From the UHGV virus genome UHGV-0312702: DNA of 64,000 nt; one strand, written 5' to 3'. The stretch is from a virus. How positions within the stretch are numbered: position 1 is the first letter of the stretch; each line of letters starts with the position of its first letter. Below are positions 1 through 64,000 of this stretch, piece after piece. The notes under the pieces are model-generated. The model was not told the origin of the DNA. It saw only the letters and a program-made list of their open reading frames with translations, and did no database searches. The position numbers and the translations under genes were made by a program.

Positions 1-4914
<4,914 letters not shown>

Positions 4915-4915
<1 letters not shown>

Positions 4916-5154
4916 TACATTTTTCCTGCTCTTCTAAGTTCATTGTAAGCAATTTCCTCTTTATACGACCTCTGAATTTCAAGAAATTGTCTCAATGATA
5001 ATAAATCAGAGAATGTCATAGCAAAGAGTTGGTCAAGTGTCTCTTTACACCCTTCCATACCATAAATAGCAAGCACAAATTTCATCTCGTCTGCTTCTTC
5101 ATAGGTTGCCTCTACAGCAGCATCAGTTAGTGGTGTCTGTAGAGTGTTACCCAT
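4915..5154 (-). CDS. putative tail assembly chaperone, 79 aa
   Basis: Small ORF between tube and tape measure genes. Confidence 0.4.
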
Positions 5155-5156
5155 GT

Positions 5157-5555
5157 TTACTGAGAAGTTAGGCTTTTGAAAATGCTTGCTTCGAAAAAAC
5201 TTCCGAAGTTTGCCTCCAGCGCAAATGCTAAGTAATCAATAAATTCACCATAGTTTGCTTGGAAGTACGTATCAATATTAAGTGGGAAGTCATCAACAGT
5301 TGCCCCTTGAAATAACAAGGTAGCCATCTCTTCTAGGTTAATTTCTTCAATTCTGTCAAAACAAGCTTCAACAAGTTCTTTAAATGGAACCATTGGAGCT
5401 TCTTTCTTATCTTTATCAGTCAGACTTGACAGCATCTGTGCAAATGTTGGAACAACAATTTTACCCAACTTCATAGACATCTTAATACCATCTCTTGCCC
5501 CAAGCAGAACGATATTTACTTTCTTACCATTAATTACTCTAGATTCTGTTTTCAT
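5157..5555 (-). CDS. putative tail assembly chaperone, 132 aa
   Basis: Small acidic ORF immediately upstream of tape measure. Confidence 0.45.
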   Translation of the reverse strand: MKTESRVINGKKVNIVLLGARDGIKMSMKLGKIVVPTFAQMLSSLTDKDKKEAPMVPFKELVEACFDRIEEINLEEMATLLFQGATVDDFPLNIDTYFQANYGEFIDYLAFALEANFGSFFEASIFKSLTSQ

Positions 5556-5580
5556 TGTGATTCCTTAATACTTTTAAAAG

Positions 5581-5618
5581 AAACAAAAAAGGGGAAGACC
5601 TTTTAAAGTCTCCCCCTT
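5581..5618 (-). terminator. rho-independent terminator after tail tube gene
   Basis: On - strand: GGGGGAGAC-loop-GGTCTTCCCC hairpin followed by TTTTTTGTTTCTTTT. Confidence 0.6.
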
Positions 5619-5628
5619 ATAGGATTTA

Positions 5629-6075
5629 TTAAACACTTGACGCTGGAATTGTAGAAGTGTAGTCTAGCTTCTCACAACCAAAAATCCAAGTTTTAGAGTT
5701 CTGGTCACGACCAAGTTCAATCTGCGGTAATTCCTGCAACCAAGCATTAATACCAGTTGCCAGAACAGAGCCTGATGGGTCGTAGATTACGAAGTTAGAA
5801 GAGATATCTTCTTCAAGTTCCATATTGTCTTGTTTAGCTTGAATTGCAGAAAGCATCTGGTTAGAGAGAGAAGTCTGCATTAACTCAATCTCAATAGTAC
5901 CTGTCTTGTCTGCATTTCTTGTCAGAGCAACTTGACCACCTGCACCAACAACTGGTGTCACAAGCGGTGATGTTCTCTGTAGACGCAAGAATGAATCTGG
6001 GGCAAAGCCTTCAATGGCAATACCATTCCAGCTACATACAACGTCTTTAGGGGAATATTGCTGATACATAGCCAT
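5629..6075 (-). CDS. putative tail tube protein, 148 aa
   Basis: Small ORF directly downstream of the sheath-sized gene and followed by a strong terminator. Confidence 0.5.
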   Translation of the reverse strand: MAMYQQYSPKDVVCSWNGIAIEGFAPDSFLRLQRTSPLVTPVVGAGGQVALTRNADKTGTIEIELMQTSLSNQMLSAIQAKQDNMELEEDISSNFVIYDPSGSVLATGINAWLQELPQIELGRDQNSKTWIFGCEKLDYTSTIPASSV

Positions 6076-6090
6076 TCCAATTTACCTCTA

Positions 6091-7443
6091 TTATTCGTAA
6101 GCCACTGTACCTTTCAAGTCAACATCCAAGATAGCCCCTGCTAAGATACCTGCGAAGGTAACATCTTTCAGGATACGAGCTTTCTTGTCTGCCAAAGCAA
6201 CTTGAGAGGCTTTAGGAACATTAACTGTGTAAGATGACAGGAAGTTTCTGTTGACTGCTCTTTGTAGAGAGGTTTCAATGACTTGACGAATACGGGTAAT
6301 ACCAGTATCATCATAAGTAATCTTACCACCCTTCTGGTTAATTAGCAAGTCTCTCAGAGAAGTTTTCAGGTCTGATTCTAACCAGTCAACGCCACGGACG
6401 ATATCAATCCATTCCCCACCAGAAGTAATCCCTCTACGAACCACTGGAACACCACCATCAAGGTCAATAAAGTTACAGTGACGTACATCTAAAGCAGACT
6501 TCTGAATACTTGTCAGAGGTCTCTGATTAGATGGTTGTAGAGAAGCTGCTACACCAGTTAGCTGAGCATTACCCCAAGCAATTGAACCTGCATCATATGG
6601 AGCACCATAAGCAATGTATGCCATCTCTGGATAGTCTTCTGCTGCTGCGTGATGCCACAAGCAAACTGTACGAGTGTACATATTCTTAGCAAGCTGTGCT
6701 GGAACATCATTTGCACTGGCTAATTCTGTACCTTGCAGGGCTGTTACATCAGAGTTAGCTGTAAAGAAGATTTTCTTGCGAGCCTGAATCTCAGAAGCCA
6801 TTGCTAAGACAAACTGTTGAGTTCTGTCTTCTGCTGCAATGAAATACCAGTCAGTAGAGTAAGCTTCGATAGCTGCCAGAGCAGTTGATGCTGTATCGGC
6901 AGTTGTACTTGCAATATACACAGTCTGTGCTGTAGTTGTTACTTTCACAAAGTCATTATCACCAGCTTTGGTAATAATCATTGTGGCAGAGCCATTGCTA
7001 CCAGTTACGTTCACAGAAACCTTATCTTTGATTGTTGGGTCAGCTTCAATCTGTGTTTTAAACTGTTGCAACACGTTTTCAGCAGTGTCTTCAGCTTGCG
7101 CTGTATACTGATATGGTTGAGAAATTCCACCGCCAGCAGCTACAGTAATTGAGTAGTCTGTACTTTCGGTAACAGCATCAGGAATTGATACAGTATACTG
7201 CATAGCACGTCTACCAATATAAAGCTGAGTTACTTTAGGAGTCTGACTCCAAAGTTGTTTAGCAGCCTTATATGCAGCAGTATTCTCATCGAAATCTTCA
7301 GCAACTTCAGTTAAGGAAGTGTAGCCACGCACTCTTTCTTCAAAGTTATCTGTTGAAGCTAAGAATAGTGGCAAACCAAAACCTTCTCTTGTAGTTCCTG
7401 CGGTGTTCAATGTAATATCTACATTAACAATTGGATTCCACAT
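6091..7443 (-). CDS. putative contractile tail sheath protein, 450 aa
   Basis: Size and position (upstream of tube, chaperones, tape measure) fit a myovirus sheath. Confidence 0.5.
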   Translation of the reverse strand: MWNPIVNVDITLNTAGTTREGFGLPLFLASTDNFEERVRGYTSLTEVAEDFDENTAAYKAAKQLWSQTPKVTQLYIGRRAMQYTVSIPDAVTESTDYSITVAAGGGISQPYQYTAQAEDTAENVLQQFKTQIEADPTIKDKVSVNVTGSNGSATMIITKAGDNDFVKVTTTAQTVYIASTTADTASTALAAIEAYSTDWYFIAAEDRTQQFVLAMASEIQARKKIFFTANSDVTALQGTELASANDVPAQLAKNMYTRTVCLWHHAAAEDYPEMAYIAYGAPYDAGSIAWGNAQLTGVAASLQPSNQRPLTSIQKSALDVRHCNFIDLDGGVPVVRRGITSGGEWIDIVRGVDWLESDLKTSLRDLLINQKGGKITYDDTGITRIRQVIETSLQRAVNRNFLSSYTVNVPKASQVALADKKARILKDVTFAGILAGAILDVDLKGTVAYE

Positions 7444-8043
7444 TTATTTTACCCCTTTGGAGTCTACATCTAGATGGATAGTATATTCTGGTGGCTCTTG
7501 TCCTTCTTCATAAACCAACTCACCATCAACAATGACACGCTCAATAATACTTCCACGTTCATCTTTCAGGACTGAATTTTTTACAAGAGTTACAACAAGA
7601 GGCGCAGAATTTTCGAAATCTGTATTGAGATAAGTGTAGTCATTAGGGATTGCTCCAGTGTCCAGCACTGTAGCTCCTGTTTCTTCAAGGATTAAATCTC
7701 TGACTGAACTCATCTCTAATCGTTGTTTAAGCTCAAGCATAACACTGTGAGCACCTTTACCATTTACCGTAATCAATACAGGAATCTGAAAAGCAATTCT
7801 GTAACAAACTACATCATCTTCAACAAACTTATCAAGAACCCAACCATAAGGTGTTGCAGCATCTTGACAATATACGGTAATAAATGGCTGGTCAGGTTTT
7901 AAACCTTTGTCATTTGAGTTATCAGAAGGGTAAGCTCTAATTACGTTTGGTCTATTATTTTTATCACGAGCTAATCTGTGACCAATAACATCCACTAAGG
8001 TTCTAACTAGACCTTTTTCAAGTTCTGCTGTTTCTAACTGCAT
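7444..8043 (-). CDS. hypothetical virion protein (tail terminator/completion region), 199 aa
   Basis: ORF in head-tail joining region. Confidence 0.4.
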   Translation of the reverse strand: MQLETAELEKGLVRTLVDVIGHRLARDKNNRPNVIRAYPSDNSNDKGLKPDQPFITVYCQDAATPYGWVLDKFVEDDVVCYRIAFQIPVLITVNGKGAHSVMLELKQRLEMSSVRDLILEETGATVLDTGAIPNDYTYLNTDFENSAPLVVTLVKNSVLKDERGSIIERVIVDGELVYEEGQEPPEYTIHLDVDSKGVK

Positions 8044-8419
8044 TCATTTTATCCCTTCTAATAATGATATATTCATAATGGGACGTATGGGCTAATTGCT
8101 GTGACCAATCCATAGTCATAAATACTTCATACTCATGACCATCAATCATAACAATATCAGACTCATTCCACTCTACATCATCTGAAGTTCTAAGTTTATA
8201 TGTAGTATACAGGATTCTTGTATCGGTTAGCCTAATACCTTCCGGTAAAGCAATCTGTGTACCGTTCTTTACAGAACCTTTGATATATGGCTGGATATTA
8301 CCTTTGCAGTTAACCTCTACAATATCTTGTGAAGCTACCCAATCACCATCATCATTATAATAACCGTCTTCAGAGACTTTACGCTTTACTACAAAGCTGT
8401 GTCTGTTTAAGAGTCTCAT
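8018..8419 (-). CDS. hypothetical head-tail connector protein, 133 aa
   Basis: ORF in late operon. Confidence 0.4.
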   Translation of the reverse strand: MRLLNRHSFVVKRKVSEDGYYNDDGDWVASQDIVEVNCKGNIQPYIKGSVKNGTQIALPEGIRLTDTRILYTTYKLRTSDDVEWNESDIVMIDGHEYEVFMTMDWSQQLAHTSHYEYIIIRRDKMNAVRNSRT

Positions 8420-8898
8420 TTTTTAATACCCTTCTTAGTAGAAATTTTATAAGCAAGGTTATCCCTTAAGTCACCTGTCTCAACAAGAGGTGCATTAAAG
8501 CCTTTTTTCTTGACTGTGGAAGGTGCGTTAGGAGGGAGGATAGCAGAATTACCAAAACCTCTTTTAATTGCCTTCTGAGCATTCTTTGCAAATGCTTCTA
8601 AGGTATTTGAAGGGTCTACGTTGAGACTGCTAAGTTGCTTATATAGATTCTTCTTAGTCTGCTCTAACAAGGTCTGTCTGTTTAGCATCATAGTGATTTC
8701 AAACAACCTACGATATACTTTACCAGAAGCTGAGGGAACCCCAATAACTTCTTGTAAATACATTAAAGCAGGATAAGAAAAACCAGAGCTATGTTGACCT
8801 TGTTCTTGAAAATACCCAACTTGAGCATTAGCCGTTTGCAAGTTCTTCATAGCCCCGACTAATTTTGCTCTAGCGGGGTGAATAACCCTTTTAACCAT
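8416..8898 (-). CDS. hypothetical head-tail connector protein, 160 aa
   Basis: ORF in late operon, overlapping stop/start with neighbours. Confidence 0.4.
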   Translation of the reverse strand: MVKRVIHPARAKLVGAMKNLQTANAQVGYFQEQGQHSSGFSYPALMYLQEVIGVPSASGKVYRRLFEITMMLNRQTLLEQTKKNLYKQLSSLNVDPSNTLEAFAKNAQKAIKRGFGNSAILPPNAPSTVKKKGFNAPLVETGDLRDNLAYKISTKKGIKK

Positions 8899-9347
8899 TA
8901 TTCATCTCGCTCGATAATAAATACGCCATTAACACGGTTGCAGTAATCTCTGCCCTCGTATCTGGCAGCATCACCATATTCTGTGTATTTCTTGACAGAG
9001 CAAGGATTTTGACGACGCATGTCAATATCGCACTGGTTAATACCACCTGCATAGGGTAGTCCTGAAACAGAGCTTTTAACAAGGTCATCATAAACAGCTT
9101 TCAGAGATTTGAATCTGGAAGAGTTACGTAAATAAACACCACCAACCTTCTCATCTCCCATCTTGGCTACTTGAAAGAGTAAATATTTAAGAGCTTTGAT
9201 GGCTGCTTTCTTTTCATCCTTTCCAGATTCTAGATAGAACCACTCTAGCACAGACTGCTCAATAAGAATTTCATCATTATTGGTGTCTGTGCAGAGGATT
9301 CTTACTCTATCAAGAGGGTTATTGGCTGGGTCGCCTGTATAACACAT
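8898..9347 (-). CDS. hypothetical head completion protein, 149 aa
   Basis: ORF directly downstream of major capsid gene. Confidence 0.4.
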   Translation of the reverse strand: MCYTGDPANNPLDRVRILCTDTNNDEILIEQSVLEWFYLESGKDEKKAAIKALKYLLFQVAKMGDEKVGGVYLRNSSRFKSLKAVYDDLVKSSVSGLPYAGGINQCDIDMRRQNPCSVKKYTEYGDAARYEGRDYCNRVNGVFIIERDE

Positions 9348-9368
9348 TCATAACCCTCCTTAAGAATA

Positions 9369-10475
9369 TTATTCGCCTTTAGCATCAGCGCGAACATCTA
9401 CCAGCAACTGAGGACGAGTACAGTATGGCAGCATGTAAGAGTGAGCTTCGAAGTCAATACCTTCGTCACGGTCTTTTTCGTATTCGAATACGTACAGTTC
9501 CTGACCAAGTGTATTTGCGTAACCCATCTTAGGACATGGACCATATGCAACTTCGAAGATGTTGTTAGCTTCACCCAGCATAGATACGTTAGGGAAAGCA
9601 TGACCAACACCAACAGTGTCTGCTACGCTGTCAATGCTCACCAGAGTGTGAACCTTACCACGCTTGTCTTTGAACTTACCGTTGTACTGGACAAACTTAA
9701 CACCACCGTAGTAGAAAGTGTTCATGTGAGCCTGAACGCCGTCAGTACCACCAGTTCTCAGAGAACCAGTAATCTGTTGCCAAGCCAGCGGAGTCTGCTG
9801 TGCAAGATAAGCGTCACGAATCTTAGGATGCTTAGTCAGCTTGCTGAAGAATACACGGTCAACAACTACGTGAATTTCTTCACCGTTGATTACAGTGCCA
9901 GTCTTAGCTTCGTCTTCCATGTGCATACGAAGTTCTTCAATAGAAGCGTCGATGTCAGCATTAGGGTTGTCAAGGTCGAAGTAAATAGTCTTCTTCTCAA
10001 CGTCGAACTGCTTGTACAGGTCAGCGTACAGAGTACCACGAGCATCAACAACTTTACCCTTCAGAGCTTGCATGAACAGGAACTCACGAGTAATATCGAA
10101 CTTGGTACGAATCTTCATCAGCTTCTTAGCACGTACTACAGCTTCAGTAGTCAGTTCGTTTGCAGTGCCTGGCTGACGTACACCCTGAATTTCATCAGGA
10201 GTAATGCTTTCAACTTCTTTGAAGTACATCATTGGGAAGCTGATTTGACGAACACGCTCAGGTGCGCTAGTCTCTGCTTTACGGCTGTCACGGTCTACCG
10301 CATCAAGCAAGCTAACATCCCAATCAGTCAAGTCCATAAGGAAAGTAGTTTGGGTGATTGGTGCTGAACGGAACAGACCTAAGTTGGAAATATACCCATA
10401 AGTATTTGGGATAGACTGGACTTCACCAGTCAGGTCAGCAAGGAAAAATCTGCTTTTTTCAGAATTAGTCAACAT
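9369..10475 (-). CDS. major capsid protein (HK97-fold-like), 368 aa
   Basis: Position immediately after protease/scaffold and decoration-sized ORF; size typical of an HK97-like capsid protein. Confidence 0.7.
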   Translation of the reverse strand: MLTNSEKSRFFLADLTGEVQSIPNTYGYISNLGLFRSAPITQTTFLMDLTDWDVSLLDAVDRDSRKAETSAPERVRQISFPMMYFKEVESITPDEIQGVRQPGTANELTTEAVVRAKKLMKIRTKFDITREFLFMQALKGKVVDARGTLYADLYKQFDVEKKTIYFDLDNPNADIDASIEELRMHMEDEAKTGTVINGEEIHVVVDRVFFSKLTKHPKIRDAYLAQQTPLAWQQITGSLRTGGTDGVQAHMNTFYYGGVKFVQYNGKFKDKRGKVHTLVSIDSVADTVGVGHAFPNVSMLGEANNIFEVAYGPCPKMGYANTLGQELYVFEYEKDRDEGIDFEAHSYMLPYCTRPQLLVDVRADAKGE

Positions 10476-10508
10476 TGTAAAATTCTCCAGAATGTCTTAT
10501 TATTGTTA

Positions 10509-10886
10509 TTACAGGCCAGTTGGTACGAAATCAATACCTTTAGCAGCCAGAGCTGTCTTGACTGCATCAGCATCAACACCTGATTCAAGAGTAAGCAGGT
10601 CTTTTAGCTCTGCGTCACGGTAGATACCAACAACTTTCAACTGACCGTGGTAAGACAGTTGCAGGTCTGCATAAAAGTTAACGATACATACTGAATCAGC
10701 CTGAGCTTCTTGCCCTGCTGTAACCTTAGTACCGTCTGCTTTCAGAACTTCACCTACACGGTATTCTGTTGAAGCAACCGGAGTGTACTCTTTACGAGAG
10801 TGGCCTGTTGGGGTAATCTGTTCCCAAAGAATGATATCATTCAGAGGTTCTCTTTTACCTAACTTAGTAAAACCTTGATATGCCAT
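10509..10886 (-). CDS. hypothetical head protein (possible decoration protein), 125 aa
   Basis: ORF between protease/scaffold and capsid genes. Confidence 0.4.
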   Translation of the reverse strand: MAYQGFTKLGKREPLNDIILWEQITPTGHSRKEYTPVASTEYRVGEVLKADGTKVTAGQEAQADSVCIVNFYADLQLSYHGQLKVVGIYRDAELKDLLTLESGVDADAVKTALAAKGIDFVPTGL

Positions 10887-10897
10887 TATTGTGTTCC

Positions 10898-12244
10898 TTA
10901 TTTGATAAGAGATTTTAGAGCATTCTGGAGAGCCAGTTTGCGTTGTTCAGCGGTGTCTTCGGAAGCATTCTTAGCTGGTTCTTTTTCTTCTTCAACCAAA
11001 TCAGCTTCGCCGTCATTACCCACTTCTTCCATAGCATTGGAATGTTCAAGAACAGCACCAGCAGTTTCTTTCAGCTTGGTAATTTCTGATTCTTTTTCTT
11101 CCATTGCAGAAGCATGGGACGCGATAGTTTCATTAAGTTTCTGGTTAGCACCTTCCATAGCATTCATAAACAGAACACTCAGAGGGTTATCAAGACCAGC
11201 ACCTAAAATAGTCGTTGCAGCTTCTTTTGCGTCAAATCCAAAAGCTTCAGCAGAAGCAGAAATCTTATTAGTCAAATCTGACAAAGCAGCTTCCTGTTCT
11301 TTAGCTTTCATTTGAGCAACCTGAAGACGCAAAGCTTCTAGTTCTTGCTTTTCTTGTTCAGTCATTTCTTCACCTGAATTGTTAACGTTTAAACTTACAG
11401 GAGCCTCTTCAGAACCTTGTAAGTAATTTAAGAAATCATCTTGAGACATGATTGAGTTAATTAAACCAAGTTCAAGAGCTTCCTGAGCAGAATAAACATT
11501 CGCCTCAGTATTCTTTACAGCTTCTTCAGAGAGATTACGCGATTCAGCTACAAAGCCTGTAAAGGTTGCGTAGGTATCATTAATTCTCTTTTGAAGTCTT
11601 TCTTTGCTTTCTTCTGAAAGTGCTTGGAATGGTGAACCCATACCTTTAAACTCACCAGCTTTGATGACGTTAATTGTTACGCCATTCTTTTCAAATGCCT
11701 TAGTTAATTCCTGATGAACCATGATTACACCAATAGAACCAACATCTGCATCTGGTGATGCAATAATTTCTTCAGCAGAAGATGCAAGAGCGTATGCAGC
11801 GGAACAAGCGAACTCATCTACATAGGCAATAATTTTCTTTTGGCCTCTTGAAGCCATGATGTGACGTGCTAATTCAAAGCAACCTGAAGCTTCACCACCA
11901 CCAGAATCAATGTGCAGAACAATAGTCTTGATTGACTCATCTGCTAAAGCTTCGTCAAAGCCTCTACGTAAACCCTCATAAGAGCTTAAGCCACCTGTAC
12001 ACATTGCATCAATGAATGTCATACGATGGGTTAAACCACCCATAATAGGGATAATAGCAATATCATCTTTTACTTTTAAAAGACTTCTTGCTTCACCTTT
12101 GGGTTTATCAAAGTTTACTGCTGCTTGGACATCACCCAGCAATCTGTTATTCACATAAGTTGCTGCTGAGTGAGCTAATGATTCAGTGGCTAGTAAAGGT
12201 TGGTTGAATAATCTATCAGCAAGTCTGAAGATATTCGAACTCAT
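10898..12244 (-). CDS. prohead protease (S49/ClpP-like) fused to scaffold-like C-terminus, 448 aa
   Basis: N-terminal half has SppA/S49-like motifs (HIDSGGGEASG ... CSAAYALAS); C-terminal half is a charged coiled-coil (EEMTEQEKQELEALRLQVAQMKAKEQEA). Confidence 0.75.
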   Translation of the reverse strand: MSSNIFRLADRLFNQPLLATESLAHSAATYVNNRLLGDVQAAVNFDKPKGEARSLLKVKDDIAIIPIMGGLTHRMTFIDAMCTGGLSSYEGLRRGFDEALADESIKTIVLHIDSGGGEASGCFELARHIMASRGQKKIIAYVDEFACSAAYALASSAEEIIASPDADVGSIGVIMVHQELTKAFEKNGVTINVIKAGEFKGMGSPFQALSEESKERLQKRINDTYATFTGFVAESRNLSEEAVKNTEANVYSAQEALELGLINSIMSQDDFLNYLQGSEEAPVSLNVNNSGEEMTEQEKQELEALRLQVAQMKAKEQEAALSDLTNKISASAEAFGFDAKEAATTILGAGLDNPLSVLFMNAMEGANQKLNETIASHASAMEEKESEITKLKETAGAVLEHSNAMEEVGNDGEADLVEEEKEPAKNASEDTAEQRKLALQNALKSLIK

Positions 12245-12255
12245 TTTTACTCACC

Positions 12256-12588
12256 CTATTTGTTTAAATCTACAGAGACTGAAGAGATAACATAGATACC
12301 TTCTTCAGCAAAGAATTGAGGTTTGCTAAGAGCACCAGTTGCCACGCATTTATCGTTAGCATCCCACAAGCTATAGTGTGAGACCGTTGCAGAAGCTGGA
12401 ACAGTAATATTAACTGTGTCTTCTGAGGCAATTAAGCCGTTATCCGGTTCAGAAAAATAAATAGCCACTGGCTGAGTAACCTTATTTGCTGTAGGGTCTG
12501 CCGTTGGGTCTACATTGTGTAAAATAATAGTCGTTGGGGTTAGCGTGGCGAGGATTTTATTCTTACCATCAATAGTTAATGTTCCCAT
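12256..12588 (-). CDS. hypothetical protein, 110 aa
   Basis: ORF in head morphogenesis region. Confidence 0.4.
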   Translation of the reverse strand: MGTLTIDGKNKILATLTPTTIILHNVDPTADPTANKVTQPVAIYFSEPDNGLIASEDTVNITVPASATVSHYSLWDANDKCVATGALSKPQFFAEEGIYVISSVSVDLNK

Positions 12589-13088
12589 TAATTAAACCTT
12601 ACTTTTTGTTTAAGGACTGTTGAATGGTTACCAGATTCATCTACCACATTTACAATCATATCATATACTTTACCTTTGACAAGTACTTTGTAATCATTTT
12701 GTGAAAAAATGTATTCAAGTCTGTTTGTTTCTTTATTAACTGTCATTGGAGATTGAAATGCAGTGTCGAGGGTAATGAAAGCGGCTTCAATGCTATTAAC
12801 ATTGATACGTTTATTCTCGCAGTTATATAACTTTACACCCAAAAGGCATGAACTGTCAAATGGAATTTTAACAATTTCACTACAATTTCCTGAAATAAAC
12901 GATTTTCCACTCATTGGTGCATCAAGTAACCTACAAATAGTGAAAACGTCAGAGGTTCCACCATCACTAACATAACCTGAAAGGTTGACCCTTGAGCCAA
13001 CCTCTACAGATAACTTGTCAGTGATGATAAGAACACCTCTATACGAATGCACTCGTGTAGCATTTGAAATAGAGATAACTTCAGCCAT
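12588..13088 (-). CDS. hypothetical protein, 166 aa
   Basis: ORF in head morphogenesis region. Confidence 0.4.
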   Translation of the reverse strand: MAEVISISNATRVHSYRGVLIITDKLSVEVGSRVNLSGYVSDGGTSDVFTICRLLDAPMSGKSFISGNCSEIVKIPFDSSCLLGVKLYNCENKRINVNSIEAAFITLDTAFQSPMTVNKETNRLEYIFSQNDYKVLVKGKVYDMIVNVVDESGNHSTVLKQKVRFN

Positions 13089-14563
13089 TATTTATTTGCC
13101 TTATTTGCTGTGCTTGGGTCTTTCGCTGAAGGTGTCTTTGCGGTACCTTCTCCAGCGGTCTTATAACCATCTCCTGAGCGGCTTTGGCTATTTGGAGAAA
13201 GTTTCTCAGATACTGGCTGAGACTCATCAGCAGGAGGAAGACCAATATGCTCTCTAAGCTTGTTAGATAGTTCCTTATCAACTTCCAAAGCACCCACTGC
13301 AACAGTCTTCTGAATATAAGAACCAATTACTTCAAGGTCTGGAGTTTCGATATCATCATATGTAATCTGCACATGTTCTTCATCATCCCACATATTAAGA
13401 GCATAAGTCTGTGCAACTAAATCGCGGTTAATTACGTTCTTAATTTGCTTCAGCAGAATATCTACTGACATTGCCAGTAAGCTTGTCTTAGAATCTGCAA
13501 GAGAGAATGAACCATATTTTGACTGACCCATAGCAAGAACATCTGACATGAATGCCATCATAATCTGCTTGGAATATCTGTCAATAATAGAACCTGTGTC
13601 ATATGCTTTAGCACCCTGTCTAGAAACTAATGAGAACTCAAAAATATCCTCTTTAGTATCTGGGTCGATATATCTAGGCCAGATTAAACCTGCTCTATCA
13701 TTAGCAATCATGTCATTGACAACAGTTTTGCAGTATTGTACGAAAGCTTTCTTTTCAGGTTCTGCGTTTTCATCGAGATAATCTGGTGGCAAACCAATCT
13801 TTGGCATACCTACCAAGTCTCTTGAAACACCAACAGCTTCATACTCTTCAATCTGTACTTTATACTTCCACGGTACATAGGCATTAAGTAATGGTGAACG
13901 ACCTTCTGGGTTTCCATATTCATCATCATACTTAAACAGCATGAATTTAGCTCGTGGAAGTTTTCTTGTTAGTGGTCTTTCTCCGAGATTAATTGCTCCA
14001 GCAATATGTGAAACATTTCTCAGATTCTGTCTAACACCAGTAACTTTTCTAAAGTCTTCGTCAAAATACCACTTATCAAGTGTTGACTGGTTTCTGATTG
14101 GTAATTTAGCCCATCCAATTAAACCGTCATCAAATTTTGACTGGTACTTTCCTTTCTTACCCTGACGTTTCTTATAAACCTTTTCATTAACACAGAACCC
14201 ATAAGTGCAGAATGACATTACAGAATTAATAAAATCTGCCCAATCATGCTCCATGTCATCCATTAAAGAATTAAAGAAGTCTGCTCTTTCAAGCATTTTA
14301 GGGTCTTGCTCTTTTCCCTTTGGAGGTACGAATCTCCAGTTGACTTTTCTGACAAACATCTTAATAATATTTACAGATGCTGCTACAGCAGGGTCACGCA
14401 TCATTAATTGGAAAGTTTTAATACTTTCAGGGAACCTTAGTGCCTGACGAGGTTCTTCATAGATTCTTCCATTCTTAACCTTCAGACCCAAAGAACCTAC
14501 TTCACCCATTCTAAATGGTGGTAAGCTTTCTTGTGTTTCTGTAATATCTGCCATTCTTCTCAC
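13088..14563 (-). CDS. portal protein, 491 aa
   Basis: Large ORF immediately downstream of terminase large subunit. Confidence 0.65.
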   Translation of the reverse strand: MRRMADITETQESLPPFRMGEVGSLGLKVKNGRIYEEPRQALRFPESIKTFQLMMRDPAVAASVNIIKMFVRKVNWRFVPPKGKEQDPKMLERADFFNSLMDDMEHDWADFINSVMSFCTYGFCVNEKVYKKRQGKKGKYQSKFDDGLIGWAKLPIRNQSTLDKWYFDEDFRKVTGVRQNLRNVSHIAGAINLGERPLTRKLPRAKFMLFKYDDEYGNPEGRSPLLNAYVPWKYKVQIEEYEAVGVSRDLVGMPKIGLPPDYLDENAEPEKKAFVQYCKTVVNDMIANDRAGLIWPRYIDPDTKEDIFEFSLVSRQGAKAYDTGSIIDRYSKQIMMAFMSDVLAMGQSKYGSFSLADSKTSLLAMSVDILLKQIKNVINRDLVAQTYALNMWDDEEHVQITYDDIETPDLEVIGSYIQKTVAVGALEVDKELSNKLREHIGLPPADESQPVSEKLSPNSQSRSGDGYKTAGEGTAKTPSAKDPSTANKANK

Positions 14564-14570
14564 CTAGCTA

Positions 14571-16187
14571 TCAACGTCTAAGCCCCTCATATGGGTTTCC
14601 TCTCACTAAGTCTGTGTGAGCACCCATTGATGGTGGCTTGAATAATTTAACTTCGTTAAGACTGTTGAAAGCATCACTGGTAGCATCCACTTGGTCATCT
14701 TTAGTTTTACCATCACCACAAAAGCCTTCAAGCTCTTGGAAGTAAGCTTCATTCCAACTACCTCTCAAGACTTTTACAAGCCCAGCTTCAGAAGCAGCAG
14801 AAAACCCCGCAAATCGGGTAACTTTGTCTTTGTTTGTTGGTTTAGCTCTTGCTCGATAACCTTTCTCGGCAAGTTTCCTGATGAGGGATGTTGCGTAGGA
14901 TTTACCAGCAGCGCCTGGGTCTTGAGGGATAAAAATACCAGTTCGCTTACCGTCACTTTCAGCAGTCAAATTAATTTGTGTTTCGACTCCAGAGGGTCTA
15001 TCTCTAAATCTTACTACATCAATGATATAATAGCAACCGTCTTTTTTAGATTTACCCATCTTAACACCTGCTGTCCAGTCTGGATTAGGGTTAATCTCAG
15101 ATGGTAAAGTTGCTGCTAAGTCCCATGCCCTGACATCGAATACGTCTTCTGGGAGTGAATCAACAATCTCACACCACTGTCTTTGCCAATAGTTTGAACC
15201 TTCTGCACGAGCCTTCCAGTTACCGAAACGAAGTCTTGCAACGTTTACAGGAGTGTTGTTTTCCAACTTACCACGATACTTTGGTTCTAAGAAGTCAAGA
15301 ATTGGGTTATCATCAATCGTACCGGAGATGAAGGTGTATGTTTGAGGAATCTCAAGAGGGAACATTTCAAGAATCTTGTCTCTTTCCCAATCAGAAACCA
15401 TCACACCATCATTCATCACATACCAACGAATACGACCACACTTTTCAGGGTCTGGATAACCTTCTTCATCTAAGAATGGTTCTACCCAATCATAAATAAA
15501 ATGGTCCCTGTCTGGGTTCATGGAAATCTTCATGTATGAGTCACCTTCAGCACCAGAACGTAGACGAGTCTGTAGGTATGAAATCTGTGAAGCAGAGAAG
15601 TGTGTACCTTCGTCAAAGTAAATAGCTGAGTATTCAATACCCTGATGACCTTCAGCGTGCTTTTCAAGTTCTAGGTAGGTAAACTTGATAGTTGCCCCAG
15701 AAGGGAATGTGATAGTCATCTTCTGCTCGTGAGGAACCCCACCAAACTTACCAAACAGTTTCTTTGCAGCAGGCCACAAACCACCTTGTAACTGTGTCGT
15801 ATTTCGACGGAAATATACAGCATTATAATTAGGGTCTTCAATAAATCTTAAAGAGTCCATTAATAATGCAGCAGTTTTACCAGCACCAGCAGCACCACCA
15901 TATAGAACCAAGTCAGCATTGGTGTTTAAAAAGACCTCTTGAGAACCCGGCTGAGGGGCTACATAATTCTTATCAGTCATTAATTTGAAGATAAGTCTAA
16001 CTTGGTCTGGTGTGTATCTTAATAAAGTCAGAATTTGAGTTGGAAGGAATTTAGAGGGGTCTTTACCGAATGATTTAATAATTTCTTTTACTTCATCAGA
16101 AAGCCCCAACTCTCCAGCTAGGACTTTCCTAACATCTTCCACTCGCTTCTGCTTAACAGCGTTTAAGTCCATTAAGCACCTCCGCAA
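14571..16187 (-). CDS. terL: terminase large subunit, 538 aa
   Basis: Walker A ATPase motif (LVLYGGAAGAGKTAAL) in N-terminal half, nuclease-sized C-terminal half, followed by portal gene. Confidence 0.85.
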   Translation of the reverse strand: MRRCLMDLNAVKQKRVEDVRKVLAGELGLSDEVKEIIKSFGKDPSKFLPTQILTLLRYTPDQVRLIFKLMTDKNYVAPQPGSQEVFLNTNADLVLYGGAAGAGKTAALLMDSLRFIEDPNYNAVYFRRNTTQLQGGLWPAAKKLFGKFGGVPHEQKMTITFPSGATIKFTYLELEKHAEGHQGIEYSAIYFDEGTHFSASQISYLQTRLRSGAEGDSYMKISMNPDRDHFIYDWVEPFLDEEGYPDPEKCGRIRWYVMNDGVMVSDWERDKILEMFPLEIPQTYTFISGTIDDNPILDFLEPKYRGKLENNTPVNVARLRFGNWKARAEGSNYWQRQWCEIVDSLPEDVFDVRAWDLAATLPSEINPNPDWTAGVKMGKSKKDGCYYIIDVVRFRDRPSGVETQINLTAESDGKRTGIFIPQDPGAAGKSYATSLIRKLAEKGYRARAKPTNKDKVTRFAGFSAASEAGLVKVLRGSWNEAYFQELEGFCGDGKTKDDQVDATSDAFNSLNEVKLFKPPSMGAHTDLVRGNPYEGLRR

Positions 16188-16193
16188 ATAGAA

Positions 16194-16394
16194 TTATTCA
16201 GAGTCTGTAGCAGTCTCTTCTTTCTTAACTTCGAACTTTGCATCAACAGCATCAAGAAGTTCATCCATAGATGCTTCTTTGATATCGATACCAGTGGCTA
16301 CAGATAGTCTGTCTGCAATTGCCATGATAGTATTCTGCATAAACTCTAACTTCTTGTTAGCTTCATAAAGTTCTTTATAAACGGTCTCGCTCAT
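16194..16394 (-). CDS. hypothetical small acidic protein, 66 aa
   Basis: ORF immediately upstream of terminase. Confidence 0.4.
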   Translation of the reverse strand: MSETVYKELYEANKKLEFMQNTIMAIADRLSVATGIDIKEASMDELLDAVDAKFEVKKEETATDSE

Positions 16395-16616
16395 TATGTT
16401 TTCTCCAAATAATTAATTTTGTTTCTCCTTAAAAAAGACGGCACAGAGACCGTCAAGGAGAAACCACAATGTACGTCAGAGACATACTGTATAAGGCTTC
16501 TTATAAAGTATAACTCTGTAAAAAAGCCCTGTCTAAAAATACTCTTCGGTAGCGAAAGGAAGAATACTTATAGCAGGGCATTATTATTATTTTAATTGAG
16601 AGAGAGTAAAATAACT

Positions 16617-16692
16617 TGGAGAATCCGAAGGGACTCGAACCCTTATAAACCTGTTTTGCAGACAGGCACATAGCCATTTCTGTCACGGATTC
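16617..16692 (-). tRNA. tRNA-Cys (anticodon GCA)
   Basis: Hand-folded cloverleaf: acceptor CGGATTC pairs with GAATCCG, T-loop TTCGAGT, anticodon loop CTGCAAA, CCA encoded. Confidence 0.75.
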
Positions 16693-16696
16693 AAAT

Positions 16697-16789
16697 TGGA
16701 GGAAGATACCAGACTTGAACTGGTACACCGATTTCTCAGCTACTGGCAGTTTAGCAAACTGCTCCCTTACCTTTTAGGGTTAATCTTCC
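16697..16789 (-). tRNA. tRNA-Ser (anticodon GCT), class II with long variable arm
   Basis: Acceptor GGAAGAT/ATCTTCC, anticodon stem GCAGT/ACTGC with loop TTGCTAA, long variable arm, T-loop TTCAAGT. Confidence 0.7.
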
Positions 16790-16790
16790 A

Positions 16791-17525
16791 TTATTTCTGT
16801 AATGCGCTCTTCATTTCTGGTGTTGCAATAGTGTCAATCACACCAGTTTTACAAGCATCATCAAACCAGTCTGGTAAGATACCTGCTAAGAACCCATTGA
16901 TATTCGTTTTAAGGTACTCTGCAATAAGGGCAGCTTCTTCTTCAATCATCTGCACAACTTCATCTGCATAAGCTGTAATCTTTGAGATACCTTCATTAAT
17001 CTTACTAACAGCCTGATTAGCTAAATCAGAAACAGTATCAAGACCCTTATCAATAGCATCTTGTAAGTCACTTAATACATCATTAACGCTGTCTAGTGTA
17101 TCATTAATAGCATCAATAGCTTTTTGACCATACTCTGTAGCAACACCCATAATACCGCTGAATGGTGTACAACCAACTTGTTCTCCCGCTGCACCCATAA
17201 CATTGGAATATCCCTTTGCTACCTGCATACGTGATGAAAACTCGTCAATAGACTTTTGACCGTAGTCTGTTAGGGTCTTAGTAGTTGCTGTAGTGCTTGT
17301 CAGACTCGTTGTAAAGCTGTTTAGAAGGACTGTTGTAAGTCCAGCAGCAACAAGTTTTTCCTTCATTGCAGGGTCTGTTACAGAGCTAATAGAGCTTACA
17401 AGTGATGTAGAGGCAGCTACGGTTCCACCTAGAACTGCTGCACCAGTAATAAGGGGGTTAGAAAACCCTTTACCAGTTTTTAAGAGATTAAAAATCTCCT
17501 TACCTTGTCCTGTCATCTCTTTCAT
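16791..17525 (-). CDS. hypothetical Ser/Thr-rich protein embedded in tRNA island, about 245 aa
   Basis: ORF-track start (17588, GTG) would overlap tRNA-Phe; first ATG that clears the tRNA is at 17525. Confidence 0.5.
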   Translation of the reverse strand: MKEMTGQGKEIFNLLKTGKGFSNPLITGAAVLGGTVAASTSLVSSISSVTDPAMKEKLVAAGLTTVLLNSFTTSLTSTTATTKTLTDYGQKSIDEFSSRMQVAKGYSNVMGAAGEQVGCTPFSGIMGVATEYGQKAIDAINDTLDSVNDVLSDLQDAIDKGLDTVSDLANQAVSKINEGISKITAYADEVVQMIEEEAALIAEYLKTNINGFLAGILPDWFDDACKTGVIDTIATPEMKSALQK

Positions 17526-17543
17526 TAAGCACCTTTGAAATTG

Positions 17544-17618
17544 GTAGTCCAGTGGGATTTGAACCCTCTTCTCATGTTTTTCAGACACGCGCTTTAACCA
17601 TATAAGCTACTTGGACTA
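17544..17618 (-). tRNA. tRNA-Phe (anticodon GAA)
   Basis: Acceptor TAGTCCA/TGGACTA, anticodon stem CGTGT/ACATG, loop CTGAAAA, T-loop TTCAAAT. Confidence 0.7.
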
Positions 17619-17623
17619 TAAAT

Positions 17624-17700
17624 TGGGGTGACCTACGGGATTTGAACCCGTATAGACCATGTTCACAGCATGGGTCATTACCATTTATGATAAGGCCACA
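17624..17700 (-). tRNA. tRNA-His (anticodon GTG)
   Basis: Anticodon stem CCATG/CATGG with loop CTGTGAA; discriminator C; CCA encoded. Confidence 0.7.
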
Positions 17701-17730
17701 TTTAAGGACTCTCGTAAGAACCCTTAGAAG

Positions 17731-17806
17731 TGGCAGCGGCATAAGGATTTGAACCTTAATAGGACAGCTTCAGAGACTGTTGCATTGCCAGTTATGCTAT
17801 ACCGCT
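17731..17806 (-). tRNA. tRNA-Gln (anticodon CTG)
   Basis: Acceptor AGCGGTA/TGCCGCT, anticodon loop CTCTGAA, T-loop present. Confidence 0.65.
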
Positions 17807-17811
17807 AAATT

Positions 17812-17890
17812 TGGTACTCCATATCGGATTCGAACCGATACATAACACAGATTTTAAGTCTGGCCTCTCTGCCAATTGGAGTAATGGAGC
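17812..17890 (-). tRNA. tRNA with leucine anticodon TAA but class I architecture (short variable loop)
   Basis: Acceptor GCTCCAT/ATGGAGT, D-arm CTCC-AATTGGCAG-AGAG, anticodon stem CCAGA/TCTGT loop CTTAAAA, 7-nt variable loop, T-arm ATCGG-TTCGAAT-CCGAT, discriminator A. Confidence 0.6.
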
Positions 17891-17892
17891 AT

Positions 17893-17968
17893 TGGCGGGG
17901 GATGTTGGAATTGAACCAACTTCTTCGATTTCAAAGACCGAGGTTTTAACCTTGTAAACTAATCCCCT
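17893..17968 (-). tRNA. tRNA-Gln (anticodon TTG)
   Basis: Anticodon stem TCGGT/ATCGA loop CTTTGAA; T-arm GTTGG-TTCAATT-CCAAC; A1-C72 mismatch. Confidence 0.65.
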
Positions 17969-17976
17969 TTAAATCT

Positions 17977-18534
17977 TTACTTTCTTAGTGGATGAATAAA
18001 GAATGCCAACATAACTCTTTCCCTTGAGAATGCTCTTTCTTCTGGGACAACACTTTTAAGTTTCCACCCAACATAAATTCTCCAGTAAAATTGTTTACCA
18101 AAGACTTTAATTGATGGGATAAAAGCAAATAATCCCCAAGCATTGCTGTTCCACATTAGGAGATAACCTGTCTGATTATCTTCAGGGTTAGAACTTACGT
18201 TGATATTACCTTTCCACTTAGTAACATCTTTTACATCTCTTCCTAACACATGGTAAGAGAAGTTATAAGCTTTGTTTCTCCAGAGCCATCCAACTCTCTG
18301 CATATAAACACCGAGCTTACCAATCTTTCTAATCTTAGCCCATCGTTTGATATGACCTGCATCACCATCAATTGGGTTGTCATAAGTCTCCATCCATCTG
18401 AAACCAAAAGGCAGATGACCTTTCTTCTCACTGTAGAATGGGACTACGAAAGGTGCTAAGATAACTGCCAAGATTGCTGCAAATGGCTCTAACAAAGCTA
18501 AGAAAATCCATGAAGCATACTTCAAATATCTCAT
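17977..18534 (-). CDS. hypothetical membrane protein embedded in tRNA island, 185 aa
   Basis: ORF with hydrophobic N-terminus (IFLALLEPFAAILAVILAPFVVPF). Confidence 0.5.
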   Translation of the reverse strand: MRYLKYASWIFLALLEPFAAILAVILAPFVVPFYSEKKGHLPFGFRWMETYDNPIDGDAGHIKRWAKIRKIGKLGVYMQRVGWLWRNKAYNFSYHVLGRDVKDVTKWKGNINVSSNPEDNQTGYLLMWNSNAWGLFAFIPSIKVFGKQFYWRIYVGWKLKSVVPEERAFSRERVMLAFFIHPLRK

Positions 18535-18773
18535 TGTCTAATCCTAGTAAGGAGGTAAACATTATTATTTGTTTCTGAGTTTTCTGGTAAAGCTGTCTCA
18601 AAATTGACGCTTTTAAATTGTCTCCCACCAAAGTAATGACCAATAAATTTTTGTACTTTTATTGGGTCACATTCCCAGCCAACTTTCAAGAAAATGTGGG
18701 TATCTATAGTGGGAACCCTTACAAACTCAATACTATTGGAATTTTCATGTTCAACGACGATTAATGTTTGCAT
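18531..18773 (-). CDS. hypothetical protein, 80 aa
   Basis: ORF overlapping the start of the downstream gene by 4 nt. Confidence 0.4.
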   Translation of the reverse strand: MQTLIVVEHENSNSIEFVRVPTIDTHIFLKVGWECDPIKVQKFIGHYFGGRQFKSVNFETALPENSETNNNVYLLTRIRQ

Positions 18774-18791
18774 AAATCTCTCTTATTTATC

Positions 18792-18867
18792 TGGCGCAGG
18801 ATAAGGGACTTGAACCCCTATTAACAGCTTCGTAGACTGTTGCTCTATCCATTTGAACTAATCCTGC
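18792..18867 (-). tRNA. tRNA-Arg (anticodon ACG)
   Basis: Acceptor GCAGGAT/ATCCTGC, anticodon loop CTACGAA, CCA encoded. Confidence 0.7.
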
Positions 18868-18872
18868 AAAAT

Positions 18873-18950
18873 TGGTGTTCCAAGACGGATTCGAACCGTC
18901 ACTAGTACAAGGTTTGAGCTTGCATCCTCTGCCAATTGGGATACTGGAAC
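18873..18950 (-). tRNA. tRNA with leucine anticodon CAA but class I architecture
   Basis: Acceptor GTTCCAG/TTGGAAC, D-arm TCCC-AATTGGCAG-AGGA, anticodon stem GCAAG/CTTGT loop CTCAAAC, 6-nt variable loop, T-arm GACGG-TTCGAAT-CCGTC; only 84 nt available between flanking tRNAs. Confidence 0.6.
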
Positions 18951-18951
18951 A

Positions 18952-19026
18952 TGGTACTCACTAAAGGACTTGAACCTTTTTCTTCATCTTGTAAGGGTGA
19001 TGTTTTACCATATAAACTAAGCGAGT
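18952..19026 (-). tRNA. tRNA-Val (anticodon TAC)
   Basis: Acceptor ACTCGCT/AGTGAGT, anticodon loop CTTACAA, T-arm AAAGG/CCTTT. Confidence 0.65.
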
Positions 19027-19122
19027 GTGAAAGAGGTCTGAAGTTGTGCCACTAACTCAACTCCGTGGAATTTGTTACGGTCTTCAGTTGACTCAAAGTG
19101 GTCTTTCACTTGACCTCTGAAT
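19027..19122 (-). ncRNA. candidate structured small RNA in tRNA-cluster spacer (not a tRNA)
   Basis: 96-nt spacer with complementary ends (AGAGGTC ... GACCTCT) and nested complementary segments (GTGAAAGA/TCTTTCAC, CTGAAG/CTTCAG); no T-loop motif. Confidence 0.3.
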
Positions 19123-19198
19123 TGGTGCTCCCACAAGGATTCGAACCCTGATAAGTTGCTTACAAGGCAACCGTAATAGCCAATTATACGATAGGAGC
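19123..19198 (-). tRNA. tRNA-Thr (anticodon TGT)
   Basis: Anticodon stem GTTGC/GCAAC with loop CTTGTAA; T-loop TTCGAAT. Confidence 0.7.
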
Positions 19199-19205
19199 AT
19201 TAATT

Positions 19206-19280
19206 TGGAGCATCCAGAGGGAATCGAACCCTCAACCTCAGTTTGGAAGACTGTAATTTTCCCGTTTAAACTATGGATGC
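19206..19280 (-). tRNA. tRNA-Gly (anticodon TCC)
   Basis: Acceptor GCATCCA/TGGATGC perfect 7 bp, anticodon loop CTTCCAA. Confidence 0.7.
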
Positions 19281-19286
19281 ACTAAT

Positions 19287-19362
19287 TGGTGGAGAAGCAG
19301 GGAATTGAACCCTGTACTTAAGTTTGCAAAACTTATGTTTTAACCATGTAAACTACATCCCC
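19287..19362 (-). tRNA. tRNA-Ala (anticodon TGC)
   Basis: Anticodon stem TAAGT/ACTTA loop TTTGCAA; G3-U70 wobble pair present (Ala identity element); T-arm CAGGG-TTCAATT-CCCTG. Confidence 0.7.
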
Positions 19363-19368
19363 AATGTT

Positions 19369-19444
19369 TGGTACAGGTGGAGGGAATTGAACCCATCGTC
19401 TTACTGATTAAGAGTCAGCCGCATAACCATTTTGCTACACCTGC
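19369..19444 (-). tRNA. tRNA-Lys (anticodon CTT)
   Basis: Acceptor GCAGGTG/CACCTGT, anticodon loop CTCTTAA. Confidence 0.65.
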
Positions 19445-19451
19445 ATTAATT

Positions 19452-19528
19452 TGGTACACCTAGAGAGATTCGAACTCACACTGAGCAGATTCTAAGTCTG
19501 CTGCCTCTACCAGTTGGGCTATAGGTGC
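19452..19528 (-). tRNA. tRNA with leucine anticodon TAG but class I architecture
   Basis: Acceptor GCACCTA/TAGGTGT, D-arm GCC-CAACTGGTAGA-GGC, anticodon stem GCAGA/TCTGC loop CTTAGAA, 5-nt variable loop. Confidence 0.6.
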
Positions 19529-19786
19529 ATTAAATCTTTTTAGAGAACTTCTAAGAACCTAAGCAACAAGGTTCCACAACAAGCTGTAATAACCTTAGAA
19601 GCCCTCTAAAAAGACCTAAAAAGGTCTTTGCATAGTCTTGTTTAATCCGGTGACTAGAACCTTTGGAGAGCTTGATATTATCTCTTCTCCGTGACACCTA
19701 CTAGGTGCTTTACTGTGCGTGTACGACAATACACGAGGGATACCAAAGCAACATCCGAATGAAGCTTGGCTTTAAATCTTATTAGG

Positions 19787-19874
19787 CGGTAAGTAAAGGA
19801 GTCGAACCCTCACCGTATCTCTACAGTGGCAACTGTTTTCAAGACAGTTTGGCTACCATTAGCCGCTACCTACC
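19787..19874 (-). tRNA. tRNA-Ser (anticodon TGA), class II
   Basis: 88 nt, acceptor GGTAGGT/ACTTACC, anticodon stem ACTGT/ACAGT loop CTTGAAA, long variable arm; CCA not encoded. Confidence 0.6.
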
Positions 19875-19887
19875 CCTAATAAGACTT

Positions 19888-19970
19888 TGGCATGGGACGG
19901 AGGAGTTGAACCCCTTTGAAACGGTTTTGGAGGCCGTTGCTCATGCCTTAGAGTCTTAACATCGTCCCAC
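19888..19970 (-). tRNA. tRNA-Trp (anticodon CCA), atypically long 5' half
   Basis: Acceptor GTGGGAC/GTCCCAT, anticodon loop CTCCAAA, T-arm GGGG-TTCAACT-CCTC; D-arm region about 7 nt longer than canonical. Confidence 0.5.
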
Positions 19971-20112
19971 ACTATAATTCGAAACTTACCGTATTATCTC
20001 AACACTGTAAAGCCCCTTCTCAGATTATTTACATGTTCTGGAAAACATGAGATACAGACCACCTCCCTACAGGAAGACCCGCTTAGGTCGTCTAAGTAAT
20101 CTGCTAACTAAT

Positions 20113-20189
20113 TGGCACACCCTACAGGATTCGAACCTGTAACTAACGATTTAGAAGACCGTTGCTCTATCCAATTGAACTAAGGGTGC
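20113..20189 (-). tRNA. tRNA-Arg (anticodon TCT)
   Basis: Anticodon stem ACGGT/ATCGT loop CTTCTAA; acceptor GCACCCT/AGGGTGT. Confidence 0.65.
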
Positions 20190-20526
20190 ATTAATCTTTA
20201 AAGACTCTCTTAGAAAGCCCTTAAAGATGCCCACCTTATTAATCATACCGTGGGCTAGTACGCCAAATTCTTTGATGAGGGATTGGAAGACCTCACTGGT
20301 GTTTAGCCTATCAAGCTACTGCCAGAAAAACATTGTCGTTTGCATTTATTTTAAATTTGCAAAATAGACGCTACGCAACGAAAACTATTCAGAATATGTA
20401 CAACAAATTTCCCCACATTGTGTTACGTCTAACGCTCATGTATTGGTGTTTGAATTATACATATTATGAATTATTTTTAGTTACTATAAAGTAGTCACAT
20501 CTCAATGTCAACAACTTTATTGAAAT

Positions 20527-20601
20527 TGGTTGTAGGTGAGGGTATCGAACCCTCTTCTAACGGTTATCAGCCGTTTGCATTACCATTTATGCTAACCCAC
20601 A
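20527..20601 (-). tRNA. tRNA-Ile (anticodon GAT)
   Basis: Anticodon stem AACGG/CCGTT loop CTGATAA; T-arm GAGGG-TTCGATA-CCCTC. Confidence 0.7.
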
Positions 20602-20602
20602 A

Positions 20603-20680
20603 TTGGAGGTTCAGGTGGGAATCGAACCCACATTCATAGGGCTTATGAAACCCCTGCATTACCTTATCTGCGACTGAACC
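20603..20680 (-). tRNA. tRNA-Met (anticodon CAT), elongator-like
   Basis: Perfect acceptor GGTTCAG/CTGAACC, anticodon stem GGGGT/GCCCT loop TTCATAA. Confidence 0.6.
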
Positions 20681-20684
20681 ATAT

Positions 20685-20760
20685 TGGTAGAAGTGGAGGG
20701 ATTCGAACCCATCGCCTGTCAGATTAAAAGTCTGCCGCATCACCATTCTGCTACACTTCC
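20685..20760 (-). tRNA. tRNA-Lys (anticodon TTT)
   Basis: Acceptor GGAAGTG/CACTTCT, anticodon loop CTTTTAA. Confidence 0.65.
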
Positions 20761-20909
20761 ATTAAATTATCTTTGTAGATAAGCTACCCAGACTTGCTTA
20801 AGGTCTGTAGCGATGTGCCTTGTTGGGTTTAAATCTAGAATTTACCCTTTCACCCTTTGTGGTCGCATACTCACAGGTAAGCTTAATAGCTCACCTACAA
20901 AGATAATTA

Positions 20910-21041
20910 CCAGACCGTTGTTTATCATCTTAAGTGCTACCATTACACCAACTCGACATCTGCCGAGTGAAGGAATCGAACCTTCGCCTTTTCTTTACCG
21001 GAGAAATAGATTGTTTAAGTTTTGCTGTAAACGGTCTTCTG
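20910..21041 (-). repeat. bounded spacer unit D (CCAGACC ... TGCTGTAAACGGTCTTCTG) containing a tRNA-like T-arm
   Basis: Shares both end motifs with units at 21055, 21484, 21637; contains GAAGG-AATCGAA-CCTTC (tRNA T-arm signature at 20969-20985) but no canonical anticodon loop or acceptor pairing. Confidence 0.5.
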
Positions 21042-21054
21042 TAAATTTGTTGAG

Positions 21055-21128
21055 CCAGACCAAGTTTTAAATTTTCAAAATTAAATTGGCTTGAAATTTC
21101 ATACATTCTTGCTGAATTTGGTCTTCTG
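21055..21128 (-). repeat. bounded spacer unit A (CCAGACC ... TGCTGAATTTGGTCTTCTG)
   Basis: Same terminal motifs as units B, C, D; the two ends are mutually complementary (AGACC/GGTCT). Confidence 0.5.
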
Positions 21129-21215
21129 CTCCTTTAAAGAATACTCGCAAGAACTCTTTAAGGGAGGGGCTAAATAGCCCTCTCAAAACATCATTTTGAA
21201 ATACTTATTATAATT

Positions 21216-21293
21216 TGGCGGTTACGAAGGGATTTGAACCCTCATCATCTCCCGTGACAGGGGAGTATTTTAACCAGATTAAACTACATAACC
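21216..21293 (-). tRNA. tRNA-Asp (anticodon GTC)
   Basis: Anticodon stem CTCCC/GGGAG loop CTGTCAC; acceptor GGTTATG/CGTAACC. Confidence 0.65.
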
Positions 21294-21298
21294 TTTAT

Positions 21299-21386
21299 TG
21301 GTGTGCCGTGTAGGAGTCGAACCTACCGAGTCTCAATGACAAGGGATTTACAGTCCCCACCGCTACCATCTACGGGATAACGACAC
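21299..21386 (-). tRNA. tRNA-Tyr (anticodon GTA), class II
   Basis: 88 nt; acceptor GTGTCGT/ACGGCAC, anticodon stem GGGA/TCCC loop CTGTAAA, long variable arm. Confidence 0.65.
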
Positions 21387-21395
21387 ATTTTAATT

Positions 21396-21472
21396 TGGCG
21401 GTTAGTCAGGGATTCGAACCCTGTGCCATTCGCTTAACAGGCGACCGCACATACCTTATGTGCTTCCTAACC
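21396..21472 (-). tRNA. tRNA-Asn (anticodon GTT)
   Basis: Anticodon loop CTGTTAA; T-arm CAGGG-TTCGAAT-CCCTG. Confidence 0.65.
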
Positions 21473-21483
21473 TTAATACATTG

Positions 21484-21542
21484 CCAGACCGTGTTTTTCT
21501 TTTATCCGCAAAAAGTAGTTTGTTGCTGAATACGGTCTTCTG
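21484..21542 (-). repeat. bounded spacer unit B (CCAGACC ... TGCTGAATACGGTCTTCTG)
   Basis: 59-nt unit between tRNA-Asn and the second CAT tRNA with the same end motifs. Confidence 0.5.
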
Positions 21543-21548
21543 CAAAAT

Positions 21549-21625
21549 TGGAGGCGGGTGCAGGAGTCGAACCTGCCGATACCATGCTAATGAGACATGT
21601 GAGACGCCCTTTCTCTATACCCGCA
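21549..21625 (-). tRNA. tRNA with anticodon CAT, second copy (initiator Met or Ile-lysidine type), atypical
   Basis: Anticodon stem CATGT/GCATG loop CTCATTA (pyrimidine at 37); acceptor pairs only with a 1-72 mismatch or a 1-nt register shift; D-stem GAGA/TCTC. Confidence 0.5.
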
Positions 21626-21636
21626 ATTCTTAATGA

Positions 21637-21709
21637 CCAGACCAAATCTCTTCTTTGTCCGATTGAATGTCAGATGAATAAGATTAAATTTGCTGTAATT
21701 GGTCTTCTG
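21637..21709 (-). repeat. bounded spacer unit C (CCAGACC ... TGCTGTAATTGGTCTTCTG)
   Basis: 73-nt unit between the CAT tRNA and tRNA-Glu with the same end motifs. Confidence 0.5.
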
Positions 21710-21716
21710 TCAAAAC

Positions 21717-21791
21717 TGGTGTCGTAGACAGGATTCGAACCTGCGAGCAACTGATTGAAGGTCAGGTGGCTAACCATTTGCCTTCTACGAC
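21717..21791 (-). tRNA. tRNA-Glu (anticodon TTC), C at position 33
   Basis: Perfect acceptor GTCGTAG/CTACGAC, anticodon stem CTGA/TCAG with loop CCTTCAA. Confidence 0.55.
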
Positions 21792-21792
21792 A

Positions 21793-22149
21793 TTAAACCA
21801 TTGTAATTCCACTATGAACCTCTCTGTGGCAATTAGCGCATAGCAAAACACATTTATCAAGTTCTTTTTTAACCTTTTCCCAAGATGCACCCATAAGTTT
21901 TGATGGTGTATTCTCTTTTTCGTTTGGGTTAAGGTGATGCCATTCTAAAGCATTTTTACATTTATTATAGCCACAAATTATGCAACTATCGCCATAAAGC
22001 TTATATGCTTTCTCCCTATTGGCATCCTCTCTAAGTTTTGTCCTTAATGCACAACATTTTAGACAATTTACTCTATTACCGGCGTTACCATTCTTATGAA
22101 TGCTATGTTCAGTTAAACCATGAACTGGACATTCTTTTAAAAATCTCAT
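21793..22149 (-). CDS. HNH homing endonuclease, about 118 aa
   Basis: Cys-rich zinc-finger region plus HNH motif (EWHHLNP ... LLCANCHREVH); ORF-track start at 22227 overlaps tRNA-Pro, so the start is placed at the ATG at 22149. Confidence 0.7.
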   Translation of the reverse strand: MRFLKECPVHGLTEHSIHKNGNAGNRVNCLKCCALRTKLREDANREKAYKLYGDSCIICGYNKCKNALEWHHLNPNEKENTPSKLMGASWEKVKKELDKCVLLCANCHREVHSGITMV

Positions 22150-22166
22150 AGTAACCCCTTTAAATT

Positions 22167-22243
22167 TGGTCTCTGTTGGAGGACTTGAACCTCCGGCCTT
22201 ACCGCCCCAAACGGAACGCTCTACCAAGCTGAGCTAAACAGAG
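22167..22243 (-). tRNA. tRNA-Pro (anticodon TGG)
   Basis: Perfect acceptor CTCTGTT/AACAGAG, D-arm GCTC-AGCTTGGTA-GAGC, anticodon loop TTTGGGG, T-arm GGAGG-TTCAAGT-CCTCC. Confidence 0.75.
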
Positions 22244-22270
22244 ATAAACTTTTCAAACTCTATGTAACCA

Positions 22271-22299
22271 CTTTAACATTATTTTTTAGTGGTTGTCAA
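22271..22299 (-). promoter_or_regulatory. candidate sigma70-like promoter for the tRNA operon
   Basis: On - strand TTGACA, 17-nt spacer, TTAAAG, about 20 nt upstream of tRNA-Pro. Confidence 0.3.
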
Positions 22300-22408
22300 G
22301 AACTTTTTTAAAATATTTTTCAGTATCTTAGAAAAGCTCTCATTTCGTTTCTATGTAGAACATATTAAAGGGTATCAAACACATTGTCAATACCCTTTTT
22401 AAAACTTT

Positions 22409-23824
22409 TTACCAGATGTAACGGTCAATCATTACTGCTTTGAGCATTACGCTGATTGGGTCAAACTTCTCACCACCAAGCAGGGCTTTTAAAGTGGCTG
22501 GGGAGAACCCTGATACCATTGCTACACCGTTATCCTTAACAGACACTTCGCAAGTACCACTACGGTTTGCTAAGTACCAGAATACCAGTTGTGGCATTTC
22601 GTATCCAGCTTTTTTGTACTTACTACGAATTGCTTCAAAGTTTGTACGACCATTTGCACCATCAACCTGATTGAACTCCATATCAGAGAAGATGATAAGC
22701 TTACTTGGCATATCTTTCTGAGTCAAGTTGTTTCTCTTGCCTGTCTCAAGAATACGGTCAAAAGCTGCTTGTAAGTTGGTTGAACCATATTCAACATGAC
22801 GCATTACCTGACGGTGACGGTTTCGTAAATCACCACTCAGTTCGATGAAATGAGGGTTTGTTGAATAAACCATTAACTCGTTCTTAAAGCAACCTGTATT
22901 GCGTTCTGCTACATACAAGGCAAGTGATACACCAATATCGAGGGCAGTAATTGAGCCAAGATTCACCCAAGACATTGAGCTTGAAACATCAGTCATACAC
23001 AAGATGTTTTCACCTTCTGCCATCCAGTTTGGTAGTGCTTTCCACTGCTCATTAGCAACATCTGCATTACCATACTTGATAGATTTAATCACATCGTATG
23101 GATAAACAGCACCAGCATTAATCTTAGTCTCACCCTTTGATAAGGACTCAACGTAAGCTTTGTAGCGTTCTCCATCTTTACGGTTAAATAATTTTTGGTA
23201 ACGTGCAGCAGCAAGTGAAGGAATCTTACTGTAGTCAATCTTACCAAACTCATTAGCAGAGATTTTTTGTTCAACTGTATCAGATAGTGCAGACAGCAGT
23301 GTGCGGTACTCTTTCTCGCTCAAGTTTGCAAACTTACAGAAACGTTTTACAAACTGTTTGTGACGTGGTTTTACTCGTGGTAACCACTTAGCTGCTAAAC
23401 CTGCTGTTGCAGGGTCTAGTAAAGCTGCTTCTAAATGTTTGAAGGCATCTGTCTCAAAACGAGTACCTACAAAGATTTTGAAGTCATCAAAGCGACCAAG
23501 CTCTGCAATCTTATCCATAATGCGAAGAACCTGTGTAGGCTCTAAAACTTTATCTTCAATCGCTTGAAGTAAAACAGTTCGGAAAGCCTTACGCTCACCC
23601 ATACCTTCTCGTACATCTCGCATATGCAGTAAAATACGAACTGCAACATCAACATCCTCATGCAAAGCTTTGTAGAACAAGTCTGGTAAGATTTCTACAT
23701 TGCTACGGCTAGAACCAGCAGCTTTGTAAAAGTCTACAAGAGCAGACATTGATGAAGTATGGTTTACAGCACCATTTTCAGTTCGACCTGCATGAAGGTG
23801 CGCATGTTTAAATAATTCGCTCAT
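22409..23824 (-). CDS. rsr: Ro60/Rsr-like protein (TROVE-like N-terminal region plus vWA domain), 471 aa
   Basis: C-terminal vWA with MIDAS DxSxS (CMTDVSSSMS) followed by ...LIIFSDMEFN...; segment VYPYDVIKSIKYG ... ENILCMTDVSSSM parallels the Ro60 region preceding its vWA domain; recognition from memory, not searched. Confidence 0.65.
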   Translation of the reverse strand: MSELFKHAHLHAGRTENGAVNHTSSMSALVDFYKAAGSSRSNVEILPDLFYKALHEDVDVAVRILLHMRDVREGMGERKAFRTVLLQAIEDKVLEPTQVLRIMDKIAELGRFDDFKIFVGTRFETDAFKHLEAALLDPATAGLAAKWLPRVKPRHKQFVKRFCKFANLSEKEYRTLLSALSDTVEQKISANEFGKIDYSKIPSLAAARYQKLFNRKDGERYKAYVESLSKGETKINAGAVYPYDVIKSIKYGNADVANEQWKALPNWMAEGENILCMTDVSSSMSWVNLGSITALDIGVSLALYVAERNTGCFKNELMVYSTNPHFIELSGDLRNRHRQVMRHVEYGSTNLQAAFDRILETGKRNNLTQKDMPSKLIIFSDMEFNQVDGANGRTNFEAIRSKYKKAGYEMPQLVFWYLANRSGTCEVSVKDNGVAMVSGFSPATLKALLGGEKFDPISVMLKAVMIDRYIW

Positions 23825-23905
23825 ATTTTACTCTCTTCTCTCATTTGTTGTTTGATGTGACAGACTTTAGAGCAACTTTGTAGAGTCTGTCAACACCTTT
23901 TAAAA

Positions 23906-24277
23906 TTATTTTTTAAGAGTCGCTACAGCAGAGAACGTTGGTTTGTTATCTGTCTGAGGTTGACCACCGTTATCGGGGGTCTTCTTAGTGTCTGCTGCAA
24001 GTGCTTTCATCTCACCTGCTGAGTGAGTAAAGATAGTTTTACCAACTTCAATCATGCTCTTGATGGTTACGTCATCTGTATTTAACCCGAACTCTGCAAG
24101 CTTAGCAGCATCCCTTGTAACAATCGCTTCAAATAACTTTGCAGCAAACTCAGCAGAATTGTCAATGGTCAGTTGAGCTTTTACAAGTGAGCTTTTGTTA
24201 CGAGAGCCTTTTGGTCTTCCAGATGGGTTTCCAGATTGGCCTTTTTTAAACTGGCCTTTGTTTGTTCTGTTTTTCAT
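23906..24277 (-). CDS. hypothetical basic protein with GNPSGRPKG motif, 123 aa
   Basis: ORF; N-terminal KGQSGNPSGRPKGSRNK suggests nucleic-acid binding. Confidence 0.45.
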   Translation of the reverse strand: MKNRTNKGQFKKGQSGNPSGRPKGSRNKSSLVKAQLTIDNSAEFAAKLFEAIVTRDAAKLAEFGLNTDDVTIKSMIEVGKTIFTHSAGEMKALAADTKKTPDNGGQPQTDNKPTFSAVATLKK

Positions 24278-24525
24278 TGCTATGCCTCTTATAAGACCTC
24301 TTAAAAGGCTTTTAAGATAAAAGATAGATATCCAGAAAGATATCTGTTTAAATAGCCTTTTTAGAGGAACCTTTTAAGTTATCTTCTAAGTATTTATAAG
24401 CCTATACCTTGTCAAGCCCTTTGTCAACAACTTTTTTAACTTGCAATAGTTCTTGACTTGTTGTATGGATTACTGTACCATCTTACTTAAAGCTGTAGGT
24501 CTGCCTTGTTCTACAAAGGAGACTT

Positions 24526-24688
24526 AATGAGAAAATCAAACAACCCGAAGAAAGGTAAGAATACCAATCACTGTAAGGAATCAAAAAGGGTAGAATTAAT
24601 CTACTATTCATCCTCTGAAATTGGTCTGTACCTGTTCTTTCAAAATTACAGAAGACAAGAGGATTATCTATGTGTAGTTCCCAATTAG
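24526..24688 (+). CDS. hypothetical small basic protein, about 53 aa
   Basis: ATG at 24526 preceded by AAGGAGA; the longer ORF-track start at 24506 lacks an RBS. Confidence 0.35.
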
Positions 24689-24903
24689 AAATCGCAGATA
24701 TTATAGATTTATATCAAACTGCAAAGAGTCATGGCTATATAACCTCAATTGGAAAGAATAGTCACTATGATGCTTTGACTGGAATGTATTTCAGGGCAAT
24801 GGCTCAATCTAGTGAACAGCACTTGATGGTTTCTTCCAGTGAGTTTACTTCGTTTCTCTATTGCAGCAAAATTATAAATCGCAGGAGAACTGAAAAATGT
24901 TAA
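24670..24903 (+). CDS. hypothetical protein, 77 aa
   Basis: ORF with AAGAGGA RBS. Confidence 0.4.
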   Translation: MCSSQLEIADIIDLYQTAKSHGYITSIGKNSHYDALTGMYFRAMAQSSEQHLMVSSSEFTSFLYCSKIINRRRTEKC

Positions 24904-25487
24904 CAGTAAGTTTTAATTACAATAGTGACGGCTCTGTATCAATTAATTCACCATATGCAAATGACCTATTGAAAGAGCTAGTTAATCAGTGTGATAGAGG
25001 TCTTCACTATGTTCCAAATTCTTTTAAGCAGAAGACTATTGCTAATAACTTGATGCGCGTGACGGTTACAACATCAAACCCAAACTATGACATTGATAGT
25101 GAAAGTCCTTACTCTTTAGTGGCTCTTGGAGAATGTAGTCAATTCAAACTTGTATGTCACGACTCAGAAACATTTCTTAAGGTGTTTTCAAACCTTATTC
25201 ATAATAACAAGTATGGGTATGTTGATGGGAGTGTTAACTTCTATCCAGCGAACTATACCTGTCTATTAATTGATAATATGAGAAGTAGCAAGCAAGAACC
25301 TACAGAGATTTCATTTGATGTGAACTCTAGTCCAGACGCAGAAACAAGTAATAACTTTGATATGAGTTACGCATTATCACTTAGCAAGAAATCCGAGTTC
25401 ATTGATTATGTCAATGGATTTGGTTTTAAGTTTGACGAGAGCATGAATCTCAAAAAGCTTAAGAACCTACTTAAGACCAAAGCTTAA
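24897..25487 (+). CDS. hypothetical protein, 196 aa
   Basis: ORF in + strand block. Confidence 0.5.
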   Translation: MLTVSFNYNSDGSVSINSPYANDLLKELVNQCDRGLHYVPNSFKQKTIANNLMRVTVTTSNPNYDIDSESPYSLVALGECSQFKLVCHDSETFLKVFSNLIHNNKYGYVDGSVNFYPANYTCLLIDNMRSSKQEPTEISFDVNSSPDAETSNNFDMSYALSLSKKSEFIDYVNGFGFKFDESMNLKKLKNLLKTKA

Positions 25488-25534
25488 GTATAAACAGGGG
25501 CTAATGCCCCTTTATCTATTTATAAGGATATTTA

Positions 25535-25906
25535 ATGAAGGCTAAGAGTGCAAAAGACTTTTATTGCTTCCTACAATCCTATATTAATTCCGTGGAGAAA
25601 GGTGAGAGATATAATCTTAACGATGTTATTGCATCACCTTTAACATGGAGACTAAGTAGATGGCCTGAAGAAGATATCACACCAACTAGTGAACACCCTA
25701 CCTACAAACCAGATATTAATCTCCCAGATTCAGAAAAGTTACTATACCCAATGTTCCACATTGTTGGGCTTGGTACGTTTCTTATGGATATTCAGTATGT
25801 AATTGGTAAGGGTTATAAGGTAGAAGGTATTGTTGTTGGTGATGTATCTCCACAACATAAAGGCTATTTTAGATTAAACGCACGTTTAGAGGCTAAAAAG
25901 AAATGA
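25535..25906 (+). CDS. hypothetical protein, 123 aa; paralog of the N-terminal domain of the next gene
   Basis: Shares KAK...RY...WPE.DI...YKPD...LLY...MD.QY...LNA.L pattern with the first about 120 aa of 25903-27036. Confidence 0.55.
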   Translation: MKAKSAKDFYCFLQSYINSVEKGERYNLNDVIASPLTWRLSRWPEEDITPTSEHPTYKPDINLPDSEKLLYPMFHIVGLGTFLMDIQYVIGKGYKVEGIVVGDVSPQHKGYFRLNARLEAKKK

Positions 25907-27036
25907 TTAAAGCAAAGACTTACCCAGACTTCAAAGAGTTTGTAAAGGGCTTCGTTGCAAATGTAAAGGCTGGTAAGAGATATGATTTTAGAACATATCA
26001 AGAAGCTATTTTGCCACTTACCTATAGTTCATATTGGCCTGAAGCTGATATCGCAGAAGTTGAGAAGTTTGACTACAAACCAGACTACAAAGTACCTTTT
26101 AGTGATGATTTGCTTTACAGCATCGGTGCTCAAATGAGAACTTCTGACTTCTTCATGGATTTACAATATGCAATTGTCAATGGTAAAGATGTTGATACAG
26201 TGTATTGTGAATGGTTGGCAAGAGTTAAGCCGTTCTCAATGTTAAATGCTAAGTTGAAGGATGCTATCAAACCACCATCAATCACTCAGCAACCAACCAA
26301 TCAGACAGTTAATGAGGGCGGTACACTTACCTTAAGCATTGTTGCAGCTAATGCCACAGGGTATCAGTGGAAGAAGGGTGATGAGGATATCACTAGTGCT
26401 ACCTCTGCAACTTACACAAAACAGTCAGTTGTTCCTTCTGATGCTGGTTCATACACTTGCGTTGTGTCTGGAGAGGGTGGAACAAGTGTAACTTCAGATG
26501 CAGCAACAGTCACTGTGAATGCCTTACCAGTGATTACCAAGCAACCTTCTAACCAGACCATTAATGAAGGTGGAAACATCAGCTTAGCAGTTACTGCAAC
26601 AGGTGCAACTGGTTATCAATGGAAGAAAGATGGTTCTGACATCCCTTCAGCTACAAATGCCACATATAGCAAATCTGGTGCACTTCCAGCAGATGCTGGT
26701 TCATACACTTGCGTTGTAACAGGTGCGGGAGGTTCTGTAACTTCTAACCCTGCAACAGTTACTGTGAAAGCTCTACCAGTTATCACTCAACAACCAACCA
26801 ATCAGGAAATCACTGAAGGTGAGACCTTAACGCTGAATGTTGTGGCAACAGGTGCAACAGGTTATCAGTGGAAGAAGGGTGGGGAAAACATCCCAGATGC
26901 AACGACTGCAACTTACACCAAAGAGGGTGCAACTGCTGCTGATGCAGGAAGCTACACTTGTGTAGTTACTGGCGCAGGTGGCTCTGTAACATCTAGTGCG
27001 GCAACAGTTACAGTTAACCCAGCAGGGGAGGCATAA
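25903..27036 (+). CDS. protein with paralogous N-terminal domain and three tandem Ig-like repeats, 377 aa
   Basis: Three about 83-aa repeats each with PTNQT(V/I)NEGG ... ATGYQWKK ... AGSYTCVV(S/T)G ... ATVTV; stop overlaps the endolysin start. Confidence 0.6.
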   Translation: MIKAKTYPDFKEFVKGFVANVKAGKRYDFRTYQEAILPLTYSSYWPEADIAEVEKFDYKPDYKVPFSDDLLYSIGAQMRTSDFFMDLQYAIVNGKDVDTVYCEWLARVKPFSMLNAKLKDAIKPPSITQQPTNQTVNEGGTLTLSIVAANATGYQWKKGDEDITSATSATYTKQSVVPSDAGSYTCVVSGEGGTSVTSDAATVTVNALPVITKQPSNQTINEGGNISLAVTATGATGYQWKKDGSDIPSATNATYSKSGALPADAGSYTCVVTGAGGSVTSNPATVTVKALPVITQQPTNQEITEGETLTLNVVATGATGYQWKKGGENIPDATTATYTKEGATAADAGSYTCVVTGAGGSVTSSAATVTVNPAGEA

Positions 27037-27500
27037 TGCAACTCTCAAGAAAAGGTTTAGAAGCTATTAAGTTCTTCGAAGGTCTGAAGTTAGAGGCTTA
27101 CGAAGACTCTGCCGGAATCCCAACAATCGGGTATGGGACAATCCGTATTAACGGAAAACCTGTTAAGATGGGTATGAAAATTACTGCTGAACAAGCTGAA
27201 CAGTATCTTCTCGCGGATGTTGAGAAGTTTGTTGCAGCAGTGAACAAAGCTATCAAGGTTCCAACTACTCAGAACGAGTTCGATGCACTTGTAAGTGAAA
27301 CATACAACATTGGTATCACAGCTATGCAGGATTCCACATTTATCAAGCGCCACAACGCTGGTAATAAGGTAGGTTGTGCAGAAGCTATGCAGTGGTGGAA
27401 CAAGGTTACAGTCAAAGGTCAGAAGGTCACTTCAAACGGACTGAAAAACAGACGTAGAATGGAAGCTAACATTTATCTTGACAGTGTATATCCAAAGTAA
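27036..27500 (+). CDS. endolysin, GH24 (T4-type) lysozyme, 154 aa
   Basis: Catalytic-triad context FEGLKLEAYEDSAGIPTIGYG (Glu, Asp, Thr spacing as in T4 lysozyme). Confidence 0.8.
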   Translation: MQLSRKGLEAIKFFEGLKLEAYEDSAGIPTIGYGTIRINGKPVKMGMKITAEQAEQYLLADVEKFVAAVNKAIKVPTTQNEFDALVSETYNIGITAMQDSTFIKRHNAGNKVGCAEAMQWWNKVTVKGQKVTSNGLKNRRRMEANIYLDSVYPK

Positions 27501-27551
27501 TATCTTCATAGGCTCCTTCGGGAGCCTTTTTTATTTTCTAAGGAGAAAACT

Positions 27552-27950
27552 ATGAAACTTTGGGCTAGTGACTTTGGGACTTTTAAATACACTCGCAATG
27601 GCTCAATGGTGAGAATCATTGGCAGCCAGATTGTAGTAAATGGAGATGAGGTTTCTACAAAGTTCACTGTAGAGTTAGCTGAGCTATCACCTATTACCCG
27701 TGCTAAAGATGGGCTTTTCAGGTTCGAGATTTACAAAGTAGATGAGTATGGTCGTTTCAACCCTCTTGGAGAAAGTGGATTAGATATTATTTCTGAACAC
27801 CCATTGACAGCAGAGCAATTGTCAGGTTACTATAAAACCATCCTTGAAAGAGAGTTAGCAACCCATGAATGTGAAGCAAGATACCACATCGAACGTTGTG
27901 AAACACTCAAAGAAAAGATAAAACTAGCAGAGAGAGGTTTTTATGAATAA
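27552..27950 (+). CDS. hypothetical protein, 132 aa
   Basis: ORF. Confidence 0.45.
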   Translation: MKLWASDFGTFKYTRNGSMVRIIGSQIVVNGDEVSTKFTVELAELSPITRAKDGLFRFEIYKVDEYGRFNPLGESGLDIISEHPLTAEQLSGYYKTILERELATHECEARYHIERCETLKEKIKLAERGFYE

Positions 27951-28338
27951 TAACAGTCATATCCACGTTAAAGTTGATGTCAGTCGTTACAGCGAAAATG
28001 AAGAATTAGACCTGAAAGATGCTCTTCTCTTTGAGAAGAATGGTAACCTTCATTTGCATTTTGAAGGCACAAATACATATCTCCACAGATGCCGAGATGA
28101 TGCAGATGGTTGTCCTGTTTTTGCTTGGTATAATTTAGAGTTCCCTCTTTATGCAATCCACTACCCAGATGGTGGAGAGGACTGGACTACTCAATCAATC
28201 TTTGATGAGCTTAATGGTGTTCCAGTTGAGCAAGAAGAGCAAGAACCTGTTGAACTAACCTTTACCTTCATCAAAGAAGAGAAGGTAGGTGATTTATCTG
28301 TAACTGAAGCAATTCAAGTCTCACAGGTTATTCGTTAA
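27943..28338 (+). CDS. hypothetical protein, 131 aa
   Basis: ORF. Confidence 0.45.
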   Translation: MNNNSHIHVKVDVSRYSENEELDLKDALLFEKNGNLHLHFEGTNTYLHRCRDDADGCPVFAWYNLEFPLYAIHYPDGGEDWTTQSIFDELNGVPVEQEEQEPVELTFTFIKEEKVGDLSVTEAIQVSQVIR

Positions 28339-28631
28339 TGAGCAAAGTACAGGTTATTTTCCCTATTTGTGACTTCTCACTAGAGCGTGAACTTGACCTG
28401 TACGAAGAGATTACTGACGAAATCATCTGGTCTGTTGTAGAAGAGGCTATCAAGAAACTGTATGGTGGCCTCTTAAACCCATCAAGTAAAAAGCTCACTA
28501 CTAAGCAAGTAGCTGATACGTATACTTCATATGATGCCTACAACAAACCTTTTGAAAATACCTGCTTTGACCTTATGGTAGGTAATAATAAAGTCAACTA
28601 TTTCTTCGTCAGAGAGTTTAACGATGAGTAA
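28338..28631 (+). CDS. hypothetical protein, 97 aa
   Basis: ORF. Confidence 0.4.
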   Translation: MSKVQVIFPICDFSLERELDLYEEITDEIIWSVVEEAIKKLYGGLLNPSSKKLTTKQVADTYTSYDAYNKPFENTCFDLMVGNNKVNYFFVREFNDE

Positions 28632-28968
28632 GCTCCATGTCACAGTGTACAAAAACTTCTCAGATATCAAAGAGTCTTTGACAAATAAGCTAGATATGCA
28701 GCGTAAAAGACTCTTTTTGATGTATGACATCGACAACTACAACCATCCTAAAGAGTTTAACTACAAAGATGGTACAAAGGTCGTTGAATTTGAAGATTCT
28801 GTAACGGTGTATGTTAAACACGACTTACCAGCAAAGTACATAGGGATGTTAGAGTACTATATATTCAAACATACTGGTATGCGTGGTGAGTCTGTCAAGA
28901 TATCTTCTATAGAAGTTTTTGAGAAACCAAACACACAACTTAAAAAGTATTTAATGAGGAAACTGTAA
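28624..28968 (+). CDS. hypothetical protein, 114 aa
   Basis: ORF. Confidence 0.4.
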   Translation: MSKLHVTVYKNFSDIKESLTNKLDMQRKRLFLMYDIDNYNHPKEFNYKDGTKVVEFEDSVTVYVKHDLPAKYIGMLEYYIFKHTGMRGESVKISSIEVFEKPNTQLKKYLMRKL

Positions 28969-29549
28969 TGCCCGAAGAGCAACAAAGTATCACTCCACAA
29001 GTGACATTAGTACAACATTTTGGAAACATTGAAGGGTGTATTGCACTTTTTCAACCAAACATCAATTCTCCTGCAAAAGTCTGTAAGTTGACTATGAATG
29101 TCAACAATATCAGTGTTTGTCTTGTTGATGAAGTCCAATACTTCAAATTCAATGACAGAGAGGTTGATGCTGCACTATTGAAGTATCGAGCAAGCCTCGA
29201 AAAAGACATTGACCATAAAGAGCTTGTAACACTGTTTGGTGACCTACACAAGCTTCTTGAAAAGGTTATGAAGCGTACATACTACATGAACAACGGTTCA
29301 ATTATCACAACTTTGATTTCACCATGTATCTCAGAACCTATCCTGACTGATGACGGTGGGTATTACGTGGTAGCATCAGCAGATTCTGACTGGTGGATGA
29401 AAAATACAGCACTGAAGACGGTTATTGAGGCTATTCGTGAACACATACCTTCATTCAGCCCGTGGAAAGGTAAAGGTGACGAATTTATCGCACTTTTGAG
29501 TGAAGAGAGCAACAAACGCAGTGCATTACTGCCTAAAAAATACTCTTGA
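28968..29549 (+). CDS. hypothetical protein, 193 aa
   Basis: ORF. Confidence 0.45.
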   Translation: MPEEQQSITPQVTLVQHFGNIEGCIALFQPNINSPAKVCKLTMNVNNISVCLVDEVQYFKFNDREVDAALLKYRASLEKDIDHKELVTLFGDLHKLLEKVMKRTYYMNNGSIITTLISPCISEPILTDDGGYYVVASADSDWWMKNTALKTVIEAIREHIPSFSPWKGKGDEFIALLSEESNKRSALLPKKYS

Positions 29550-29632
29550 CCGAGTATACAGTACTGATTATGATGGGAGCTATCGAGAGGTAGTTCCCTT
29601 TTTAGTTTCTAGAGAAACGTTACGGTGAAAGA

Positions 29633-29851
29633 ATGAAAAAACTAACTACAGTTGAAGATTACTACAAACTGTCTTTATTAGAACAGTATCGTAGAAGCCA
29701 GAACATAAGAAAGTGCTACGGTAAACACGCTGAAGGTGACTTCTACCATTGCTACGATGCAGATTTAAAAGGTGTAACACCTAGAGGAAAAGTCCTACAA
29801 AGACTTGTTGACCTTGAGTGGAACAAACGATTGAGAGGGATTGGAAAATGA
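29633..29851 (+). CDS. hypothetical protein, 72 aa
   Basis: ORF. Confidence 0.35.
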   Translation: MKKLTTVEDYYKLSLLEQYRRSQNIRKCYGKHAEGDFYHCYDADLKGVTPRGKVLQRLVDLEWNKRLRGIGK

Positions 29852-30351
29852 TTTATGAAGAAAGATACAAAATAGACTATCAAGATACTCGTCATCACAC
29901 CTCTTTGAGAGTAACCAAACCAAATGGGGATACCGGTATCATAGCACACTTTGGTGGTGATTATTGGTACGGTACAGGTTGCTTTGAAGGCTACACTCAA
30001 GAATACTTGAAAGCTTTCTACAGAGACTTTACAAATGACTACAACAGAGTTGTTGAAGAGAAGAATAAGTGCATTAAGCATGAATACCATGCCAGAGGTT
30101 GTCTGAATATTGCTATGATACTGGTTTTCTTCTTAGCAACATTACTAGCCGTATCAGCAATCAGCTACATAGCTCAAGACTTGACCATTACACAGATTAC
30201 CGCAAAGGTATATGATGTTTGGTACTTGTATGCTGTTCCTTTAGCTGGTATCATCATCTCACTACTAAGATTCAGAGTTCATAAGAAACGACTTAAGGAC
30301 TCGGAGATTAAACTTGAAGAGGTAAGTAAAGAATGCAACCTACAATTATAG
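29818..30351 (+). CDS. hypothetical membrane protein, 177 aa
   Basis: ORF with two C-terminal hydrophobic segments. Confidence 0.45.
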   Translation: MEQTIERDWKMIYEERYKIDYQDTRHHTSLRVTKPNGDTGIIAHFGGDYWYGTGCFEGYTQEYLKAFYRDFTNDYNRVVEEKNKCIKHEYHARGCLNIAMILVFFLATLLAVSAISYIAQDLTITQITAKVYDVWYLYAVPLAGIIISLLRFRVHKKRLKDSEIKLEEVSKECNLQL

Positions 30352-30427
30352 CTGTATGTGTTCGTTTTGCAATCGCTGAAATGATTAACAAGGCAATCTT
30401 AAAAGATGCCTATGGAGAGACTAAGTA

Positions 30428-30652
30428 ATGATTAAGACACCTGTACCAATTTTTGGATTTCCTTCTATTGAAGAGTTCAAAGTTTATCTTGACAAAAACT
30501 TCTACAATGAGCAGCCTGTTACTTTGCTGAAGAGTGACCTATCAGAGCTTCTTGATATGGTTATCAAGGCAACTTCTGAGAAGGAACCTGAGCAGAAAGC
30601 TGAGAAGAAGACTAGTAAGAAATCCGATAAGAAGACTGAAAAGTCTGAGTAG
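30428..30652 (+). CDS. hypothetical protein with lysine-rich tail, 74 aa
   Basis: ORF. Confidence 0.4.
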   Translation: MIKTPVPIFGFPSIEEFKVYLDKNFYNEQPVTLLKSDLSELLDMVIKATSEKEPEQKAEKKTSKKSDKKTEKSE

Positions 30653-30705
30653 TAGCTTGAGGGGTTATTTGATAGCCCCTTTATAGAAACTTAGAAGGTA
30701 GCGAA

Positions 30706-31170
30706 ATGAAAGTTAAAGTAGTAGTTCAAAAAGCAATGCTTAACAACTCAACTAAAGATAAAATGTACAAAGAGATTTGTGATAAGTTGAATTGTTCAAG
30801 ACATGCTGCTAAGGCTCTTGTACATTGCTTTATCTTGGAATGCTCAGAAGCTTATATGAAACATGTAGCTTTTGAAAGTTCTAGCTTACTAGGTGATGTA
30901 GAAGTTGGTGAGAAGCTAAAAGAGCCTGAGATGAAAACAGTTCCTAAAGTTGGTAATGTATACCGCCTTAAAGACTTCAAGACTGGAGAGGTTGTTGCAA
31001 AAGGTGTAGTAGAATCTGTTTATCATGACGGTAAATACCTATTTAAGATATTTGAGTGTGATAGCATCTATTTACATTTGTTTGGGCTTACATTCTTAGT
31101 AACAGAAGAAGACCTCATTAAGAACAACGGCAACAAGTTTGCAGTTCCAGCTTACCAAGTTTTACGATAA
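30706..31170 (+). CDS. hypothetical protein, 154 aa
   Basis: ORF with AGAAGG RBS. Confidence 0.45.
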   Translation: MKVKVVVQKAMLNNSTKDKMYKEICDKLNCSRHAAKALVHCFILECSEAYMKHVAFESSSLLGDVEVGEKLKEPEMKTVPKVGNVYRLKDFKTGEVVAKGVVESVYHDGKYLFKIFECDSIYLHLFGLTFLVTEEDLIKNNGNKFAVPAYQVLR

Positions 31171-31732
31171 TGGTGTGATAGATATGGAAAAAGATAACTT
31201 AAAAGATGTTGAAGGTAACTATCTAGTCCTTGATTGGAGTGATGCTCAAGAAGCACTCTCTGAAGAAAGTCTTGACAGATTAAAACAGATTGTTTTTGCA
31301 GTACGGGGTTACAGAGAAGTTAAAAATGGTAAAGACCCACTTGAAGGAGTCTTTGTAGAGAAATCTTATCCGTTCTATGAAGACACTTTGCAGAAAGTCA
31401 AGATGTACTTTAGACAGAAGAACCGTAAAGTGGTCACTATGGTATCTCTTGGTGGACAGAGTATGTCTGTGATGGAAGATATCAACCCTAAGAGACCGAG
31501 TAAAGGTGTTTGTATAAAAACCACAGGTCATGAAGAGTACATCTCAGTGGATGATTTTAGTTCATTCTGTAGTGGTTCTTGTGTCTTTAATGGTTTTCAC
31601 TATGATATCCGAGTGTACCCAATCAAGGGAGATGATATCATGATGCAGGTATTCGATAATAACAATGGATTTACTCATTTTTATCAGACAACCAAGTCAT
31701 CGCTGAAGACAGTTCTGGAAACACTGATTTAA
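31139..31732 (+). CDS. hypothetical protein, up to 197 aa (true start may be the internal ATG near 31184)
   Basis: ORF; first ATG overlaps previous gene by 32 nt. Confidence 0.4.
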   Translation: MQFQLTKFYDNGVIDMEKDNLKDVEGNYLVLDWSDAQEALSEESLDRLKQIVFAVRGYREVKNGKDPLEGVFVEKSYPFYEDTLQKVKMYFRQKNRKVVTMVSLGGQSMSVMEDINPKRPSKGVCIKTTGHEEYISVDDFSSFCSGSCVFNGFHYDIRVYPIKGDDIMMQVFDNNNGFTHFYQTTKSSLKTVLETLI

Positions 31733-31742
31733 AATATCTTAA

Positions 31743-31776
31743 GAGCCTCCTTAATCGGGGGCTTTTTAATTTTTAT
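31743..31776 (+). terminator. rho-independent terminator closing the + strand block
   Basis: AGCCTCC-TTAATC-GGGGGCT hairpin followed by TTTTTAATTTTTAT. Confidence 0.6.
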
Positions 31777-31859
31777 AAAATTTTATCGGTTGTCCCAACC
31801 TCTGGGTCACCATCATATGTGAACAAAATATCTACCCTCTTAATAACCTTCTTAATCTT

Positions 31860-31900
31860 ACTCTCTATATAGTTATATAGTACTATATAGTATCTTAGTA
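31860..31900. repeat. AT-rich tandem TATATAGT repeats
   Basis: ctctatatagt tatatagta ctatatagta in the ORF-free region. Confidence 0.5.
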
Positions 31901-32099
31901 CCTATCTAGTGGTTTTAATAGCCCCTCTGTATAGCCCTTCTAAACACTCTTCTAACAAGCCTTTTTAACAACCTATACAATCACCTTAACCACCTCTCTA
32001 TACACTCTTAGAAGCTCCTATACACATCTTAATCTCTATGTCAGCTATGATACCCTCTATAGGTGTTCACTAGGTATTACTAAGCCTCTATATAGACTG

Positions 32100-32850
32100 T
32101 TTTAACAAACTTAACAGGAATATCTTCACAGACCTTATCTCACAAGGTCTAACACGGTACTAACAAGGTATCTTATAAGCCTGTTTCTACCTGTATTTTT
32201 AAAAGACTGTCTAGGTAATTATTCAGAATTTTAAAATTTTTATAAAATAGGACTATCAAGTCATTTTTTAGGGTCTTTGAAGGAACTGAAAAATATCTGT
32301 CTAGGATGTATATCTGCTTGGTAGCCCTTAACATCCCTGTAACATCCCCTTTGCAGAATTTTAAAATATCCTTAACAATCTCTTAACAGCTCTTACATCT
32401 TCTTAACATCTCTTCAGAGGTCTTAACAGATTCTTAACAGAACTAACAAGGATGTAACAAGTTCTTAACAGTCGATACATAGGCTTTACAGAGTCTTAAC
32501 AGATGACTAACAAGAGCTAACAAGTTAATTTTTAAGAGTTATTTTGTTAAGATAATTAACAAGTTTCTAACAAGTGTTTAATCTTTTTAACAAGCTATTA
32601 ACATGGTCACTACTCTTTTCTTATCGTTCCCTCTACCTTCTTAGTGATTCTCTAAACATACCTCTTAAAAGCTCTCTATAGCTACTTATAAGCCCTTTTA
32701 AGCCTCTTCCTAGTAACTACACCCCAACTATACAGACACCTATTTATAGAGCTTTACAGGAGCTTTTAAGGCTATGCCAAAGGTTCTTACAAGTCTTTTA
32801 CGTGGTCTTAACAGAGATTTAACAAGGGGCTAACAAGTTGCTAACAAGTG
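32100..32850. repeat. iteron-like array, more than 20 copies of CTTAACAG / CTAACAAG / TTAACAAG
   Basis: Copies at about 10-11 bp phasing (for example tcttaacaga-ttcttaacag-aactaacaagg at 32421-32451; gctaacaagttgctaacaagtg at 32829-32850); no ORF of 60 aa or more on either strand in 31733-33389. Confidence 0.6.
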
Positions 32851-33325
32851 CCTTAAAAGCATAACTATGTAGGGATTGTTAAGAAATTGTTAAGAAAATG
32901 TTAAGGGGGCTAGCATTTACGTAACTTTATAGCCTCTTTTACGTAACTTTTAAGCTACTTCAGAGTAACTTTATAGCCCCTATAACATACTTTTTAGTGA
33001 CTATCAAGGGGATTGTTTAACTATTCACAAGATACTAACGAGATAATAAAGCTCATAACCTTATAAGATTCTTTTAAGCCTCTATAAAGCCCTGTAAAGA
33101 GCTTTTAAGGGTGAGTTAATGCAATCCCTTAAGTTAGATTGATAAGGCTGTTATAGCGCTTTATAGAGCGTTTAAACGGTTGCCCTTCCCTTTCGGGTTA
33201 TGGGCTTATATTTAAGTTGATTTGATAAGGGGCTATAGAGTAAGCTATAGAGTTATTACTTTTAAGGTATGAGATAGATTCTATCGAATCAGTGGGAAAG
33301 ATTCTGGGAAGGGATTGGATAGACG

Positions 33326-33352
33326 TAAAAAAGCCCCTATAAGAAGGAGCTT
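33326..33352 (-). terminator. rho-independent terminator closing the - strand small-gene array (possibly bidirectional)
   Basis: AGCCCC / GGAGCT stem flanked by A-run on one side and T-run on the other. Confidence 0.5.
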
Positions 33353-33389
33353 TTCAGGTATCTGGGGCTATTTAGCCCCGTTGCGTCGA

Positions 33390-33638
33390 TTAGTTGTAAC
33401 CTTGTTTGCTGTAGTATAGGGAGACGATTTTTTCTCCCCAGTAGTGGTAGTGATATTCCTCGTTTATGGCTTCTTTTACAGCATCCTTCCAAAAGTCATC
33501 GGTAGGGTTATAATCTGGTAGCACCTGCTGAATCAGCATTTTGATAAGGTCAAAGGTGTTATCTGTGCCACCGATATCGAATTTTGCATCAAGTTCGTGG
33601 CAGCCATAAGCATTAACAGTTACGCGGATAGTTGACAT
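33390..33638 (-). CDS. hypothetical protein, 82 aa
   Basis: ORF preceded by conserved leader cassette. Confidence 0.45.
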   Translation of the reverse strand: MSTIRVTVNAYGCHELDAKFDIGGTDNTFDLIKMLIQQVLPDYNPTDDFWKDAVKEAINEEYHYHYWGEKIVSLYYSKQGYN

Positions 33639-33705
33639 AATTTAGATTCTCCAGTTTAGGACTTTATTTAGTGGGAAGGTTAATCCCTCCCCGTTGATTA
33701 GTAAT

Positions 33706-33969
33706 TTACTGCATGTTGGCGTATGTTGCAAGCCTTTTTTCGTTGTATTTTGTCAGAATCTCACAAGATAAAACATCATATTTTGTAACCGCTTTGCCTT
33801 TGTCGAGGTCAAAGAATCCGAACGCTTTACCGTCTTTGAATCCGACAACCTCGTAAGACTCTTTGATGATTTCACCATTGAACAAATCACTTTCGATACG
33901 GTGGAATAGTGCTACATCCTCTTTGTCGGATGCAATTTGTAAAAGTGTGGTCAGTTCGACGTGTTCCAT
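33706..33969 (-). CDS. hypothetical protein, 87 aa
   Basis: ORF preceded by conserved leader cassette. Confidence 0.45.
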   Translation of the reverse strand: MEHVELTTLLQIASDKEDVALFHRIESDLFNGEIIKESYEVVGFKDGKAFGFFDLDKGKAVTKYDVLSCEILTKYNEKRLATYANMQ

Positions 33970-34030
33970 TTTGAATCTCCAGTTTAGGATTTTATTTAGT
34001 GGGGGAGGTCATCCCCCGTTGATTGACAAT

Positions 34031-34561
34031 TTACAGATTTTTGATTGTCTCGTCAATATCTTTTTCAATATCTTTTAAAGTTTTTTCTAAGTTCTTGATA
34101 TTAAACGTTAAACCTTCACCGAGAGTCTTAGAATAACCGCTAGGACGTAAACCATATAGCTCGATTTCTTCCACTTCAAAGAGGTTAACAGTCCAACCGC
34201 CTACGCCATAGGCTGAAGCAACAGTATTTGCAGGTGCGTTGTAAAACTTGTTCAAATTATGAATAGAACGTTCATAAGCCATTTTATAGCTATTTAAAAG
34301 GTTTTTAACGTGGCTGTGAACGTTTTTACACTCATCTAAGTAAAGACCTAAAAACATCGGGAGAAGTTCCGCGACAGCTTGCATAAAGTGAGAGACTACC
34401 ACGGTTGCAACATTACGACGATGAACGTAATAAGCCCCGTTTCCTGATTTGGTAATGGTTGCAAAGTGTACCCCATTACAACGGAATTCATAGGTATCTT
34501 TAACAGGCTTAGACATTACATTATTTGAACGAATATAGTTGATAGCTTTGAACTTGTTCAT
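34031..34561 (-). CDS. hypothetical protein, 176 aa
   Basis: ORF preceded by conserved leader cassette (CTAGGAGATTCTAAA then ATG). Confidence 0.5.
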   Translation of the reverse strand: MNKFKAINYIRSNNVMSKPVKDTYEFRCNGVHFATITKSGNGAYYVHRRNVATVVVSHFMQAVAELLPMFLGLYLDECKNVHSHVKNLLNSYKMAYERSIHNLNKFYNAPANTVASAYGVGGWTVNLFEVEEIELYGLRPSGYSKTLGEGLTFNIKNLEKTLKDIEKDIDETIKNL

Positions 34562-34630
34562 TTTAGAATCTCCTAGTTTAAGGACTTTATTTAGTGGGGA
34601 AGGTCATTCCCTCCCCGTTGATTAGTAATT
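34562..34630 (-). promoter_or_regulatory. conserved leader cassette, family B
   Basis: Near-identical copies upstream of genes starting at 33638, 33969, 34561, 35126, 36701; each has a GGGAA-TGACC-TTCCC hairpin, a CACTAAATAAAG box and a GGAGA RBS. Confidence 0.5.
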
Positions 34631-34784
34631 TACTTGTTTTGATAGTTGATTGCAAGCAATTTTTTAAGTTTATCTATAAAGAATCTTTTAAGTAAATCCC
34701 TTTTAGATAAACCCCCTCGAACAAATGTACTATTGTCAAGGGGTATCGTCAAGTAATTTTTTAAAGTTTTTTGTAAGTTATTGA

Positions 34785-35126
34785 TTAACTGATGAATATT
34801 TTTTCAGGTTTTACATAGCTGATACGCTGGCTTTTTAGCAGGTCATCCCAGATTAGCGCGGCAATATGAGAATAACCGGATTCACGTAAGAGCTTCATTG
34901 CTTTACTTCTCGTTTCAAAACGGCTTGCGTAGTACTCGCTATTCAGTGTCGTTTTATTCCCTTCGTTATCTGTATGGATGATTTGCATCACTTGAAAGGG
35001 GCTGACATCCTCGCCTTTGTTCCACTGCTCAAAGTATTTTAGGCACTGCATAGGTGACATCTTATCACTGACTTGAGTTGACCAAGATGAATCTTCTTTA
35101 TTGGTAATTACAGTTACATAAGCCAT
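34785..35126 (-). CDS. hypothetical protein, about 113 aa
   Basis: ORF-track start at 35192 lies inside the conserved leader cassette; ATG at 35126 has the conserved RBS spacing. Confidence 0.45.
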   Translation of the reverse strand: MAYVTVITNKEDSSWSTQVSDKMSPMQCLKYFEQWNKGEDVSPFQVMQIIHTDNEGNKTTLNSEYYASRFETRSKAMKLLRESGYSHIAALIWDDLLKSQRISYVKPEKIFIS

Positions 35127-35216
35127 TTTAGAATCTCCTAGTTTAAGGACTTTATTTAGTAGGGAGGTTATTGCCTCCCCGTTGATTGGCAATTTACAGA
35201 CTTTTATCAGGCTTGT

Positions 35217-35450
35217 CTAGTCTTTTTCAATGATAATTTCATATTGACCATCGACACTGTCAAAATAGACGCCGTCTTCATCTTCTGTCTTAAAGTAGCA
35301 TTGAATATCATCACTGGCGGGATAGTCTTGTCTTGCTATCTGGCAAACTTGAATAGCATTTTCTTTACTCCCTGTAAACTCCTCAAGCCCTTTAAAATCA
35401 CATGAATGACCATTACAAATAGAAAGGATAAGATAAACGGTTGTAAGCAT
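35217..35450 (-). CDS. hypothetical secreted/lipoprotein-like protein, 77 aa
   Basis: N-terminal hydrophobic segment ending LSICNG, Cys-containing. Confidence 0.4.
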   Translation of the reverse strand: MLTTVYLILSICNGHSCDFKGLEEFTGSKENAIQVCQIARQDYPASDDIQCYFKTEDEDGVYFDSVDGQYEIIIEKD

Positions 35451-35513
35451 GATTTAAGCCCTTTAAATGGCCCTGTATGGGCCTTAAGTTGGAAGTTGGT
35501 GTCTTTGTACTGA

Positions 35514-36077
35514 TTAACCTAAAAAGTCTTTTAAATTGCGCTCTGTGATGTTTGCCGTGATTTTATCCAGCAAGTCACAAAACACGGAACTATCACCGCT
35601 ATTCTGTACAATTTTCGCCATACTTAACAAATCATCGTCAACATAGCCTAAATTGCGGTTAGTTGCATCTGGTACAAAGAAAGGTGCATACATCGCACTA
35701 AATTTCGTCGAGTGAAGGCCAATAATCCAATTTTTATCAAAGTGTCCGGTAAAGCTGGCGATATCGCTCATGTTGTCACAAGAATAATCATCCTCTAGCT
35801 CTTCCTCTGGGATATCCATCTCAATGACAATTACGTCCTGCGTTTCCATTTGGAAAGCTGCCGTAATAAGCCCAGATTCTAAAGCGTTTTGAATGCAGCG
35901 TTCACGAATGTAAGAATCTTCCTCATCTTCCAGACATTCCGTTTTGATAATCTTGTTCATTGGGTAAACGTAGAAACAATCATCCATGTAGGAGCAGTTC
36001 CAGATTCCTTCTGGCTTGTCACCACCATTCAGCAAGTTTACAAAGTTTTTGAGGGTAGTGCCGTGATAGCATTTCAT
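35514..36077 (-). CDS. hypothetical highly acidic protein, 187 aa
   Basis: ORF; Asp/Glu-rich (for example DIPEEELEDDYSCDNMSD). Confidence 0.5.
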   Translation of the reverse strand: MKCYHGTTLKNFVNLLNGGDKPEGIWNCSYMDDCFYVYPMNKIIKTECLEDEEDSYIRERCIQNALESGLITAAFQMETQDVIVIEMDIPEEELEDDYSCDNMSDIASFTGHFDKNWIIGLHSTKFSAMYAPFFVPDATNRNLGYVDDDLLSMAKIVQNSGDSSVFCDLLDKITANITERNLKDFLG

Positions 36078-36078
36078 T

Positions 36079-36162
36079 TTTGAATCTCCAGTTTAGGATT
36101 TAGTGGTAAAGCTCTTTATCTGGGGCTTAAGATATCAACTTTTAAGCCCCCTGTAAAGTACT
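36079..36162 (-). promoter_or_regulatory. conserved leader cassette, family A
   Basis: About 85-nt element repeated almost verbatim at 36412-36503, 37210-37295, 39071-39158, 39417-39502, 39884-39972: 9-bp hairpin GGGGCTTAA...TTAAGCCCC, CACTAAATCC box, TAAACTGGAGATTCAAAA then ATG. Confidence 0.55.
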
Positions 36163-36411
36163 TTATTTAACTTTCTTTGAGAAAATTAGTTTAACTGCAA
36201 CCGTAGGAATCTCGTCAGCGCTTGTAACCAGCATTACTTTTTGGGTAACCAACTTATAACCGTTCTTTGCAGCATATGCGGTAAAACGGTTAACATTGTA
36301 ACTATAAGTTTTTGGTGTGCTATCTGGCATGTGGTAAAGAAAAGGTTTACCCAAATTTTCTTCTTGTGTCAACAGTCGGCAGGTATCAGGGATATTGAAA
36401 TAGTTCATCAT
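36163..36411 (-). CDS. hypothetical protein, 82 aa
   Basis: ORF preceded by family A cassette. Confidence 0.45.
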   Translation of the reverse strand: MMNYFNIPDTCRLLTQEENLGKPFLYHMPDSTPKTYSYNVNRFTAYAAKNGYKLVTQKVMLVTSADEIPTVAVKLIFSKKVK

Positions 36412-36503
36412 TTTTGAATCTCCAGTTTAGGATTTAGTGGTAAAGCTCTTTATCTGGGGCTTAAGATATCAACTTTTAAGCCCCCTGTAAAGTACTTTAT
36501 CAG
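36412..36503 (-). promoter_or_regulatory. conserved leader cassette, family A copy
   Basis: Near-identical to 36079-36162. Confidence 0.55.
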
Positions 36504-36701
36504 TTATTTTTTGACAACTTTTAAAACTGCAAGATAACCTAAGCAATAAGAATCACCGAAGAGAGTTCTGCCCATGAAAGAATCCTCTTTGATATCCTTT
36601 GCAGTGACAGTTTTTTCTACGCCGTGGGAAAGGACTACATCACCGACTTTGATGTCTTTGATGTGTGTTGTTTCAATGGTTAAGCCGTTAATAATAGCCA
36701 T
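36504..36701 (-). CDS. hypothetical protein, 65 aa
   Basis: ORF preceded by family B cassette. Confidence 0.4.
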   Translation of the reverse strand: MAIINGLTIETTHIKDIKVGDVVLSHGVEKTVTAKDIKEDSFMGRTLFGDSYCLGYLAVLKVVKK

Positions 36702-36804
36702 TTTAAAATCTCCTAGTTTAAGGACTTTATTTAGTGGGGAAGGTCATTCCCTCCCCGTTGATGTGTAATTTAGCCTATCTAAAAATCAGTGTCAATAATT
36801 TTTT

Positions 36805-37209
36805 TTAGAGTTCTGCGTAAATTGCATCACAGATATTACGGAAGTCATGATTTGACAAATTACGTTGTAACCAAGTGGCGAAGAAATCAGCGATTGCAAA
36901 ATTAGCATCATACTCGACAGATAGCCACACTTTAACAGCAAATCGGAACATTTTCAAGTCTAACTCTTTATTCATTACCTTAGATTTGCCTAACATGTCG
37001 GACATCTCATATTGTGCACCGTCTAGCGTGATACCTGCTGCAACGTCAGACAATGAGTTTTTTACGTTTTCAACGTCTAAGATAACACTTTGAATCTTCC
37101 CGATAATGTTGTGCAATGTTTCATCCGGTGCTGATGATGTAATAACATTAATCCGGTTAACGGTCAAACGTGCTTTTAAAATTGATAACTCACGGTTATT
37201 AATAGCCAT
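36805..37209 (-). CDS. hypothetical protein, 134 aa
   Basis: ORF preceded by family A cassette. Confidence 0.45.
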   Translation of the reverse strand: MAINNRELSILKARLTVNRINVITSSAPDETLHNIIGKIQSVILDVENVKNSLSDVAAGITLDGAQYEMSDMLGKSKVMNKELDLKMFRFAVKVWLSVEYDANFAIADFFATWLQRNLSNHDFRNICDAIYAEL

Positions 37210-37295
37210 TTTTTAGTTCTCCAATTTAGGATTTAGTGGTAAAGCTCTTTATCTGGGGCTTACTTTATCGAACTATAAGCCCCTTGTAAAGTACT

Positions 37296-37568
37296 TTATA
37301 CTAAATGCAGCTTTTTACCTTTTACTATGATGTAACTAGATGCGCTATTGCTGCATACATCTTGGTAAATTCTGCGCAAACGCCCTTCATAGTGTACTTT
37401 CCAACTGGTTGGAATCTTTTTCCCGTATCCTGTAGCAGTTTTTTGGAGTCCTGCAACTTGCCAATCCAAAATGTGCTGTTCAGCTTGTAAATCCTCGAAG
37501 TGCATTACACCGTTCACATAGTGGCGTAGGGTTACGTTTAAAGTGCGACCGTTGTTAGTAGTGTACAT
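37296..37568 (-). CDS. hypothetical protein, about 90 aa
   Basis: Start moved from 37610 to the ATG at 37568, which has the conserved RBS context. Confidence 0.4.
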   Translation of the reverse strand: MYTTNNGRTLNVTLRHYVNGVMHFEDLQAEQHILDWQVAGLQKTATGYGKKIPTSWKVHYEGRLRRIYQDVCSNSASSYIIVKGKKLHLV

Positions 37569-37841
37569 TTTAAAAGCTCTTAGTTTAAGGGTTTTATTTT
37601 GACAGTTCACTAATTAAGACATCAAAGATTATATCATTATCTGCTACAGTTGCAACACCAGTGATATAATCAATTTCTAGGATAACAACAACTTTCGTAC
37701 ATAAACCGTCATCTATATCATTCCAGACAACTTTATCACCTGCACAAAACATTTTCAGAATCTCCAGTTTAGGACTTTATTTAGTGGGGAAGGTCATTCC
37801 CTCCCCGTTGATGTGTAATTTAGCCTATCTAAAAATCAGTG

Positions 37842-38174
37842 TCAAACACTTTGTTTTCGTTTGCTCAATTCTTGAACAATTACAGCGTAGTAGTCTTTTA
37901 AGTCACTGATATTTAAAGCATTTATTAGTGAATTATAATCATCGACTAACTGAAAATCATCTTTGAAGATGTCACTTATCTGATAGGTGTTAGCTTTGTA
38001 TCTGAAGCTCATTTCTAACCGTTTTATTTGTTCATCACTTAAACGCTCCAGAAAACTCATTACAAGGCTATTATTGACCTGTTGCGTGATTGCCTTACTT
38101 GCCAGATTGTAGGCGCTGTACGCCTTATATAGCGCCATAATAGCAATGATTGCAGTGACTCCCATCATTAACAT
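37842..38174 (-). CDS. hypothetical membrane protein, 110 aa
   Basis: N-terminal hydrophobic segment; AAGAGG RBS. Confidence 0.45.
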   Translation of the reverse strand: MLMMGVTAIIAIMALYKAYSAYNLASKAITQQVNNSLVMSFLERLSDEQIKRLEMSFRYKANTYQISDIFKDDFQLVDDYNSLINALNISDLKDYYAVIVQELSKRKQSV

Positions 38175-38464
38175 GGTGTTACCTCTTTACGTGACACTTT
38201 GCCATTTACAGATATCTCATAAGATTCTAATAAATCACTTTTAGACTTTACTGGACTTTTAAAAGTATCATCATAAATATTAACTTGCAATACAGGTTTT
38301 TTATACTCCCTGCAACTGTTCCATAAACAAATCACTACACGACGGCCTTTTATTTTGCCGTGTAACCATTCCATAACATCATGACTATTCCTTGATGTTT
38401 CAATGAAATCAATTTTATTAAGTAACTTGCTTAGATTTTCACGAACTTTATTTGATAATTTCAT
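38168..38464 (-). CDS. hypothetical protein, 98 aa
   Basis: ORF preceded by cassette variant. Confidence 0.45.
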   Translation of the reverse strand: MKLSNKVRENLSKLLNKIDFIETSRNSHDVMEWLHGKIKGRRVVICLWNSCREYKKPVLQVNIYDDTFKSPVKSKSDLLESYEISVNGKVSRKEVTPC

Positions 38465-38557
38465 TTTAGAATCTCCTAGTTTAAGGGCTTTATTTTGATA
38501 AATCTTTTTATCTGGGGCTATCCTACCAGCTTGATAACCCCGTGTAAAGAAATCTAT

Positions 38558-39070
38558 TTAGTTCTTAAAGATATTCATCACTGAGTCTTTCAACGATTCC
38601 AAACGTTCTAATACTTCAGTTTCTGCGTCTGAATTGCTCACCTCTTCTTTTAGTCTATCCTCTAAATCATCACCGTCACGATAGCACCAATCGAAAGCAT
38701 AACCAAGATAAAAACTTTCTAAAACCGTGTTACCGTTTGCATCCACAACTTTCGCGGCAAGGTTGTACTCTGAAGCCTCTAAATCTCTTTCTAGTTCTTT
38801 CTGTAAGCTGGTGTAAGCCTCTTTTGATGGATTTTCCCGACCTTGTTTTGCATAGTCACTAGAAAGCTGTTTAAGGCTGTAATGTAAAGGGATTGCATAT
38901 TTAAACTCATTATGCTGATGGTTAGGATTTTTAATAGTTACACCGCCTTGATGGTCATCTGTAAACTGCCAATTATCAAGGTTATGGCTTGCTTCAAAGC
39001 AATTAACAGCCTCATAGATGATAGAAAATTTTTCTTTTACAACTTCAAAGGTAGCGTCTACAGTTTTCAT
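38558..39070 (-). CDS. hypothetical acidic protein, 170 aa
   Basis: ORF preceded by family A cassette. Confidence 0.5.
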   Translation of the reverse strand: MKTVDATFEVVKEKFSIIYEAVNCFEASHNLDNWQFTDDHQGGVTIKNPNHQHNEFKYAIPLHYSLKQLSSDYAKQGRENPSKEAYTSLQKELERDLEASEYNLAAKVVDANGNTVLESFYLGYAFDWCYRDGDDLEDRLKEEVSNSDAETEVLERLESLKDSVMNIFKN

Positions 39071-39158
39071 TTTTGAATCTCCAGTTTAGGATTTAGTGGT
39101 AAAGCTCTTTATCTGGGGCTTAAGATATCAACTTTTAAGCCCCCTGTAAAGTACTTTA
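39071..39158 (-). promoter_or_regulatory. conserved leader cassette, family A copy
   Basis: Near-identical to 36412-36503. Confidence 0.55.
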
Positions 39159-39416
39159 TCAGATTAAATTGCCAGTTAATGATAAGTGCATTTTATAGCC
39201 TTTTTTGGTAAAAACGTTCACTTTACCTAGTGTTTTTACACCTTTAAAAAGGTTGTTTGAACTGCGTTTTAAAGTTAACTGCTTATCAACCTTCACGCCC
39301 CACCTTACAGCAGATTGTTTCCCGTTGTCAATCACTTTACCGCATAACTTTTTAGCCATGTTGCGAGCGTCATCACGAGTCTTTGCAGTAATTACAACGT
39401 TTTTGATAATAGCCAT
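39159..39416 (-). CDS. hypothetical basic protein, about 85 aa
   Basis: Start moved from 39431 to the ATG at 39416, 9 nt downstream of GGAGA. Confidence 0.45.
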   Translation of the reverse strand: MAIIKNVVITAKTRDDARNMAKKLCGKVIDNGKQSAVRWGVKVDKQLTLKRSSNNLFKGVKTLGKVNVFTKKGYKMHLSLTGNLI

Positions 39417-39502
39417 TTTTAAGTTCTCCAATTTAGGATTGAGTGGTAAAGTTCTTTATCTGGGGCTTACTTTATCGAACTATAAGCCCCTTGTAAAGTA
39501 CT

Positions 39503-39883
39503 TTATTTAATTTTGAAAATTGTTACATAACCATCACTACCGATTATTTGAGACACTCCAGCTTTTTCTACTTGATAGCCCATATTTTCAAGATGATAAA
39601 CAGCATCATCATAACCATATGCGCCGCCTTGATAACGTCTCTTATCACATCTTACTAATACCTTTCCACGTCCAGCAAGTGCATTCAGTACAGCTTTTTC
39701 ACTTGAGAGTGTGCCATCTAACATGGTTGCCGTGTAATGGTTGATTCTATTCCCGTTAATATCATACTTAAAATTGAATGCGTGAACAACAATCAATTTG
39801 CCGTTAAATTTTTCATCAAGTGACTTCTCCAGTGCGTTGCGGAAGTTGTCTTTGTTGATGAATTTTGGTGCACGATAAGCCAT
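39503..39883 (-). CDS. hypothetical protein, 126 aa
   Basis: ORF preceded by family A cassette. Confidence 0.5.
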   Translation of the reverse strand: MAYRAPKFINKDNFRNALEKSLDEKFNGKLIVVHAFNFKYDINGNRINHYTATMLDGTLSSEKAVLNALAGRGKVLVRCDKRRYQGGAYGYDDAVYHLENMGYQVEKAGVSQIIGSDGYVTIFKIK

Positions 39884-39972
39884 TTTGAATCTCCTAGTTT
39901 AAGGGTTAATTTAGTAAAGCTCTTTATCTGGGGCTTAAGATATCAGCTTTTAAGCCCCCTGTAAAGTACTTT

Positions 39973-40179
39973 TTATTTATCGTAGTAGTAAATTGCTGTC
40001 TGTCTTGTAAACTTCTTAGTGTTTATTGTAAGGTAGCAATTAGAATTAATAGCCGTTTCTACATAGTTGCAATAGTCAGCTTCTGAAATTCTACGCCATG
40101 CGCCGCACACTTGCATGTAAAAACGTTTTACATTTGTATTAACGTTGGTTGTAACCATCAATTCACGACTGTAAAGCAT
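39973..40179 (-). CDS. hypothetical Cys-containing protein, 68 aa
   Basis: First gene after the candidate promoter at 40229-40257. Confidence 0.4.
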   Translation of the reverse strand: MLYSRELMVTTNVNTNVKRFYMQVCGAWRRISEADYCNYVETAINSNCYLTINTKKFTRQTAIYYYDK

Positions 40180-40228
40180 TTTTGATTCTCCAGTTTAGGA
40201 AGTGGGCTTGATTGCCCGTCTGATGCAA

Positions 40229-40257
40229 ATATTAGATAACCATACTCAAAGAGTCAA
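40229..40257 (-). promoter_or_regulatory. candidate sigma70-type promoter driving the small-gene array
   Basis: On - strand TTGACT, 17-nt spacer, TAATAT, about 45 nt upstream of the ATG at 40179. Confidence 0.45.
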
Positions 40258-40429
40258 TAGGAATTTTAAAAATATTTTTGCAAAAATTGTAATGAAACGG
40301 GCGCATGCGACTACCACAAAACAGAACTACAATCAAGAATTATTTTTCAATCCGCTACAAATTTTTCTGTTGACTTTTATTTCCAGATGTGGTAGCCTTG
40401 TGAGAAATGGCGACATCCCCACCTGTACC

Positions 40430-40630
40430 CACCTACCTGCACAATTCTAAAATGATTTTTCTTGCCCGACCTGAGCGGGGTCTGCACGTTTTGAAAATGA
40501 AAAAGCTCTTTGGAGATTACCTGCACAGTTTGAAAATGAATTTTCTCTTTGGAGTTCAAAATTTTCTCTACAGATTTCTGTCCAGAACTCTACCTGCACA
40601 ATCCTGAAATGAAAAAGCCCTCCTTACCTG
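40430..40630. repeat. tandem direct repeats (ACCTGCACAnTTnnAAAATGA...CTCTTTGGAG), about 4 copies
   Basis: Copies at about 40435, 40481, 40518, 40591 in a 500-nt ORF-free interval. Confidence 0.5.
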
Positions 40631-40685
40631 AAAAATTTACCAGATAAAAAAGGCTTAGTCTATTGTGAATATCTTACAGATTTTC

Positions 40686-41471
40686 TTAGTTCTTTGCGTC
40701 TAAGAAGGTAACTTCTGATGATGAGAAAATTTCCTCAACATCCTCATCAGTTCTTGCATAGATATATGTATCTGCATCACTGCCAAATGTTACTGCAATC
40801 CTGTGATTGTTCTTTGACAGGTGGGTAACTAGAGCGTTACTCAGAGACATCTTTTCAACCGGAGGGTTACTTTGATGTATCTTACCTTTTCTTCGTCTGA
40901 AGAGGGTAACTGTATTGTCTGTGAACGTTACTACACCTGCAAAGTATTCTGGTTCACAGTAGTTCTTCCAACCTGAGCGTAACTTGTGGTACATCTCTCC
41001 TTCATAGACATACAGATACACATCTACACTCTTCATCACCTGATTAATGATAACTGTGACGGCTTGAGGGTCAAGCCCACCGATACCTGCACCAATCATA
41101 GGTAACCCGACTTTCTTCAACTGATTGACTTCACAGTATCTGTTAAGCTGTTTCAAAGATGACTCTAAAGCACTGTATCGGGCATCTTTACCAGTCTTAA
41201 GCTGAGTGTAAAGGTTAGCTATACGGCCTTGTTTTAAACGTGCTACAGAGAAATTACCTAGTAGATTTTCACAGGGTTTGTTGCCTATACCACCTGCATA
41301 CAGATAGACTTCTGTATCAGTTTCATATGCTTTTGGGTAAAATTTAGAAATCTTGTCAGCAATACCTGCACCCATTAAATTCATACAGTTGCAGCCATGA
41401 CCAATGATATCAAATTTACCTTTATCAAATGCGTCAAAAATACTACCATTGATGATTTTTACAATACCCAT
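40686..41471 (-). CDS. macro-domain-like protein (putative ADP-ribose binding/processing), 261 aa
   Basis: N-terminal IVKIINGSIFDAF ... DIIGHGCNCMNLMGAGIA resembles the macro-domain Gly-rich ADP-ribose-binding motif; assignment from motif memory only. Confidence 0.45.
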   Translation of the reverse strand: MGIVKIINGSIFDAFDKGKFDIIGHGCNCMNLMGAGIADKISKFYPKAYETDTEVYLYAGGIGNKPCENLLGNFSVARLKQGRIANLYTQLKTGKDARYSALESSLKQLNRYCEVNQLKKVGLPMIGAGIGGLDPQAVTVIINQVMKSVDVYLYVYEGEMYHKLRSGWKNYCEPEYFAGVVTFTDNTVTLFRRRKGKIHQSNPPVEKMSLSNALVTHLSKNNHRIAVTFGSDADTYIYARTDEDVEEIFSSSEVTFLDAKN

Positions 41472-41708
41472 TTAGCATCTCTCCCAAGATTCTTTATCTT
41501 CTGAAGGTTTTACACGTTGCCCTTCGTGGTCTACCCAGATACACCCGCAACCTTCACAGATTACTGGCATTGCATAACCAGCTTTAAAGTCATCTTCAGT
41601 GATAAGACCTTTTAAGTCACCTGTATCACGTCCAAACATTTCGATAGAACAATCTTTGCAGAAGTCAGCCATGAATAATTGCCTCTTGAATGATAATACC
41701 TTTACCAC
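41472..41708 (-). CDS. hypothetical zinc-ribbon protein, up to 78 aa
   Basis: CKDC ... CEGCGC cysteine pairs. Confidence 0.4.
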   Translation of the reverse strand: MVKVLSFKRQLFMADFCKDCSIEMFGRDTGDLKGLITEDDFKAGYAMPVICEGCGCIWVDHEGQRVKPSEDKESWERC

Positions 41709-41898
41709 AACGACTTTTAAAATCTTCTAATGGTTCAGAGAAGAAGTCACGGAAATGGTTACTACACTCACGTTTCAGCACCTTCTTGTAAGTTAACACA
41801 TCTTTTTCTGCAAACGGGATGACTTCATTTCTCCCTATGAATACTGCTGAACTTACAATCTTACGAGTCTTTTTATTTCTGGCTAGTATTACTTTCAT
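41665..41898 (-). CDS. hypothetical protein, 77 aa
   Basis: ORF, overlapping neighbours. Confidence 0.35.
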   Translation of the reverse strand: MKVILARNKKTRKIVSSAVFIGRNEVIPFAEKDVLTYKKVLKRECSNHFRDFFSEPLEDFKSRCGKGIIIQEAIIHG

Positions 41899-42199
41899 AG
41901 TTTACCTTCTCAGTTAGCTCATATAAATCAACATGCTCAATACTGTCAATGTTGATATTAATCTTTTTGAAACGTTCTATCACTTCGTTGTCAGTCATCC
42001 ATATTAGACACCAATGATTCTGAATGGATTCTTCAAGAAGGTCAACACAATCTTTAAAAGTTTTTGTATCACTTCTTGTTCCGACTACTGCTATTGTTCC
42101 ATATAGCCACTTACCATTACCATAAGTTACTTGTGCTACACCAACTTCTTTATCGTTCTCGTAGTAAACGGCTACAAAGTCTCTTCCATTAATCTGCAT
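41873..42199 (-). CDS. hypothetical protein, 108 aa
   Basis: ORF. Confidence 0.4.
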   Translation of the reverse strand: MQINGRDFVAVYYENDKEVGVAQVTYGNGKWLYGTIAVVGTRSDTKTFKDCVDLLEESIQNHWCLIWMTDNEVIERFKKININIDSIEHVDLYELTEKVNYESNTSQK

Positions 42200-42201
42200 A
42201 G

Positions 42202-42471
42202 TTACTTCCTCGTTTTAAGAACTGCTAAGATTTCTTTAGAGTCTGGTAAGAACCATGTGTAGTGATTCTCTTTGATTTCTGGATGAGTGTCAACCTTTAT
42301 TTTGCAATCTTTACCAACATGCTTAAGCTGTGCTGTGACACCTTGCATAAAGATATGACACATCACATTATCCATAATGGTTGGGATGAAGTCAATTCGC
42401 ATATAAGTTTCTTTTGGTCGTGGTAACAGTAAGTACCCTTCTACGTAAAAAGTATCTTCATTTTCTGTCAT
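42202..42471 (-). CDS. hypothetical protein, 89 aa
   Basis: ORF. Confidence 0.4.
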   Translation of the reverse strand: MTENEDTFYVEGYLLLPRPKETYMRIDFIPTIMDNVMCHIFMQGVTAQLKHVGKDCKIKVDTHPEIKENHYTWFLPDSKEILAVLKTRK

Positions 42472-42737
42472 TGCTGTTTGTTCCCTAATAAAATCATATC
42501 AATAAGGTTGTTAGCTTTGATTGTGCACTGGTAAAAACCATCACGATAAAACTCAAGGGCTGCTGCCACATCACTACCAGTATTACCTTTGACGGTGAAT
42601 TTTGATTCTTCTTGTGTGTACTTATCACTCTCACTTACTTGGGAGTTTTTGAATGTACTGCTCACTTTGTTCGTTGAACACCCTGACATAATTATCAGTA
42701 ACACAAACATTATAAAACTCTGGCTTAGTTTTTTCAT
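42468..42737 (-). CDS. putative o-spanin (outer-membrane lipoprotein), 89 aa
   Basis: Signal peptide with lipobox-like LLIIMSGC; gene overlaps the 3' end of the upstream i-spanin candidate in another frame. Confidence 0.5.
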   Translation of the reverse strand: MKKLSQSFIMFVLLIIMSGCSTNKVSSTFKNSQVSESDKYTQEESKFTVKGNTGSDVAAALEFYRDGFYQCTIKANNLIDMILLGNKQQ

Positions 42738-42978
42738 ATGTTAGTACCTCTTTTGTATGCTTATTCTTAGCAAGCACGTCTTTCAAATCATTTTTGTAAT
42801 TGGTGCTCAGTGTAACTAATCCTTCCTGATAAGCATCTTTAGCAACACTTATCAGCTTCTCATTGTTTAACTCAGCTTCAGCAACTTGGTAGTCTCTGTA
42901 AGAGTATCCTCCCCAGACACCTGCCCCAACTAAGAAAACAATTATGAAAGTAGCTTGACAGAACTCTTTAAATGTCAT
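42631..42978 (-). CDS. putative i-spanin (type II inner-membrane protein), 115 aa
   Basis: N-terminal transmembrane segment (FIIVFLVGAGVWGG) followed by a helical periplasmic domain; overlapped by the lipoprotein gene. Confidence 0.5.
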   Translation of the reverse strand: MTFKEFCQATFIIVFLVGAGVWGGYSYRDYQVAEAELNNEKLISVAKDAYQEGLVTLSTNYKNDLKDVLAKNKHTKEVLTYEKTKPEFYNVCVTDNYVRVFNEQSEQYIQKLPSK

Positions 42979-42999
42979 TTAACAATCTCCTGAAATGAA

Positions 43000-43024
43000 A
43001 AAGGCTCCCGAAGGAGCCTGTATC
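43000..43024 (-). terminator. rho-independent terminator
   Basis: AGGCTCC-CGAA-GGAGCCT hairpin; on - strand followed by TTTTTCATTT. Confidence 0.5.
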
Positions 43025-43030
43025 TTAACC

Positions 43031-43495
43031 TTAACCGAGGACTTTAGCAAGGATATTTGCAGCCATCGAAGAAGCTTTTGCAGCAGCAACTACGCCAGCT
43101 TTGACAGTGCTATCCTTAATGGCAGATACCGTTGCAGCATCAGTAAAGAGGTAAGTGATTGTTTTAGAACCACTTGTAAAGGAAAGCATAAGAGTAGTTT
43201 CCAGATTGAAAGAGCGATACGGAGCACCTTCTTTAATGATACCCTCAGCACCTAACTCTGAAGCCTTACCCATATCATAGATAGTCATCAGGTTTTCTTT
43301 GTGTGCAGTCGTTGAACCAGCACCTTTTACGTGCTTTTTAACATTCAACAATGCACGATATTCACGAATGCTGCCATCAGCTTTTACATTAACAGCACGG
43401 AAAATTTTACCTTCAAAGTTACCCTGAATCATTTTACGAACTACTTCAGATTTGTTTGCCGTATCGTCCAGTGCTACCGTAATAATGTTGTTCAT
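43031..43495 (-). CDS. hypothetical protein, 154 aa
   Basis: ORF. Confidence 0.45.
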   Translation of the reverse strand: MNNIITVALDDTANKSEVVRKMIQGNFEGKIFRAVNVKADGSIREYRALLNVKKHVKGAGSTTAHKENLMTIYDMGKASELGAEGIIKEGAPYRSFNLETTLMLSFTSGSKTITYLFTDAATVSAIKDSTVKAGVVAAAKASSMAANILAKVLG

Positions 43496-43505
43496 AAGTT
43501 TTCTC

Positions 43506-44201
43506 TCAATGTTTAACTAACATGGTTTTGATGTGTGGAAGGATTCTGTTAACCTTCTGCACATTCTTCTCTGTATCTTCTATAAAACATACTATATCAA
43601 AGTAAGGCAGAATGCAAGACTGAATCATCCGTACTTTCAAACTTTCTGCACTTATAGAGTTAGTTCCAAAACCACGCATAAAAAGCATGTAGTCATGCTC
43701 TGTGTTATGCCTTAAAAACATCTCAGTAGGTATTCTCTGAGATTCACCCCTTGCTGTCAAGAGTCCAATGGCAGCATGATTAGCAATTGCATCAATAATA
43801 TTGAAAACATACGTTGGTTTTGCTCTTACAGAGTCAAGAAGGTTAGTATACTGTGAAAATGACCCATCAGTCAATTCCGTTGAGCAATCTTCGTGATTAA
43901 AATTTGTAAGAACACCATCAATATCTGCCAAGATAAGGTTGCCTTTCTCCACAAGGTCTTTATTGACTATGACTAAACTATCACGCCTTACACCTATAGT
44001 TTGTCCAGTCTCTTTGTCCATAACGTTCACAATTGGTTCTGATGTGTGGAACTCTTCAAGTGAACATACAACCTCTCTTGCAGTATCTTCAAAGTCTCTA
44101 CACTGCTCTGGAGTCCATATGCCAGAATCAATACCTAACTCATGAGGATGCAAGTCATAAGCATGGCACAGTACTTCATCAGACTTTCTTAATTTTTTCA
44201 T
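43506..44201 (-). CDS. HAD-superfamily phosphatase-like protein, 231 aa
   Basis: HAD motif I LILADIDGVLTNF (DxDGV/T) in the middle of the protein. Confidence 0.45.
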   Translation of the reverse strand: MKKLRKSDEVLCHAYDLHPHELGIDSGIWTPEQCRDFEDTAREVVCSLEEFHTSEPIVNVMDKETGQTIGVRRDSLVIVNKDLVEKGNLILADIDGVLTNFNHEDCSTELTDGSFSQYTNLLDSVRAKPTYVFNIIDAIANHAAIGLLTARGESQRIPTEMFLRHNTEHDYMLFMRGFGTNSISAESLKVRMIQSCILPYFDIVCFIEDTEKNVQKVNRILPHIKTMLVKH

Positions 44202-44727
44202 GGTTTACCTTAGAAATGTTTGTTGCAAATTCACATTGAGCAATAACTTTCATGTTGTTATAGACATCTTGAGAATATTTCTTAGCTTTAGGAATTTTGT
44301 ATGAATACCCAGCATTATAAGATGCTAAAACTTTTTGTAAAGTCTTCTTTGACTTTGGCTGGCCATGTACCTTCGTCCAAAACTCAAGCTCTTTATGTGT
44401 TTCTTTTGCGGCATAATCAAAGTCTTTTAAAAGTTTCTTTTTAGCCACATTAGGACTAATTTTGTTACGCTTTACAACAGTCTTCAAGTGATTCTGGAAA
44501 ATACCATAGTCATGTGTCTTTTTATTCTCTACCTTCAGACCTAACTCTGACTCTTGTAAGGCTATAGCAGCTAGAGTGATACCCCAACCTTTACCCATAT
44601 TATTCTCACCATACTGGTAAGCTTTTAACATGTTTACTTTTTGGCTAATTGATAGCTCTGGGCAGTCAACTGCATAAGATAAGTGTGCTGTAAACATTAA
44701 GCACAAACCTAGAATCAATTTCTTCAT
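44179..44727 (-). CDS. secreted lytic transglycosylase (SLT family), 182 aa
   Basis: Signal peptide MKKLILGLCLMFTAHLSYA; catalytic-region motif AIALQESELG ... YGIFQ. Confidence 0.6.
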   Translation of the reverse strand: MKKLILGLCLMFTAHLSYAVDCPELSISQKVNMLKAYQYGENNMGKGWGITLAAIALQESELGLKVENKKTHDYGIFQNHLKTVVKRNKISPNVAKKKLLKDFDYAAKETHKELEFWTKVHGQPKSKKTLQKVLASYNAGYSYKIPKAKKYSQDVYNNMKVIAQCEFATNISKVNHEKIKKV

Positions 44728-44785
44728 TGGTTCTCCTGTTTAGTTTATCGTGACAACAATTATACAGCACTCTGCACAAAATACA

Positions 44786-44815
44786 AATAAAAAAGGCCGC
44801 CGAAGCAGCCTTTTA
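44786..44815 (-). terminator. rho-independent terminator downstream of rIIB
   Basis: On - strand GGCTGC-TTCG-GCGGCC hairpin followed by TTTTTTATTTG. Confidence 0.55.
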
Positions 44816-44827
44816 AGAAATTACTTA

Positions 44828-45937
44828 TTAGATTTCACGTTTACGTTGAGAGATGAGTTCACCAGCAGTACCGACGATGACATGCAAAGCCTCAGTCTTA
44901 CCGTCCCATGCTTTCAGCACTTTACGTTGGTTATCAACGATTGCTGTAACTTCATAACGAGATGAACGCATCTTCATATCGTTGTAATCAGTTGGAACAG
45001 ATACAACATCTCGTGGATGGACACGAACCTTCAGAATTGTATCACCTGAGAAGCAGCGAACATAATCCCAAGCACCAACATGAAGACCCTGAGAGCAAGT
45101 CACGTTACGGTTATTATCAACCATCCAACGTGGCATTTCTACAATGTTACCCAAATCATTAGGTACTTTGTATGTGCGGGAATCAACCAGCTTGCCTTCA
45201 TGAGTAGAGACTTTCTTCCAACCAATGATGTAGCCTTCTTCATCAATCTCAACATCAAGGTGAGATACGAATCCCCAAAGTTGTTCTACAGAGTCTTTAG
45301 ATGGGTTTTCCATCAGTTTTTCGAAGAACATTACAAGTCGTTCAAAGCCTTTATCACCAGCCTTCATCATGTGAAGAATACGGTCAACCAGAGTAGAACG
45401 CATCTCAACAGCACCGTAGAATAGCTTGTCGCCTTTGATTGTGATAGCCCCCTGAGTGAAGTTTTCGATAGACTTACGAATGTTCATCAGTTCAAAGGCT
45501 TTCTTGAACTCACCTTTCACAACATGAACTACAATCTCTTGATAGTTCGGATGAGTAGACTCAACAATTTCAGATTCTGAACCGTAAGTCATAATTACAG
45601 AGTCACCAGTAATCATGTACTCAATCTTGTCATCTTTCTGCATAGCTTCATGCAGTTTATTTACCGGAGCTTTCTGTACAGAATCTTTAACAACCTTTTC
45701 AACTGGCTTGTCAGCTTTCTTTTTAAAGGTCTTAGCAACTTGTTTCAAAGTCTTTGTAGCTGGTGTAGAAGTTGCCTTCTTCTTCCCTTTTAAGGTTGCT
45801 TCATGACGTTCTACAGCACGACCGACTGAACGGGTTGAAGTATTGAATTTCTGTGCAATAGCTGTTTTGGTCAGCTTACCTTCTTTAACCAGTTTGTAAA
45901 TTTCTGCGTCAATCTGTGCTTTAGTTTTAGTAGTCAT
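44828..45937 (-). CDS. rIIB: rIIB-like protein, 369 aa
   Basis: C-terminal VHPRDVVSVPTDYNDMKMR closely matches the conserved T4 rIIB C-terminus (recalled, not searched); adjacent to rIIA. Confidence 0.75.
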   Translation of the reverse strand: MTTKTKAQIDAEIYKLVKEGKLTKTAIAQKFNTSTRSVGRAVERHEATLKGKKKATSTPATKTLKQVAKTFKKKADKPVEKVVKDSVQKAPVNKLHEAMQKDDKIEYMITGDSVIMTYGSESEIVESTHPNYQEIVVHVVKGEFKKAFELMNIRKSIENFTQGAITIKGDKLFYGAVEMRSTLVDRILHMMKAGDKGFERLVMFFEKLMENPSKDSVEQLWGFVSHLDVEIDEEGYIIGWKKVSTHEGKLVDSRTYKVPNDLGNIVEMPRWMVDNNRNVTCSQGLHVGAWDYVRCFSGDTILKVRVHPRDVVSVPTDYNDMKMRSSRYEVTAIVDNQRKVLKAWDGKTEALHVIVGTAGELISQRKREI

Positions 45938-46016
45938 CTTATTACTCTCTCTTGTCAGTTAATAAATCATTTTGTGAGGCTATTCTAAGGGGCTTCAAAG
46001 CCCCTTGTCAAACATT

Positions 46017-48383
46017 TTAATCGTAAATTGTAGTCCCTTCTGGAACACACTTCACATCAAAGCCTAAGAACTTACTCACTTCGATAGGTGACACTTTATT
46101 CCAATCTAAATGAGAAAGCAAGAAGTTTTCTTGTTTTCTTTTTGAAAGATAGTTTGTCACCTTAATGACCATACGGTCACCAGCTTTCTTAATTTTCTTG
46201 TACAGCTTTGTGTCGTTGTCAAGGCATTCTTTCAAAGTTTGTAATCTACTAACAGTGTAAGTGTATGCAAACGGTGCAGCAACGTATTGGATTTTACCGA
46301 ACATTGCCTCAACAGCATCCTCATTACCTTCTAAGAAGATAGTTTTGTTTGTATCCCGTGAATAACAATAGCCACGAGAAATCTTCCTGTTATTGAACGT
46401 AAAGTTTCTGGCAATAATCCAACTGCTTGTAAGGTCGAGGACACCATTCATATAGATACGTGTCATATACCTGTTATGATTAATCCAATGAACATCAGTT
46501 AAGCTGTCGTTCAAGAGCTTCTCATCTACTTCAATCCAGTCTTCTGGTATCTTTTTCCAATTTGCTTTTCGGAAAACATATACTGTCTTTCCAATGACAT
46601 TGGCAACTGACTTAGCTACATCTTCTGGAGATGAGCAAAAACATTCGCCATCAACTGTGTCGCCTACTGCCTTAATATAAAGCTGAGGCTCTTCAATCGT
46701 ATCTAAGTCTTCTGACACCTCTTTGTATGAAGCTACACCTTCTGCTGGAACAGCTTTCCAGAGTTTTACAACACCTCTTACAGCTTCTTTACGCTGATAA
46801 TGGTGTTCCTTATCAGACATCTTCACAATCTTTAACAAGCTTTTATCAAGTTTGTGTAGATTGATTAAGTCATCTAACTCTTTTTCAGTCGAGAATACAA
46901 ACACAATACCATTGTATCTGTGAAACAGACTTGACTCACTGGCATAGTCTCGACATGCACCACGCAAGATTTGGTTGCGTCCTACAGTCTTCTCAGTACC
47001 GTTCTTATTGCGACGGTCATTAATAACAAACAAAAACTGTTCAATTTGGCTTTTACGCATTGCACCAAAGATATTGAACATACTTGCCTCTTGAGTGTAG
47101 GAAAGTGCTGTTGCACGAATCTTACTCTCTAAAGAGTTGAACTTGACATAAGCAACTGGGTCATAAAGGTAATCTACTTTAGGTATGTTGTTTCCTTTGC
47201 TGTCAACCTTAATATTACCTTTACCATCACGTTCATAAATGACTGAGCCGTCTTCTGCGTAGATAATCCCACGACGAATGTTTAGTAATTCTTCTTCCAG
47301 AGAATCAAGCTTAACACCACCCCACTCTAGCTTTGGACACACAGCATTAAACATCTCTCGTGAGTTCAAACGTAACTCAGCATAAGCCTGTGCAGCATCC
47401 ATGAGTGTAGGTTGGTTATTAACACCCTTAATAACGTCCCTTGTGATTGCTTCAGTTATCTTTTTAGTAGCCTCGATGATAACATTTTTTGTCGTGTCAT
47501 TCATCTGCAATGCTTCACGAGAAGCTGCAATAGCAACTGAACCAATAGGCATGTAGATGTTTACAAGGTCTACGCTCCTACGGAAAAATTCTGGCAAGAC
47601 TTTGAAGAAATCATCGCCAAGTAACGCTTCCATGTTAACTGGATAGGCAATATTACCCATCACCACATTAAACTCTGTCCTGTTATCGCTAGAGCGCCAA
47701 CTTAGCTTATGAATCATGGCATCATAAACACCCTCTTCACGAGCAATGACGTTCATATCTGCTAATACATCGTCGTACACAATATTACTTTCTGGTTTTA
47801 CAGCAAAGTATGAGTATACATTACCAGCTTCTTCAAAGAACTTTGAGATACGATGGTCAGCAACTGCTACACGTACAGCTAAACCATTAGGCTCTTTTGT
47901 TGGGTTAGTTGTTAGCTTGGTTACTTGAGGAATACCATTCTCAAGATAAACAGAGTATTTATTAACAACACCATCAACGTAGCTCGATACTGTGAATGAC
48001 TGAGCAATTGCAAACGGTGACTTTGAACCGATACCCATTGCACCAATGTAGTCATTAGAGTCATTCTTTGTAGAAGCCCCGTAGTTTAGATACAAACTCA
48101 TAACTTTATCATGAGTCAATCCAGTTCCAAAATCACGAACTTCAAAGTAAGGCTCAAAACGAGTAGGTAAATGCACATGGAACGGGATGTTCTCTTTTCC
48201 AGCTTCTTTCTGAGCATCTACTGCGTTACATGACAGTTCACGAATAACTGCCCTTTCTTTAAATGTATATACACCAGAACTCAAAAGGCTGAACATTTCA
48301 GGTGTCATTGTAATCTGTGCTTGAGACGTCTCTAAAGAAGTTGAACTTTTAATCACTTCTGCGTGGTCGTTTACCATGCGCAT
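46017..48383 (-). CDS. rIIA: rIIA-like protein with N-terminal GHKL-type ATPase fold, 788 aa
   Basis: N-box/G-box motifs (RELSCNAVDA ... RDFGTGL ... IGAMGIGSKSPF) in the order seen in T4 rIIA. Confidence 0.8.
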   Translation of the reverse strand: MRMVNDHAEVIKSSTSLETSQAQITMTPEMFSLLSSGVYTFKERAVIRELSCNAVDAQKEAGKENIPFHVHLPTRFEPYFEVRDFGTGLTHDKVMSLYLNYGASTKNDSNDYIGAMGIGSKSPFAIAQSFTVSSYVDGVVNKYSVYLENGIPQVTKLTTNPTKEPNGLAVRVAVADHRISKFFEEAGNVYSYFAVKPESNIVYDDVLADMNVIAREEGVYDAMIHKLSWRSSDNRTEFNVVMGNIAYPVNMEALLGDDFFKVLPEFFRRSVDLVNIYMPIGSVAIAASREALQMNDTTKNVIIEATKKITEAITRDVIKGVNNQPTLMDAAQAYAELRLNSREMFNAVCPKLEWGGVKLDSLEEELLNIRRGIIYAEDGSVIYERDGKGNIKVDSKGNNIPKVDYLYDPVAYVKFNSLESKIRATALSYTQEASMFNIFGAMRKSQIEQFLFVINDRRNKNGTEKTVGRNQILRGACRDYASESSLFHRYNGIVFVFSTEKELDDLINLHKLDKSLLKIVKMSDKEHHYQRKEAVRGVVKLWKAVPAEGVASYKEVSEDLDTIEEPQLYIKAVGDTVDGECFCSSPEDVAKSVANVIGKTVYVFRKANWKKIPEDWIEVDEKLLNDSLTDVHWINHNRYMTRIYMNGVLDLTSSWIIARNFTFNNRKISRGYCYSRDTNKTIFLEGNEDAVEAMFGKIQYVAAPFAYTYTVSRLQTLKECLDNDTKLYKKIKKAGDRMVIKVTNYLSKRKQENFLLSHLDWNKVSPIEVSKFLGFDVKCVPEGTTIYD

Positions 48384-48411
48384 AATACTTTCCTCTTAGT
48401 TTACTGTTAAA

Positions 48412-48588
48412 TTACTTGTTAAACATTTTACCAGAACCGCCACACATAGGGCAACAACCTGCTCTTGTATACCCTTCTCCGCTACAGTAGTCACACTTTT
48501 TGTGTTCTGCAAAGTACTTACAAAGAAGGCAAACAAATATTGCTACACTACCAAGTGACAGTAAAATTTCTATCCAATATGCTTGCAT
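48412..48588 (-). CDS. unlisted small membrane-anchored zinc-ribbon protein, 58 aa
   Basis: Hand translation MQAYWIEILLSLGSVAIFVCLLCKYFAEHKKCDYCSGEGYTRAGCCPMCGGSGKMFNK; GAGAGGTGA RBS upstream; below the 60-aa cut-off of the ORF track. Confidence 0.4.
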   Translation of the reverse strand: MQAYWIEILLSLGSVAIFVCLLCKYFAEHKKCDYCSGEGYTRAGCCPMCGGSGKMFNK

Positions 48589-48905
48589 GACTCACCTCTC
48601 ATGTTTTTGTAAAGGATAAAGCTTCTGTCATGAACGATACTTGTAGATACTGCAAAGTTACTTTCAAGCATCTGTTTGTTTGGATTGTAGAAGCTTTCTT
48701 TAAACTCGTCAAGAGCAAACTGGTGATGTTGTGGAAGACCTTTTACACAAACCTTTATTGTGATTGCTGCTGCAACCTTGCCAGCCAGTTCTTCTTTAGC
48801 TGCTACTAAAATTTTGTTAAGGAACTTATGACCATCTTCAGGCTTTTTGATGTTCTCCCAACGTTCTTCTAAGACAATGTTGATGTTCATTTCTTTGATT
48901 TTCAT
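48570..48905 (-). CDS. hypothetical protein, 111 aa
   Basis: ORF. Confidence 0.45.
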   Translation of the reverse strand: MKIKEMNINIVLEERWENIKKPEDGHKFLNKILVAAKEELAGKVAAAITIKVCVKGLPQHHQFALDEFKESFYNPNKQMLESNFAVSTSIVHDRSFILYKNMRGESCKHIG

Positions 48906-48917
48906 AGTCTTCTCCAG

Positions 48918-48946
48918 AAATTAAAAAGGCTCCCGTAGGAGCCTCT
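48918..48946 (-). terminator. terminator-like hairpin between the Nampt-like gene and the next gene
   Basis: AGGCTCC-CGTA-GGAGCCT; on - strand followed by TTTTTAATTT. Confidence 0.5.
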
Positions 48947-48958
48947 TATCATATACTT

Positions 48959-50740
48959 TTAAAGCTGCTTGTCAATATTATTTCGAATATCACCAAGAGA
49001 TGTGTAACCATACTGCTCAGAATCACTAAAGACTAAGCGTAGAGCACAAGCTGGATGTTCAAGTGCATCTGCAAAGCTTTGGAATCCATAGCCATCTACA
49101 GCTTTCAGTTTATCACCATCCCACATAGGTGCTACACCACCAAAAGCAGACTTCTTAACACCACTATCTGTTTTAGGGTCTTTTGCAAGCATAATCTCTT
49201 TACCACCAATGCTTGCAAGAGTTGCTTTAACAGCAAATGCAAAGGTGTCACGAGTCATGTACTGGTAAGTGTAAGAGCCTACGCCAAACACTACGTTAGA
49301 GCTTGCAAAACCCATTTCATACAGACGCTTCAGGATTTCGTTTGCACGTTCCAGTGTGATAGAGTCACCATAGATAAGGCCAATATGTTCATCCAGTACC
49401 TTAAAACCTTTGGAGTTGATAGTCCCTCCGAAGATGTTATACAGAGTCTTAATAGCTCCATCAATCTCTGCTACAGGACGTGTTACAACGTTTGCAGAAC
49501 CAACCATATAAGCATTTTTCAACATCACTGTATCGGCAACTTCAAAGTCTTCTCGGTCAACAACCATTTCGTAGCCTTCTGACAGTAGCCATCCAGCAAT
49601 ACCATAGCTGATGTTTTCAAGCTTCATATTCAGAACAGCATTTAACATTGTGTCGCTGGCTTCCAGCTTACTAAGGTGCTCATAATAAGCCTTTTTAGCG
49701 CACTCTAAGTGGATTGCTTTATAACCTGTGACAATATGTACAGGGTCTCCAGAGTCAGGACGAATTACCAGTTTACCGTCACGTTCCATAATCTCTTTGC
49801 GAAGTGCTGGTAAGATTTCTGACACAGTTCTCCAGAAGTTATAAGTATCTGAAACAACACTTGCAATACCAGTCGGGTAAGTCTCTGTTAAGAAACGACG
49901 GAAGGTCTGCAACTCACCTTTAAAGCGTCTTTCCTCTTCAATCAATTCATTACCACCTTCCCAAGCAATGTTTGCACACATTACAGAGTGTTCAGTGGCT
50001 GGTACAGAACCACCAATATCAGAGATTGGGTAAGACTGTCCGTAGATGCGTTTAGCTGTATATACAGCAGGGAAGCTATCAGTTCCTTTAAAGCTGGTCA
50101 AGTGGCCTACAGCATTAAATGCGTCATCAGTAAAGCCTGACATACCACGCATAGCAAAGTCATGGCACTGATAAGGTAAATGCAAGTCATTGTCACAAGT
50201 AAGGTCAGCCCACTTCTTACAGATACGTTTGTAGTGCAATGCAATAGTTGCAATGGTACAAGCCTTCCAAATTTCAGCAGAGAAAGAATCTTCCAGATAC
50301 CCCGCTACCCAATGGAAGCCTGAAACAGTATTCTGGAAGACAATCATTGGGACACGCATAGGGACAACTGTGCCTTCTTCTACAGCGTATACTTCAACTG
50401 GCAGATAACCTAAGTCGTGAAGTGCTTCCCAATGTTCTCGACCAATAGCATCTTTACCCAGAACACCGTTCATGACTTCTAAGATTTCGTCAATTGCTTC
50501 TTTTTTGTCACGCTCAAAGAAAGTGGCGTTCCAATGGTCTACCAAGTAATCTTTAACAAAGCGTTGAATACCAAAAGCTACTACACCGTCAATTGCTAAG
50601 GGGCTGTTAAACCATTTGTCACTACGTGGTGTCAGGTTGAACATCAAGTACTCTGTTGCGCTAGGATACTGGTAAACATGACCAGATTTGTAAGCATCTG
50701 CATTCAAACCTGCTGGTACTGCATAAAGTGATTTAGTCAT
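48959..50740 (-). CDS. nadV: nicotinamide phosphoribosyltransferase-family protein (Nampt/NadV-like, or the Nampt-homologous Namat), 593 aa
   Basis: Length and overall similarity to Nampt-family proteins from memory; paired with a Prs-like gene immediately upstream. Confidence 0.7.
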   Translation of the reverse strand: MTKSLYAVPAGLNADAYKSGHVYQYPSATEYLMFNLTPRSDKWFNSPLAIDGVVAFGIQRFVKDYLVDHWNATFFERDKKEAIDEILEVMNGVLGKDAIGREHWEALHDLGYLPVEVYAVEEGTVVPMRVPMIVFQNTVSGFHWVAGYLEDSFSAEIWKACTIATIALHYKRICKKWADLTCDNDLHLPYQCHDFAMRGMSGFTDDAFNAVGHLTSFKGTDSFPAVYTAKRIYGQSYPISDIGGSVPATEHSVMCANIAWEGGNELIEEERRFKGELQTFRRFLTETYPTGIASVVSDTYNFWRTVSEILPALRKEIMERDGKLVIRPDSGDPVHIVTGYKAIHLECAKKAYYEHLSKLEASDTMLNAVLNMKLENISYGIAGWLLSEGYEMVVDREDFEVADTVMLKNAYMVGSANVVTRPVAEIDGAIKTLYNIFGGTINSKGFKVLDEHIGLIYGDSITLERANEILKRLYEMGFASSNVVFGVGSYTYQYMTRDTFAFAVKATLASIGGKEIMLAKDPKTDSGVKKSAFGGVAPMWDGDKLKAVDGYGFQSFADALEHPACALRLVFSDSEQYGYTSLGDIRNNIDKQL

Positions 50741-50785
50741 CTTTTAGTCTCTCTCAAAATGGGGCTTATAAGCCCCTATAAACTT

Positions 50786-51682
50786 TCAATCAATGGTTGC
50801 TACAGTCACTTGGCTATAATGTGTTAAGCCACGGTCCTTAGCTTCACCTAAAGTGTTTGTAGTGTAGATATGGTCTATTCCATTGTCAAGCAAGTTTTCA
50901 ACACCTTTAGAGAAAATTCCATGAGTTACATAGAGTTCCACACGTTTTGCACCCGCTTCACGAAGATGTTTAGCTGCTTCTATGAAGGTTCTACCGCCAT
51001 CACAAATATCATCAAGAATCATGACAGTTTTATCTGTCAAATCAACATCATCAAGGATTCTCATACCAGTAATCTCACCAGTCTTAAGGTTACGTACCTT
51101 AGACATTGTGATATATGGTTTATCTACTTCTTTAGCGGTATCTTCAGTCTTCTTAGCTGCACCTGCATCTGGGGCTACCAAGAAATCAATACGTGGGTCA
51201 CTTGCAAAGTGTGCTGCCACATCTTTTTGCTTCATACTCTGGAAGCACTTAAATAAGTTTTCCGCAACATTGCTGTGAGGGTCAAGAGCGCATACTGCAT
51301 CAAAGCCCATTGCATTAACGAGGTTGGCAAAAACTTTCAGTGCTGCCGAATCACCTTTGAACATGTGACGGTCATATCGAGCGTTTGGTAGGTATCCGAA
51401 AACAACGGTTTTCATCGCTGATTTATGGGGAACAAGACTGTCAACAACATCCTTAGCAAGAGCTAATGCAAATAGTGTATCTTTGTCATATCCCTGCACA
51501 GTGAGTATAACATTATCAATCTTACCAGCATTACGCTCAGTAAACTTAACAAAATCTTCAGAGAAGTTTCCACCAATTTCTCCAGATGGGAATTGGATAA
51601 TGTTAAATTTTTCTGCGTGGAAGAATTTCTCTTGTGCGGTGACAACGGCTTCAATAACAGTTTTCATAGTTTTCTCTCTCAA
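50786..51682 (-). CDS. prs: ribose-phosphate pyrophosphokinase-family protein (Prs-like, or the Prs-homologous Adps), 298 aa
   Basis: PRPP-binding motif VMILDDICDGGRTF ... AGAKRVELYVTHGIFS and ALDPHS motif, as in PRPP synthetases. Confidence 0.75.
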   Translation of the reverse strand: MREKTMKTVIEAVVTAQEKFFHAEKFNIIQFPSGEIGGNFSEDFVKFTERNAGKIDNVILTVQGYDKDTLFALALAKDVVDSLVPHKSAMKTVVFGYLPNARYDRHMFKGDSAALKVFANLVNAMGFDAVCALDPHSNVAENLFKCFQSMKQKDVAAHFASDPRIDFLVAPDAGAAKKTEDTAKEVDKPYITMSKVRNLKTGEITGMRILDDVDLTDKTVMILDDICDGGRTFIEAAKHLREAGAKRVELYVTHGIFSKGVENLLDNGIDHIYTTNTLGEAKDRGLTHYSQVTVATID

Positions 51683-51957
51683 TCAAAAGTTACGTTTGTT
51701 ACTGCCATTGTAGATTTGCATTTTGCAGGGTCTACAATGTGATAAAGTACACTACAGTTGCCTGTGCTGTCTGGTACAGGCTTTACCCATTGTTGCTTGA
51801 CAGTTGGTTCTCCTAAGTCTTTGTAAGAACCATCTGTAAAATTGTTTATCATCTCAAGTGCAATTGGTTCTGGAACATGACCTCGTATCATGTACATCTC
51901 ACAACCATTACCACCTTCGCTAACTAATGGTAAAATCTCCCACTTTTCTTTAGCCAT
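51679..51957 (-). CDS. hypothetical protein, 92 aa
   Basis: ORF. Confidence 0.4.
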   Translation of the reverse strand: MAKEKWEILPLVSEGGNGCEMYMIRGHVPEPIALEMINNFTDGSYKDLGEPTVKQQWVKPVPDSTGNCSVLYHIVDPAKCKSTMAVTNVTFD

Positions 51958-52465
51958 TATAAGTTGCCCTATAAACTGTCTCGAACTTCAACAGGAGAGA
52001 TATTGCCAAATCTGTATAGTTGTTGTCAAGCACATCTGGCATATTATTTTTGATATATTTCTCTTGCTCTTCATAGGTCATCTTAGGGGTGCTTAGAAGG
52101 CTATCTCCTTGCTTCTGGTTATCAGCTTTAGTTTGTATAAACCAGTTTGCACAGTGATGTTCACCACCCTTTGTAACAGGTTTGTGGTGACCTAATGTGA
52201 AGGCTTGGTTACCTGTGTATCTGCAAAGTTTATTGAGTACTGTGATGGTGTTCTTCACAACAAAACATTCATACAGGTTATCTATAGTATAGTGTGGGTA
52301 ATATCGAAATAATGCTCTTTCACGAGTGCTCTCACGATTCCAGAGAATCATGTGATTGGAGTTGGAAGGGTCGTATTGGTGGGAGTCAATGAACTCTTGA
52401 CGTTCCTCAAAGCTTAGTCTTAGAACTGACATTGCAGCCGAACGTTTCAGGTTTGACAGATACAT
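51950..52465 (-). CDS. HNH-like endonuclease, 171 aa
   Basis: Motif LGHHKPVTKGGEHHCANW resembles an HNH core. Confidence 0.4.
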   Translation of the reverse strand: MYLSNLKRSAAMSVLRLSFEERQEFIDSHQYDPSNSNHMILWNRESTRERALFRYYPHYTIDNLYECFVVKNTITVLNKLCRYTGNQAFTLGHHKPVTKGGEHHCANWFIQTKADNQKQGDSLLSTPKMTYEEQEKYIKNNMPDVLDNNYTDLAISLLLKFETVYRATYNG

Positions 52466-52516
52466 TTTATCTCCAAAATAAAAAGGGAACCTTTACAGTC
52501 CCCTTATAGTATCTGT

Positions 52517-52837
52517 TTACTGAGCTACTTTCAAGATGCTTGTGAATGAAATCTCACTCTCATCCATAAATTCTTTTGCTTCTCCAGTAACTTTTACAAA
52601 GTTATCTAGGCAGATAATTTTCTTATCTTTCTTGCTGTAGGTTAGCTTAACCTTTTCAATATCTTTCTTAGAACTTTTCTCTTCATTAAAGAGTTTTACA
52701 GCTTCTTTGAATGGTAGGTATGAACCATCATCGTCGCTAATAAAACCTGTGCCGCAATAGTAGAAGTTATATTCTTTAGCCATAAACTGGCACAGTACGA
52801 AAATCTGTAATTTGCGAGTGTTATAAACTTTGCTCAT
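52517..52837 (-). CDS. hypothetical protein, 106 aa
   Basis: ORF. Confidence 0.4.
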   Translation of the reverse strand: MSKVYNTRKLQIFVLCQFMAKEYNFYYCGTGFISDDDGSYLPFKEAVKLFNEEKSSKKDIEKVKLTYSKKDKKIICLDNFVKVTGEAKEFMDESEISFTSILKVAQ

Positions 52838-52839
52838 GA

Positions 52840-53097
52840 TTATTTAGCCTTCTTATTACGTTTACGGTTACGAGCTTTCTTAGCTGCTCGTTTAATAGCT
52901 GCTGCACCAGACGGACGGTGGGCTTGTTTCTTACCACCTTTACCACGGCCTACATAGATACTTTTCATAATCTCATTAGCCAGCTTCTCATCCATCTTGA
53001 AGTTCTGCATAAGGTGAGTCACATCAACACCAGTGAGCATACCTAATGAAGCTAGTGCTGCTTTTACTTTTGATTTAAAACTATTCCAGAGTCCCAT
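52840..53097 (-). CDS. hypothetical protein with highly basic C-terminus, 85 aa
   Basis: ORF; C-terminal AAKKARNRKRNKKAK. Confidence 0.4.
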   Translation of the reverse strand: MGLWNSFKSKVKAALASLGMLTGVDVTHLMQNFKMDEKLANEIMKSIYVGRGKGGKKQAHRPSGAAAIKRAAKKARNRKRNKKAK

Positions 53098-53220
53098 TTC
53101 ATATCTCTCTCAATCTTTTCACAAAATGTTTTAAGTTCTTTTCAGTGACACAAACAGTTAAGTTTGTTCTGTAGAACATTGTAAAGTGCCCTTTACCGAT
53201 AACCTACTTTACGACGAGAC

Positions 53221-53706
53221 TTACTCGGCTCTCCACTGACAATCACCTTGCCATCCATACTCTTTTCTCCAGAGGTTTTGGTTATCAGAACCACGATACG
53301 GTTTAACTGTTGGTTTAGATGAATCATACTTACCATCAATTACCACGTCAACATATTTCATCACATCTAAGTGAATCTTTTCGTGTAGTTGAAAACCTGT
53401 CCAGAGCCATATAGTCTTCTCTGGGTAAACAGTTTTAACACGTTTGCATATGTCTGTAACCTCTTGAATATTTCTATCATCCAGAGGTTCTCCACCAAGT
53501 ATTGACAACCCACTAACGGCATTATCACCCATTAATTGGATGATGCCATAAAGGTTTGCATAAGTAAACTCTTTACCAGCATTAAACTTCCAAGATTCCC
53601 TGTTAAAGCAGCCTTCACAGTGGTGCTTACAACCAGCTACAAAGAGGCTTACACGAACCCCTTCACCATTAGCTGTGTCAAATGGTCGAATCTCCATGTA
53701 ATTCAT
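53221..53706 (-). CDS. nrdG: anaerobic ribonucleotide reductase activating protein (radical SAM), 161 aa
   Basis: CxxxCxxC cluster (CKHHCEGC) near N-terminus; located next to nrdD. Confidence 0.75.
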   Translation of the reverse strand: MNYMEIRPFDTANGEGVRVSLFVAGCKHHCEGCFNRESWKFNAGKEFTYANLYGIIQLMGDNAVSGLSILGGEPLDDRNIQEVTDICKRVKTVYPEKTIWLWTGFQLHEKIHLDVMKYVDVVIDGKYDSSKPTVKPYRGSDNQNLWRKEYGWQGDCQWRAE

Positions 53707-53741
53707 CTAGTTACCTCACCAATATTATTTAATTGTTTTAC

Positions 53742-54137
53742 TCATTCAAACACCACCTGACAAGGAACATGTTTAGTAATAAACTCTTCACAATGCTCTT
53801 TAATGAAGTTTTGTAATGGCACACAGTCTTGTGCACAAGTCATTAGCATAATGTACTCTGGATTCATAATATTTTCAAGACTGTAGAAGACAACATCGTC
53901 AGATAGCTCGTGACCATCTTCTTCAGACCAAGTTCCAGTGACTACAGCTAATTTGTCAAGCAATTCATTAGGCAATGCTACACCGTCTTCTACGGAATCA
54001 CTTAGAACATTGTCGCTGATGTACAATGTGAAGGTCGTATGGAATGTTGAATATCTTACGTGATTCTTTTCGCAAGAGCCACACTCTGAGGCGTAATCTT
54101 TAATCCACTCTAGCTGTTTTTTGTTTAGCTTAATCAT
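53742..54137 (-). CDS. hypothetical protein, 131 aa
   Basis: ORF. Confidence 0.4.
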   Translation of the reverse strand: MIKLNKKQLEWIKDYASECGSCEKNHVRYSTFHTTFTLYISDNVLSDSVEDGVALPNELLDKLAVVTGTWSEEDGHELSDDVVFYSLENIMNPEYIMLMTCAQDCVPLQNFIKEHCEEFITKHVPCQVVFE

Positions 54138-54334
54138 AATTTCACCTTAGTTGGTAATGCACTGAATGCTATAGCTAACCCTAAGAATGGTTTGAAGCAT
54201 GACCATAAATCCATCTGACCATGATATGAGAAACCCCATTGTGGGTCTGAAAAACCCCACACCATAACACTAACACCAAAGAAGAAGATTAGAATATGGA
54301 GTATGTATATCATCGTTTTTGATATCTTAAACAT
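54134..54334 (-). CDS. hypothetical small membrane protein, 66 aa
   Basis: ORF, hydrophobic. Confidence 0.35.
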   Translation of the reverse strand: MFKISKTMIYILHILIFFFGVSVMVWGFSDPQWGFSYHGQMDLWSCFKPFLGLAIAFSALPTKVKL

Positions 54335-54488
54335 TTTAACTTATCTCTCAATTCACAATAAGAAAGTCCTAAAAAGAACCCTAGCAAGACAGAACCTATG
54401 AACAACCCAATAATACTCTCTGCCATATCTAACATCCAATAAAAAAGGTGATGTAAGCCTATCAAGACCCACATCACCTTGTCAAGTT

Positions 54489-56633
54489 TTACATGGAGAC
54501 TCTATCACGAATCTCAGCAATTTTTGCATCGTTCATTCGGGATTCACCTTTAATCTTAGTCCACCCAAGATAACCGCACACCCTGTTAATCACAGAGATA
54601 TCGTGTGAATGGCAAACCTCACATTCTTCAACGTCAGCCTTTGGTCTGTTACCACAATGCTCACAGATTGCTAAGTCAAAGTTAAGTCCCTGATAAAAAC
54701 CTTTCAACATCCCTCTTGTAATACAACTTTTAAGTGCTATTAAGTTTTCTGGGTTAGCTACCCTGACATACTGGATTCTCCCACCTCTACAGATATGGAA
54801 GAATGGCTCTTCTAAGTCCTGCTTCTCAAATGGTGAGATGTCTGCTGCGACATTCATATGGAAACTGTTTGTAAAGTATTCCTTATCAGAAACACCTTTG
54901 ATAACACCAAACATATCCCTGAACTGTTTTAGCTGAGTTCCACAAAGTGATTCTGCTGGAGTGCCATATACGGCATATAAGAAGCCATCTTCATCTTTAA
55001 ACTCTTCAGTTTTCATGTTGATGTATGCCAGAACATCATATGCAAAACTGTAGCTTCCAACTTCATGAAGTCGTTTACCTTCAGCAAGAACAGACAACTC
55101 ATCAAGCGCAGTAACCCCAAAAGAAGCTGTGAAAGATTTCACGATATCCCAGCCAACCTTGTCAGTAGATTTCTTAGTCCCTTTGTACAGACCACCTTGT
55201 GTGAATGCAAGAGGGTTAGAACTTGCTGGCATATTAGCAATCATTTCGTAGCGTTTCTTGTGGAAGCTACGAATCATCTCTAGGTACTTATCAAGCTCTT
55301 TCCAGAAATCTAAACCATTCTCTTTAGAGTACTGGTAAATCATTGGCAAGTTCAAAGATACAGCACCAATGTTAGCACGACCAACGTAAAACTCTTCCCC
55401 ATCCTCATTAAGATATGGTGATAAGAAGGCTCTGCAACCCATCGGTGAAATTACCTTACCAGAACGCTCAAAAGCCTCTGCTACAGCACCATGACCAGAC
55501 ACACTTAAGAAGTCTGGGTACATTGCTTTAGAGCAACATTCAATAGCTTTACTGTACAGTTGGCCTTGACAGATATTTTCATCATGTCTCTTCTGGTCAT
55601 AAATATAAACCAGTTTAGGGAATACAACAGGTTTTTTGCTCTTACCTTGTCCATTCATACGAACATCTAGGAGAGTACTTGCAATCATGTATTGTAGTCG
55701 ATTATCTTCATTAGACATATCTGAGTCAAGTAACCCAAATGTTAAAGTTGTAAATGCAAAATCACCACGGCTGCAAGGTACAGTGTTTAGTTTCATCTCA
55801 AGTGACTGAAAACCTTGAGTCAGTTCAATCTGTAGCTGCTCCATTACATAATTATAATAATGCTCTTTAGGAATACCATAAGATGATGCTTTCTCAGCAT
55901 GATAGCGTAGAGACTTCTTAGCATATGGTACAAGTACCTTATCAATCTCTGCTAAAGTAAAACCACCAAATTGCTGTGCAGTTGCTGAAAGTACTACGTC
56001 ACCAATAACCTGTAAGGCTGACAGTACAGATTTAGGTTCACAGTACTCAATGCCGGACATTTCAAAGCCACCTTTCAGTACTTTACCAATGTCAAACAGG
56101 CAACAGTTGATACCACCAAAAATCAGGTCTCTTAAATCGTGGATATAGATAAAGCCTTTTTCAATGGCTTCAAGTTCCTCTGGTGTTAGGTGATACTGCT
56201 TAAAGATTTCTTTAGTCAGGTAACCACGGATAATTGAACCTTTCGTAGAAATTAAACTACTGTCAAAGTTAGCATTTTCACGGTCACCTAAGAAGAGTGT
56301 GTCTCTAGTCTTCTGGTAAAGCTCATCCCAATTTTGAGCAACTTCTTTACGGTAATTTCTGTATGTTGAGTAAGACTCATAAATCTCGTGATTAACTTCT
56401 GCCAAAGCACCTTCAACAATGCTGTGAATATCATTTACCGAGATAAGCAAATTATTCTGCTTAGTGGACTTTACCAGAATCCTCATAAATGCTGACTCAA
56501 GAGCTTGGGTAACATCTGGTGGAAGTTCTTTATACCCAACCCTGTTAGCTGACTTAGTTACTGCTGCTAAAACTTTTTTGATATCAGGTTCTTCAAGTGA
56601 GCCATTCTTTTTAATAATCTGTACTTTGTTCAT
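54489..56633 (-). CDS. nrdD: anaerobic (class III) ribonucleotide reductase, 714 aa
   Basis: C-terminal glycyl-radical motif RVCGYLG preceded by a Cys-rich zinc ribbon (CEHCGN ... CEVCH). Confidence 0.85.
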   Translation of the reverse strand: MNKVQIIKKNGSLEEPDIKKVLAAVTKSANRVGYKELPPDVTQALESAFMRILVKSTKQNNLLISVNDIHSIVEGALAEVNHEIYESYSTYRNYRKEVAQNWDELYQKTRDTLFLGDRENANFDSSLISTKGSIIRGYLTKEIFKQYHLTPEELEAIEKGFIYIHDLRDLIFGGINCCLFDIGKVLKGGFEMSGIEYCEPKSVLSALQVIGDVVLSATAQQFGGFTLAEIDKVLVPYAKKSLRYHAEKASSYGIPKEHYYNYVMEQLQIELTQGFQSLEMKLNTVPCSRGDFAFTTLTFGLLDSDMSNEDNRLQYMIASTLLDVRMNGQGKSKKPVVFPKLVYIYDQKRHDENICQGQLYSKAIECCSKAMYPDFLSVSGHGAVAEAFERSGKVISPMGCRAFLSPYLNEDGEEFYVGRANIGAVSLNLPMIYQYSKENGLDFWKELDKYLEMIRSFHKKRYEMIANMPASSNPLAFTQGGLYKGTKKSTDKVGWDIVKSFTASFGVTALDELSVLAEGKRLHEVGSYSFAYDVLAYINMKTEEFKDEDGFLYAVYGTPAESLCGTQLKQFRDMFGVIKGVSDKEYFTNSFHMNVAADISPFEKQDLEEPFFHICRGGRIQYVRVANPENLIALKSCITRGMLKGFYQGLNFDLAICEHCGNRPKADVEECEVCHSHDISVINRVCGYLGWTKIKGESRMNDAKIAEIRDRVSM

Positions 56634-56681
56634 TATTGCCCCTTTACATGCTAAAAAGGTCTCCGAAGAGACCCTTTCATT

Positions 56682-56888
56682 TTAAATCTTTTTAGAAAAC
56701 TTTGAAACGAGTTTTCTCAGTTTTTCAGTGATGCCTAGCTGTATCTCTAATATTTCAAATATTACCCATAGTAACATGGCTCCAAACAATGAACCTTGTT
56801 CAAAATCAGTAAATAGGTTAACAACAAGCATACCAATCACAATGGCTGGTGCATCAACAACCAAGCCTTCCCAAATGCGTTTAAGCAT
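56682..56888 (-). CDS. hypothetical small membrane protein, 68 aa
   Basis: ORF, hydrophobic. Confidence 0.35.
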   Translation of the reverse strand: MLKRIWEGLVVDAPAIVIGMLVVNLFTDFEQGSLFGAMLLWVIFEILEIQLGITEKLRKLVSKFSKKI

Positions 56889-57123
56889 TATTCACCTCTG
56901 CCATAAAATTCTGTAGCGTTCCAACAGGTTTTAGGTTTTGTCCATCAGTTTTCATGATGAATGGCATCTGGCGAACTGGCATCTGTGCAATATCCATCAG
57001 GTCTGATAGCTCATAGTCCTGTCCTAACATTCTCACAACATGGTCAATACCACGAGCTTTTGCAAAATTCTTTGCAGTCTCACACTGAGGGCATCCAGTT
57101 TTGGAGTAAATTATATAAGTCAT
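56881..57123 (-). CDS. glutaredoxin/NrdH-like redoxin, 80 aa
   Basis: CPQC active-site motif near N-terminus; sits between nrdB and nrdD. Confidence 0.65.
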   Translation of the reverse strand: MTYIIYSKTGCPQCETAKNFAKARGIDHVVRMLGQDYELSDLMDIAQMPVRQMPFIMKTDGQNLKPVGTLQNFMAEVNNA

Positions 57124-58196
57124 TAAGGAACCTCTAAAAATCCACTATTCAAATCATCTACAACAGTATTCAATAGGTACGCACCGTTCTGTTGCTCCTG
57201 ATTAGCATTCTGCTCTTTGTCAATTTCCATCTTCTTAATCATATACTTCAAAGGTGGTTCTTTAGGAGCTACAAAATCTCTGGGAATGCCAAACATATCA
57301 TACAGTGGGGCAGCATTATAGTAAACCCACTCATGAAGAAGCTTTGTATTTAAACCAACTACAGCACGTCCTTCGGAGAAGATATAATACGACCATTTTT
57401 CTTCACTTTCAACTACTTCATCTAGGATTACTTTAATCTCTGGAAGAATTTGTTGGAAAGCTTTTTGCCACTCATCATCTCTTAAAGTTTCTTTTAAAAC
57501 TTCAATATCAATTTTGGTGTGAAGGATTTCATCAAGCATAATCTTCTGGACAGCTTGAGCAATACCCTGAAATTTATCCTGAGCATCAAGTGCAAAGGTA
57601 CATGCAAAGGATGCCATGAAGGAGATACCTTCAAGTGCAGTCACTGCAAATAGACCTTTTAGAATCACTTTATGGAAGTGTAAAGGGTCTTTGTCCAGAA
57701 GTGAGTCACGGACATAACTCAGTCGGTAGTTTATACCTTCATCCAGTAATTCTTCAAGAACACGATTCACAGTTTTTAATCGGTCTTGTACAGCAACGTT
57801 CTGGTTAATCTCATCTAAGATTGTTTCAGGATTTTTAATACATTGCCTTACAATCTCCGAGTAAGTAAGAGCGTGTAGGTTTTCAATCTCAGACTGCTTC
57901 ATAATTGCAGTTGCATAAATGTCATCAGAGATAAATGGTGCAAAGGCAAATGCCAAGCTCTTAGCAACTTGGGTGTCTGCTTCCCACTGCCACTTAAGAA
58001 TCTCAAGCATTACACCTGACATTGATGCTGGCACACTCTCAAAATCAAGACGTGATTGTTCAAAAGGGAACTCATCCTCTGACCAGTCTTGCGCTTTTTG
58101 TTGTTTATATAGTTCAAAGATTTTTGGGTAGTGCTTGTTAAGTGAGTCGAATGTCTTTCTCTCACCACCTAAAAAGATTGGGTGTTGGTTAATCAT
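57123..58196 (-). CDS. nrdB: ribonucleotide reductase class I small subunit
   Basis: Iron-ligand-type ExxH motifs (ENLHALTYSE, LDEILHTK); start taken at the ATG at 58196 (MINQHPIF), which overlaps the upstream stop as ATGA, rather than the ORF-track start at 58256. Confidence 0.75.
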   Translation of the reverse strand: MINQHPIFLGGERKTFDSLNKHYPKIFELYKQQKAQDWSEDEFPFEQSRLDFESVPASMSGVMLEILKWQWEADTQVAKSLAFAFAPFISDDIYATAIMKQSEIENLHALTYSEIVRQCIKNPETILDEINQNVAVQDRLKTVNRVLEELLDEGINYRLSYVRDSLLDKDPLHFHKVILKGLFAVTALEGISFMASFACTFALDAQDKFQGIAQAVQKIMLDEILHTKIDIEVLKETLRDDEWQKAFQQILPEIKVILDEVVESEEKWSYYIFSEGRAVVGLNTKLLHEWVYYNAAPLYDMFGIPRDFVAPKEPPLKYMIKKMEIDKEQNANQEQQNGAYLLNTVVDDLNSGFLEVP

Positions 58197-58534
58197 AGCG
58201 TGATTTCTCCTTTCTTTATCATTTCTAAGGCTTGTTTTCGGTCTAGGACTTCCCAATTTTCTTTGTTAAACATGTCATAGGGTCTTGCATAGATTTTACC
58301 ATCTGCTGTAGAGATGTATGACACACCATCGACCCATGAGTCATCATTTTGTTTTATCATCATATCTGTGCTACTTACATAGTACAACGTTTTCCGAGGT
58401 TTGTAGAGCAGATAAATTGGCCACTCATGATTTGCTATTAAGTCCTTCATACTCTCTCCAAAGTTATTTTTAGAGGGTCTTTTACGACCCTCATAGTTAT
58501 TAAAACTAAACACCACAACCCTCGCAATAAGCAT
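58193..58534 (-). CDS. hypothetical protein between nrdA and nrdB, 113 aa
   Basis: ORF. Confidence 0.4.
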   Translation of the reverse strand: MLIARVVVFSFNNYEGRKRPSKNNFGESMKDLIANHEWPIYLLYKPRKTLYYVSSTDMMIKQNDDSWVDGVSYISTADGKIYARPYDMFNKENWEVLDRKQALEMIKKGEITL

Positions 58535-60740
58535 CTTGCAGTGCAGACTTACCTACACCGATGCGACTGTTAAGGTAGTACATGGTTTTCATACCTACCG
58601 AGTTGGCATAAATCATGTACTTCAAAGCTTGAGCCAATGATACCTTCTTAGACTTTGCATAGTCAACATAGAAGTCTGAAGAGATAGCTTGACCAGTGAA
58701 CTTTTGAACAATTGCATAACAATCAATCAGGTCAAAGGTGTCAATGCCCCAAGCAATTTCATATACATACTTCAACTCTTCATAATCTGGAACAATAAAT
58801 AGTACGTTACCAGTTGCAGACTTTTTAGTTAAAATAAAGTCACGAATTGGGTACAAACCATTAGTCGTATTAGTTGCCAGTGAAGAACTCTCATTAGGCA
58901 TATAAGCCTCAAGTACAGAGTTACGGATTCCACCGTTCTCTTTAATACGTTGTGCTAAGTCATCCCAATCATATCTTAGTTTTGCATCATGCTTCTCATC
59001 AATCTTCTTGTTAGCTGTCTTTGGAGGAACCCAGCCTTCAGGATACTTAGTGAACTTCATATACTCAGGCACGCCACGCTCTTTAGCAAGTCTTAAAGAA
59101 GCTTCGTGTAAGTAGTAAGAGTGCATCTCAGCAAGCTCATGAAGCTTTGTCTTACCTGCTCTTGAAGAGTAGTTCACGTAGTTTTTCGCAAGGTAATGAG
59201 CCACATTTGTAAGGCCAATCCCAACAGAACGACGCTTCTGAACATGGTTACGCATCGACGGATACGGATAATCCATAAGGTCAATAACGGAGTCAACCAT
59301 TGCAAGAGCATAATAAGCAACGTCAGCGTATTCATCTTCTGAAATTCTCCCTGCAACCAAACTAGCTAGGAAGCAAAGAGCTACCTCACCATCCTCTTTC
59401 ACAGCATCGTCTCTGTAGAGGTCTGTCTCTTTCTCAAACCCATACACTGGCAATACGATTTCCATACAAAGGTTTGACATCTTCAAAGGCTCTTTAAATG
59501 GTGTATGTGTATTTGCATTATTCGTGAAGAATGGATACACACGACCTGTTGCATAACGCTGTTGAATAAACAGTTTAGCAATTTCACGAGCCTTTACTCT
59601 TCTGTGCTTAACACCTGAATGAACTGCGTGACCAACAGCCATAGCAAACTCATCAGCAGATGCTGTGTAGAACATGTCATAGAGCTTTGGTGCATCCTTG
59701 TAAGAGAATAGCAACCAGTCTGTATCGTACTGGACACACTGCCAGAAATAATCGTTTGTACCGAATGAGTAGTCCATCTCGTTAATACGCTTAGAAGGAA
59801 CCGTTGTAGGGTGCTTCAAACGCAGTAAATCTTCAATCTGCGGGTCTAGAGCAGTGTAGAAGTTGTTAGCTGAACCACCACGACTCTTCTGTTTATTTGC
59901 CTCTACAGATGAACGTACAAGCTTGTAATAAGGTAACTTACCCATATGCTCAATAGTATTTTGACGGATACCATCACCAATAGTGCGAGTCTCCATCAGC
60001 ATACCAATACCAGCTTGCTTTGTAGTCATGTCATAAGCAACCTTTGCAGCAATACCAAGTGATTCGGCAGTATCATTCGCCTTAATTAAACAGCATGACG
60101 CATAACCTGATTTAGTGGCTCTTAAACCATTCAGATAAGGTGTAGGAGCGTTAATCTTCAGGTCAGATAGGTAAGTGTACAGCTTGATAACATCTTGCAG
60201 TCTACGGTGCTTTGGTTGCTTCTCAAAGGCTTTCATAGCCATACCCATAAACATAAATTGTGGTGACTCAAAAAGTCTTCCCGTTTTAATATCACGGATA
60301 CCATACTTGTCTCTGAACTGTTTCAATACTGCATAACCGTAAGAGATATCTTTTGAGTGCACAATGTAACCTTGCAGGTATTCAAGCTCTTCCTGTGAAT
60401 AATCCATTTTCTCCCAAAGTCCTGCTCTCTCCATATTTTTAACGAAGGTAACCAGCGTAGGAACCTTAGTAAAGCCTCCAAAGGCTTCTTTGTAGATAAT
60501 CCCTAGAAGTAGCCGTCCAGCCATGTCTGAGTACTCTTGAGTTTGTTTATCAACACAAACATCAATCATGGCTTGGTGCATCTCTTTTGTAGTGCAACCC
60601 TCATAGACACGTTTCATGGCTTCCATAGTGACTTCTGACCAGATAATTCCACGCTTGTCTGCCCATGATGCCCACTTATTCAGTCTTTCTGGGTCAAAGC
60701 TTACTACTGTACCGTTTGATTTTTTAATTGTCTTAATCAT
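58506..60740 (-). CDS. nrdA: ribonucleotide reductase class I large subunit, 744 aa
   Basis: Active-site motif SNLCMEI; size and adjacency to nrdB. Confidence 0.85.
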   Translation of the reverse strand: MIKTIKKSNGTVVSFDPERLNKWASWADKRGIIWSEVTMEAMKRVYEGCTTKEMHQAMIDVCVDKQTQEYSDMAGRLLLGIIYKEAFGGFTKVPTLVTFVKNMERAGLWEKMDYSQEELEYLQGYIVHSKDISYGYAVLKQFRDKYGIRDIKTGRLFESPQFMFMGMAMKAFEKQPKHRRLQDVIKLYTYLSDLKINAPTPYLNGLRATKSGYASCCLIKANDTAESLGIAAKVAYDMTTKQAGIGMLMETRTIGDGIRQNTIEHMGKLPYYKLVRSSVEANKQKSRGGSANNFYTALDPQIEDLLRLKHPTTVPSKRINEMDYSFGTNDYFWQCVQYDTDWLLFSYKDAPKLYDMFYTASADEFAMAVGHAVHSGVKHRRVKAREIAKLFIQQRYATGRVYPFFTNNANTHTPFKEPLKMSNLCMEIVLPVYGFEKETDLYRDDAVKEDGEVALCFLASLVAGRISEDEYADVAYYALAMVDSVIDLMDYPYPSMRNHVQKRRSVGIGLTNVAHYLAKNYVNYSSRAGKTKLHELAEMHSYYLHEASLRLAKERGVPEYMKFTKYPEGWVPPKTANKKIDEKHDAKLRYDWDDLAQRIKENGGIRNSVLEAYMPNESSSLATNTTNGLYPIRDFILTKKSATGNVLFIVPDYEELKYVYEIAWGIDTFDLIDCYAIVQKFTGQAISSDFYVDYAKSKKVSLAQALKYMIYANSVGMKTMYYLNSRIGVGKSALQDAYCEGCGV

Positions 60741-60786
60741 TTTTGAATCCTACAGATGAAAAGAGCCTCCGAAGAGGCTCCCTAGT

Positions 60787-61122
60787 TTAAATCTTGAAAA
60801 TTTGCTCATTCTGCCACATATCGTAAAACTTATCACTTACCTTTGTGACTGAAGAGGTGTGCATACAGTTCAGGAACCATGATGGCGCACTAGCATCCAT
60901 AATTGTTTCAAGTTTTTGTGTAACGTTCACATCCATGTCTGCAACAACGTAATTACCTCTCATCTTGCAAACAATTCTTCCAAACAAGATTGCACTTCTA
61001 CCTCTTCGGTCATCACAGTACATAACTGTGTCTCCGTGCTTAACATCTTGTCCGATGCTATCAACACCTAACTTAGCACCTGAGATAATGTCATCATAAG
61101 ATAGCTTTTTTGCTTTAGACAC
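60787..61122 (-). CDS. hypothetical protein, 111 aa
   Basis: ORF. Confidence 0.4.
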   Translation of the reverse strand: MSKAKKLSYDDIISGAKLGVDSIGQDVKHGDTVMYCDDRRGRSAILFGRIVCKMRGNYVVADMDVNVTQKLETIMDASAPSWFLNCMHTSSVTKVSDKFYDMWQNEQIFKI

Positions 61123-61447
61123 GGTATTTCTCCAAGTTTCTTTTCAGATACAGCCAACCATAATCAGTCCTTTCTACACCCATAAAGAGTGGAGCCATCA
61201 CAACTTTACCAAAAGTATTTCTGTGTTGGCAGATTTCAAAAGAATACTCTTTCTCAATATCAATCCCGTATTTGTACAGGACTGCTTTTAAAACTTGTTC
61301 ATTGTCCAGAAGTGTATCTGGAGTCTCACCATATTTTTCTAGTAACGGGTCATTCATAAACACCGTCATAGAGATATTGTAGTTTGAGAAGTGGCTCTTC
61401 TGAGCCACACCTTCTTTATTAATGTTCTGTGAATCCATTATAACCAA
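61115..61447 (-). CDS. hypothetical protein, 110 aa
   Basis: ORF. Confidence 0.4.
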   Translation of the reverse strand: MVIMDSQNINKEGVAQKSHFSNYNISMTVFMNDPLLEKYGETPDTLLDNEQVLKAVLYKYGIDIEKEYSFEICQHRNTFGKVVMAPLFMGVERTDYGWLYLKRNLEKYRV

Positions 61448-62174
61448 CCCCTTTTAACCAGCACTTCAGGTTATTAGCATCATAATTCAGTTTCGGGTAT
61501 GAGGTTACATGGAACTGCTCACCATCATAGTAGACAATATCTGCAATCCATAGTCCGTTCTCTTTACAGAAGTCTTTATCTGCTTTAGAGGTGATTGGAT
61601 TAACTTCTACAAAACCATCTACACCCAAATCCTTTAAGCTACCTACAATACCTTTGCAGATAACGCATGTCTCAGATACTACCACAAAAAGTTCTTGGCT
61701 TTCAAGCTCTACAATGTATTCACCAAGCTGTACTTTAGGGAGATTCGATTGCTTCATAATCTTCCCATCGGCTGCACGAACAATGGCATACCATTCTTTA
61801 CCGTCAACAACTGACATTCTGACAATACAATCTTGACCAGTGCGCTTCTCAATATCTGCAAGACGTTTTAAAGCTTCTTCATAGTCATCTGTGTACTTCA
61901 GGTCATTATTATGGCAAACAGCTTCCATAGCACCGTTGTGGTCATGTTGTGACAGGTAAATCAAACCGTCAAGAACATATTGCAAATCTGCCTGAGCATC
62001 CAGTGTCTCAATGGGGTCTTTCTCTTCAATTGCTTTTACAAGCTCTTTTGCTTCTTCAAGCATACACAGAGATTGAGATTTCAAAGACTCCCAATACTCA
62101 TCACTGTAGGGTTGCTTTTGAGTGTTTCCACAACGAAGATTCCAGTTTTTTACTGATTCTCTTGAGTTAAACAT
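61419..62174 (-). CDS. hypothetical protein, 251 aa (N-terminal region weakly MazG-like)
   Basis: ORF; acidic helical N-terminus LEEAKELVKAIEEKDPIETLDAQADLQYVLDGLIYL; assignment tentative. Confidence 0.35.
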   Translation of the reverse strand: MFNSRESVKNWNLRCGNTQKQPYSDEYWESLKSQSLCMLEEAKELVKAIEEKDPIETLDAQADLQYVLDGLIYLSQHDHNGAMEAVCHNNDLKYTDDYEEALKRLADIEKRTGQDCIVRMSVVDGKEWYAIVRAADGKIMKQSNLPKVQLGEYIVELESQELFVVVSETCVICKGIVGSLKDLGVDGFVEVNPITSKADKDFCKENGLWIADIVYYDGEQFHVTSYPKLNYDANNLKCWLKGVGYNGFTEH

Positions 62175-62413
62175 TCGGACTCCTTAAAATATCTGTTAAC
62201 CTTTAGCTCTCGTGTTTCAATATATTCCAGATGCTCACGTAGCTCTTGACGTTTAAGCATTAGGTGCTGCATTTGGGATTCAACAGCTTCAACTTCTTTA
62301 ATTATTGACTCTCTAGCATTTGCAAGAATGCGCTCAAGTTCTTCAATCTTACTGTCAACTTTTGCTACATGGCTCACAGCTTTGCTTTTGTTAAACATTT
62401 TATTCTCTCTCAA
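62150..62413 (-). CDS. hypothetical coiled-coil protein, 87 aa
   Basis: ORF. Confidence 0.4.
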   Translation of the reverse strand: MRENKMFNKSKAVSHVAKVDSKIEELERILANARESIIKEVEAVESQMQHLMLKRQELREHLEYIETRELKVNRYFKESECLTQENQ

Positions 62414-62419
62414 TAGTTA

Positions 62420-62917
62420 TCAAGCACAGTTTGCTTTCATTACCTTATGGATTCTTTTTTCAGCATCTTCATAAGTTTCTTTAGTAATAAACTTAATTGC
62501 TGCAATATTGGCATTGTAGAAGAGTCTGAGCTTAGAGTCAATCCTTTTTGTCATTACATCGAATTTATGTTGGAGGTTTGCTTCACCATAAACTAGACCA
62601 CCTTTTGTGTAGTAGGTCTGAATAATGTAAAAGTCAAAAAATTCTTTTCCAAAACTCTCAATATCTTTTTTAATATACTCAGAAGAAGTCTCATAAGTCA
62701 TCCAATCACTCTCCTTAGTGACTACCTTCTTCCGAGTCTTGCCAGCAACCTTTCTTTTAGTCACACTATTAAGCTGTTTCTTTCCAATATAATATTGTCC
62801 GGTTTTCTTACAGTGTACTAAATAGACAAAGCCAAAATGTTTAGTGGGGTCAACTTCCCCACATAAAGATACCCAATGACCATAGGTAGGGCAATTGCCA
62901 AATCCTTTAATCTTCAT
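62420..62917 (-). CDS. GIY-YIG-like homing endonuclease, 165 aa
   Basis: FVYLVHCKKTGQYYIGKK has the GIY-(10 aa)-YIG spacing, followed by a conserved Arg. Confidence 0.45.
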   Translation of the reverse strand: MKIKGFGNCPTYGHWVSLCGEVDPTKHFGFVYLVHCKKTGQYYIGKKQLNSVTKRKVAGKTRKKVVTKESDWMTYETSSEYIKKDIESFGKEFFDFYIIQTYYTKGGLVYGEANLQHKFDVMTKRIDSKLRLFYNANIAAIKFITKETYEDAEKRIHKVMKANCA

Positions 62918-63947
62918 TCATACACGGCTCCCAATTATATTTCTTAAAAGAGAAATTATCTTTTGGATTTCTCTCTTGATATGCTATCCAGAAATGCTGT
63001 TCCATTAGTTCTAACGGTGTCTTTGTAACAGTCTGTCCATCCCATGACACATAGGTGTAAGAGTCTTTTTTAGCATAGAGTTCATAGATAGCATCAAGAC
63101 ACTCTTTGTAGGTTTCTTTACCATCTAAAGCATTCATCACAGCTACTTTTCCAGCACCTTTAAGGCCGAAGTAGTTGTCTGCATTATCCCCAGCAACAGC
63201 CTGATAACACAAGAATTTAAAACCTACACCGACTGTTTTTGCAGCTTTTGGCTTTGATTTAATAGGGCAATCCCAGATATCACCAACATTATTATCAGCA
63301 ATAAAAATCAGTGGTGCCTTTTCATAAGTCATATCAATACAATAAGTTCCTTCAGCTTGTCGAAGGTCTTTATCAATACTCATAAGAGCAGCCTTCTTAC
63401 CCATCTTTTCAGCTTTAGCAATTACGATGGAATCGGCTTCGAAGCCTCCCTTTAAGAGCTTGAACTCTGGCCTAGATAGGAGATATTCACGACAAGCAAC
63501 TAAGTGTGTTGGTGTGACAGCATCTTTACGGTTACCTTGATATTGGTGCTCAAGACCTTTAATGTCTTTATGTTTATGTACACCCTTCTCTGTTAAATAA
63601 CCTACCCAAGTTCTTTCTTTACCAACAACCTTAAGCCATTCCTGAAGAACCTGCTGAGTAGCCATGATAGCTTCTTTTTCACTCTTAGCTTCTTTCCAAG
63701 TCTGTCTTTCCCATTCATCTTCATCAAATGTCAGGCCAAGTTCTTCCACAAGGATTCTCTGGTCTGCTAACCATCTTGCGGCATCTTTTGCATTATCAAA
63801 TGGCTCAGATTCTTCTGCTGTAAGTTTATTCACATACTTATACTTTGCCTTTTCAACTACACAAGCACCTTTATAGGCAATACTGTCAGAGTCAATAAAG
63901 ACATGTGTAACTGAATCAGGAAGTTTTGTTAGTGTATACTGCTCCAT
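62907..63947 (-). CDS. RNase H-like 5'-3' exonuclease (FEN family), 346 aa
   Basis: Acidic motifs FIDSDSIAYK, EADSIV, MSIDKDL in the order of T4 RNase H-type nucleases; tentative. Confidence 0.5.
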   Translation of the reverse strand: MEQYTLTKLPDSVTHVFIDSDSIAYKGACVVEKAKYKYVNKLTAEESEPFDNAKDAARWLADQRILVEELGLTFDEDEWERQTWKEAKSEKEAIMATQQVLQEWLKVVGKERTWVGYLTEKGVHKHKDIKGLEHQYQGNRKDAVTPTHLVACREYLLSRPEFKLLKGGFEADSIVIAKAEKMGKKAALMSIDKDLRQAEGTYCIDMTYEKAPLIFIADNNVGDIWDCPIKSKPKAAKTVGVGFKFLCYQAVAGDNADNYFGLKGAGKVAVMNALDGKETYKECLDAIYELYAKKDSYTYVSWDGQTVTKTPLELMEQHFWIAYQERNPKDNFSFKKYNWEPCMNED

Positions 63948-64000
63948 TATGACTCTCCATATGAAAAAGCCCCATACTAAGTACAGGGCTTTAAAGTAAC

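Follow-up and report, generated by a model that had tools for sequence, protein, structure and literature searches.

Setting and gene content of the array

Why would 17 small phage genes with no kinship to one another be preceded, almost throughout, by copies of the same few leader sequences? The array that raises this question lies in a window of 64,000 nt (the whole stretch of DNA analysed), which is that of a Felixounavirus, a Felix O1-like phage; its ORFs encode 52-187 aa and occupy 33390-40179 on the minus strand, to which all features described below also belong. The preliminary description of about 17 small genes with repeated leaders proved real, as long leader patterns match 3-7 times against the 0.00-0.11 matches expected in shuffled sequence. 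Its statement that nearly every gene has such a leader holds for the hairpin leader at 14 of the 17 genes, and for the conserved core TAAA(C/T)T(A)GGAG of the translation-initiation region (TIR) at 15, but not for g6, which overlaps g5, nor for g13. The latter follows a non-cassette spacer (35451-35513) with an unrelated small hairpin, GGCCC..GGGCC at 35469-35483, whose fold is not significant (z = -1.1). By sequence, g8 has the shared TIR alone, without a hairpin leader (CCTTAAACTAAGAGCTTTTAAAATG, 37569-37593). Both leader families that had been described exist, namely family 1 (F1; n = 7, at g2, g3, g4, g5, g9, g11 and g12), a 110-nt repeat family whose copies are 66-100% identical to a reference copy, and family 2 (F2; n = 6, at g7, g10, g14, g15, g16 and g17); to these the g1 leader must be added as a third hairpin subtype ('F2b'), which is common in phage SUSP2 and used repeatedly there. 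All TIR cores (15/15), F1 cores (7/7) and F2 cores (6/6) fall within the array; none was found outside it on either strand of the whole 64 kb, nor were leader motifs found outside the array in a relative's genome.

The 5' boundary is formed by an intrinsic terminator with a stem and a T-run (40612-40656; detected in a terminator scan and identical with Felix O1 terminator t13), which ends an upstream macro-domain operon. The first four genes are orphans: g1 (39973-40179, 68 aa; phrog_5293, function unknown), missing in Mushroom and HMD-P10; g2 (39503-39883, 126 aa), missing in ASO1A, DR094 and Felix O1; g3 (39159-39416, 85 aa), missing or variant in several relatives; and the acidic g4 (38558-39070, 170 aa), the equivalent of Felix O1 ORF16. 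A further orphan, g5 (38168-38464, 98 aa), overlaps by 7 nt with the leaderless g6 (37842-38174, 110 aa, with an N-terminal hydrophobic segment), which we read as translationally coupled to it. Then come g7 (37594-37752, 52 aa), without a PHROG family and missing in 6 of 13 relatives and also in TH10; the orphan g8 (37296-37568, 90 aa); g9 (36805-37209, 134 aa), equivalent to Felix O1 ORF20; the orphan g10 (36504-36701, 65 aa); g11 (36163-36411, 82 aa), missing in 9 of 13 relatives; the acidic g12 (35514-36077, 187 aa), a homologue of Bas63 gp107; the orphan g13 (35217-35450, 77 aa); g14 (34785-35126, 113 aa) and g15 (34031-34561, 176 aa), equivalent to Felix O1 ORF21 and ORF22; g16 (33706-33969, 87 aa), missing in 6 of 13 relatives; and finally g17 (33390-33638, 82 aa). 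Past g17, with no gene downstream of it, lies a chimeric hairpin (33364-33379) with an F2-type 5' flank, CAACGGGG, and an F1-type 3' flank, CCCCAGATA; the array then ends at an intrinsic terminator with a stem and T6 (33327-33354), in a position that matches Felix O1 terminator t23. Separately, the distal part of the long spacer before g15 contains a copy of the 3' end of g15 followed by TTGACG-17-TACATT at 34724-34752, and looks like a decayed extra cassette.

The 17 ORFs are mutually unrelated and account for 16 different PHROG families, of unknown function. As the preliminary description had stated, the proteins have no recognisable domains: no Pfam match to any of the 17 exceeds the cut-off (a weak DUF3139 match to g6 stays under it), and no integrase or recombinase domain was found in the array. 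The sole functional hint is the Bas63 homologue of g12, which is conditionally important on one host; a host-takeover or anti-defence role of the array proteins is speculation.

Promoter signatures in the leaders

F1 leaders carry the signature TTTACA-17-TAnnnT, with -35 and -10 elements located, respectively, at 39960-39965 (TTTACA) and 39937-39942 (TATCTT) for g2 (leader 39884-39972), 39492-39497 and 39469-39474 (TAAAGT) for g3 (39417-39502), 39145-39150 and 39122-39127 (TATCTT) for g4 (39071-39158), 38543-38548 and 38520-38525 (TAGGAT) for g5 (38465-38557), 37285-37290 and 37262-37267 (TAAAGT) for g9 (37210-37295), 36486-36491 and 36463-36468 (TATCTT) for g11 (36412-36503), and 36152-36157 and 36129-36134 (TATCTT) for g12 (36078-36162). 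F2 leaders have TTGACA-like-17-TAAATT, the -10 being TAAATT in each: TTGACA at 37840-37845 with the -10 at 37817-37822 for g7 (37753-37841), TTGACA at 36790-36795 and 36767-36772 for g10 (36702-36804), TAGACA at 35214-35219 and 35191-35196 for g14 (35127-35216), TTGCAA at 34650-34655 and 34627-34632 for g15 (34562-34784, spacer included), TTGACG at 34051-34056 and 34028-34033 for g16 (33970-34056), and TTGCAA at 33726-33731 and 33703-33708 for g17 (33639-33731). The g1 leader (40180-40260) has TTGACT at 40252-40257 and TAATAT at 40229-40234.

Comparison of copies demonstrates that this signature is kept over 96 distinct leaders. Among 59 distinct F1 copies no change occurs in the -35 TTTACA or in the T, A and last T of the -10, and the inner three -10 positions vary (TCT, AAG, CAG, GGA, TGA, CCA and others); among 37 distinct F2 copies TTGnnn-17-TAnnnT is retained. 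The F2 -35 and spacer fall in the unrelated 3' ends of differing upstream ORFs, and the F2 -10 or -35 often includes the upstream gene's stop codon: that of g13 is contained in the g14 -35; the g16 -35 sits within the g15 coding sequence, whose stop TAA forms the first three bases of the g16 -10; and the g17 -35 lies within g16, with the -10 overlapping the g16 stop codon. Identical hexamers and spacing recur in Kolesnikvirus, Mooglevirus and Suspvirus leaders (four genera in all), a generic sigma70 scan flagged 12 of the 14 leaders, and the annotators of ASO1A independently marked its F2 sites as promoters. A promoter role is thus well supported by sequence comparison. A phage-specific promoter at each gene had been suggested; a promoter is supported, but it is of the ordinary host sigma70 type.

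The module probably drives early expression, a timing that we infer. In Felix O1, RT-PCR found ORFs 16, 20, 21 and 22 (the equivalents of g4, g9, g14 and g15) to be maximal at 5 min; 3 of the 7 array ORFs listed there peak at 25 min, not 5 min. The searchable literature yielded no transcript map of a Felix O1-like phage.

Stem-loops and their conservation

The single hairpin formerly ascribed to both families is in fact two, as the F1 (GGGGCTTAA..) and F2 (GGGGAGGG..) stems differ in sequence, and the CACTAAAT box, likewise attributed to both, varies in F1, whereas F2 keeps it fairly constant. The folding energies of the 35 distinct hairpins all lie between -10 and -16 kcal/mol. The F1 hairpin (39930-39959 for g2, 39462-39490 for g3, 39115-39144 for g4, 38514-38541 for g5, 37255-37283 for g9, 36456-36485 for g11 and 36122-36151 for g12) makes up the inner portion of a larger two-part structure of ~60 nt and ~20 bp in which the promoter is embedded, and which folds at -24 kcal/mol, its z values ranging from -3.5 to -4.4 (-24.5 kcal/mol for the complete g12 structure). 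F2 hairpins lie at 37786-37806 (g7), 36736-36756 (g10), 35161-35180 (g14, GGGGAGGCAATAACCTCCCT), 34596-34616 (g15), 34001-34017 (g16) and 33673-33692 (g17); that of g1 is small (GGGC..GCCC, 40204-40217).

The F1 fold is the MFE structure in 19/19 distinct cores from four genera, and over 59 copies 97% of cells in its 20 pairs are paired, versus 31-57% when partners are slid by 1-3 columns. Two pairs show compensatory changes among these copies, which, however, are related by descent and gene conversion, such that copy counts overstate independent events. The divergent 'g5-type' leader has compensated stems (GGGGTTATC..GATAGCCCC); across genera a further compensated change converts GGGGCTTA/TAAGCCCC to GGTGTTTA/TAAGCACC, pair 5 occurs as C-G, U.G or U-A, and an outer-stem G-C becomes U-A. 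G.U wobbles on the sense strand occur at ~10 or more positions and A.C is essentially absent, an asymmetry indicative of selection on the sense RNA. The F2 hairpin displays, within Felixounavirus, one-sided (wobble) changes only, with no compensatory doubles and with observed values equal to shuffled controls, so its support comes from conservation, wobble asymmetry and more distant genera.

These patterns bear on the notion that the repeats are remnants of a recent tandem duplication of a gene with its upstream region, devoid of selected function. Regularly spaced direct repeats could indeed arise in this way; nevertheless, conservation holds at the promoter hexamers and in stem pairing, with loops and spacers varying freely, leaders are retained in four genera despite differing ORF content, and the 17 ORFs, with their 16 PHROG families, show no kinship, by which this origin is effectively refuted and deserves hardly any credence.

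A second proposal, that the leaders are pure transcriptional insulators (each stem-loop an efficient terminator of upstream transcription, with a promoter right after or overlapping it, as has been proposed for T4-type PeSLs) with no part in RNA processing or stability, we judge unlikely. In a reporter, a PeSL stem-loop did cut read-through as strongly as rrnB T1 (PMC2839356), the F2 hairpin bears the label 'terminator' in the WebGeSTer-based annotations of ASO1A and KhF3 (in ASO1A the site equivalent to that of g7 is annotated as a promoter plus 'terminator'), and sense-strand wobbles would suit a terminator as well as a processing site. However, a U-tract (T-run) follows 0 of 14 leader stems, as opposed to textbook T5-T6 terminators at both array boundaries; the F2 hairpin is situated downstream of its own promoter, where an efficient terminator would abort the gene's own transcript; and the outer F1 stem contributes ~11 bp that a terminator would not need. 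Because U-tracts are absent, the terminator function of T4-type PeSLs cannot be assumed here, and we infer that the stems are mainly processing/stability elements or attenuators rather than efficient intrinsic terminators.

A shared translation-initiation region

Located 3' of the stem-loop, the TIR is an extended ribosome-binding region homogenised in a genus-specific manner; CC(T)TAAAC(T)(A)GGAG(A)TTC is kept at 15/17 genes and extends well past the Shine-Dalgarno motif. It lies at 40177-40199 for g1 (CCTAAACTGGAGAATCAAAAATG), 39881-39904 for g2, 39414-39437 for g3, 39068-39090 for g4, 38462-38486 for g5, 37750-37773 for g7, 37207-37230 for g9, 36699-36723 for g10, 36409-36431 for g11, 36075-36097 for g12, 35124-35148 for g14, 34559-34583 for g15, 33967-33988 for g16 and 33636-33660 for g17. 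It is not the single identical sequence first described, as two to three alleles coexist in one genome, and these are common to both leader families.

Such conservation at 15/17 genes, together with the genus-specific versions and the early peak of several array ORFs in Felix O1, could also mean that one phage-encoded RNA-binding protein or endoribonuclease uses the TIR, perhaps with the hairpin, as its operator and jointly shuts off the genes after the early phase, recombination being a by-product. A shared RNA-binding translational regulator had been among the first suggestions, and the comparisons speak neither for nor against it. Such a switch would be analogous to T4 RegA repression or T4 RegB cleavage at GGAG, and the GGAG of the TIR, with an A-rich tract after it, is similar to T4 RegB targets. 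We entertain this tentatively, as doubtful yet compatible with the explanation preferred below and not exclusive of it: no regulator was identified, gene conversion among repeats combined with selection for efficient initiation predicts equal conservation, and the TIR alleles stand side by side in one genome.

Turnover of whole genes at leaders

The shuffling of cassettes through recombination at leaders, as first suggested, is strongly supported by the gene content of 13 relatives, which varies cassette by cassette: array size ranges from 9 to 17 genes, and the differences are whole genes. Distinct homology breakpoints are intergenic (+/-6 nt) in 23 of 26 cases versus 22.9% expected (p = 2e-12), these being HSP end-points and as such not independent of the ORF-wise nature of the differences. 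Exactly one hybrid leader is found at 7 of 8 indel junctions; DR094 retains an empty leader in tandem, and one indel, that of g5 in L27 and IME338, did not use leaders. The TIR-only leader of g8 is the junction of a g7 insertion/deletion with homology confined to the TIR, g11 is flanked by two F1 leaders with 93% identity over 110 nt, and g16 has F2 leaders on both sides. Junctions map to the TIR, to the hairpin-TIR interval or upstream of the hairpin. Leader segments assort independently, with every one of the 9 pairings of a hairpin type with a TIR type in existence and up to 5 leader combinations at one gene, and for 36 of 102 leaders the nearest relative occupies a non-orthologous position. 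That leaders serve as crossover points for gain, loss and swap of whole genes is well supported by these comparisons.

Conceivably, a dedicated recombinase or nuclease, integron-like or homing-like, could read the GGGG...CCCC hairpin as DNA, with promoter and TIR being secondary. The PeSL authors speculated on such a protein (PMC2839356), Felix O1-like genomes contain homing endonuclease genes, and the cassettes are strictly limited to one array. We nonetheless hold this to be very improbable, given that there is no fixed crossover point and all segment combinations occur, a pattern fitting general homologous recombination, that the sense RNA is the one orientation in which wobbles are tolerated, contrary to a selected DNA cruciform or hairpin, and that the array encodes no integrase or recombinase domain.

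A working model and its known counterpart

Taken together, we consider it probable that the array consists of promoter-hairpin-TIR cassettes, each with one orphan ORF, that are shuffled by recombination at their leaders. It would represent a hyperplastic early-gene region built of 'plug-and-play' units, each a leader of ~60-100 nt plus one orphan ORF. As DNA, the leader would act as a host sigma70 promoter, by virtue of which each gene would be transcribable alone soon after infection. As RNA, it would place a stable stem-loop between adjacent cistrons: the F1 two-part structure, embedding the promoter, would form only in read-through transcripts from upstream (the g12 gene's own predicted transcription start is at about 36121-36122), and a gap of 3-6 nt would separate the short F2 hairpin from the 5' end predicted for the gene's own transcript (at about 37809-37812 for g7). 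The stems may thereby protect the 3' end of the upstream message and the 5' end of the downstream one. The 3' part of the leader would then supply a standardised, unstructured, A/U-rich TIR with a GGAG Shine-Dalgarno. Since 25-110 nt are repeated 14 times in direct orientation, leader-leader crossover by the phage's homologous-recombination machinery would be expected; in one genome or between co-infecting relatives, it would remove, add or swap entire ORFs, with one intact leader re-formed each time.

We found no report of PeSL-type cassettes in the subfamily of Felix O1-like phages. The design itself is already known, as it has its counterpart in the PeSL cassettes that T4-type phages carry (PMC2839356).

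The array and its genes

The minus-strand ORFs of the array were listed and the 130 nt upstream of each gene extracted for comparison. The listing returned 17 ORFs of 52–187 aa between 33390 and 40179 (g1–g17, numbered in the order of transcription), which agrees with the preliminary description's estimate of about 17 small genes. Its statement that the proteins lack recognizable domains holds as well, as none of the 17 has a Pfam domain above cut-off; 16 of them fall into PHROG families of unknown function and g7 falls into none. Two textbook terminators with T-runs flank the array, at 40612–40656 and 33327–33354. The 6.9-kb array region matched 256 phage records, nearly all of them Felixounavirus, the best being Escherichia phage P54 (92% covered, 93.5% identical) and skuden (97%, 87.8%), and this, together with 24 tRNA genes on the same strand, identifies the genome of the window as that of a Felix O1-like myovirus of the subfamily Ounavirinae. 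The tRNA genes cluster at 16620–22243 on the minus strand, a trait typical of Felix O1-like phages. The GenBank taxonomy line of P54 (PV390658.1) reads Straboviridae/Tequatrovirus; its 88-kb sequence is nevertheless that of a Felixounavirus, 93.5% identical to the window, and the record is probably mis-assigned.

Some of these genes have been encountered in earlier work. In Felix O1, RT-PCR signals peak at 5 min for ORFs 16, 20, 21 and 22 (the counterparts of g4, g9, g14 and g15) and at 25 min for ORFs 17, 19 and 23. In Bas63 the array corresponds to genes 98–111. The acidic 187-aa product of g12 (35514–36077), for which the Pfam search gave no match, is a homologue of Bas63 gp107, a protein reported to be conditionally important on E. 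coli S17-1 and weakly similar in structure to the NAD-binding domain of RNA 2′-phosphotransferase (PMC11482910). The Bas63 knockout map reports varying essentiality among the small hypothetical genes at ~66–80 kb, a stretch that overlaps most of the Bas63 array (64.5–70.5 kb); the natural absence of individual array genes from relatives implies that, taken singly, they are non-essential.

Directly upstream of the array, at 40686–41471, lies a gene whose 261-aa product contains a Macro domain (E = 6e-8); it is annotated as a phosphatase in relatives and keeps its position in four genera (Felixounavirus, Kolesnikvirus, Mooglevirus and Suspvirus). Between the upstream terminator and the g1 promoter, four copies of TTCATTTTCAAAnTGTGCAGGTA are found at 40437–40620 (minus strand). 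Felixounavirus, Moogle and SUSP2 have the same four copies in an unchanged order; phiEa104 lacks them, and so does the rest of the window. One possibility is that they constitute a regulator-binding site. Just downstream of the array, a gene-free gap of ~1.6 kb (31750–33390) contains many 11-bp-phased CTTAACA/CTAACAAG iterons, inverted copies of which lie at 32867–32908, and is bounded by convergent terminators. A comparable gap exists in all four genera, several GenBank records start within it, and it may represent a replication origin or a terminal-repeat/packaging region.

Two leader families confined to the array

The preliminary description had placed one of two leader families ahead of nearly every gene. 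Both families are real: F1 precedes seven genes (g2, g3, g4, g5, g9, g11 and g12) and F2 six (g7, g10, g14, g15, g16 and g17). The remaining four genes differ, however, in that g1 carries a third hairpin subtype, frequent in SUSP2, g8 retains only the common translation-initiation region (TIR), g6 overlaps g5, and g13 follows an unrelated spacer. Repeat finding recovered, as an example of F1, six copies of a 110-nt unit that are 66–100% identical to the reference copy, and long leader patterns occur 3–7 times against 0.00–0.11 occurrences expected. The array contains every one of the 15 TIR, 7 F1 and 6 F2 cores, with none elsewhere on either strand of the 64 kb; in Bas63, likewise, leader motifs are present solely in the homologous array and are missing from the other ~66 kb examined. 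Each leader reaches from the stop codon of the preceding gene, situated within TAAATAAAGTAC or TGATAAAGTAC in F1 and within the −10 or −35 box in F2, to a GGAG Shine-Dalgarno sequence 8–9 nt ahead of the ATG. A search of Rfam at gathering thresholds and at permissive E-values recovered no leader family, only tRNAs and one chance match.

Two stretches of the array resemble relics of such leaders. The unusually long 223-nt spacer before g15 (34562–34784) opens with a 90% copy of the g15 3′ end, followed by a promoter-like TTGACG-17-TACATT (34724–34752) and a decayed hairpin, and has the look of a fossil F2 cassette that an ancient recombination event left behind. Past the last gene, and just before the array terminator, an orphan hairpin at 33364–33379 combines an F2-type left flank (CAACGGGG) with an F1-type right flank (CCCCAGATA) and is a chimeric leader remnant without a gene.

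Predicted sigma70-type promoters in the leaders

The alignment covered every distinct leader copy of the window and of 13 relatives, 59 of F1 and 37 of F2. In all 59 F1 copies CTTTACA is invariant and is followed, exactly 17 nt on, by an invariant T and A, three variable positions and an invariant T, the hexamer appearing as TATCTT, TAAAGT, TACAGT, TAGGAT, TAAGAT, TATGAT, TACCAT and others. Positions 1, 2 and 6 of a sigma70 −10 element are its critical ones, and the F1 pattern, judged by its sequence, is the classic signature of such an element. F2 copies have TTGACA, TTGCAA, TAGACA or TTGACG, spaced by 17 nt from TAAATT (or TAATAT or TAGTAT), which across the 37 copies amounts to TTGnnn-17-TAnnnT; both promoter patterns persist in the four genera. 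The −35 hexamer and spacer of F2 often lie inside the unrelated 3′ ends of different upstream ORFs, whose stop codon can itself be part of the −10 (g15→g16, g16→g17) or of the −35 (g13→g14). Few explanations other than promoter function would account for a −35-like hexamer that recurs at a fixed distance in non-homologous contexts. A generic sigma70 scan flagged 12 of 14 leaders, and in phage ASO1A the F2 sites already carry promoter annotations, with the hairpin that directly follows labelled “terminator”. The 5-min RT-PCR maxima of four array ORFs in Felix O1 lend indirect support to promoter activity during infection. We consider the predicted promoter role of the leaders well supported. 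The earlier suggestion of a phage-specific promoter at each gene is thus borne out as far as the promoter is concerned and fails on its specificity, because the leaders fit the plain sigma70 consensus.

A stem-loop probably selected as RNA

Every distinct hairpin, 23 of F1 and 12 of F2, folds, with energies of −10 to −16 kcal/mol. In F1 the hairpin is larger than the preliminary description had perceived: UAAAGUACUUUA and UAAAGAGCUUUA, which flank the inner 9-bp stem, pair with each other and form an additional outer one; the whole is a two-part structure of ~20 bp (11 + 9 pairs separated by a 3×3 internal loop) at −24 kcal/mol with z scores of −3.5 to −4.4. Counted across 59 copies and 20 pairs, pairing holds in 97% of cells, as against 31–57% when the partners are slid by 1–3 columns, and two pairs show compensatory double changes. 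Of the promoter boxes, the −35 forms part of the outer stem and the −10 part of the inner loop and 3′ arm. Since the predicted start of the leader's own transcript falls just 3′ of the inner stem, the F1 structure could form only in RNA reading through from upstream. In F2, the predicted start precedes by 3–6 nt a hairpin of 7–8 bp that sits just downstream of the −10. Transcripts are predicted to begin about 7 nt past the −10 boxes, for example at about 36121–36122 for g12 and 39114–39115 for g4 (both F1) and at 37809–37812 for g7 (F2). The structural support for F2 is weaker, because covariation within Felixounavirus is negative, with no double compensatory change; altered yet still pairing F2 stems are seen only in the other genera.

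The wobble asymmetry of the non-Watson-Crick pairs served as our strand test, given that comparison of sense and antisense minimum free energies is uninformative here (loop sequences give spurious antisense pairs). In the sense orientation G·U occurs at ~10 or more positions and A·C essentially never, which indicates selection on the sense RNA and not on a DNA cruciform. The repeated ATAAAGnnCTTTA motifs could alternatively be read as two palindromic operators flanking the promoter. We rejected this as the main explanation because in g5-type, Moogle and SUSP2 leaders neither arm is a palindrome, and yet each keeps its complementarity to the other across a G-C to U-A switch and wobbles. A canonical intrinsic terminator was rejected too: no leader has a T-run after its stem, the terminator scan called none of the leader stems, and the leaders run on as AGATAAAG or ACTAAATA, a stem with a U-tract being confined to the terminators at the array boundaries.

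Leaders as crossover sites

Protein clustering across the window's array and those of the relatives revealed 9–17 genes per array, with differences by whole genes: ten array genes of the window are missing from at least one relative, and four extra families are present. When all BLAST HSP ends between the window and each relative were counted, homology was found to end at start codons (0–5 nt in), 3–6 nt before stop codons or within leaders. Of 26 distinct breakpoints, 23 fall into intergenic sequence ±6 nt, where 22.9% would be expected (binomial p = 2.4e-12), and the other three are trivial exceptions. Eight indels were inspected. At seven of them (g16, g11, g7, g4, g2–g11 in DR094, and g2–g3 and g10–g13 in Felix O1), the g5 indel being the exception, exactly one intact leader remains, a hybrid with its 5′ part from the upstream gene and its 3′ part joining the downstream gene. 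At the junction of the 3.7-kb deletion in DR094 (positions 7673–7839 of that sequence), two F1 leaders stand in tandem with no ORF between them. IMG/VR contig 2974556886 contains nine exact F1 cores, some pairs of which are only 83 nt apart, and the two cases together suggest that further empty or duplicated leaders exist.

The segments of the leaders also assort independently. Three F1 hairpin types and three TIR alleles occur in all nine combinations, TIR alleles are common to F1 and F2, a single gene can have up to five leader combinations in different phages, and the nearest relative of a leader sits, in 36 of 102 cases, at a non-orthologous position. As far as aligned genomes can reveal past exchanges, these comparisons show that the leaders are preferred crossover sites, and the cassette shuffling by leader recombination that had been proposed from a single genome is strongly supported by its relatives, with genes swapped as cassettes and junctions located in leaders. 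That exchange took place at several points along the leaders argues for general homologous recombination rather than for a site-specific enzyme.

Conservation across genera

The F1 query matched 288 phage records, 29 of them of Erwinia phages, and the F2 query 251, Mooglevirus and Suspvirus among them; essentially all are Felix O1-like (Ounavirinae-type) records, with matches at 4–9 places per genome. In uncultivated viruses, exact F1 cores occur, clustered, only on contigs of 54–94 kb, most of them of 81–94 kb, the size class of the Felix O1 genome. The arrays of phiEa104 (Kolesnikvirus), Moogle and SUSP2 share the order macro-domain gene, array, terminator and gene-free gap. In their leaders TTTACA-17-TAnnnT and the two-part fold are both retained, and the stems are compensated anew, for instance by GGTGTTTA/TAAGCACC in place of GGGGCTTA/TAAGCCCC; F1 pair 5 is C-G, U·G or U-A, the outer stem undergoes the G-C to U-A switch, and a single minimum-free-energy fold is obtained for 19 of 19 distinct F1 cores from the four genera. 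The TIR is homogenized within each genus (to CCCTTAAACAGGAATC in Erwinia phages, for example), which is concerted evolution.

Possible function and significance

Tentatively, and with more doubt than confidence, we propose that the ~60 nt of F1 are dual-coded. As DNA they would act as an early promoter; in read-through RNA they would form the ~20-bp two-part stem-loop, to be cleaved by host RNase III or another nuclease, or to block exonucleases, so that each ORF would be expressed as an insulated and stabilized monocistronic message whatever its neighbours, while the genus-specific TIR would provide a common operator for coordinated early shut-off. If this were true, the leaders would be a complete portable unit of expression and mobility and an independently evolved counterpart of the promoter-early stem-loop (PeSL) cassettes of T4-type phages, implying that “gene-cassette linkers” arose convergently in lytic phages.

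Felix O1-like phages are widely used in Salmonella typing, biocontrol and therapy, and serve as models for the discovery of anti-defence genes (Bas63). Accessory-gene turnover via defined promoter and stem-loop leaders explains the patchy gene content of this region. The leaders moreover predict sites at which new genes will appear, offer testable predictions of transcription start sites and processing sites, and make the array a natural “landing pad” for engineering with ready-made expression signals.

Comparison with known systems

The early genes of T7 are transcribed by host RNA polymerase into a polycistronic RNA with intercistronic RNase III sites of ~50–60 nt, each comprising two ~10-bp stems and an internal loop, and cleavage leaves a 3′ hairpin that stabilizes the upstream mRNA. 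F1 likewise offers a duplex of ~20 bp with an internal loop between early cistrons, and by analogy its resemblance to these processing sites may be taken as a lead; T7 sites, however, embed no promoter. F2 does not share this likeness, as its hairpin of only 7–8 bp is too short for RNase III.

With the cassettes of integrons the array has in common single ORFs of promoterless size, imperfect inverted-repeat elements between them (cf. attC) and cassette-wise gain and loss, an analogy that the authors of the PeSL work drew themselves (PMC2839356). It differs in lacking an integrase, in its variable crossover points, in supplying each unit with its own promoter and in a structure apparently selected as RNA instead of single-stranded DNA. 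An integron cassette array would have an adjacent tyrosine-recombinase integrase and attC sites recombined at a fixed position; here no recombinase domain lies in or adjoining the array, and crossover positions vary. Lambdoid morons, too, are accessory genes that come singly, each with a promoter and stem-loop of its own, but they have no conserved repeated flank and are thought to insert by illegitimate recombination (PMC2839356), whereas the conserved leader of the array is itself the substrate of recombination.

The closest known system is that of the PeSLs (Arbiol et al. 2010, PMC2839356; Comeau et al. 2014, PMC4122927). A PeSL unites a sigma70 promoter with a GGGG...CCCC stem-loop whose position relative to the promoter varies, five subclasses having been described; it stretches from the upstream stop codon as far as the Shine-Dalgarno sequence and ATG, is dense among the orphan ORFs of hyperplastic regions and mediates modular shuffling (PMC2839356, PMC4122927). 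The leaders, as sequences, show every defining feature of PeSLs that can be tested at this level: a composite intergenic motif from the upstream stop codon, in an AT-rich stretch, to the Shine-Dalgarno sequence and ATG; a sigma70-like early promoter with a GGGG...CCCC stem-loop, which F1 has between or over the −35 and −10 and F2 shortly downstream of the −10; and dense repetition among orphan ORFs of a hyperplastic region, with indel and replacement crossovers inside the motif. F1 and F2 correspond to two of the five described subclasses.

There are also differences. The lineage is Ounavirinae, not that of the T4-type myoviruses, and blastn with the leaders gave no T4-type phage among the matches listed, essentially all of which are Ounavirinae-type records. 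The leaders are confined to a single array, whereas PeSLs are spread over several hyperplastic regions; F1 has the extra outer stem that makes up the ~20-bp two-part structure, and the TIR is far more uniform. PeSLs have demonstrated terminator activity, which should not be assumed for the leaders because these lack U-tracts. In the Felix O1 genome paper the two motifs figure solely as direct repeats, of 57 bp and 39 bp, and its authors state that how transcription proceeds in this region is not understood; further papers on genomes of this type make no mention of the motifs, and in the literature on Felix O1-like phages we found no transcript-mapping study and no earlier description of a PeSL-type system.

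Given that the leaders occur essentially only in Ounavirinae-type records and on Felix O1-sized contigs, they would work like PeSLs while being an independent, sequence-unrelated instance of the same design. The array is probably best described as a PeSL-type system in Ounavirinae, which extends the concept beyond T4-type phages and suggests convergent evolution of recombination-competent regulatory linkers.

Follow-up and report, generated by a model that had tools for sequence, protein, structure and literature searches.

Iteron origins of replication, such as lambda ori and the origins of F, P1, R6K and pSC101, carry several same-orientation repeats of about 20 bp at a unique non-coding site, adjoined by an A+T-rich stretch, a strand-asymmetric purine/pyrimidine tract and an active promoter. 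Their repeats are bound by an initiator protein and typically spaced by about 22 nt, and copy number and spacing vary among relatives. In oriF and oriG of T4 and in the primary origin of T7, a promoter lies beside an easily unwound A+T-rich intergenic element; there is no iteron array, and these origins can be dispensable. The injection stop signal of phage T5 is also non-coding, repeat-rich and more conserved than the neighbouring genes; it is situated at 7.9% of the genome, beside small early genes with host-type promoters, and a G-rich tract and a promoter of the TTGAC type come after it. T5 Repeat Region 3 covers about 1.2 kb inside the 10-kb terminal repeat and contains palindromes and paired DnaA boxes (bioRxiv 10.1101/866236). 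Type III antitoxins of the ToxI and pseudo-ToxI kind consist of near-identical tandem repeats of 34–45 nt, arranged in the order promoter, repeats, terminator and toxin.

Few phages of Salmonella and E. coli are used as widely as Felix O1 and its relatives in typing, biocontrol and therapy. The 2010 genome paper on Felix O1 stated that the regulation of transcription was unknown (PMC3185647), and no transcriptome, origin or iteron report for the Felix-O1 group was found in the literature searched. The window analysed here is a 64-kb stretch of viral DNA that was placed in Felixounavirus (subfamily Ounavirinae) by BLAST against phage records, and the 861 bases around the locus of interest showed 93–96% identity to many Felix O1-group phages of E. 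coli and Salmonella. The initial annotation had pointed to an interval of about 500 nt downstream of the macro-domain gene, and this gap proved to be real. It occupies positions 40180–40685, between the macro-domain gene (40686–41471; Pfam Macro, E = 6e-8) and a gene of 68 codons (39973–40179), both of which lie on the minus strand like all genes around the locus. PHROGs annotates the macro-domain gene as 'phosphatase'. After the macro-domain gene, a gap of about 460–530 nt was found in Felixounavirus, Suspvirus, Mooglevirus and the Erwinia-infecting Kolesnikvirus. In the minus-strand reading, the gap is composed of a terminator, which ends the rIIA-to-macro operon, the four repeats behind it, a variable G-rich tract, a block of about 80 nt, an A+T stretch and a promoter. 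The repeats and the promoter of the layout first described are present, but the strand had to be corrected, as genes, repeats and promoter are all read on the minus strand.

The interval had also been called free of open reading frames. Six mechanical ORFs of 32–82 aa are listed in it, but none is conserved across genera: all six fragment or gain stops in wV8, Mooglevirus or Kolesnikvirus, where the flanking genes align end to end. Several GenBank records annotate hypothetical proteins in the gap and others leave it blank. A protein-coding gap was rejected, no open reading frame being maintained across relatives, as were mini-ORFs (sense hexapeptides started by AUU and antisense peptides started by ATG), whose frames are not conserved between genera.

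Repeat and profile searches confirmed four direct repeats where they had first been noticed, at about 40435, 40481, 40518 and 40591. On the minus strand, their cores are TCATTTCAGGATTGTGCA in unit 1 (40595–40612, 26.2 bits), TCATTTTCAAACTGTGCA in unit 2 (40522–40539, 27.8 bits), TCATTTTCAAAACGTGCA in unit 3 (40483–40500, 29.0 bits) and TCATTTTAGAATTGTGCA in unit 4 (40438–40455, 24.3 bits), and the corresponding extended copies span 40591–40627, 40518–40554, 40482–40515 and 40434–40462. As to the unit itself, the count of four copies was right, but only two of these carry the CTCTTTGGAG part that had been included in it. The copies are imperfect, 65–86% identical over 29–34 nt, and are spaced by 45, 39 and 73 nt. 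The 73-nt spacing, between units 1 and 2, is of double length because a degenerate partial unit sits inside it (40560–40578, minus strand), which lacks the core but retains the 5′ flank GAAATCTGTAGAGAAAATT, with 79% identity to that of unit 2. All units share TCATTT-N7-GTGCA, or in longer form G-N-WWWW-TCATTTY-N6-GTGCA-KR, about 26 bp; the minus-strand unit can be written WWWW-TCATTTY-N6-GTGCA-(GG)TAG, with a core of 18 nt and up to 26 nt conserved.

A 22-nt pattern of the repeat gave three matches, against 0.05 expected by chance. The initial annotation had proposed a search for the repeat elsewhere in the genome. A profile built from 76 related units found only the four array sites in the 64-kb window, at 24–30 bits with the next best site at 8.7 bits, and the same was true of the complete 87.1-kb genome of Bas63. 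Because there are no other genomic copies, the motif is not a general promoter element. By visual comparison, no convincing conserved match was seen to sigma54 promoters, T4 middle or late promoters, the UP element, or sites for CRP, IHF, Fis, Fur, LexA or OmpR. DnaA boxes were considered and not adopted: units of the Erwinia phages and of a distant metagenomic relative, L096, read TGTGCATAG, with eight of nine matches to TGTGNATAA, and a GG insertion in the Felixounavirus units (TGTGCAGGTA) breaks this match.

We then compared the locus among relatives, with 84 arrays from GenBank, IMG/VR and metagenomes. The array was present in every Ounavirinae locus examined, in the same order and orientation. 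Mostly there are four copies, with three in the Si3/finno type; overall, three to five same-orientation copies stand downstream of the macro-domain gene in Felixounavirus, Suspvirus, Mooglevirus, Kolesnikvirus and L096. The last of these is an 88-kb relative with at least five units of the form AAAAWTCATTTY-N6-GTGCATAGG, likewise downstream of the macro-domain gene, although identity of the macro protein is no more than 36% and its gap is otherwise unrelated. In a set of 95 distinct units, TCATTT and GTGCA show little or no change, in contrast to the N6 spacer and the flanks; the four positions 5′ of the core hold either A throughout or T throughout. The Erwinia phages have a regular repeat period of 37, 37 and 39 nt; this regularity, together with the degenerate half unit in the 73-nt interval of the window, makes an ancestral period of about 37–39 nt probable.

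In a sliding-window comparison of 16 divergent genomes, identity was 0.88–0.98 in the repeats and the block of about 80 nt, compared with 0.62–0.85 in the flanking coding sequence. The gap is thus more conserved than the flanking genes, and purifying selection acts on the primary sequence of the element. Absence of the repeats from the homologous regions of relatives had been named as part of the evidence that would count against the first interpretation, and the opposite was found, the repeats being kept in all Ounavirinae genera examined. They are real, unique in the genome, more conserved than the flanking genes and under selection. Outside the phages, BLAST found no related array in E. coli genomes or plasmids, and a scan with a two-unit pattern over one genome per species (185,579 species) gave nothing related in Enterobacterales. 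A host-derived array was rejected, as the matches were only unrelated satellites and coding repeats.

Taken together, these features suggest that the gap is a conserved, so far uncharacterised non-coding control region, most likely bound by protein. Our preferred reading, to which we give a probability of about 0.5, is that the repeats form an iteron-like array of protein-binding sites in double-stranded DNA, each asymmetric site of about 26 bp binding one molecule of a sequence-specific protein of phage or host. Protein-bound DNA is suggested by the bipartite, asymmetric motif, whose conserved blocks lie one helical turn apart, as well as by the variable copy number and spacing, the genomic uniqueness and the lack of an RNA-structure signal. 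Recognition would take place at the DNA level: the tract 5′ of the core is of either A or T, which amounts to the same shape in DNA but not in RNA, and the absence of a conserved ORF, of covariation outside the terminator and of an Rfam family points the same way. Like iteron-type origins, the array has at least three same-orientation direct repeats at a single locus, and it shares with them the variation in copy number and spacing among relatives. Against this reading, the spacings of 37–45 nt are wider than the typical 22 nt, differ by 2 nt between genera and are not in helical phase; moreover, no DNA-binding domain was recognised in the proteins neighbouring the gap, and the window has no pairs of DnaA boxes.

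The remaining parts of the gap lend themselves to a wider interpretation. Adjoining the repeats is a polypurine/polypyrimidine tract of variable sequence (40380–40433, minus strand, by alignment), which in the window and some relatives is G-rich (GGTAGGTGGGTACAGGTGGGGATG... in the window) and in many other relatives a C-rich tract, CCCCTCTCCCCCTCTTACTCCCCCTCCCCCC, with a G-quadruplex motif on the opposite strand; the canonical motif of four C runs occurs in 17 of 41 related gaps and not in the window. Behind it follows the nearly invariant block of about 80 nt (40299–40378, minus strand), AAAAGTCAACAGAAAAATTTGTAGCGGATTGAAAAATAATTCTTGA...TGTTTTGTGGTAGTCGC, which is common to Felixounavirus, Suspvirus and Mooglevirus, with a column identity of 0.85–0.98 across these genera, and in which no compensatory pairs were found. 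The A+T-rich stretch (40258–40293, minus strand) lies directly upstream of the −35 hexamer and could be UP-element-like or easily unwound. Its positions 40262–40291 are 90% A+T and rank in the top 0.03% of 30-nt segments of the 64-kb window; it is about 150 nt from the last repeat unit, and a promoter UP element is an equally possible explanation for it.

Array, skewed G/C tract, invariant block, A+T stretch and promoter would then form one module of the type 'iterons + unwinding region + activating promoter', dispensable in laboratory conditions like the T4 origins. We tentatively regard the module as a possible replication origin, or as a site that assists initiation. The guess is based on layout: several phage and plasmid origins combine a tract skewed in purines and pyrimidines, a stretch of extreme A+T content and a host-type promoter. 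The gap resembles the iteron origins in the non-coding, unique position of the repeats, in the skewed tract and the promoter, and possibly in the A+T stretch, and it resembles T4 oriF/oriG and the T7 primary origin in having a promoter beside an A+T-rich intergenic element that may be easily unwound, those origins being unlike it in having no iteron array. GC skew showed no switch at the array, and as it follows the direction of transcription it is uninformative.

The gap corresponds to positions 64,064–64,571 of Bas63, where genes 96 and 97 are annotated, inside a segment of about 46,000–66,000 that is called 'uniformly nonessential' on four laboratory hosts in the PhageMaP study. This speaks against a sole indispensable origin, and a dispensable one, of the kind known from T4 and T7, would fit. 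The PhageMaP statement describes the segment as a whole and is not a value for this locus, and a single insertion may leave the array active. Doubtful as it still is, the module might be the so far unmapped origin of Ounavirinae, or another cis site of genome handling, working through a new bipartite motif, TCATTTY-N6-GTGCA, and a phage protein.

The array overlaps the tail of the terminator that precedes it. This terminator lies at 40605–40656 on the minus strand, where a terminator scan found a hairpin of 17 pairs (40656–40615) followed by the tail CTTTTTCATTT. In 10 divergent relatives, RNAalifold kept a stem of 13 pairs, two of them with compensatory double changes, and many pairs switch between G-U and G-C and so pair only in the minus-strand RNA. 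With its hairpin, its U-tract and pairing that is maintained in relatives, it is an intrinsic (Rho-independent) terminator, corresponding to the published t13 of Felix O1 (PMC3185647). In every lineage the 5′ half of repeat unit 1 serves as its U-tract, as the 5′ T-run of that unit shows in the window. Because of this overlap, the array may have been born from duplication of terminator sequence, or readthrough transcripts may have a role at the RNA level.

Of such alternatives we first consider that the repeats act as RNA, with single-stranded UCAUUU...GUGCA in readthrough or antisense transcripts serving as a decoy or sponge for a protein or nuclease, in the manner of a type III antitoxin or pseudo-ToxI. 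We regard this as unlikely. In its favour, the ancestral period of about 37–39 nt resembles that of the antitoxin repeats, the locus is part of a dispensable 'toolbox' segment beside the macro-domain gene, ToxIN plasmids are common in E. coli and Salmonella, and the Erwinia phages have a strong antisense sigma70-like site aimed into the array. A resemblance of the repeat to ToxI (GTGCAGCTAGAAATTCA) was considered, and the ToxI sequence was confirmed against the ToxIN locus of pECA1039. Like ToxI, the array is made of tandem repeats, here with a period of about 36–39 nt in a phage of enterobacteria, and the short strings GTGCAG.TAGA and GAAA(A)TTCA are shared. However, local alignment to ToxI was no better than for other tiles of the window or for shuffled sequence, 74 of 500 shuffles reaching the same score, and the gap had no Rfam match at E ≤ 10, ToxI included; a ToxI mimic was therefore rejected.

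Further observations weigh against an RNA. Neither strand showed excess folding energy relative to shuffled sequence (z = −1.1 and +0.5), and no covariation was found in the gap outside the terminator. In the gene sense, a strong terminator precedes the array, which lacks a promoter of its own. The small non-coding RNA put forward in the initial annotation found no backing in these results. The promoter–repeats–terminator–toxin layout is absent, the order being reversed, and no toxin gene comes after the array. Its units, at 65–86% identity, differ from the homogenised repeats of antitoxins; a host counterpart for the phage array is missing from the E. coli genomes, plasmids and 185,579 species genomes searched; one RNA motif could hardly accommodate both an A-tract and a T-tract 5′ of the core; and conservation as extreme as this is atypical of decoys in an arms race.

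A second alternative stays with transcription. The units could be back-up termination or pause signals, derived from duplicated terminator tails and insulating the small early-gene cluster from the upstream operon, with help in many relatives from the C-rich tract as a Rho-loading site. Apart from the overlap of unit 1 with the U-tract of a validated terminator, it can be said for this that the CTTTTTCATTT tail also follows another terminator of Felix O1, t5 (PMC3185647), that the flanks of the units resemble the 3′ arm of the terminator stem, and that the C-rich tract is a good rut candidate. Yet units 2–4 have no conserved hairpin, A-runs replace the T-runs in half of the units, the invariant GTGCA, located 3′ of the T-run, plays no part in intrinsic termination, and the allele of the window lacks the C-rich tract. 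Back-up termination seems to us quite unlikely as the function of the array.

The promoter has its own bearing on the repeats. It is the predicted sigma70-type site TTGACT-17-TAATAT (40257–40229, minus strand), which heads a cluster of small, early-type genes and would serve the 68-aa gene and this cluster. The site exists as the initial annotation said, but it is not the best in the window: 9 of its 12 positions agree with the consensus, and the window has 47 sites with a better match. It is credible because it is conserved across genera, rather than because of its match to the consensus. TTGAC is invariant in ten aligned sequences, the −10 has the form TAnTAT in nine aligned sequences of Felixounavirus, Suspvirus and Mooglevirus, and the Erwinia phages have TTGACT-17-TATATT at the equivalent place. 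Hexamers, a spacing within 16–18 nt and conservation are all those of a sigma70 promoter. The 5′ leader (40180–40228, minus strand) contains a small hairpin, GGGCAATCAAGCCC, and the ribosome-binding region ACTGGAGAATCAAAAATG, which recurs at 36075, 36409, 39068, 33641 and 33969.

A regulated early promoter with tandem operator sites had been suggested from this layout. The conserved promoter, its UP-like flank and the early-type genes agree with the suggestion, but the operators do not. The repeats are asymmetric and stand about 180–400 nt from the −35, on its upstream side; this distance differs among genera, from about 180 to 300 nt, and unit 1 coincides with the terminator U-tract. Asymmetry, distance and its variation between genera together indicate that they are not promoter-occluding operators. 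The units might instead be long-range regulatory sites for this promoter, enhancer-like or loading a repressor, in an early-to-middle switch. Repeats and promoter always share the gap in constant order, and the promoter is conserved, as such a role would require. From the last unit to the −35, however, there are about 180 nt in the window and up to about 300 nt in L096, with unrelated sequence between, the units have no dyad symmetry, and none of them overlaps the promoter, and we consider regulation over this distance improbable. What remains as the best reading is the broader idea behind the word operator, namely a cis element that would bind protein.

In its layout the gap recalls the T5 region. 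The right physical end is about 7.5–8.3 kb away, or about 9% of the genome, the gap borders a cluster of small single-gene cassettes, and the array of L096 lies immediately beside a TTAACA-rich region like the one that marks the terminal repeat. A site for DNA entry or related to the genome end, analogous to the injection stop signal, is nevertheless very improbable: there is no similarity to the T5 sequence beyond chance, no pair of DnaA boxes in the window and no counterpart of A1 or A2, the cluster having only small ORFs and no large A1-like gene, the array is found anywhere between about 0 and 8 kb from the end, and the segment is reported as non-essential in the PhageMaP study. To our knowledge, two-step DNA transfer has never been reported for Felix-O1-like phages. 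The terminal repeats also differ: those of Pr103Blw, derived with PhageTerm, are 581 bp long and map to 32,320–32,910 of the window, downstream of the array and 7–8 kb from it. The array was accordingly rejected as the genome end or packaging site, with the true terminal repeat 7.5–8.3 kb away, and the comparison with T5 is one of architecture only. The gap also contains the ends of several metagenome contigs and of one GenBank record; these ends represent assembly or sequencing breaks, because they coincide with the C-rich tract and one of them runs into a Nextera adapter.

In summary, the terminator in this gap was already published, and the array and the invariant block behind it, as a putative iteron-like cis element, were not found in the literature searched; neither these nor their conservation throughout the subfamily are mentioned in the genome papers on Felix O1 or wV8. 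The gap is among the best-conserved stretches of the early region, and should it prove dispensable in all conditions, conservation above that of the flanking genes would itself need explanation. If the repeats bind a protein, as the iteron-like reading holds, they would offer a pull-down handle on that protein and could locate an origin or a control switch, and they would mark a region for phage engineers to avoid or to exploit for payloads. The locus would gain in interest if this widely applied phage group turned out to have its origin, or a new control site, in the array.

Several published annotations place genes in the non-coding gap at 40180-40685, which lies between the macro-domain gene and the 68-codon gene (both on the minus strand) and carries the array of four direct repeats, with the minus strand as sense. 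In GenBank, hypothetical proteins are annotated across the repeats on either strand, namely ORF31-34 of Felix O1, gp013 of wV8, bas63_0096/0097, Moogle115 and Sf13 gp58. None of these hypothetical proteins is conserved between genera, and they are probably false gene calls. Two of the proteins annotated over the gap were counted as genes in the PhageMaP study of Bas63.

We also found promoter-like sequences on the antisense strand. In Erwinia phage M7 (L006), a good sigma70-like site, TTGACG-18-TATACT (10/12), lies at 1791-1820 of the locus and is oriented into the repeat array. A conserved antisense-strand TTGACT with a weak -10 is present in Felixounavirus (window 40371-40376), at a position comparable to that of the M7 site.

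Part of the gap varies within the genus. The Felix O1 locus (L005 1330-1430) has a C-rich tract, CCCCTCTCCCCCTCTTACTCCCCCTCCCCCC, which 17 of 41 related gaps also carry at the equivalent position. Read on the antisense strand, this tract is a canonical G-quadruplex motif, within a genome that is 38-39% G+C. In contrast, the window carries the other allele at 40380-40433, with a G-rich sense strand. Two alleles of opposite strand skew are segregating in the genus. The IMG/VR contigs L026 and L027, both from sample 3300045988, break off within the C-rich tract at the identical base; one of them runs on as Nextera adapter sequence. This tract seems to cause breaks in Illumina assemblies.

A distant relative, L096 (IMGVR_UViG_3300045988_063805, 88 kb; locus positions 300-1300), has a gap of about 800 nt after a short macro gene. 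This gap holds at least five repeat units split into two clusters, then a directly adjoining TTAACA-rich region, and then a sigma70-like promoter. In the window, some 110 residues (40686-41000) extend the macro-domain protein at its C-terminus, and this extension has no Pfam match. The L096 protein aligns with the first ~160 residues only, where its reading frame stops, and on this alignment the extension appears to be absent from L096.

The TTAACA-rich region of L096 is similar to the terminal-repeat sequence of Felixounavirus. In the window, the collapsed 581-bp direct terminal repeat lies at 32320-32910, a stretch that maps to the terminal repeats annotated in phage Pr103Blw. TTAACA / TGTTAA(G) repeats are dense there, many at 11-nt spacing, and the same class is present in the equivalent 1.6-kb gaps of Bas63 and Moogle, which carry no annotation.

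Elsewhere, 25 tRNA genes are clustered on the minus strand (16617-22243), as is typical of the Felix O1 group. In the small-gene cluster, several genes share a translation-initiation region, ACTGGAGAATCAAAAATG, in near-identical copies (40177-40200, 39068-39091, 36409-36432, 36075-36098, 33969-33989 and 33641-33661). Between the small genes lies a dispersed repeat of about 60 nt (39914-39972, 39099-39157, 39446-39509, 38482-38549, 37239-37300, 36440-36498 and 36106-36169), which corresponds in Felix O1 to the '57-bp direct repeats' and in wV8 to the DR features. It contains a TTTACA-17-TATCTT-type promoter whose spacer holds a hairpin, GGGGCTTAA...TTAAGCCCC, an arrangement that couples promoter and terminator.

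Follow-up and report, generated by a model that had tools for sequence, protein, structure and literature searches.

The gene located at positions 40686..41471 (minus strand) of a 64,000-nucleotide stretch of the viral genome UHGV-0312702 (the whole stretch is called the window here) raises the question of whether its product removes ADP-ribose adducts left by a host toxin, feeds the NAD+-rebuilding enzymes of the phage, or does both. In the first-pass annotation, made from the letters and the open reading frames, the product was described as a macro-domain-like protein, a candidate counter-defence enzyme against ADP-ribosyltransferase toxins or a partner of NAD-related enzymes encoded 8 kb away. 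Membership of the PHROG 335 macrodomain family is near certain, and the gene is of a known kind with a lineage-specific two-domain architecture.

Genomic setting of the macro gene

The macro gene is complete in the open reading frame list, with an ATG start and 261 codons plus stop. The source phage belongs to Felixounavirus, the FelixO1-like myoviruses that infect Escherichia and Salmonella, and the macro region was matched by 231 phage records, mostly at 90-95% nucleotide identity, in which the gene has been named 'phosphatase', 'macro domain-containing protein' or 'hypothetical protein'. Its orthologue in phage Bas63 (bas63_0095, 261 aa), annotated as 'putative phosphatase' or 'macro domain-containing protein', shares 95% amino-acid identity. 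A Shine-Dalgarno-like GGGAGAG was read from the sequence 7 nt 5' of the ATG (41479..41485, minus strand), and a consensus scan gave weak evidence of a terminator-like hairpin with a T-run behind it, 30 nt 3' of the stop (40615..40656, minus strand). No Rfam match was obtained in or near the gene. The macro gene belongs to a long leftward block on the minus strand that includes rIIA, rIIB, a gene annotated as polynucleotide kinase (PNK), spanins, nrd genes and a pair annotated as 'Prs' and 'Nampt', identified below as NARP1; its position in this block suggests early expression.

A small ORF precedes the macro gene, and its stop codon runs straight into the macro ATG (TAAATG). This Cys-rich ORF of 66 aa (41472..41672, minus strand) has a zinc-ribbon-like CxxC...CxxC arrangement and is kept in Bas63 and Moogle. 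A different small CxxC...CxxC ORF overlaps the macro start in the divergent contig L004 (7810..8001), and Kolesnikvirus and another contig are devoid of such an ORF at this place. The Cys-rich ORF could encode a co-translated partner of the macro protein, or the arrangement could be a coincidence. On the other side of the gene, in the non-coding stretch 40180..40685, a motif of about 30 nt, TACCTGCACA(A/G)T..(A/G)AAATGA, occurs in three to four direct copies (40434..40627), the final one overlapping the terminator-like hairpin. Three pattern matches were counted against 0.1 expected by chance, with none elsewhere in the 64 kb window, and the motif gave no Rfam match.

Other genes of the window were also considered. 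The PNK-annotated gene (43506..44201, minus strand) encodes a 231-aa protein that related records call 'polynucleotide kinase'. Neither Pfam nor NCBIfam gave a match to it at E<=0.01, and its homologues in divergent contigs gave only weak or faint HAD_PNKP matches; throughout Ounavirinae the gene keeps its place, with rIIB on one side and the macro gene on the other. The 25 tRNA genes clustered at 16617..22243 (minus strand) are typical of FelixO1-like phages. A 165-aa ORF (62420..62917, minus strand) is the counterpart of a phage SME50 gene deposited as 'NAD synthetase'; this annotation is wrong, and the protein has a SegE-type GIY-YIG endonuclease domain (Pfam PF19835, E 9.4e-28).

The 'Prs'/'Nampt' pair corresponds to the two enzymes of NARP1, a pathway defined in Bas63 (10.1101/2024.02.11.579819), a phage placed in Felixounavirus by the NCBI taxonomy (MZ501086), where genes 79 and 80 encode the Prs-like Adps and the Nampt-like Namat. 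In the window, Adps (ADP-ribose pyrophosphokinase; 50786..51667, minus strand) is 97% identical to Bas63 gp79, and its translation probably begins at the codon-6 ATG, the listed ORF starting at a TTG five codons upstream. Namat (nicotinamide ADP-ribose transferase; 48959..50740, minus strand) is 98% identical to Bas63 gp80 and matches PDB 9w5w/9w5x at E 5e-127. On the same strand, 7.5 kb and 15 genes separate its stop from the macro gene downstream, and bas63_0095 likewise lies 15 genes 3' of Namat on the same strand in Bas63. The alternative that the pair represents NARP2 (Nampt plus Nmnat) was rejected in favour of NARP1 of the Bas63 type; the window ORFs that were scanned included no NMN adenylyltransferase. 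The NAD-related enzymes mentioned in the first-pass annotation are therefore those of NARP1, and a partnership with them gains support by homology, since a member of the macro family, Adpp, feeds NARP1.

The macrodomain, its active site and the fused C-terminal domain

The macrodomain occupies residues 1-157 (41001..41471, minus strand). It matches Pfam PF01661 with 33.1 bits against a cutoff of 22 (E 6e-8) over residues 25-141, covering 116 of the 118 profile positions, and it has the three-layer alpha/beta/alpha macro fold. The initial call of a macro-domain-like protein has thus been borne out by profile search, fold and motif. A profile of the family matched TARG1 (8e-17), Mycobacterium tuberculosis DarG (4e-16), Poa1p (2e-15), SCO6735 (4e-15) and Thermus aquaticus DarG (5e-13), which places the domain in the TARG1/DarG/Poa1p branch of macrodomains, also called ALC1-like or ALC1/TARG1-like. 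In NCBIfam and PADLOC only DarG models were matched (2.7e-12 and 5.9e-13), and with the PADLOC model the macro protein scored above Tk.4 of phage T4. That the protein is itself a DarG was rejected because its score with the NCBIfam DarG model NF048014 (46.6 bits, model positions 14-153 of 338) is far below the equivalog cutoff of 250, because DarG K80 is missing and because there is no DarT neighbour; no ADP-ribosyltransferase or DarT gene is annotated within 12 kb in the orthologous records.

DarG sequences recovered from PDB alignments were aligned by MAFFT with TARG1 and the macro protein. The N-terminal motif noticed in the first reading, DIIGHGCNCMNLMGAGIA (residues D21-A38; 41358..41411, minus strand), aligned with both proteins and is the glycine-rich ADP-ribose-binding loop 1, as had been proposed. 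Within it, H25, G26, N28, C29, G36 and A38 were invariant in 32 homologues, and N28 (codon 41388..41390, minus strand) is equivalent to DarG N22 and SCO6735 N27. The phosphate-binding glycine-rich loop 2 (P124-L133, PMIGAGIGGL; 41073..41102, minus strand) aligned to DarG PPLGAGNGGL and TARG1 PRIGCGLDRL, with P124, G127 and G129 invariant among the same homologues. With the segments MGAGIA (33-38) and IGAGIGG (126-132) aligned to the corresponding DarG and TARG1 loops, two intact glycine-rich loops line the predicted ADP-ribose cleft.

Two points were absent from the first reading, namely a second domain (residues 158-261) and a glutamine at the position of the DarG/TARG1 catalytic lysine. In the NLYTQ motif, Gln90 (codon 41202..41204, minus strand) aligns with K80 of DarG (PDB 5M3I, 5M31/5M3E, 7OMU) and K84 of TARG1, and Gln90, Asn28 and both glycine-rich loops were invariant across the 32 homologues. 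TARG1 D125 is a glycine in the macro protein, as it is in DarG. The replacement of lysine does not imply inactivity, because SCO6735 of Streptomyces coelicolor (PDB 5E3B) is highly active with a glutamine (Gln85) at the catalytic-lysine position. Gln85 is essential in that enzyme, which efficiently hydrolyses thymidine-linked ADP-ribose on DNA, is inactive as the Q85A or N27S mutant and protects against DarT (PMC9411070). The correspondence of N28/Q90 with N27/Q85 of SCO6735 is a transitive one, established through the alignment with DarG N22/K80 and the equivalence given in that paper. SCO6735 thus resembles the macro protein in its ALC1/TARG1-like branch and in the Gln that replaces the catalytic Lys together with its partner Asn. 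It is a stand-alone enzyme with no paired toxin that guards against DarT-type thymidine ADP-ribosylation, but it differs from the macro protein in that it is cellular, lacks the C-terminal orphan domain and has a mobile loop that is longer and contains two lysines. Another member of the branch, yeast Poa1p (PDB 6LFQ), is a eukaryotic ADP-ribose 1''-phosphate phosphatase that clears a by-product of tRNA splicing; it shares about 24% identity with the macro protein, and the Tpt1 pathway is not evident in the phage. A macrodomain of phage PhiKZ, gp104, keeps the catalytic lysine (K78) where the macro protein has glutamine; this chimallivirus protein has also been named AdfM and removes DarT2 adducts in vitro (PMC13309987).

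The C-terminal domain (residues 158-261; 40689..41000, minus strand) was modelled as a linker helix followed by six beta-strands and one helix. Its pLDDT was 85-94 inside the full-length model and 75 when modelled alone, a difference that suggests packing against the macrodomain. It was present in all Ounavirinae-like homologues, where it diverges fast (16-24% identity between subgroups), and its conserved residues (N170, P174, F177, G179 and Y236) are mostly close to the linker. The pI of the domain ranges from 4.6 to 9.5, so that it is no obvious DNA mimic or DNA binder. Searches by sequence and by fold, which included PDB chains, gave no detectable relative, the domain occurred neither by itself nor in fusion with a different partner, and no similarity to the DarT-binding domain of DarG was detected. 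It is the only new element of the macro gene and may add substrate or partner binding.

Placement within the Tk.4/AdfM-Adpp family

The macro protein is included in PHROG 335 ('phosphatase') with an E value of 3.6e-111. The same family takes in T4 Tk.4 (1.3e-65), the Adpp protein of Vibrio phage Gary and the macrodomains of Pakpunavirus and Saclayvirus, and homologues of the macrodomain were found in about 2,800 phage records. In T-even phages the homologue adjoins vs and is annotated tk.4. Tk.4 of T4/T2 aligned with the macro protein over Tk.4 residues 2-152 with 33% identity (77 bits, E 2e-22). In the HIDEN-SEQ study, tk.4 has been renamed AdfM (anti-DarT factor Macrodomain), and a clean adfM knock-out sensitised T4 to DarTG2, which is genetic evidence from a preprint (10.1101/2025.11.20.689424). 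The earlier suggestion of counter-defence against ADP-ribosyltransferase toxins is therefore supported by homology, through a 33% identical protein that T4 needs against DarT2. A literature search found no paper linking DarTG with Felixounavirus. Tk.4 and the macro protein share the HGCNC...NLYTQ motifs with the Asn and Gln residues, the GAGIGx second loop, the short loop after Gln and the match to DarG HMMs. Tk.4, however, is a single domain of 155 aa, compared with 261 aa and an extra C-terminal domain of about 100 aa, and T2/T4 have no NARP1 near tk.4 whereas the Felixounavirus with the macro protein encodes it.

A second function has been described in PHROG 335. In phage Gary, the Poa1p-like macrodomain protein Adpp, encoded in an Adps-Adpp-Namat operon, converts ADPR-1''-phosphate into ADPR, as determined biochemically, and lets NARP1 overcome the aRES defence (10.64898/2026.01.28.702374). 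Adpp (KNV71_gp137) and the macro protein are both Poa1p-like macrodomains of PHROG 335 with the Asn/Gln pair, and both phages encode NARP1; unlike the macro protein, Gary Adpp lies between Adps and Namat, consists of a single domain and has NVYGQ, a loop 7 residues longer and GCGLAGGD. It is 27% identical to the macro protein (51.6 bits) and 35% identical to Tk.4 (77 bits). By bit score the macro protein is closer to Tk.4 (77 bits) than to the tested Adpp. In the Adpp preprint, a macro gene was considered when it lay within two genes of Adps/Namat, and Felixounavirus is absent from the resulting Table S1 (10.64898/2026.01.28.702374); the macro gene of the window, 15 genes and 7.5 kb away, lies outside that distance.

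The neighbourhood of the family members varies among phages. Adps, Namat and macro genes are adjacent in this order in four genera (Thalassavirus, Pakpunavirus, Saclayvirus and that of a Kassivere-like phage), while no NARP1 was found within 5-6 kb of the macro gene in T2/T4, an Aeromonas T4-like phage, two Vequintavirinae, CBA120 and PsgM04F. In Ounavirinae, sampled as Felixounavirus, Kolesnikvirus and one divergent metagenomic contig, NARP1 (or Namat) and the two-domain macro gene co-occur about 7-10 kb apart with the order kept. A Mooglevirus record and a second contig showed the same rIIB-to-macro order, the sequence ending before NARP1. RNA ligase genes also turn up repeatedly near PHROG 335 macro genes and NARP1, at distances of a few kb, in Thalassavirus, Pakpunavirus, Saclayvirus, Kassivere-like phages and Vequintavirinae, which suggests a recurring early 'NAD/ADPR and RNA-repair' neighbourhood. 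An RNA-repair (Tpt1/KptA) context for the macro gene itself was rejected because no such gene is annotated in the Felixounavirus regions inspected. In addition, a metagenomic homologue of 339 aa (P0027) carries a Tk.4-type NLYTQ macrodomain fused to a cREC_REC domain (Pfam PF20274, E 4.7e-7). This 'cyclic-phosphate processing receiver' fusion may be a sign that soluble phosphate derivatives of ADPR are the substrates of some family members.

Several sequence criteria were considered for telling AdfM from Adpp. A neighbour-joining tree with 100 bootstraps supported shallow clades only, the deep nodes being unsupported, and did not separate AdfM from Adpp. Pairwise bit scores were equidistant: the macro protein scored 77 bits with Tk.4, 77 with the Kassivere macro and 70 with the PS3 macro, the latter two being linked to NARP1. 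Loop length was rejected as a marker of substrate because SCO6735 acts on DNA with a long loop (PMC9411070). The motif class does discriminate between Tk.4-like and NARP1-embedded macrodomains. The protein of the window, all those of Ounavirinae and Tk.4 have NLYTQ, a short loop after Gln and GAGIG(G/K) as second glycine loop, whereas NARP1-embedded macros have N.YGQ (NAYTQ in Saclayvirus), a loop 4-7 residues longer with Y-x-Y/W, and G.GL(A/G)G. With NLYTQLKTGKD and GAGIGGLD, the macro protein lacks the N.YGQ/NAYTQ, Y-x-Y/W and G.GLAGGD features of the operon-embedded class. Among the macros of Table S1 (about 129), NLYGQ was counted 75 times, NVYGQ 30, NAYTQ 11, NLHAQ 4 and NLYTQ 2, and the two proteins with NLYTQ have the long loop; the class combining NLYTQ, a short loop and GAGIGG is essentially absent from these NARP1-embedded macros.

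Proposed role and alternative explanations

The most likely role of the macro protein, with a probability of roughly 0.45 in our analysis, is of the AdfM type, that is, the removal of DarT2 thymidine adducts, and it is ranked above an Adpp role. The macro gene represents the phage Tk.4/AdfM-Adpp macrodomain family in the form found in Ounavirinae. Once infection has begun, thymidines in single-stranded phage DNA would be ADP-ribosylated by a DarT2-type toxin of the host; the N-terminal macrodomain would bind ADP-ribose through its two glycine-rich loops and cleave the group on C1'' of the distal ribose, stripping the thymidine adducts and allowing replication to continue. Catalysis would follow the SCO6735 scheme and not the lysine scheme of DarG and TARG1, with Asn28 fixing the rotamer of Gln90, and Gln90 hydrogen-bonding the ring oxygen of the distal ribose and placing the substrate so that water can attack it. 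The fold, the family, the intact loops, the N28/Q90 pair and the conserved gene order are observations, while the substrate, its target in vivo and the time at which the gene is expressed are those that we infer for the macro protein.

An Adpp-type role is somewhat less likely. The macro protein would then be the ADPR-1''-phosphate phosphatase of a 'split' NARP1-AP pathway, in which an aRES-type RES-domain defence phosphorolyses NAD+ to nicotinamide and ADPR-1''P, the macro protein removes the phosphate and the phage NARP1 (Adps, then Namat) rebuilds NAD+ from ADPR. The presence of both NARP1 genes in the same gene block of this phage, 97% and 98% identical to gp79 and gp80, is consistent with such a pathway, as is the adjacency of the family to NARP1, in the same order, in four unrelated genera; the macro gene, however, stands 15 genes (7.5 kb) from Namat and outside the operon, Table S1 of the preprint has no Felixounavirus, the NLYTQ/short-loop/GAGIGG class is essentially missing from its NARP1-embedded macros, and the tested Adpp is less similar to the macro protein than Tk.4 is. 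Moreover, most family members are found in phages with no NARP1 nearby, such as the T-even phages, so that support of NARP1 cannot be the general role of the family. The AdfM and Adpp roles may nevertheless co-exist. Both reactions cleave a C1''-linked leaving group, which makes a dual activity plausible, and macrodomains are often promiscuous.

Hydrolysis of some other ADP-ribose conjugate or derivative is rather unlikely. The candidates are ADP-ribosylated RNA (CmdT-type or uracil/phosphate-linked), ADP-ribosylated protein, O-acetyl-ADPR, the ADPR-cyclic-phosphate products of RNA repair and an ADPR-based immune signal. Relatives in this macro branch, such as TARG1, act on many 1''-linked substrates (PMC11833690), the survey of Iyer and Aravind predicted soluble ADP-ribose derivatives as the main targets of phage macrodomains (PMC9503650), and the cREC 'cyclic-phosphate processing' fusion of P0027 agrees with this view. 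RNA ligase or PNK genes recur near family members in several phages, the PNK-annotated gene being 2 kb away here, but the Felixounavirus regions inspected carry no annotated Tpt1/KptA or RNA ligase. One paper describes SCO6735, an enzyme with the same Gln active site, as inactive on 2'-OH-linked ADP-ribosylation of RNA and is inconsistent about its activity on phosphate-linked ends (PMC11833690), and experimental precedent for such substrates is lacking inside PHROG 335. Least probable is a non-catalytic, stoichiometric binder of ADP-ribose or of a toxin, sponging an ADPR-derived molecule or blocking the toxin through the C-terminal domain. The exchange of the DarG/TARG1 lysine for Gln90 and the fast evolution of the extra domain (16-24% identity between subgroups) would fit such a binder, and SCO6735, DarG and TARG1 inhibit DarT by interaction even when they are catalytically dead (PMC9411070). 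The glutamine, however, is compatible with high activity in SCO6735 (PMC9411070) and is present in the active Gary Adpp, and the invariance of all the ADP-ribose-contacting motifs fits an enzyme.

A two-pronged protein may also be considered, though it is a speculative reading with a low probability. The macrodomain would clear the lesion (dT-ADPr on DNA and/or ADPR 1''-phosphate) while the C-terminal domain would independently bind a partner, which may be the DarT2 or aRES toxin, single-stranded DNA or the replisome, or the NARP1 enzymes; the C-terminal domain of DarG, which binds DarT, is a model for the toxin-binding variant. If true, such a protein would connect two arms of Ounavirinae counter-defence, that of DNA ADP-ribosylation and that of NAD depletion.

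Typing, biocontrol and therapy directed at Salmonella and E. coli make use of FelixO1-like phages, whose counter-defence repertoire therefore affects host range. With bas63_0095, a member of the AdfM/Adpp family is available in Bas63, the BASEL phage that led to the discovery of NARP1 and that is genetically tractable, and the predictions for this gene are resistance to DarTG2 and/or to aRES. Two published functions fall in one protein family with distinguishable sequence classes, which raises the question of bifunctional enzymes, and the lineage-specific fused domain could reveal a new mode of targeting or regulating a macrodomain.

Follow-up and report, generated by a model that had tools for sequence, protein, structure and literature searches.

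Does the region around the rII genes of this phage code for a lysis module, or for one part of a lysis system whose components are scattered across the genome? The window (the whole 64,000-nucleotide stretch of DNA that was analyzed) is ~95% identical at the nucleotide level to numerous genomes of Felixounavirus (myophages of Escherichia coli and Salmonella that resemble Felix O1). A sequence-only reading had proposed that its lysis functions are split, with an overlapping spanin pair and a secreted transglycosylase in one place, a T4-type lysozyme in another, and no identified holin. We find that the window very probably carries the lysis genes of a Felixounavirus in their ordinary layout, dispersed in the style of T4. 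The four ORFs on which that proposal was built (115, 89, 182, and 154 aa) have the coordinates and strands first given, and together with their associated elements are as follows.

42468-42737, minus strand: o-spanin gene (89 aa, 270 nt), coding for a predicted outer-membrane lipoprotein precursor, out of frame with the i-spanin
42631-42978, minus strand: i-spanin gene (115 aa, 348 nt), from the confirmed ORF, a PHROG match, and hydropathy
42631-42737, minus strand: dual-coding overlap of the two spanin genes (107 nt, out of frame)
43002-43019, minus strand: terminator-like hairpin, AGGCTCCTTCGGGAGCCT then TTTTC, between an upstream 154-aa ORF and the i-spanin start
44179-44727, minus strand: gene for an exported GH23/SLT-type lytic transglycosylase-like protein (182 aa), ortholog of T4 Vs.1
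44791-44814, minus strand: terminator-like hairpin, in the gap from the rIIB stop to the SLT-like gene start
27036-27500, plus strand: soluble GH24 (T4-lysozyme-type) endolysin (154 aa), from Pfam, phrog_7, and hydropathy

The genes on the minus strand are ordered rIIB, SLT-like gene, PNK-like gene, the 154-aa ORF, and then the i-spanin/o-spanin pair. The SLT-like gene is thus upstream of the i-spanin gene as proposed, but the distance from its stop to the i-spanin start is 1.2 kb, not 1.4 kb. The o-spanin stop and the endolysin end are separated by 14,968 nt, in agreement with the ~15 kb on opposite strands that had been noted. We note that the spanin pair is in the early/middle region beside rIIA and rIIB, apart from the late genes, and that the window codes for homologs of T4 rIIA, rIIB, Vs.1, and Tk.4 (macro domain).

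The lysozyme assignment is secure, as the protein matches Pfam Phage_lysozyme (PF00959; E 5e-41, 140.3 bits against a cut-off of 22.3) and the phrog_7 endolysin family (E 1e-57), and its Glu15, Asp24, and Thr30 correspond to residues E11, D20, and T26 of T4 lysozyme by alignment offset and direct reading. Its ATG shares one base with the stop codon of the upstream Ig-domain gene (25903-27036), and the endolysin may be translationally coupled to this late gene. Hydropathy reveals no hydrophobic, signal, or SAR segment in the endolysin, which would supply wall degradation but, having no export signal, needs a canonical holin.

The 115-aa protein is matched along its full length by the phrog_1152 'Rz-like spanin' family (aa 1-115, E 1.1e-41). 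By a hydropathy estimate its only hydrophobic segment is N-terminal (about aa 5-25), consistent with the type II membrane protein first proposed, with a predicted periplasmic domain. This domain is all-helical in a single-sequence AlphaFold2 model of low confidence (pLDDT 45.8), and Cys92, within a conserved C-terminal motif (F-x-N-x-C...F-N), is invariant in a six-lineage alignment. A GGAG Shine-Dalgarno sequence (42990-42987) is 8 nt before the ATG at 42978 and comes directly after the hairpin at 43002-43019; the phage Mijalis record has a terminator at the matching site.

The 89-aa protein begins with MKKLSQSFIMFVLLIIMSG followed by CST, comprising an n-region, an h-region, and a lipobox (MKK..IMSG/C-S-T). 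The cleavable lipoprotein signal, whose absence from predictions the sequence-only reading had offered as its own refutation, is therefore predicted, with I-M-S-G-C20 as the lipobox and Ser, an outer-membrane sorting signal, at residue +2. The C-S-T motif is invariant across six lineages, and the mature protein of 70 aa has no proline, an invariant Cys71, and a conserved C-terminal motif (E-F-Y-R-D-x-F-Y-x-C-x-x-x-x-N-x-L-I). It matches phrog_4180 (E 2e-50) and the phrog_456 Rz-like spanin family (E 9e-5), and NCBIfam returns weak matches to lipoprotein signal regions only. A GAGG Shine-Dalgarno sequence is 9 nt before the ATG at 42737. When all six frames of the 64-kb window are screened for lipoprotein signals with a PROSITE-like lipobox filter, two ORFs pass, compared to 0.93 per shuffled window, and one of these sits exactly on the 3' end of the window's only Rz-like gene. 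The other is at 35244-35405.

The overlap encodes the i-spanin C terminus together with the o-spanin signal peptide and its first mature residues. Among eight Felix-like genomes, the part coding for only the i-spanin is 31.5% variable, with 47 of its 76 variable sites at i-frame position 3. In the part coding for only the o-spanin (the 163 nt past the i-spanin stop), 38% of the sites vary, and 42 of these 62 sites are at o-frame position 3. Variability falls to 16.8% in the overlap itself, about half that of the single-coding flanks, and the third-position bias is absent in both frames, a substitution pattern indicating that the 107 nt code in both frames. A lack of conservation as overlapping genes in relatives had also been named as a refutation, but the overlapped lipobox ORF is kept in six lineages, four Ounavirinae lineages and a Kuravirus among them: Mushroom, Mijalis (Mooglevirus), SUSP1 (Suspvirus), a Hafnia phage, Kolesnikvirus, and Kuravirus. 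The overlap is 107 to 137 nt among the relatives examined, and the pair is conserved down to about 25% protein identity.

Two-component spanins are a functional class (Summer 2007, Kongari 2018), and the window pair has the expected single N-terminal transmembrane domain in the i-spanin, a lipobox without Asp at +2, same-strand gene overlap, and at least one periplasmic Cys in both proteins (Cys92 and Cys71). The presence of one invariant periplasmic Cys per protein would, judging from the sequences, allow homodimer disulfides. Since similarity to lambda Rz/Rz1 or T4 PseT.3/PseT.2 is not detectable, the spanin assignment rests on architecture and the PHROG family label; independent curated annotations name the spanin pair in phages Mushroom, Mijalis, Bas63, and others, with the i-spanin annotated as such in these three. 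PHROG homology, lipobox, dual coding, and conservation of the overlapped pair thus sustain the i-spanin/o-spanin arrangement. In the likely mechanism, the N-terminal segment would anchor the i-spanin in the inner membrane. The o-spanin, after export and lipid attachment at Cys20, would go to the outer membrane, since it has Ser and not Asp at +2. The two proteins would bind each other across the periplasm through their conserved C-terminal regions and, by analogy with lambda Rz/Rz1, the peptidoglycan mesh would hold the complex inactive. Once the wall is degraded, the complex is presumed to fuse or disrupt the outer membrane.

The 182-aa protein begins with MKKLILGLCLMFTAHLSYA followed by VD, a Sec-type signal peptide (aa 1-19 by hydropathy), as the sequence-only reading had supposed. 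It has a predicted catalytic pair (Glu59-Ser60) and other SLT motifs (G75-x-x-Q78, Y137-N138-x-G140, and Y151), and in a 15-sequence alignment that includes members with a Pfam SLT match, E59, S60 (nearly invariant), G75, Q78, Y137, N138, G140, and Y151 are conserved. The Pfam SLT (PF01464) score is just under the gathering cut-off (E 1.2e-3, 18.8 against 21.3 bits), whereas more distant homologs (P0015, P0016, and P0018-P0020) have precomputed PF01464 matches, and the alignment profile matches EtgA (E 7e-4) and goose-type lysozyme. An AlphaFold2 model (pLDDT 84.8) has g-type lysozyme, GH23 chitinase, EtgA, MltF, and Slt as its top Foldseek matches in the PDB (probability 0.8-1.0, TM about 0.5), and phage SLT proteins in a viral library (TM about 0.7, E down to 2e-9), and the protein is thus modeled with a goose-lysozyme/SLT fold. 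Motifs, predicted fold, and profile matches together support the SLT-family call. T4 Vs.1 is 32% identical over 174 aa (E 2e-16), and the 182-aa protein is the sole Vs.1 match in the window; the Mushroom genome likewise has one. The similarity of vs.1 to SLT was remarked previously (PMC1524935). We note that the Felix O1 ORF3 record cites the vs-regB protein, and that one record labels the Vs.1/SLT gene "RegB-like endoribonuclease", which is an annotation artifact. From its sequence features, this Vs.1 ortholog is probably a Sec-exported, active periplasmic lytic transglycosylase, and the gene would be co-transcribed with the HAD/PNK-like gene, downstream of rIIB; the Mijalis record has a terminator annotated at the hairpin between rIIB and the SLT-like gene.

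Whether this enzyme belongs with lysis is a separate matter, and the proposal that counted it among the lysis functions stands for enzyme family and signal peptide, whereas the lysis role was inferred. The strongest competing explanation is that it is a second, holin-independent muralytic lysis enzyme, weakening the wall or setting the time of lysis, with 42.4-44.7 kb forming a true partial lysis module. The signal peptide, the invariant catalytic Glu-Ser, and the other SLT motifs are in keeping with this, as is the position of the gene relative to the spanins, 1.2 kb upstream in Felixounavirus, Mooglevirus, Suspvirus, and the Hafnia phage. According to Table 3 of the Felix O1 genome paper, the RT-PCR signals of ORFs 3, 6, and 35 all reach their maximum at 25 min (PMC3185647), such that the transcript peaks at the same time as those of the lysin and i-spanin, and Nolan et al. 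proposed "some role in cell lysis" for T4 vs.1 (PMC1524935). However, in T4 about 73 kb separate vs.1 from the spanin genes and 4 kb separate it from e, the intervening genes being unrelated, and a terminator hairpin divides the SLT-like operon from the spanins. Moreover, a divergent Ounavirinae-like contig keeps the rIIB-SLT-PNK-Macro synteny with no lipobox ORF or spanin pair after it, and this persistence without spanins ties the SLT-like gene to rIIB and the PNK-like gene instead of to the spanins. An active wall hydrolase that is constitutively exported and made from mid-infection would also be expected to lyse the cell prematurely unless weak or regulated, and a vs.1 lysis phenotype was not found in the literature searched. 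The virion proteins given in the abstract of the Felix O1 paper do not include ORF3 (PMC3185647). We therefore regard a dedicated lysis enzyme as unlikely, although deserving of some weight, and the 182-aa protein most likely works in the periplasm as an accessory enzyme and not as a core protein of lysis.

The window contains no identified holin, as first noted, and the lysis pathway is thus incomplete. T4 T, RI, and RI.1 have no match below E 0.7 by tblastn against the window and the full Mushroom genome, and no holin family was found in the candidates scanned (all with Pfam and PHROGs, and six with NCBIfam). Two membrane proteins warrant consideration.

29848-30351, plus strand: holin candidate, a 167-aa membrane protein; same strand as the endolysin and 2.3 kb downstream of it
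17977-18534, minus strand: holin candidate, a DUF7338 protein (185 aa) with a single N-terminal membrane segment, inside the tRNA array

The first of these has a pair of membrane segments, at aa 86-109 and aa 124-144, and a C terminus very rich in charged residues; its Bas63 homolog, gp116, is reported to be conditionally essential with a speculated role in lysis (bioRxiv 10.1101/2024.10.10.617714). It has no holin family match and by tblastn is found only in Felixounavirus, Mooglevirus, and Suspvirus. The DUF7338 protein is annotated as a 'holin' in phage Mushroom, but homologs about 60% identical are present in T4-like phages such as RB43 and KP27. T4-like phages have their own holin gene, t, and this published annotation is weakened accordingly. 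The best positional holin candidates are outside the window. A further scenario, to which we attach a rather low likelihood, is that the Vs.1-type transglycosylase contributes, independently of a holin, to lysis, to its timing, or to resistance against lysis from without, and that the true holin of Felix O1-like phages is a non-canonical membrane protein; this could be the 167-aa protein with its two transmembrane domains or a membrane-protein pair after the tail-fiber genes outside the window. We note that a Sec-exported Vs.1-type lytic transglycosylase is common to T4-like and Felix O1-like phages.

Some phage lipoproteins have roles other than lysis, and the membrane protein and lipoprotein might instead form another envelope system, for example a lipoprotein for superinfection exclusion or receptor masking (similar to T5 Llp or T4 Sp/Imm) beside a membrane protein unrelated to it. 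The placement near rIIA/rIIB rather than among late genes, and a mature o-spanin that has no proline and is longer than lambda Rz1, could be taken this way. However, the functional spanin genes of T4 are also in an early region, adjoining pseT (PMC6139136), the larger protein has a full-length PHROG Rz-like spanin match, and the combination of a type II membrane protein with an out-of-frame lipoprotein is kept across lineages at 25-30% identity with the periplasmic Cys residues invariant. No other spanin candidate was found in the window, besides the lipobox-filter ORF at 35244-35405, or in the rest of the genome as judged from annotations of relatives. A role other than as spanins is thus highly improbable.

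That the 89-aa ORF is a chance alternative-frame ORF making no protein, with only the 115-aa gene real, has next to no likelihood and is effectively refuted by the third-position substitution bias in its own frame past the i-spanin stop, as well as by its Shine-Dalgarno sequence and by persistence of the ORF, lipobox, and C-terminal motif at 26-28% identity in Kolesnikvirus and Kuravirus, and although several automated GenBank annotations omit it or truncate its start, losing the signal peptide, this is consistent with the reported bias of gene callers against overlapping genes (PMC6139136). The 89-aa lipoprotein ORF is the correct o-spanin gene, and many deposited Felix-like genomes mis-start or omit it.

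The split layout is real but not new. The Felix O1 genome paper (2010) states "Holin-lysin cassettes absent" (PMC3185647), the spanin census (2018) places Felix O1 in the overlapped class (PMC6139136), and a split lysis layout is stated for Felix O1-like phages generally (PMC4319497, PMC6486253). The scattered lysis genes and overlapped spanin pair of these phages are thus already covered by publications and by curated GenBank records, and the finding is an ordinary one. It has little weight as a discovery; its practical value lies in the o-spanin gene starts, the RegB-like label artifact, and the holin question, with the Felix O1-like group being used therapeutically.

Compared with known systems, the 182-aa protein resembles T4 Vs.1 and the EtgA, IagB, IpgF, and VirB1-type GH23 enzymes in its size (about 180 aa), N-terminal signal peptide, SLT family-1 motifs (E-S, G-x-x-Q, Y-N-x-G, and Y), and GH23 fold, but unlike EtgA, IagB, IpgF, and the VirB1-type enzymes it is phage-encoded and apart from any secretion or conjugation apparatus. 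The spanin pair resembles lambda Rz/Rz1 in specifying a type II inner-membrane protein and an out-of-frame outer-membrane lipoprotein in the same DNA, with periplasmic Cys for homodimer disulfides, presumably acting in the final step of Gram-negative lysis. It differs in that the genes are overlapped rather than embedded, each protein has one periplasmic Cys, and there is no cassette with holin and endolysin; Pfam scans of the pair give only weak, unrelated matches, with the Rz/Rz1 families absent. Lambda Rz1 is about 40 aa and proline-rich, whereas the mature o-spanin here has 70 residues, none of them proline, and a conserved C-terminal motif that is probably helical.

There is also similarity in arrangement to T4 (e, t, pseT.3/pseT.2, and vs.1), with lysis genes scattered around the genome, a soluble GH24 endolysin, and early-region spanin genes that are no more than 0.5 kb from a PNK/phosphatase gene. 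The o-spanin, like T4 PseT.2, is larger and not proline-rich (PMC6139136). However, the T4 spanin genes are separated and those in the window overlapped, and sequence similarity is lacking by BLASTP (PseT.3 against the i-spanin, E 27; PseT.2 against the o-spanin, E 0.04 and in the signal peptide only). The window spanins are also downstream, not upstream, of the PNK-like gene, and t and rI homologs are missing from the window and the whole Mushroom genome. The closest counterparts are Felix O1 ORF6/ORF7 (NP_944790/NP_944791) and the orthologs with i-spanin/o-spanin annotations in Mushroom, Mijalis, SUSP1, and Bas63, which have equal lengths (348 and 270 nt), the 107-nt overlap, and the same position downstream of the rIIB, SLT-like, and PNK-like genes and the 154-aa ORF. 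Protein identities are 76-100%, the difference being a few amino-acid substitutions, and the window is another member of the Felix O1-type group.

The arrangement proposed in the sequence-only reading, an overlapping spanin pair and a secreted transglycosylase with a GH24 endolysin 15 kb away on the other strand, is confirmed as an observation and its interpretation is supported; the positions given for all four open reading frames are exact. A search with 3 kb of sequence around the 42468-44727 locus matches >240 phage genomes at about 95% identity, and one with 1.2 kb around the lysozyme gene matches >240 at 80-94% identity. In both cases nearly all are phages of Escherichia, Salmonella, Shigella, and Citrobacter that belong to Felixounavirus or elsewhere in the Ounavirinae. 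Placement in Felixounavirus agrees with the gene content, which includes rIIA, rIIB, a 25-gene tRNA array, a macro-domain protein, and structural genes. The features of the two lysis loci and their surroundings are as follows.

16617-22243, array of 25 tRNA genes
27036-27500, + strand, endolysin (154 aa)
40656-40615, - strand, terminator-like hairpin 3' of the macro-domain gene
42468-42737, - strand, predicted o-spanin (89 aa)
42631-42978, - strand, predicted i-spanin (115 aa)
43019-43002, - strand, terminator-like hairpin between a 154-aa open reading frame and the i-spanin gene, at a site annotated as a terminator in phage Mijalis
44179-44727, - strand, SLT-like protein (182 aa)
44814-44791, - strand, terminator-like hairpin between rIIB and the SLT-like gene, at a site annotated as a terminator in Mijalis
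44828-45937, rIIB
46017-48383, rIIA

We note that early accessory genes are grouped here much as a T4-like set, namely rIIA, rIIB, Vs.1, a Tk.4-like macro-domain gene (40686-41471, - strand; product 33% identical to T4 Tk.4), and a polynucleotide kinase (PNK)-like gene. The "polynucleotide kinase" gene (43506-44201, - strand) has the HAD phosphatase motif (ADIDGVL) alone; a P-loop was not found by eye.

Both members of the spanin pair have the expected signals. Hydropathy gives the i-spanin a single hydrophobic segment near its N terminus, and the o-spanin opens with MKKLSQSFIMFVLLIIMSG-C-S-T, which is a lipoprotein signal with a predicted lipidation site at Cys20 and serine at +2. Shine-Dalgarno sequences precede both genes at proper spacing. 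Of the open reading frames in the six frames of the window (64 kb), just two passed a lipoprotein-signal filter, compared with about 0.9 per shuffled window, and one of them overlies the 3' end of the sole Rz-like gene there. In a gapless alignment of eight Felix-like genomes, 47 of the 76 variable sites in the i-spanin-only segment are third positions of the i-spanin frame, and 42 of 62 in the o-spanin-only segment are third positions of the o-spanin frame. The 107-nt overlap is half as variable (16.8%, versus 31 to 38% in the single-coding parts) and shows third-position bias in neither frame. This is the signature expected of two overlapping protein-coding genes and, together with the rarity of lipobox reading frames, it argues against a chance reading frame; the o-spanin frame is coding, and the overlap codes in both frames.

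Along its entire length, the i-spanin matches PHROG 1152, "Rz-like spanin" (E = 1e-41), and the o-spanin strongly matches PHROG 4180, which has no function label, and weakly a second Rz-like spanin PHROG. A single-sequence AlphaFold2 model of the i-spanin fell below usable confidence. Using tblastn, i-spanin relatives are found in 403 phage records; outside Felixounavirus, they reach Mooglevirus, Suspvirus, a Hafnia phage of the Ounavirinae, Kolesnikvirus of Erwinia and Salmonella, and the Kuravirus podophages, at 25 to 40% identity. The pair is kept as overlapping genes, with an out-of-frame lipobox reading frame starting within the 3' end of the i-spanin gene in every lineage fetched (overlaps of 107 to 137 nt). 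Cross-lineage alignment finds no variation at a set of residues that includes, in the i-spanin, Cys92 and the C-terminal motif F-x-N-x-C...F-N and, in the o-spanin, the C-S-T motif for lipidation and sorting together with Gly54, Glu62, Cys71, Asn76, and Leu78. One invariant, predicted periplasmic cysteine per protein would fit the published rule that a spanin requires one or more homotypic disulfides (PMC6139136).

The same pair is annotated as i-spanin and o-spanin in Mushroom, Mijalis, SUSP1, and Bas63, with gene lengths, overlap, and position identical to those here. The conserved lipoprotein reading frame is 86 to 98 aa long in every lineage examined. In several relatives' GenBank records, however, the o-spanin start is placed too late, giving 73, 57, or 42 aa and losing the lipoprotein signal, and in others the gene product is a "hypothetical protein." The late-start annotations, in sequence stretches from relatives, are the following.

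L001, 3767-3988
L002, 1767-1988
L009, 2766-2939
L010, 2859-2987

The 182-aa protein, called a signal-peptide SLT-family transglycosylase in the sequence-only reading, bears out that description in its signal, catalytic motifs, GH23 fold, and profile matches. It starts with a Sec-type signal, MKKLILGLCLMFTAHLSYA|VD, and scores 18.8 bits against Pfam SLT, just under the 21.3-bit threshold. In an alignment of 15 database homologues, some with Pfam SLT hits of their own, the catalytic Glu59 is invariant, Ser60 is nearly so, and the G-x-x-Q, Y-N-x-G, and Tyr motifs of family-1 lytic transglycosylases are conserved; all full-length members have an N-terminal signal sequence. A single-sequence search of the PDB gave no match, and a search with the alignment profile matched EtgA, a transglycosylase of type III secretion, and goose-type lysozymes. 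The AlphaFold2 model (pLDDT 84.8) matches GH23 enzymes in the PDB and, in a viral library, phage SLT-domain proteins of about 170 to 200 aa (TM about 0.7). The protein is 32% identical to T4 Vs.1 (E = 2e-16) and, judged by this similarity, is a Vs.1 orthologue; weak SLT similarity of T4 vs.1 was already noted in 2006 (PMC1524935). We reject the label "endoribonuclease, T4 RegB-like" (Mushroom, L004 35872-36420), as there is no RegB Pfam hit and the fold and motifs are those of GH23. The label is apparently an artefact of an older name, "protein in vs-regB intergenic region," which is given to ORF3 in the Felix O1 record.

Membership of this exported protein in the lysis pathway is putative. 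In T4, vs.1 is not near the spanin genes. The virion proteins detected in Felix O1 do not include ORF3, the SLT-like protein (PMC3185647). A divergent Ounavirinae-like metagenomic contig keeps the order rIIA-rIIB-SLT-PNK...Macro, and a spanin pair was not found after these genes. In another metagenomic contig (ERZ21849166 contig_2694; L019 6001-6878), a distant SLT/Vs.1 homologue is followed by a gene for a 100-aa lipoprotein (MKTKLLLISLILLVSGC...) that overlaps its stop by 4 nt, with a Gad2-domain gene just upstream.

The T4-type lysozyme is a clear GH24 enzyme (Pfam, 140 bits; PHROG endolysin, E = 1e-57), in which Glu15, Asp24, and Thr30 are the counterparts of the T4 lysozyme catalytic residues. 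It has neither a hydrophobic segment nor an export signal, and thus depends on a hole-forming holin. The lysozyme ATG and the stop codon of an upstream Ig-domain gene (25903-27036, + strand) overlap by one base, which suggests that the lysozyme gene may be translationally coupled to a late structural-type gene; the 377-aa product of that gene has three Ig-like domains (Hoc-like, or "tail protein"). The "D-alanyl-D-alanine carboxypeptidase" label found beside the lysin in some records is rejected, as the reading frames concerned (27552-27950 and 27943-28338) lack Pfam support.

As in the sequence-only reading, no gene of the window can be assigned as the holin. Homologues of T4 t, rI, and rI.1 are absent from the window and from the complete Mushroom genome by tblastn, and no candidate has a holin family match in Pfam and PHROGs, nor do six of them in NCBIfam. 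Whichard et al. list Felix O1 gp79, 116, 118, 119, and 131 as possible holins (PMC3185647). Among candidates suggested by position, the two conserved most widely are a membrane protein of 64 aa and a protein of 123 aa, both encoded 3' of the tail-fibre genes, about 7 kb beyond the left end of the window (Mushroom L003 36487-37060; also L017 1330-1895). The former is phrog_402, annotated as just 33 aa in Mushroom; the latter is phrog_4038, with one transmembrane domain (TMD) and a coiled coil, and is a "putative holin" in a Hafnia phage record. Outside the window, the candidates are the homologues of Mushroom genes 56 and 57. A 58-aa protein directly upstream of rIIA (48412-48588, - strand), which by genome position we take to be the old Felix O1 holin candidate gp131, has an N-terminal membrane segment and a C-terminal CxxC...CxxC zinc-ribbon-like motif and is "DnaJ-like" in the Mushroom annotation. 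Candidates in the window also include the reading frames at 54134-54334, 54310-54477, and 56682-56888, and the following two proteins.

29848-30351, + strand, 167-aa protein with two TMDs and a charged C terminus, encoded 2.3 kb 3' of the endolysin gene and codirectional with it
17977-18534, - strand, 185-aa DUF7338 membrane protein inside the tRNA array, annotated by CPT as a class III holin in Mushroom

The Bas63 homologue of the 167-aa protein, gp116, is reported to be conditionally essential, with a speculated role in lysis (bioRxiv 10.1101/2024.10.10.617714). For the DUF7338 protein, T4-like phages (RB43, KP27, and Matisse) encode homologues at about 60% identity, and more divergent homologues occur in phages of Aeromonas and Yersinia. 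That RB43, KP27, and similar T4-like phages presumably have a t gene of their own weakens the holin assignment, and this label, from one record, is doubtful.

A near-consensus sigma-70 promoter lies upstream of rIIB (46011-45982) and belongs to a repeated intergenic cassette. This cassette, of about 60 to 110 nt, consists of a GC-rich hairpin, a TTGACA-type promoter, and a ribosome-binding site; it is common in 33600-40200, where it separates many small minus-strand genes, and a partial copy is upstream of rIIB (45998-46019). Neither the SLT-like gene nor the spanin genes have a cassette copy or such a promoter directly upstream, and they are probably expressed by read-through. By RT-PCR, Felix O1 ORF3 (SLT-like), ORF6 (i-spanin), and ORF35 (lysin) are all in the 25-min peak class (PMC3185647).

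The scattered lysis genes and overlapped spanin pair of Felix O1-like phages are already known. The Felix O1 genome paper describes holin-lysin cassettes as absent and the holin as not adjacent to the lysin, as in T4 (PMC3185647), the Moogle and Meda announcements describe the lysis genes as scattered (PMC4319497, PMC6486253), and the spanin census classes Felix O1, FO1a, and UAB_Phi87 as overlapped (PMC6139136). This analysis makes a modest addition: it demonstrates dual coding directly, corrects some annotations, recognizes the SLT-like gene as a predicted Vs.1 orthologue, and argues against the sole published holin annotation.

Comparison with T4 shows both likeness and difference. The 64-aa/123-aa pair after the tail-fibre genes matches the position of t after gene 38. 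Homology to the T4 spanins is rejected, as neither spanin shows similarity to PseT.3 or PseT.2; the shared PNK-like neighbourhood is positional only, the "PNK" aligning with T4 Pnkp just around the HAD phosphatase motif. A Pfam scan likewise detected no similarity of either spanin to lambda Rz/Rz1, and the pair thus falls outside both sequence families. The mature o-spanin, 70 aa and without proline, is closer to the larger T4-type o-spanins than to lambda Rz1. The predicted pair would act like the lambda and T4 systems while belonging to the sequence family of neither.
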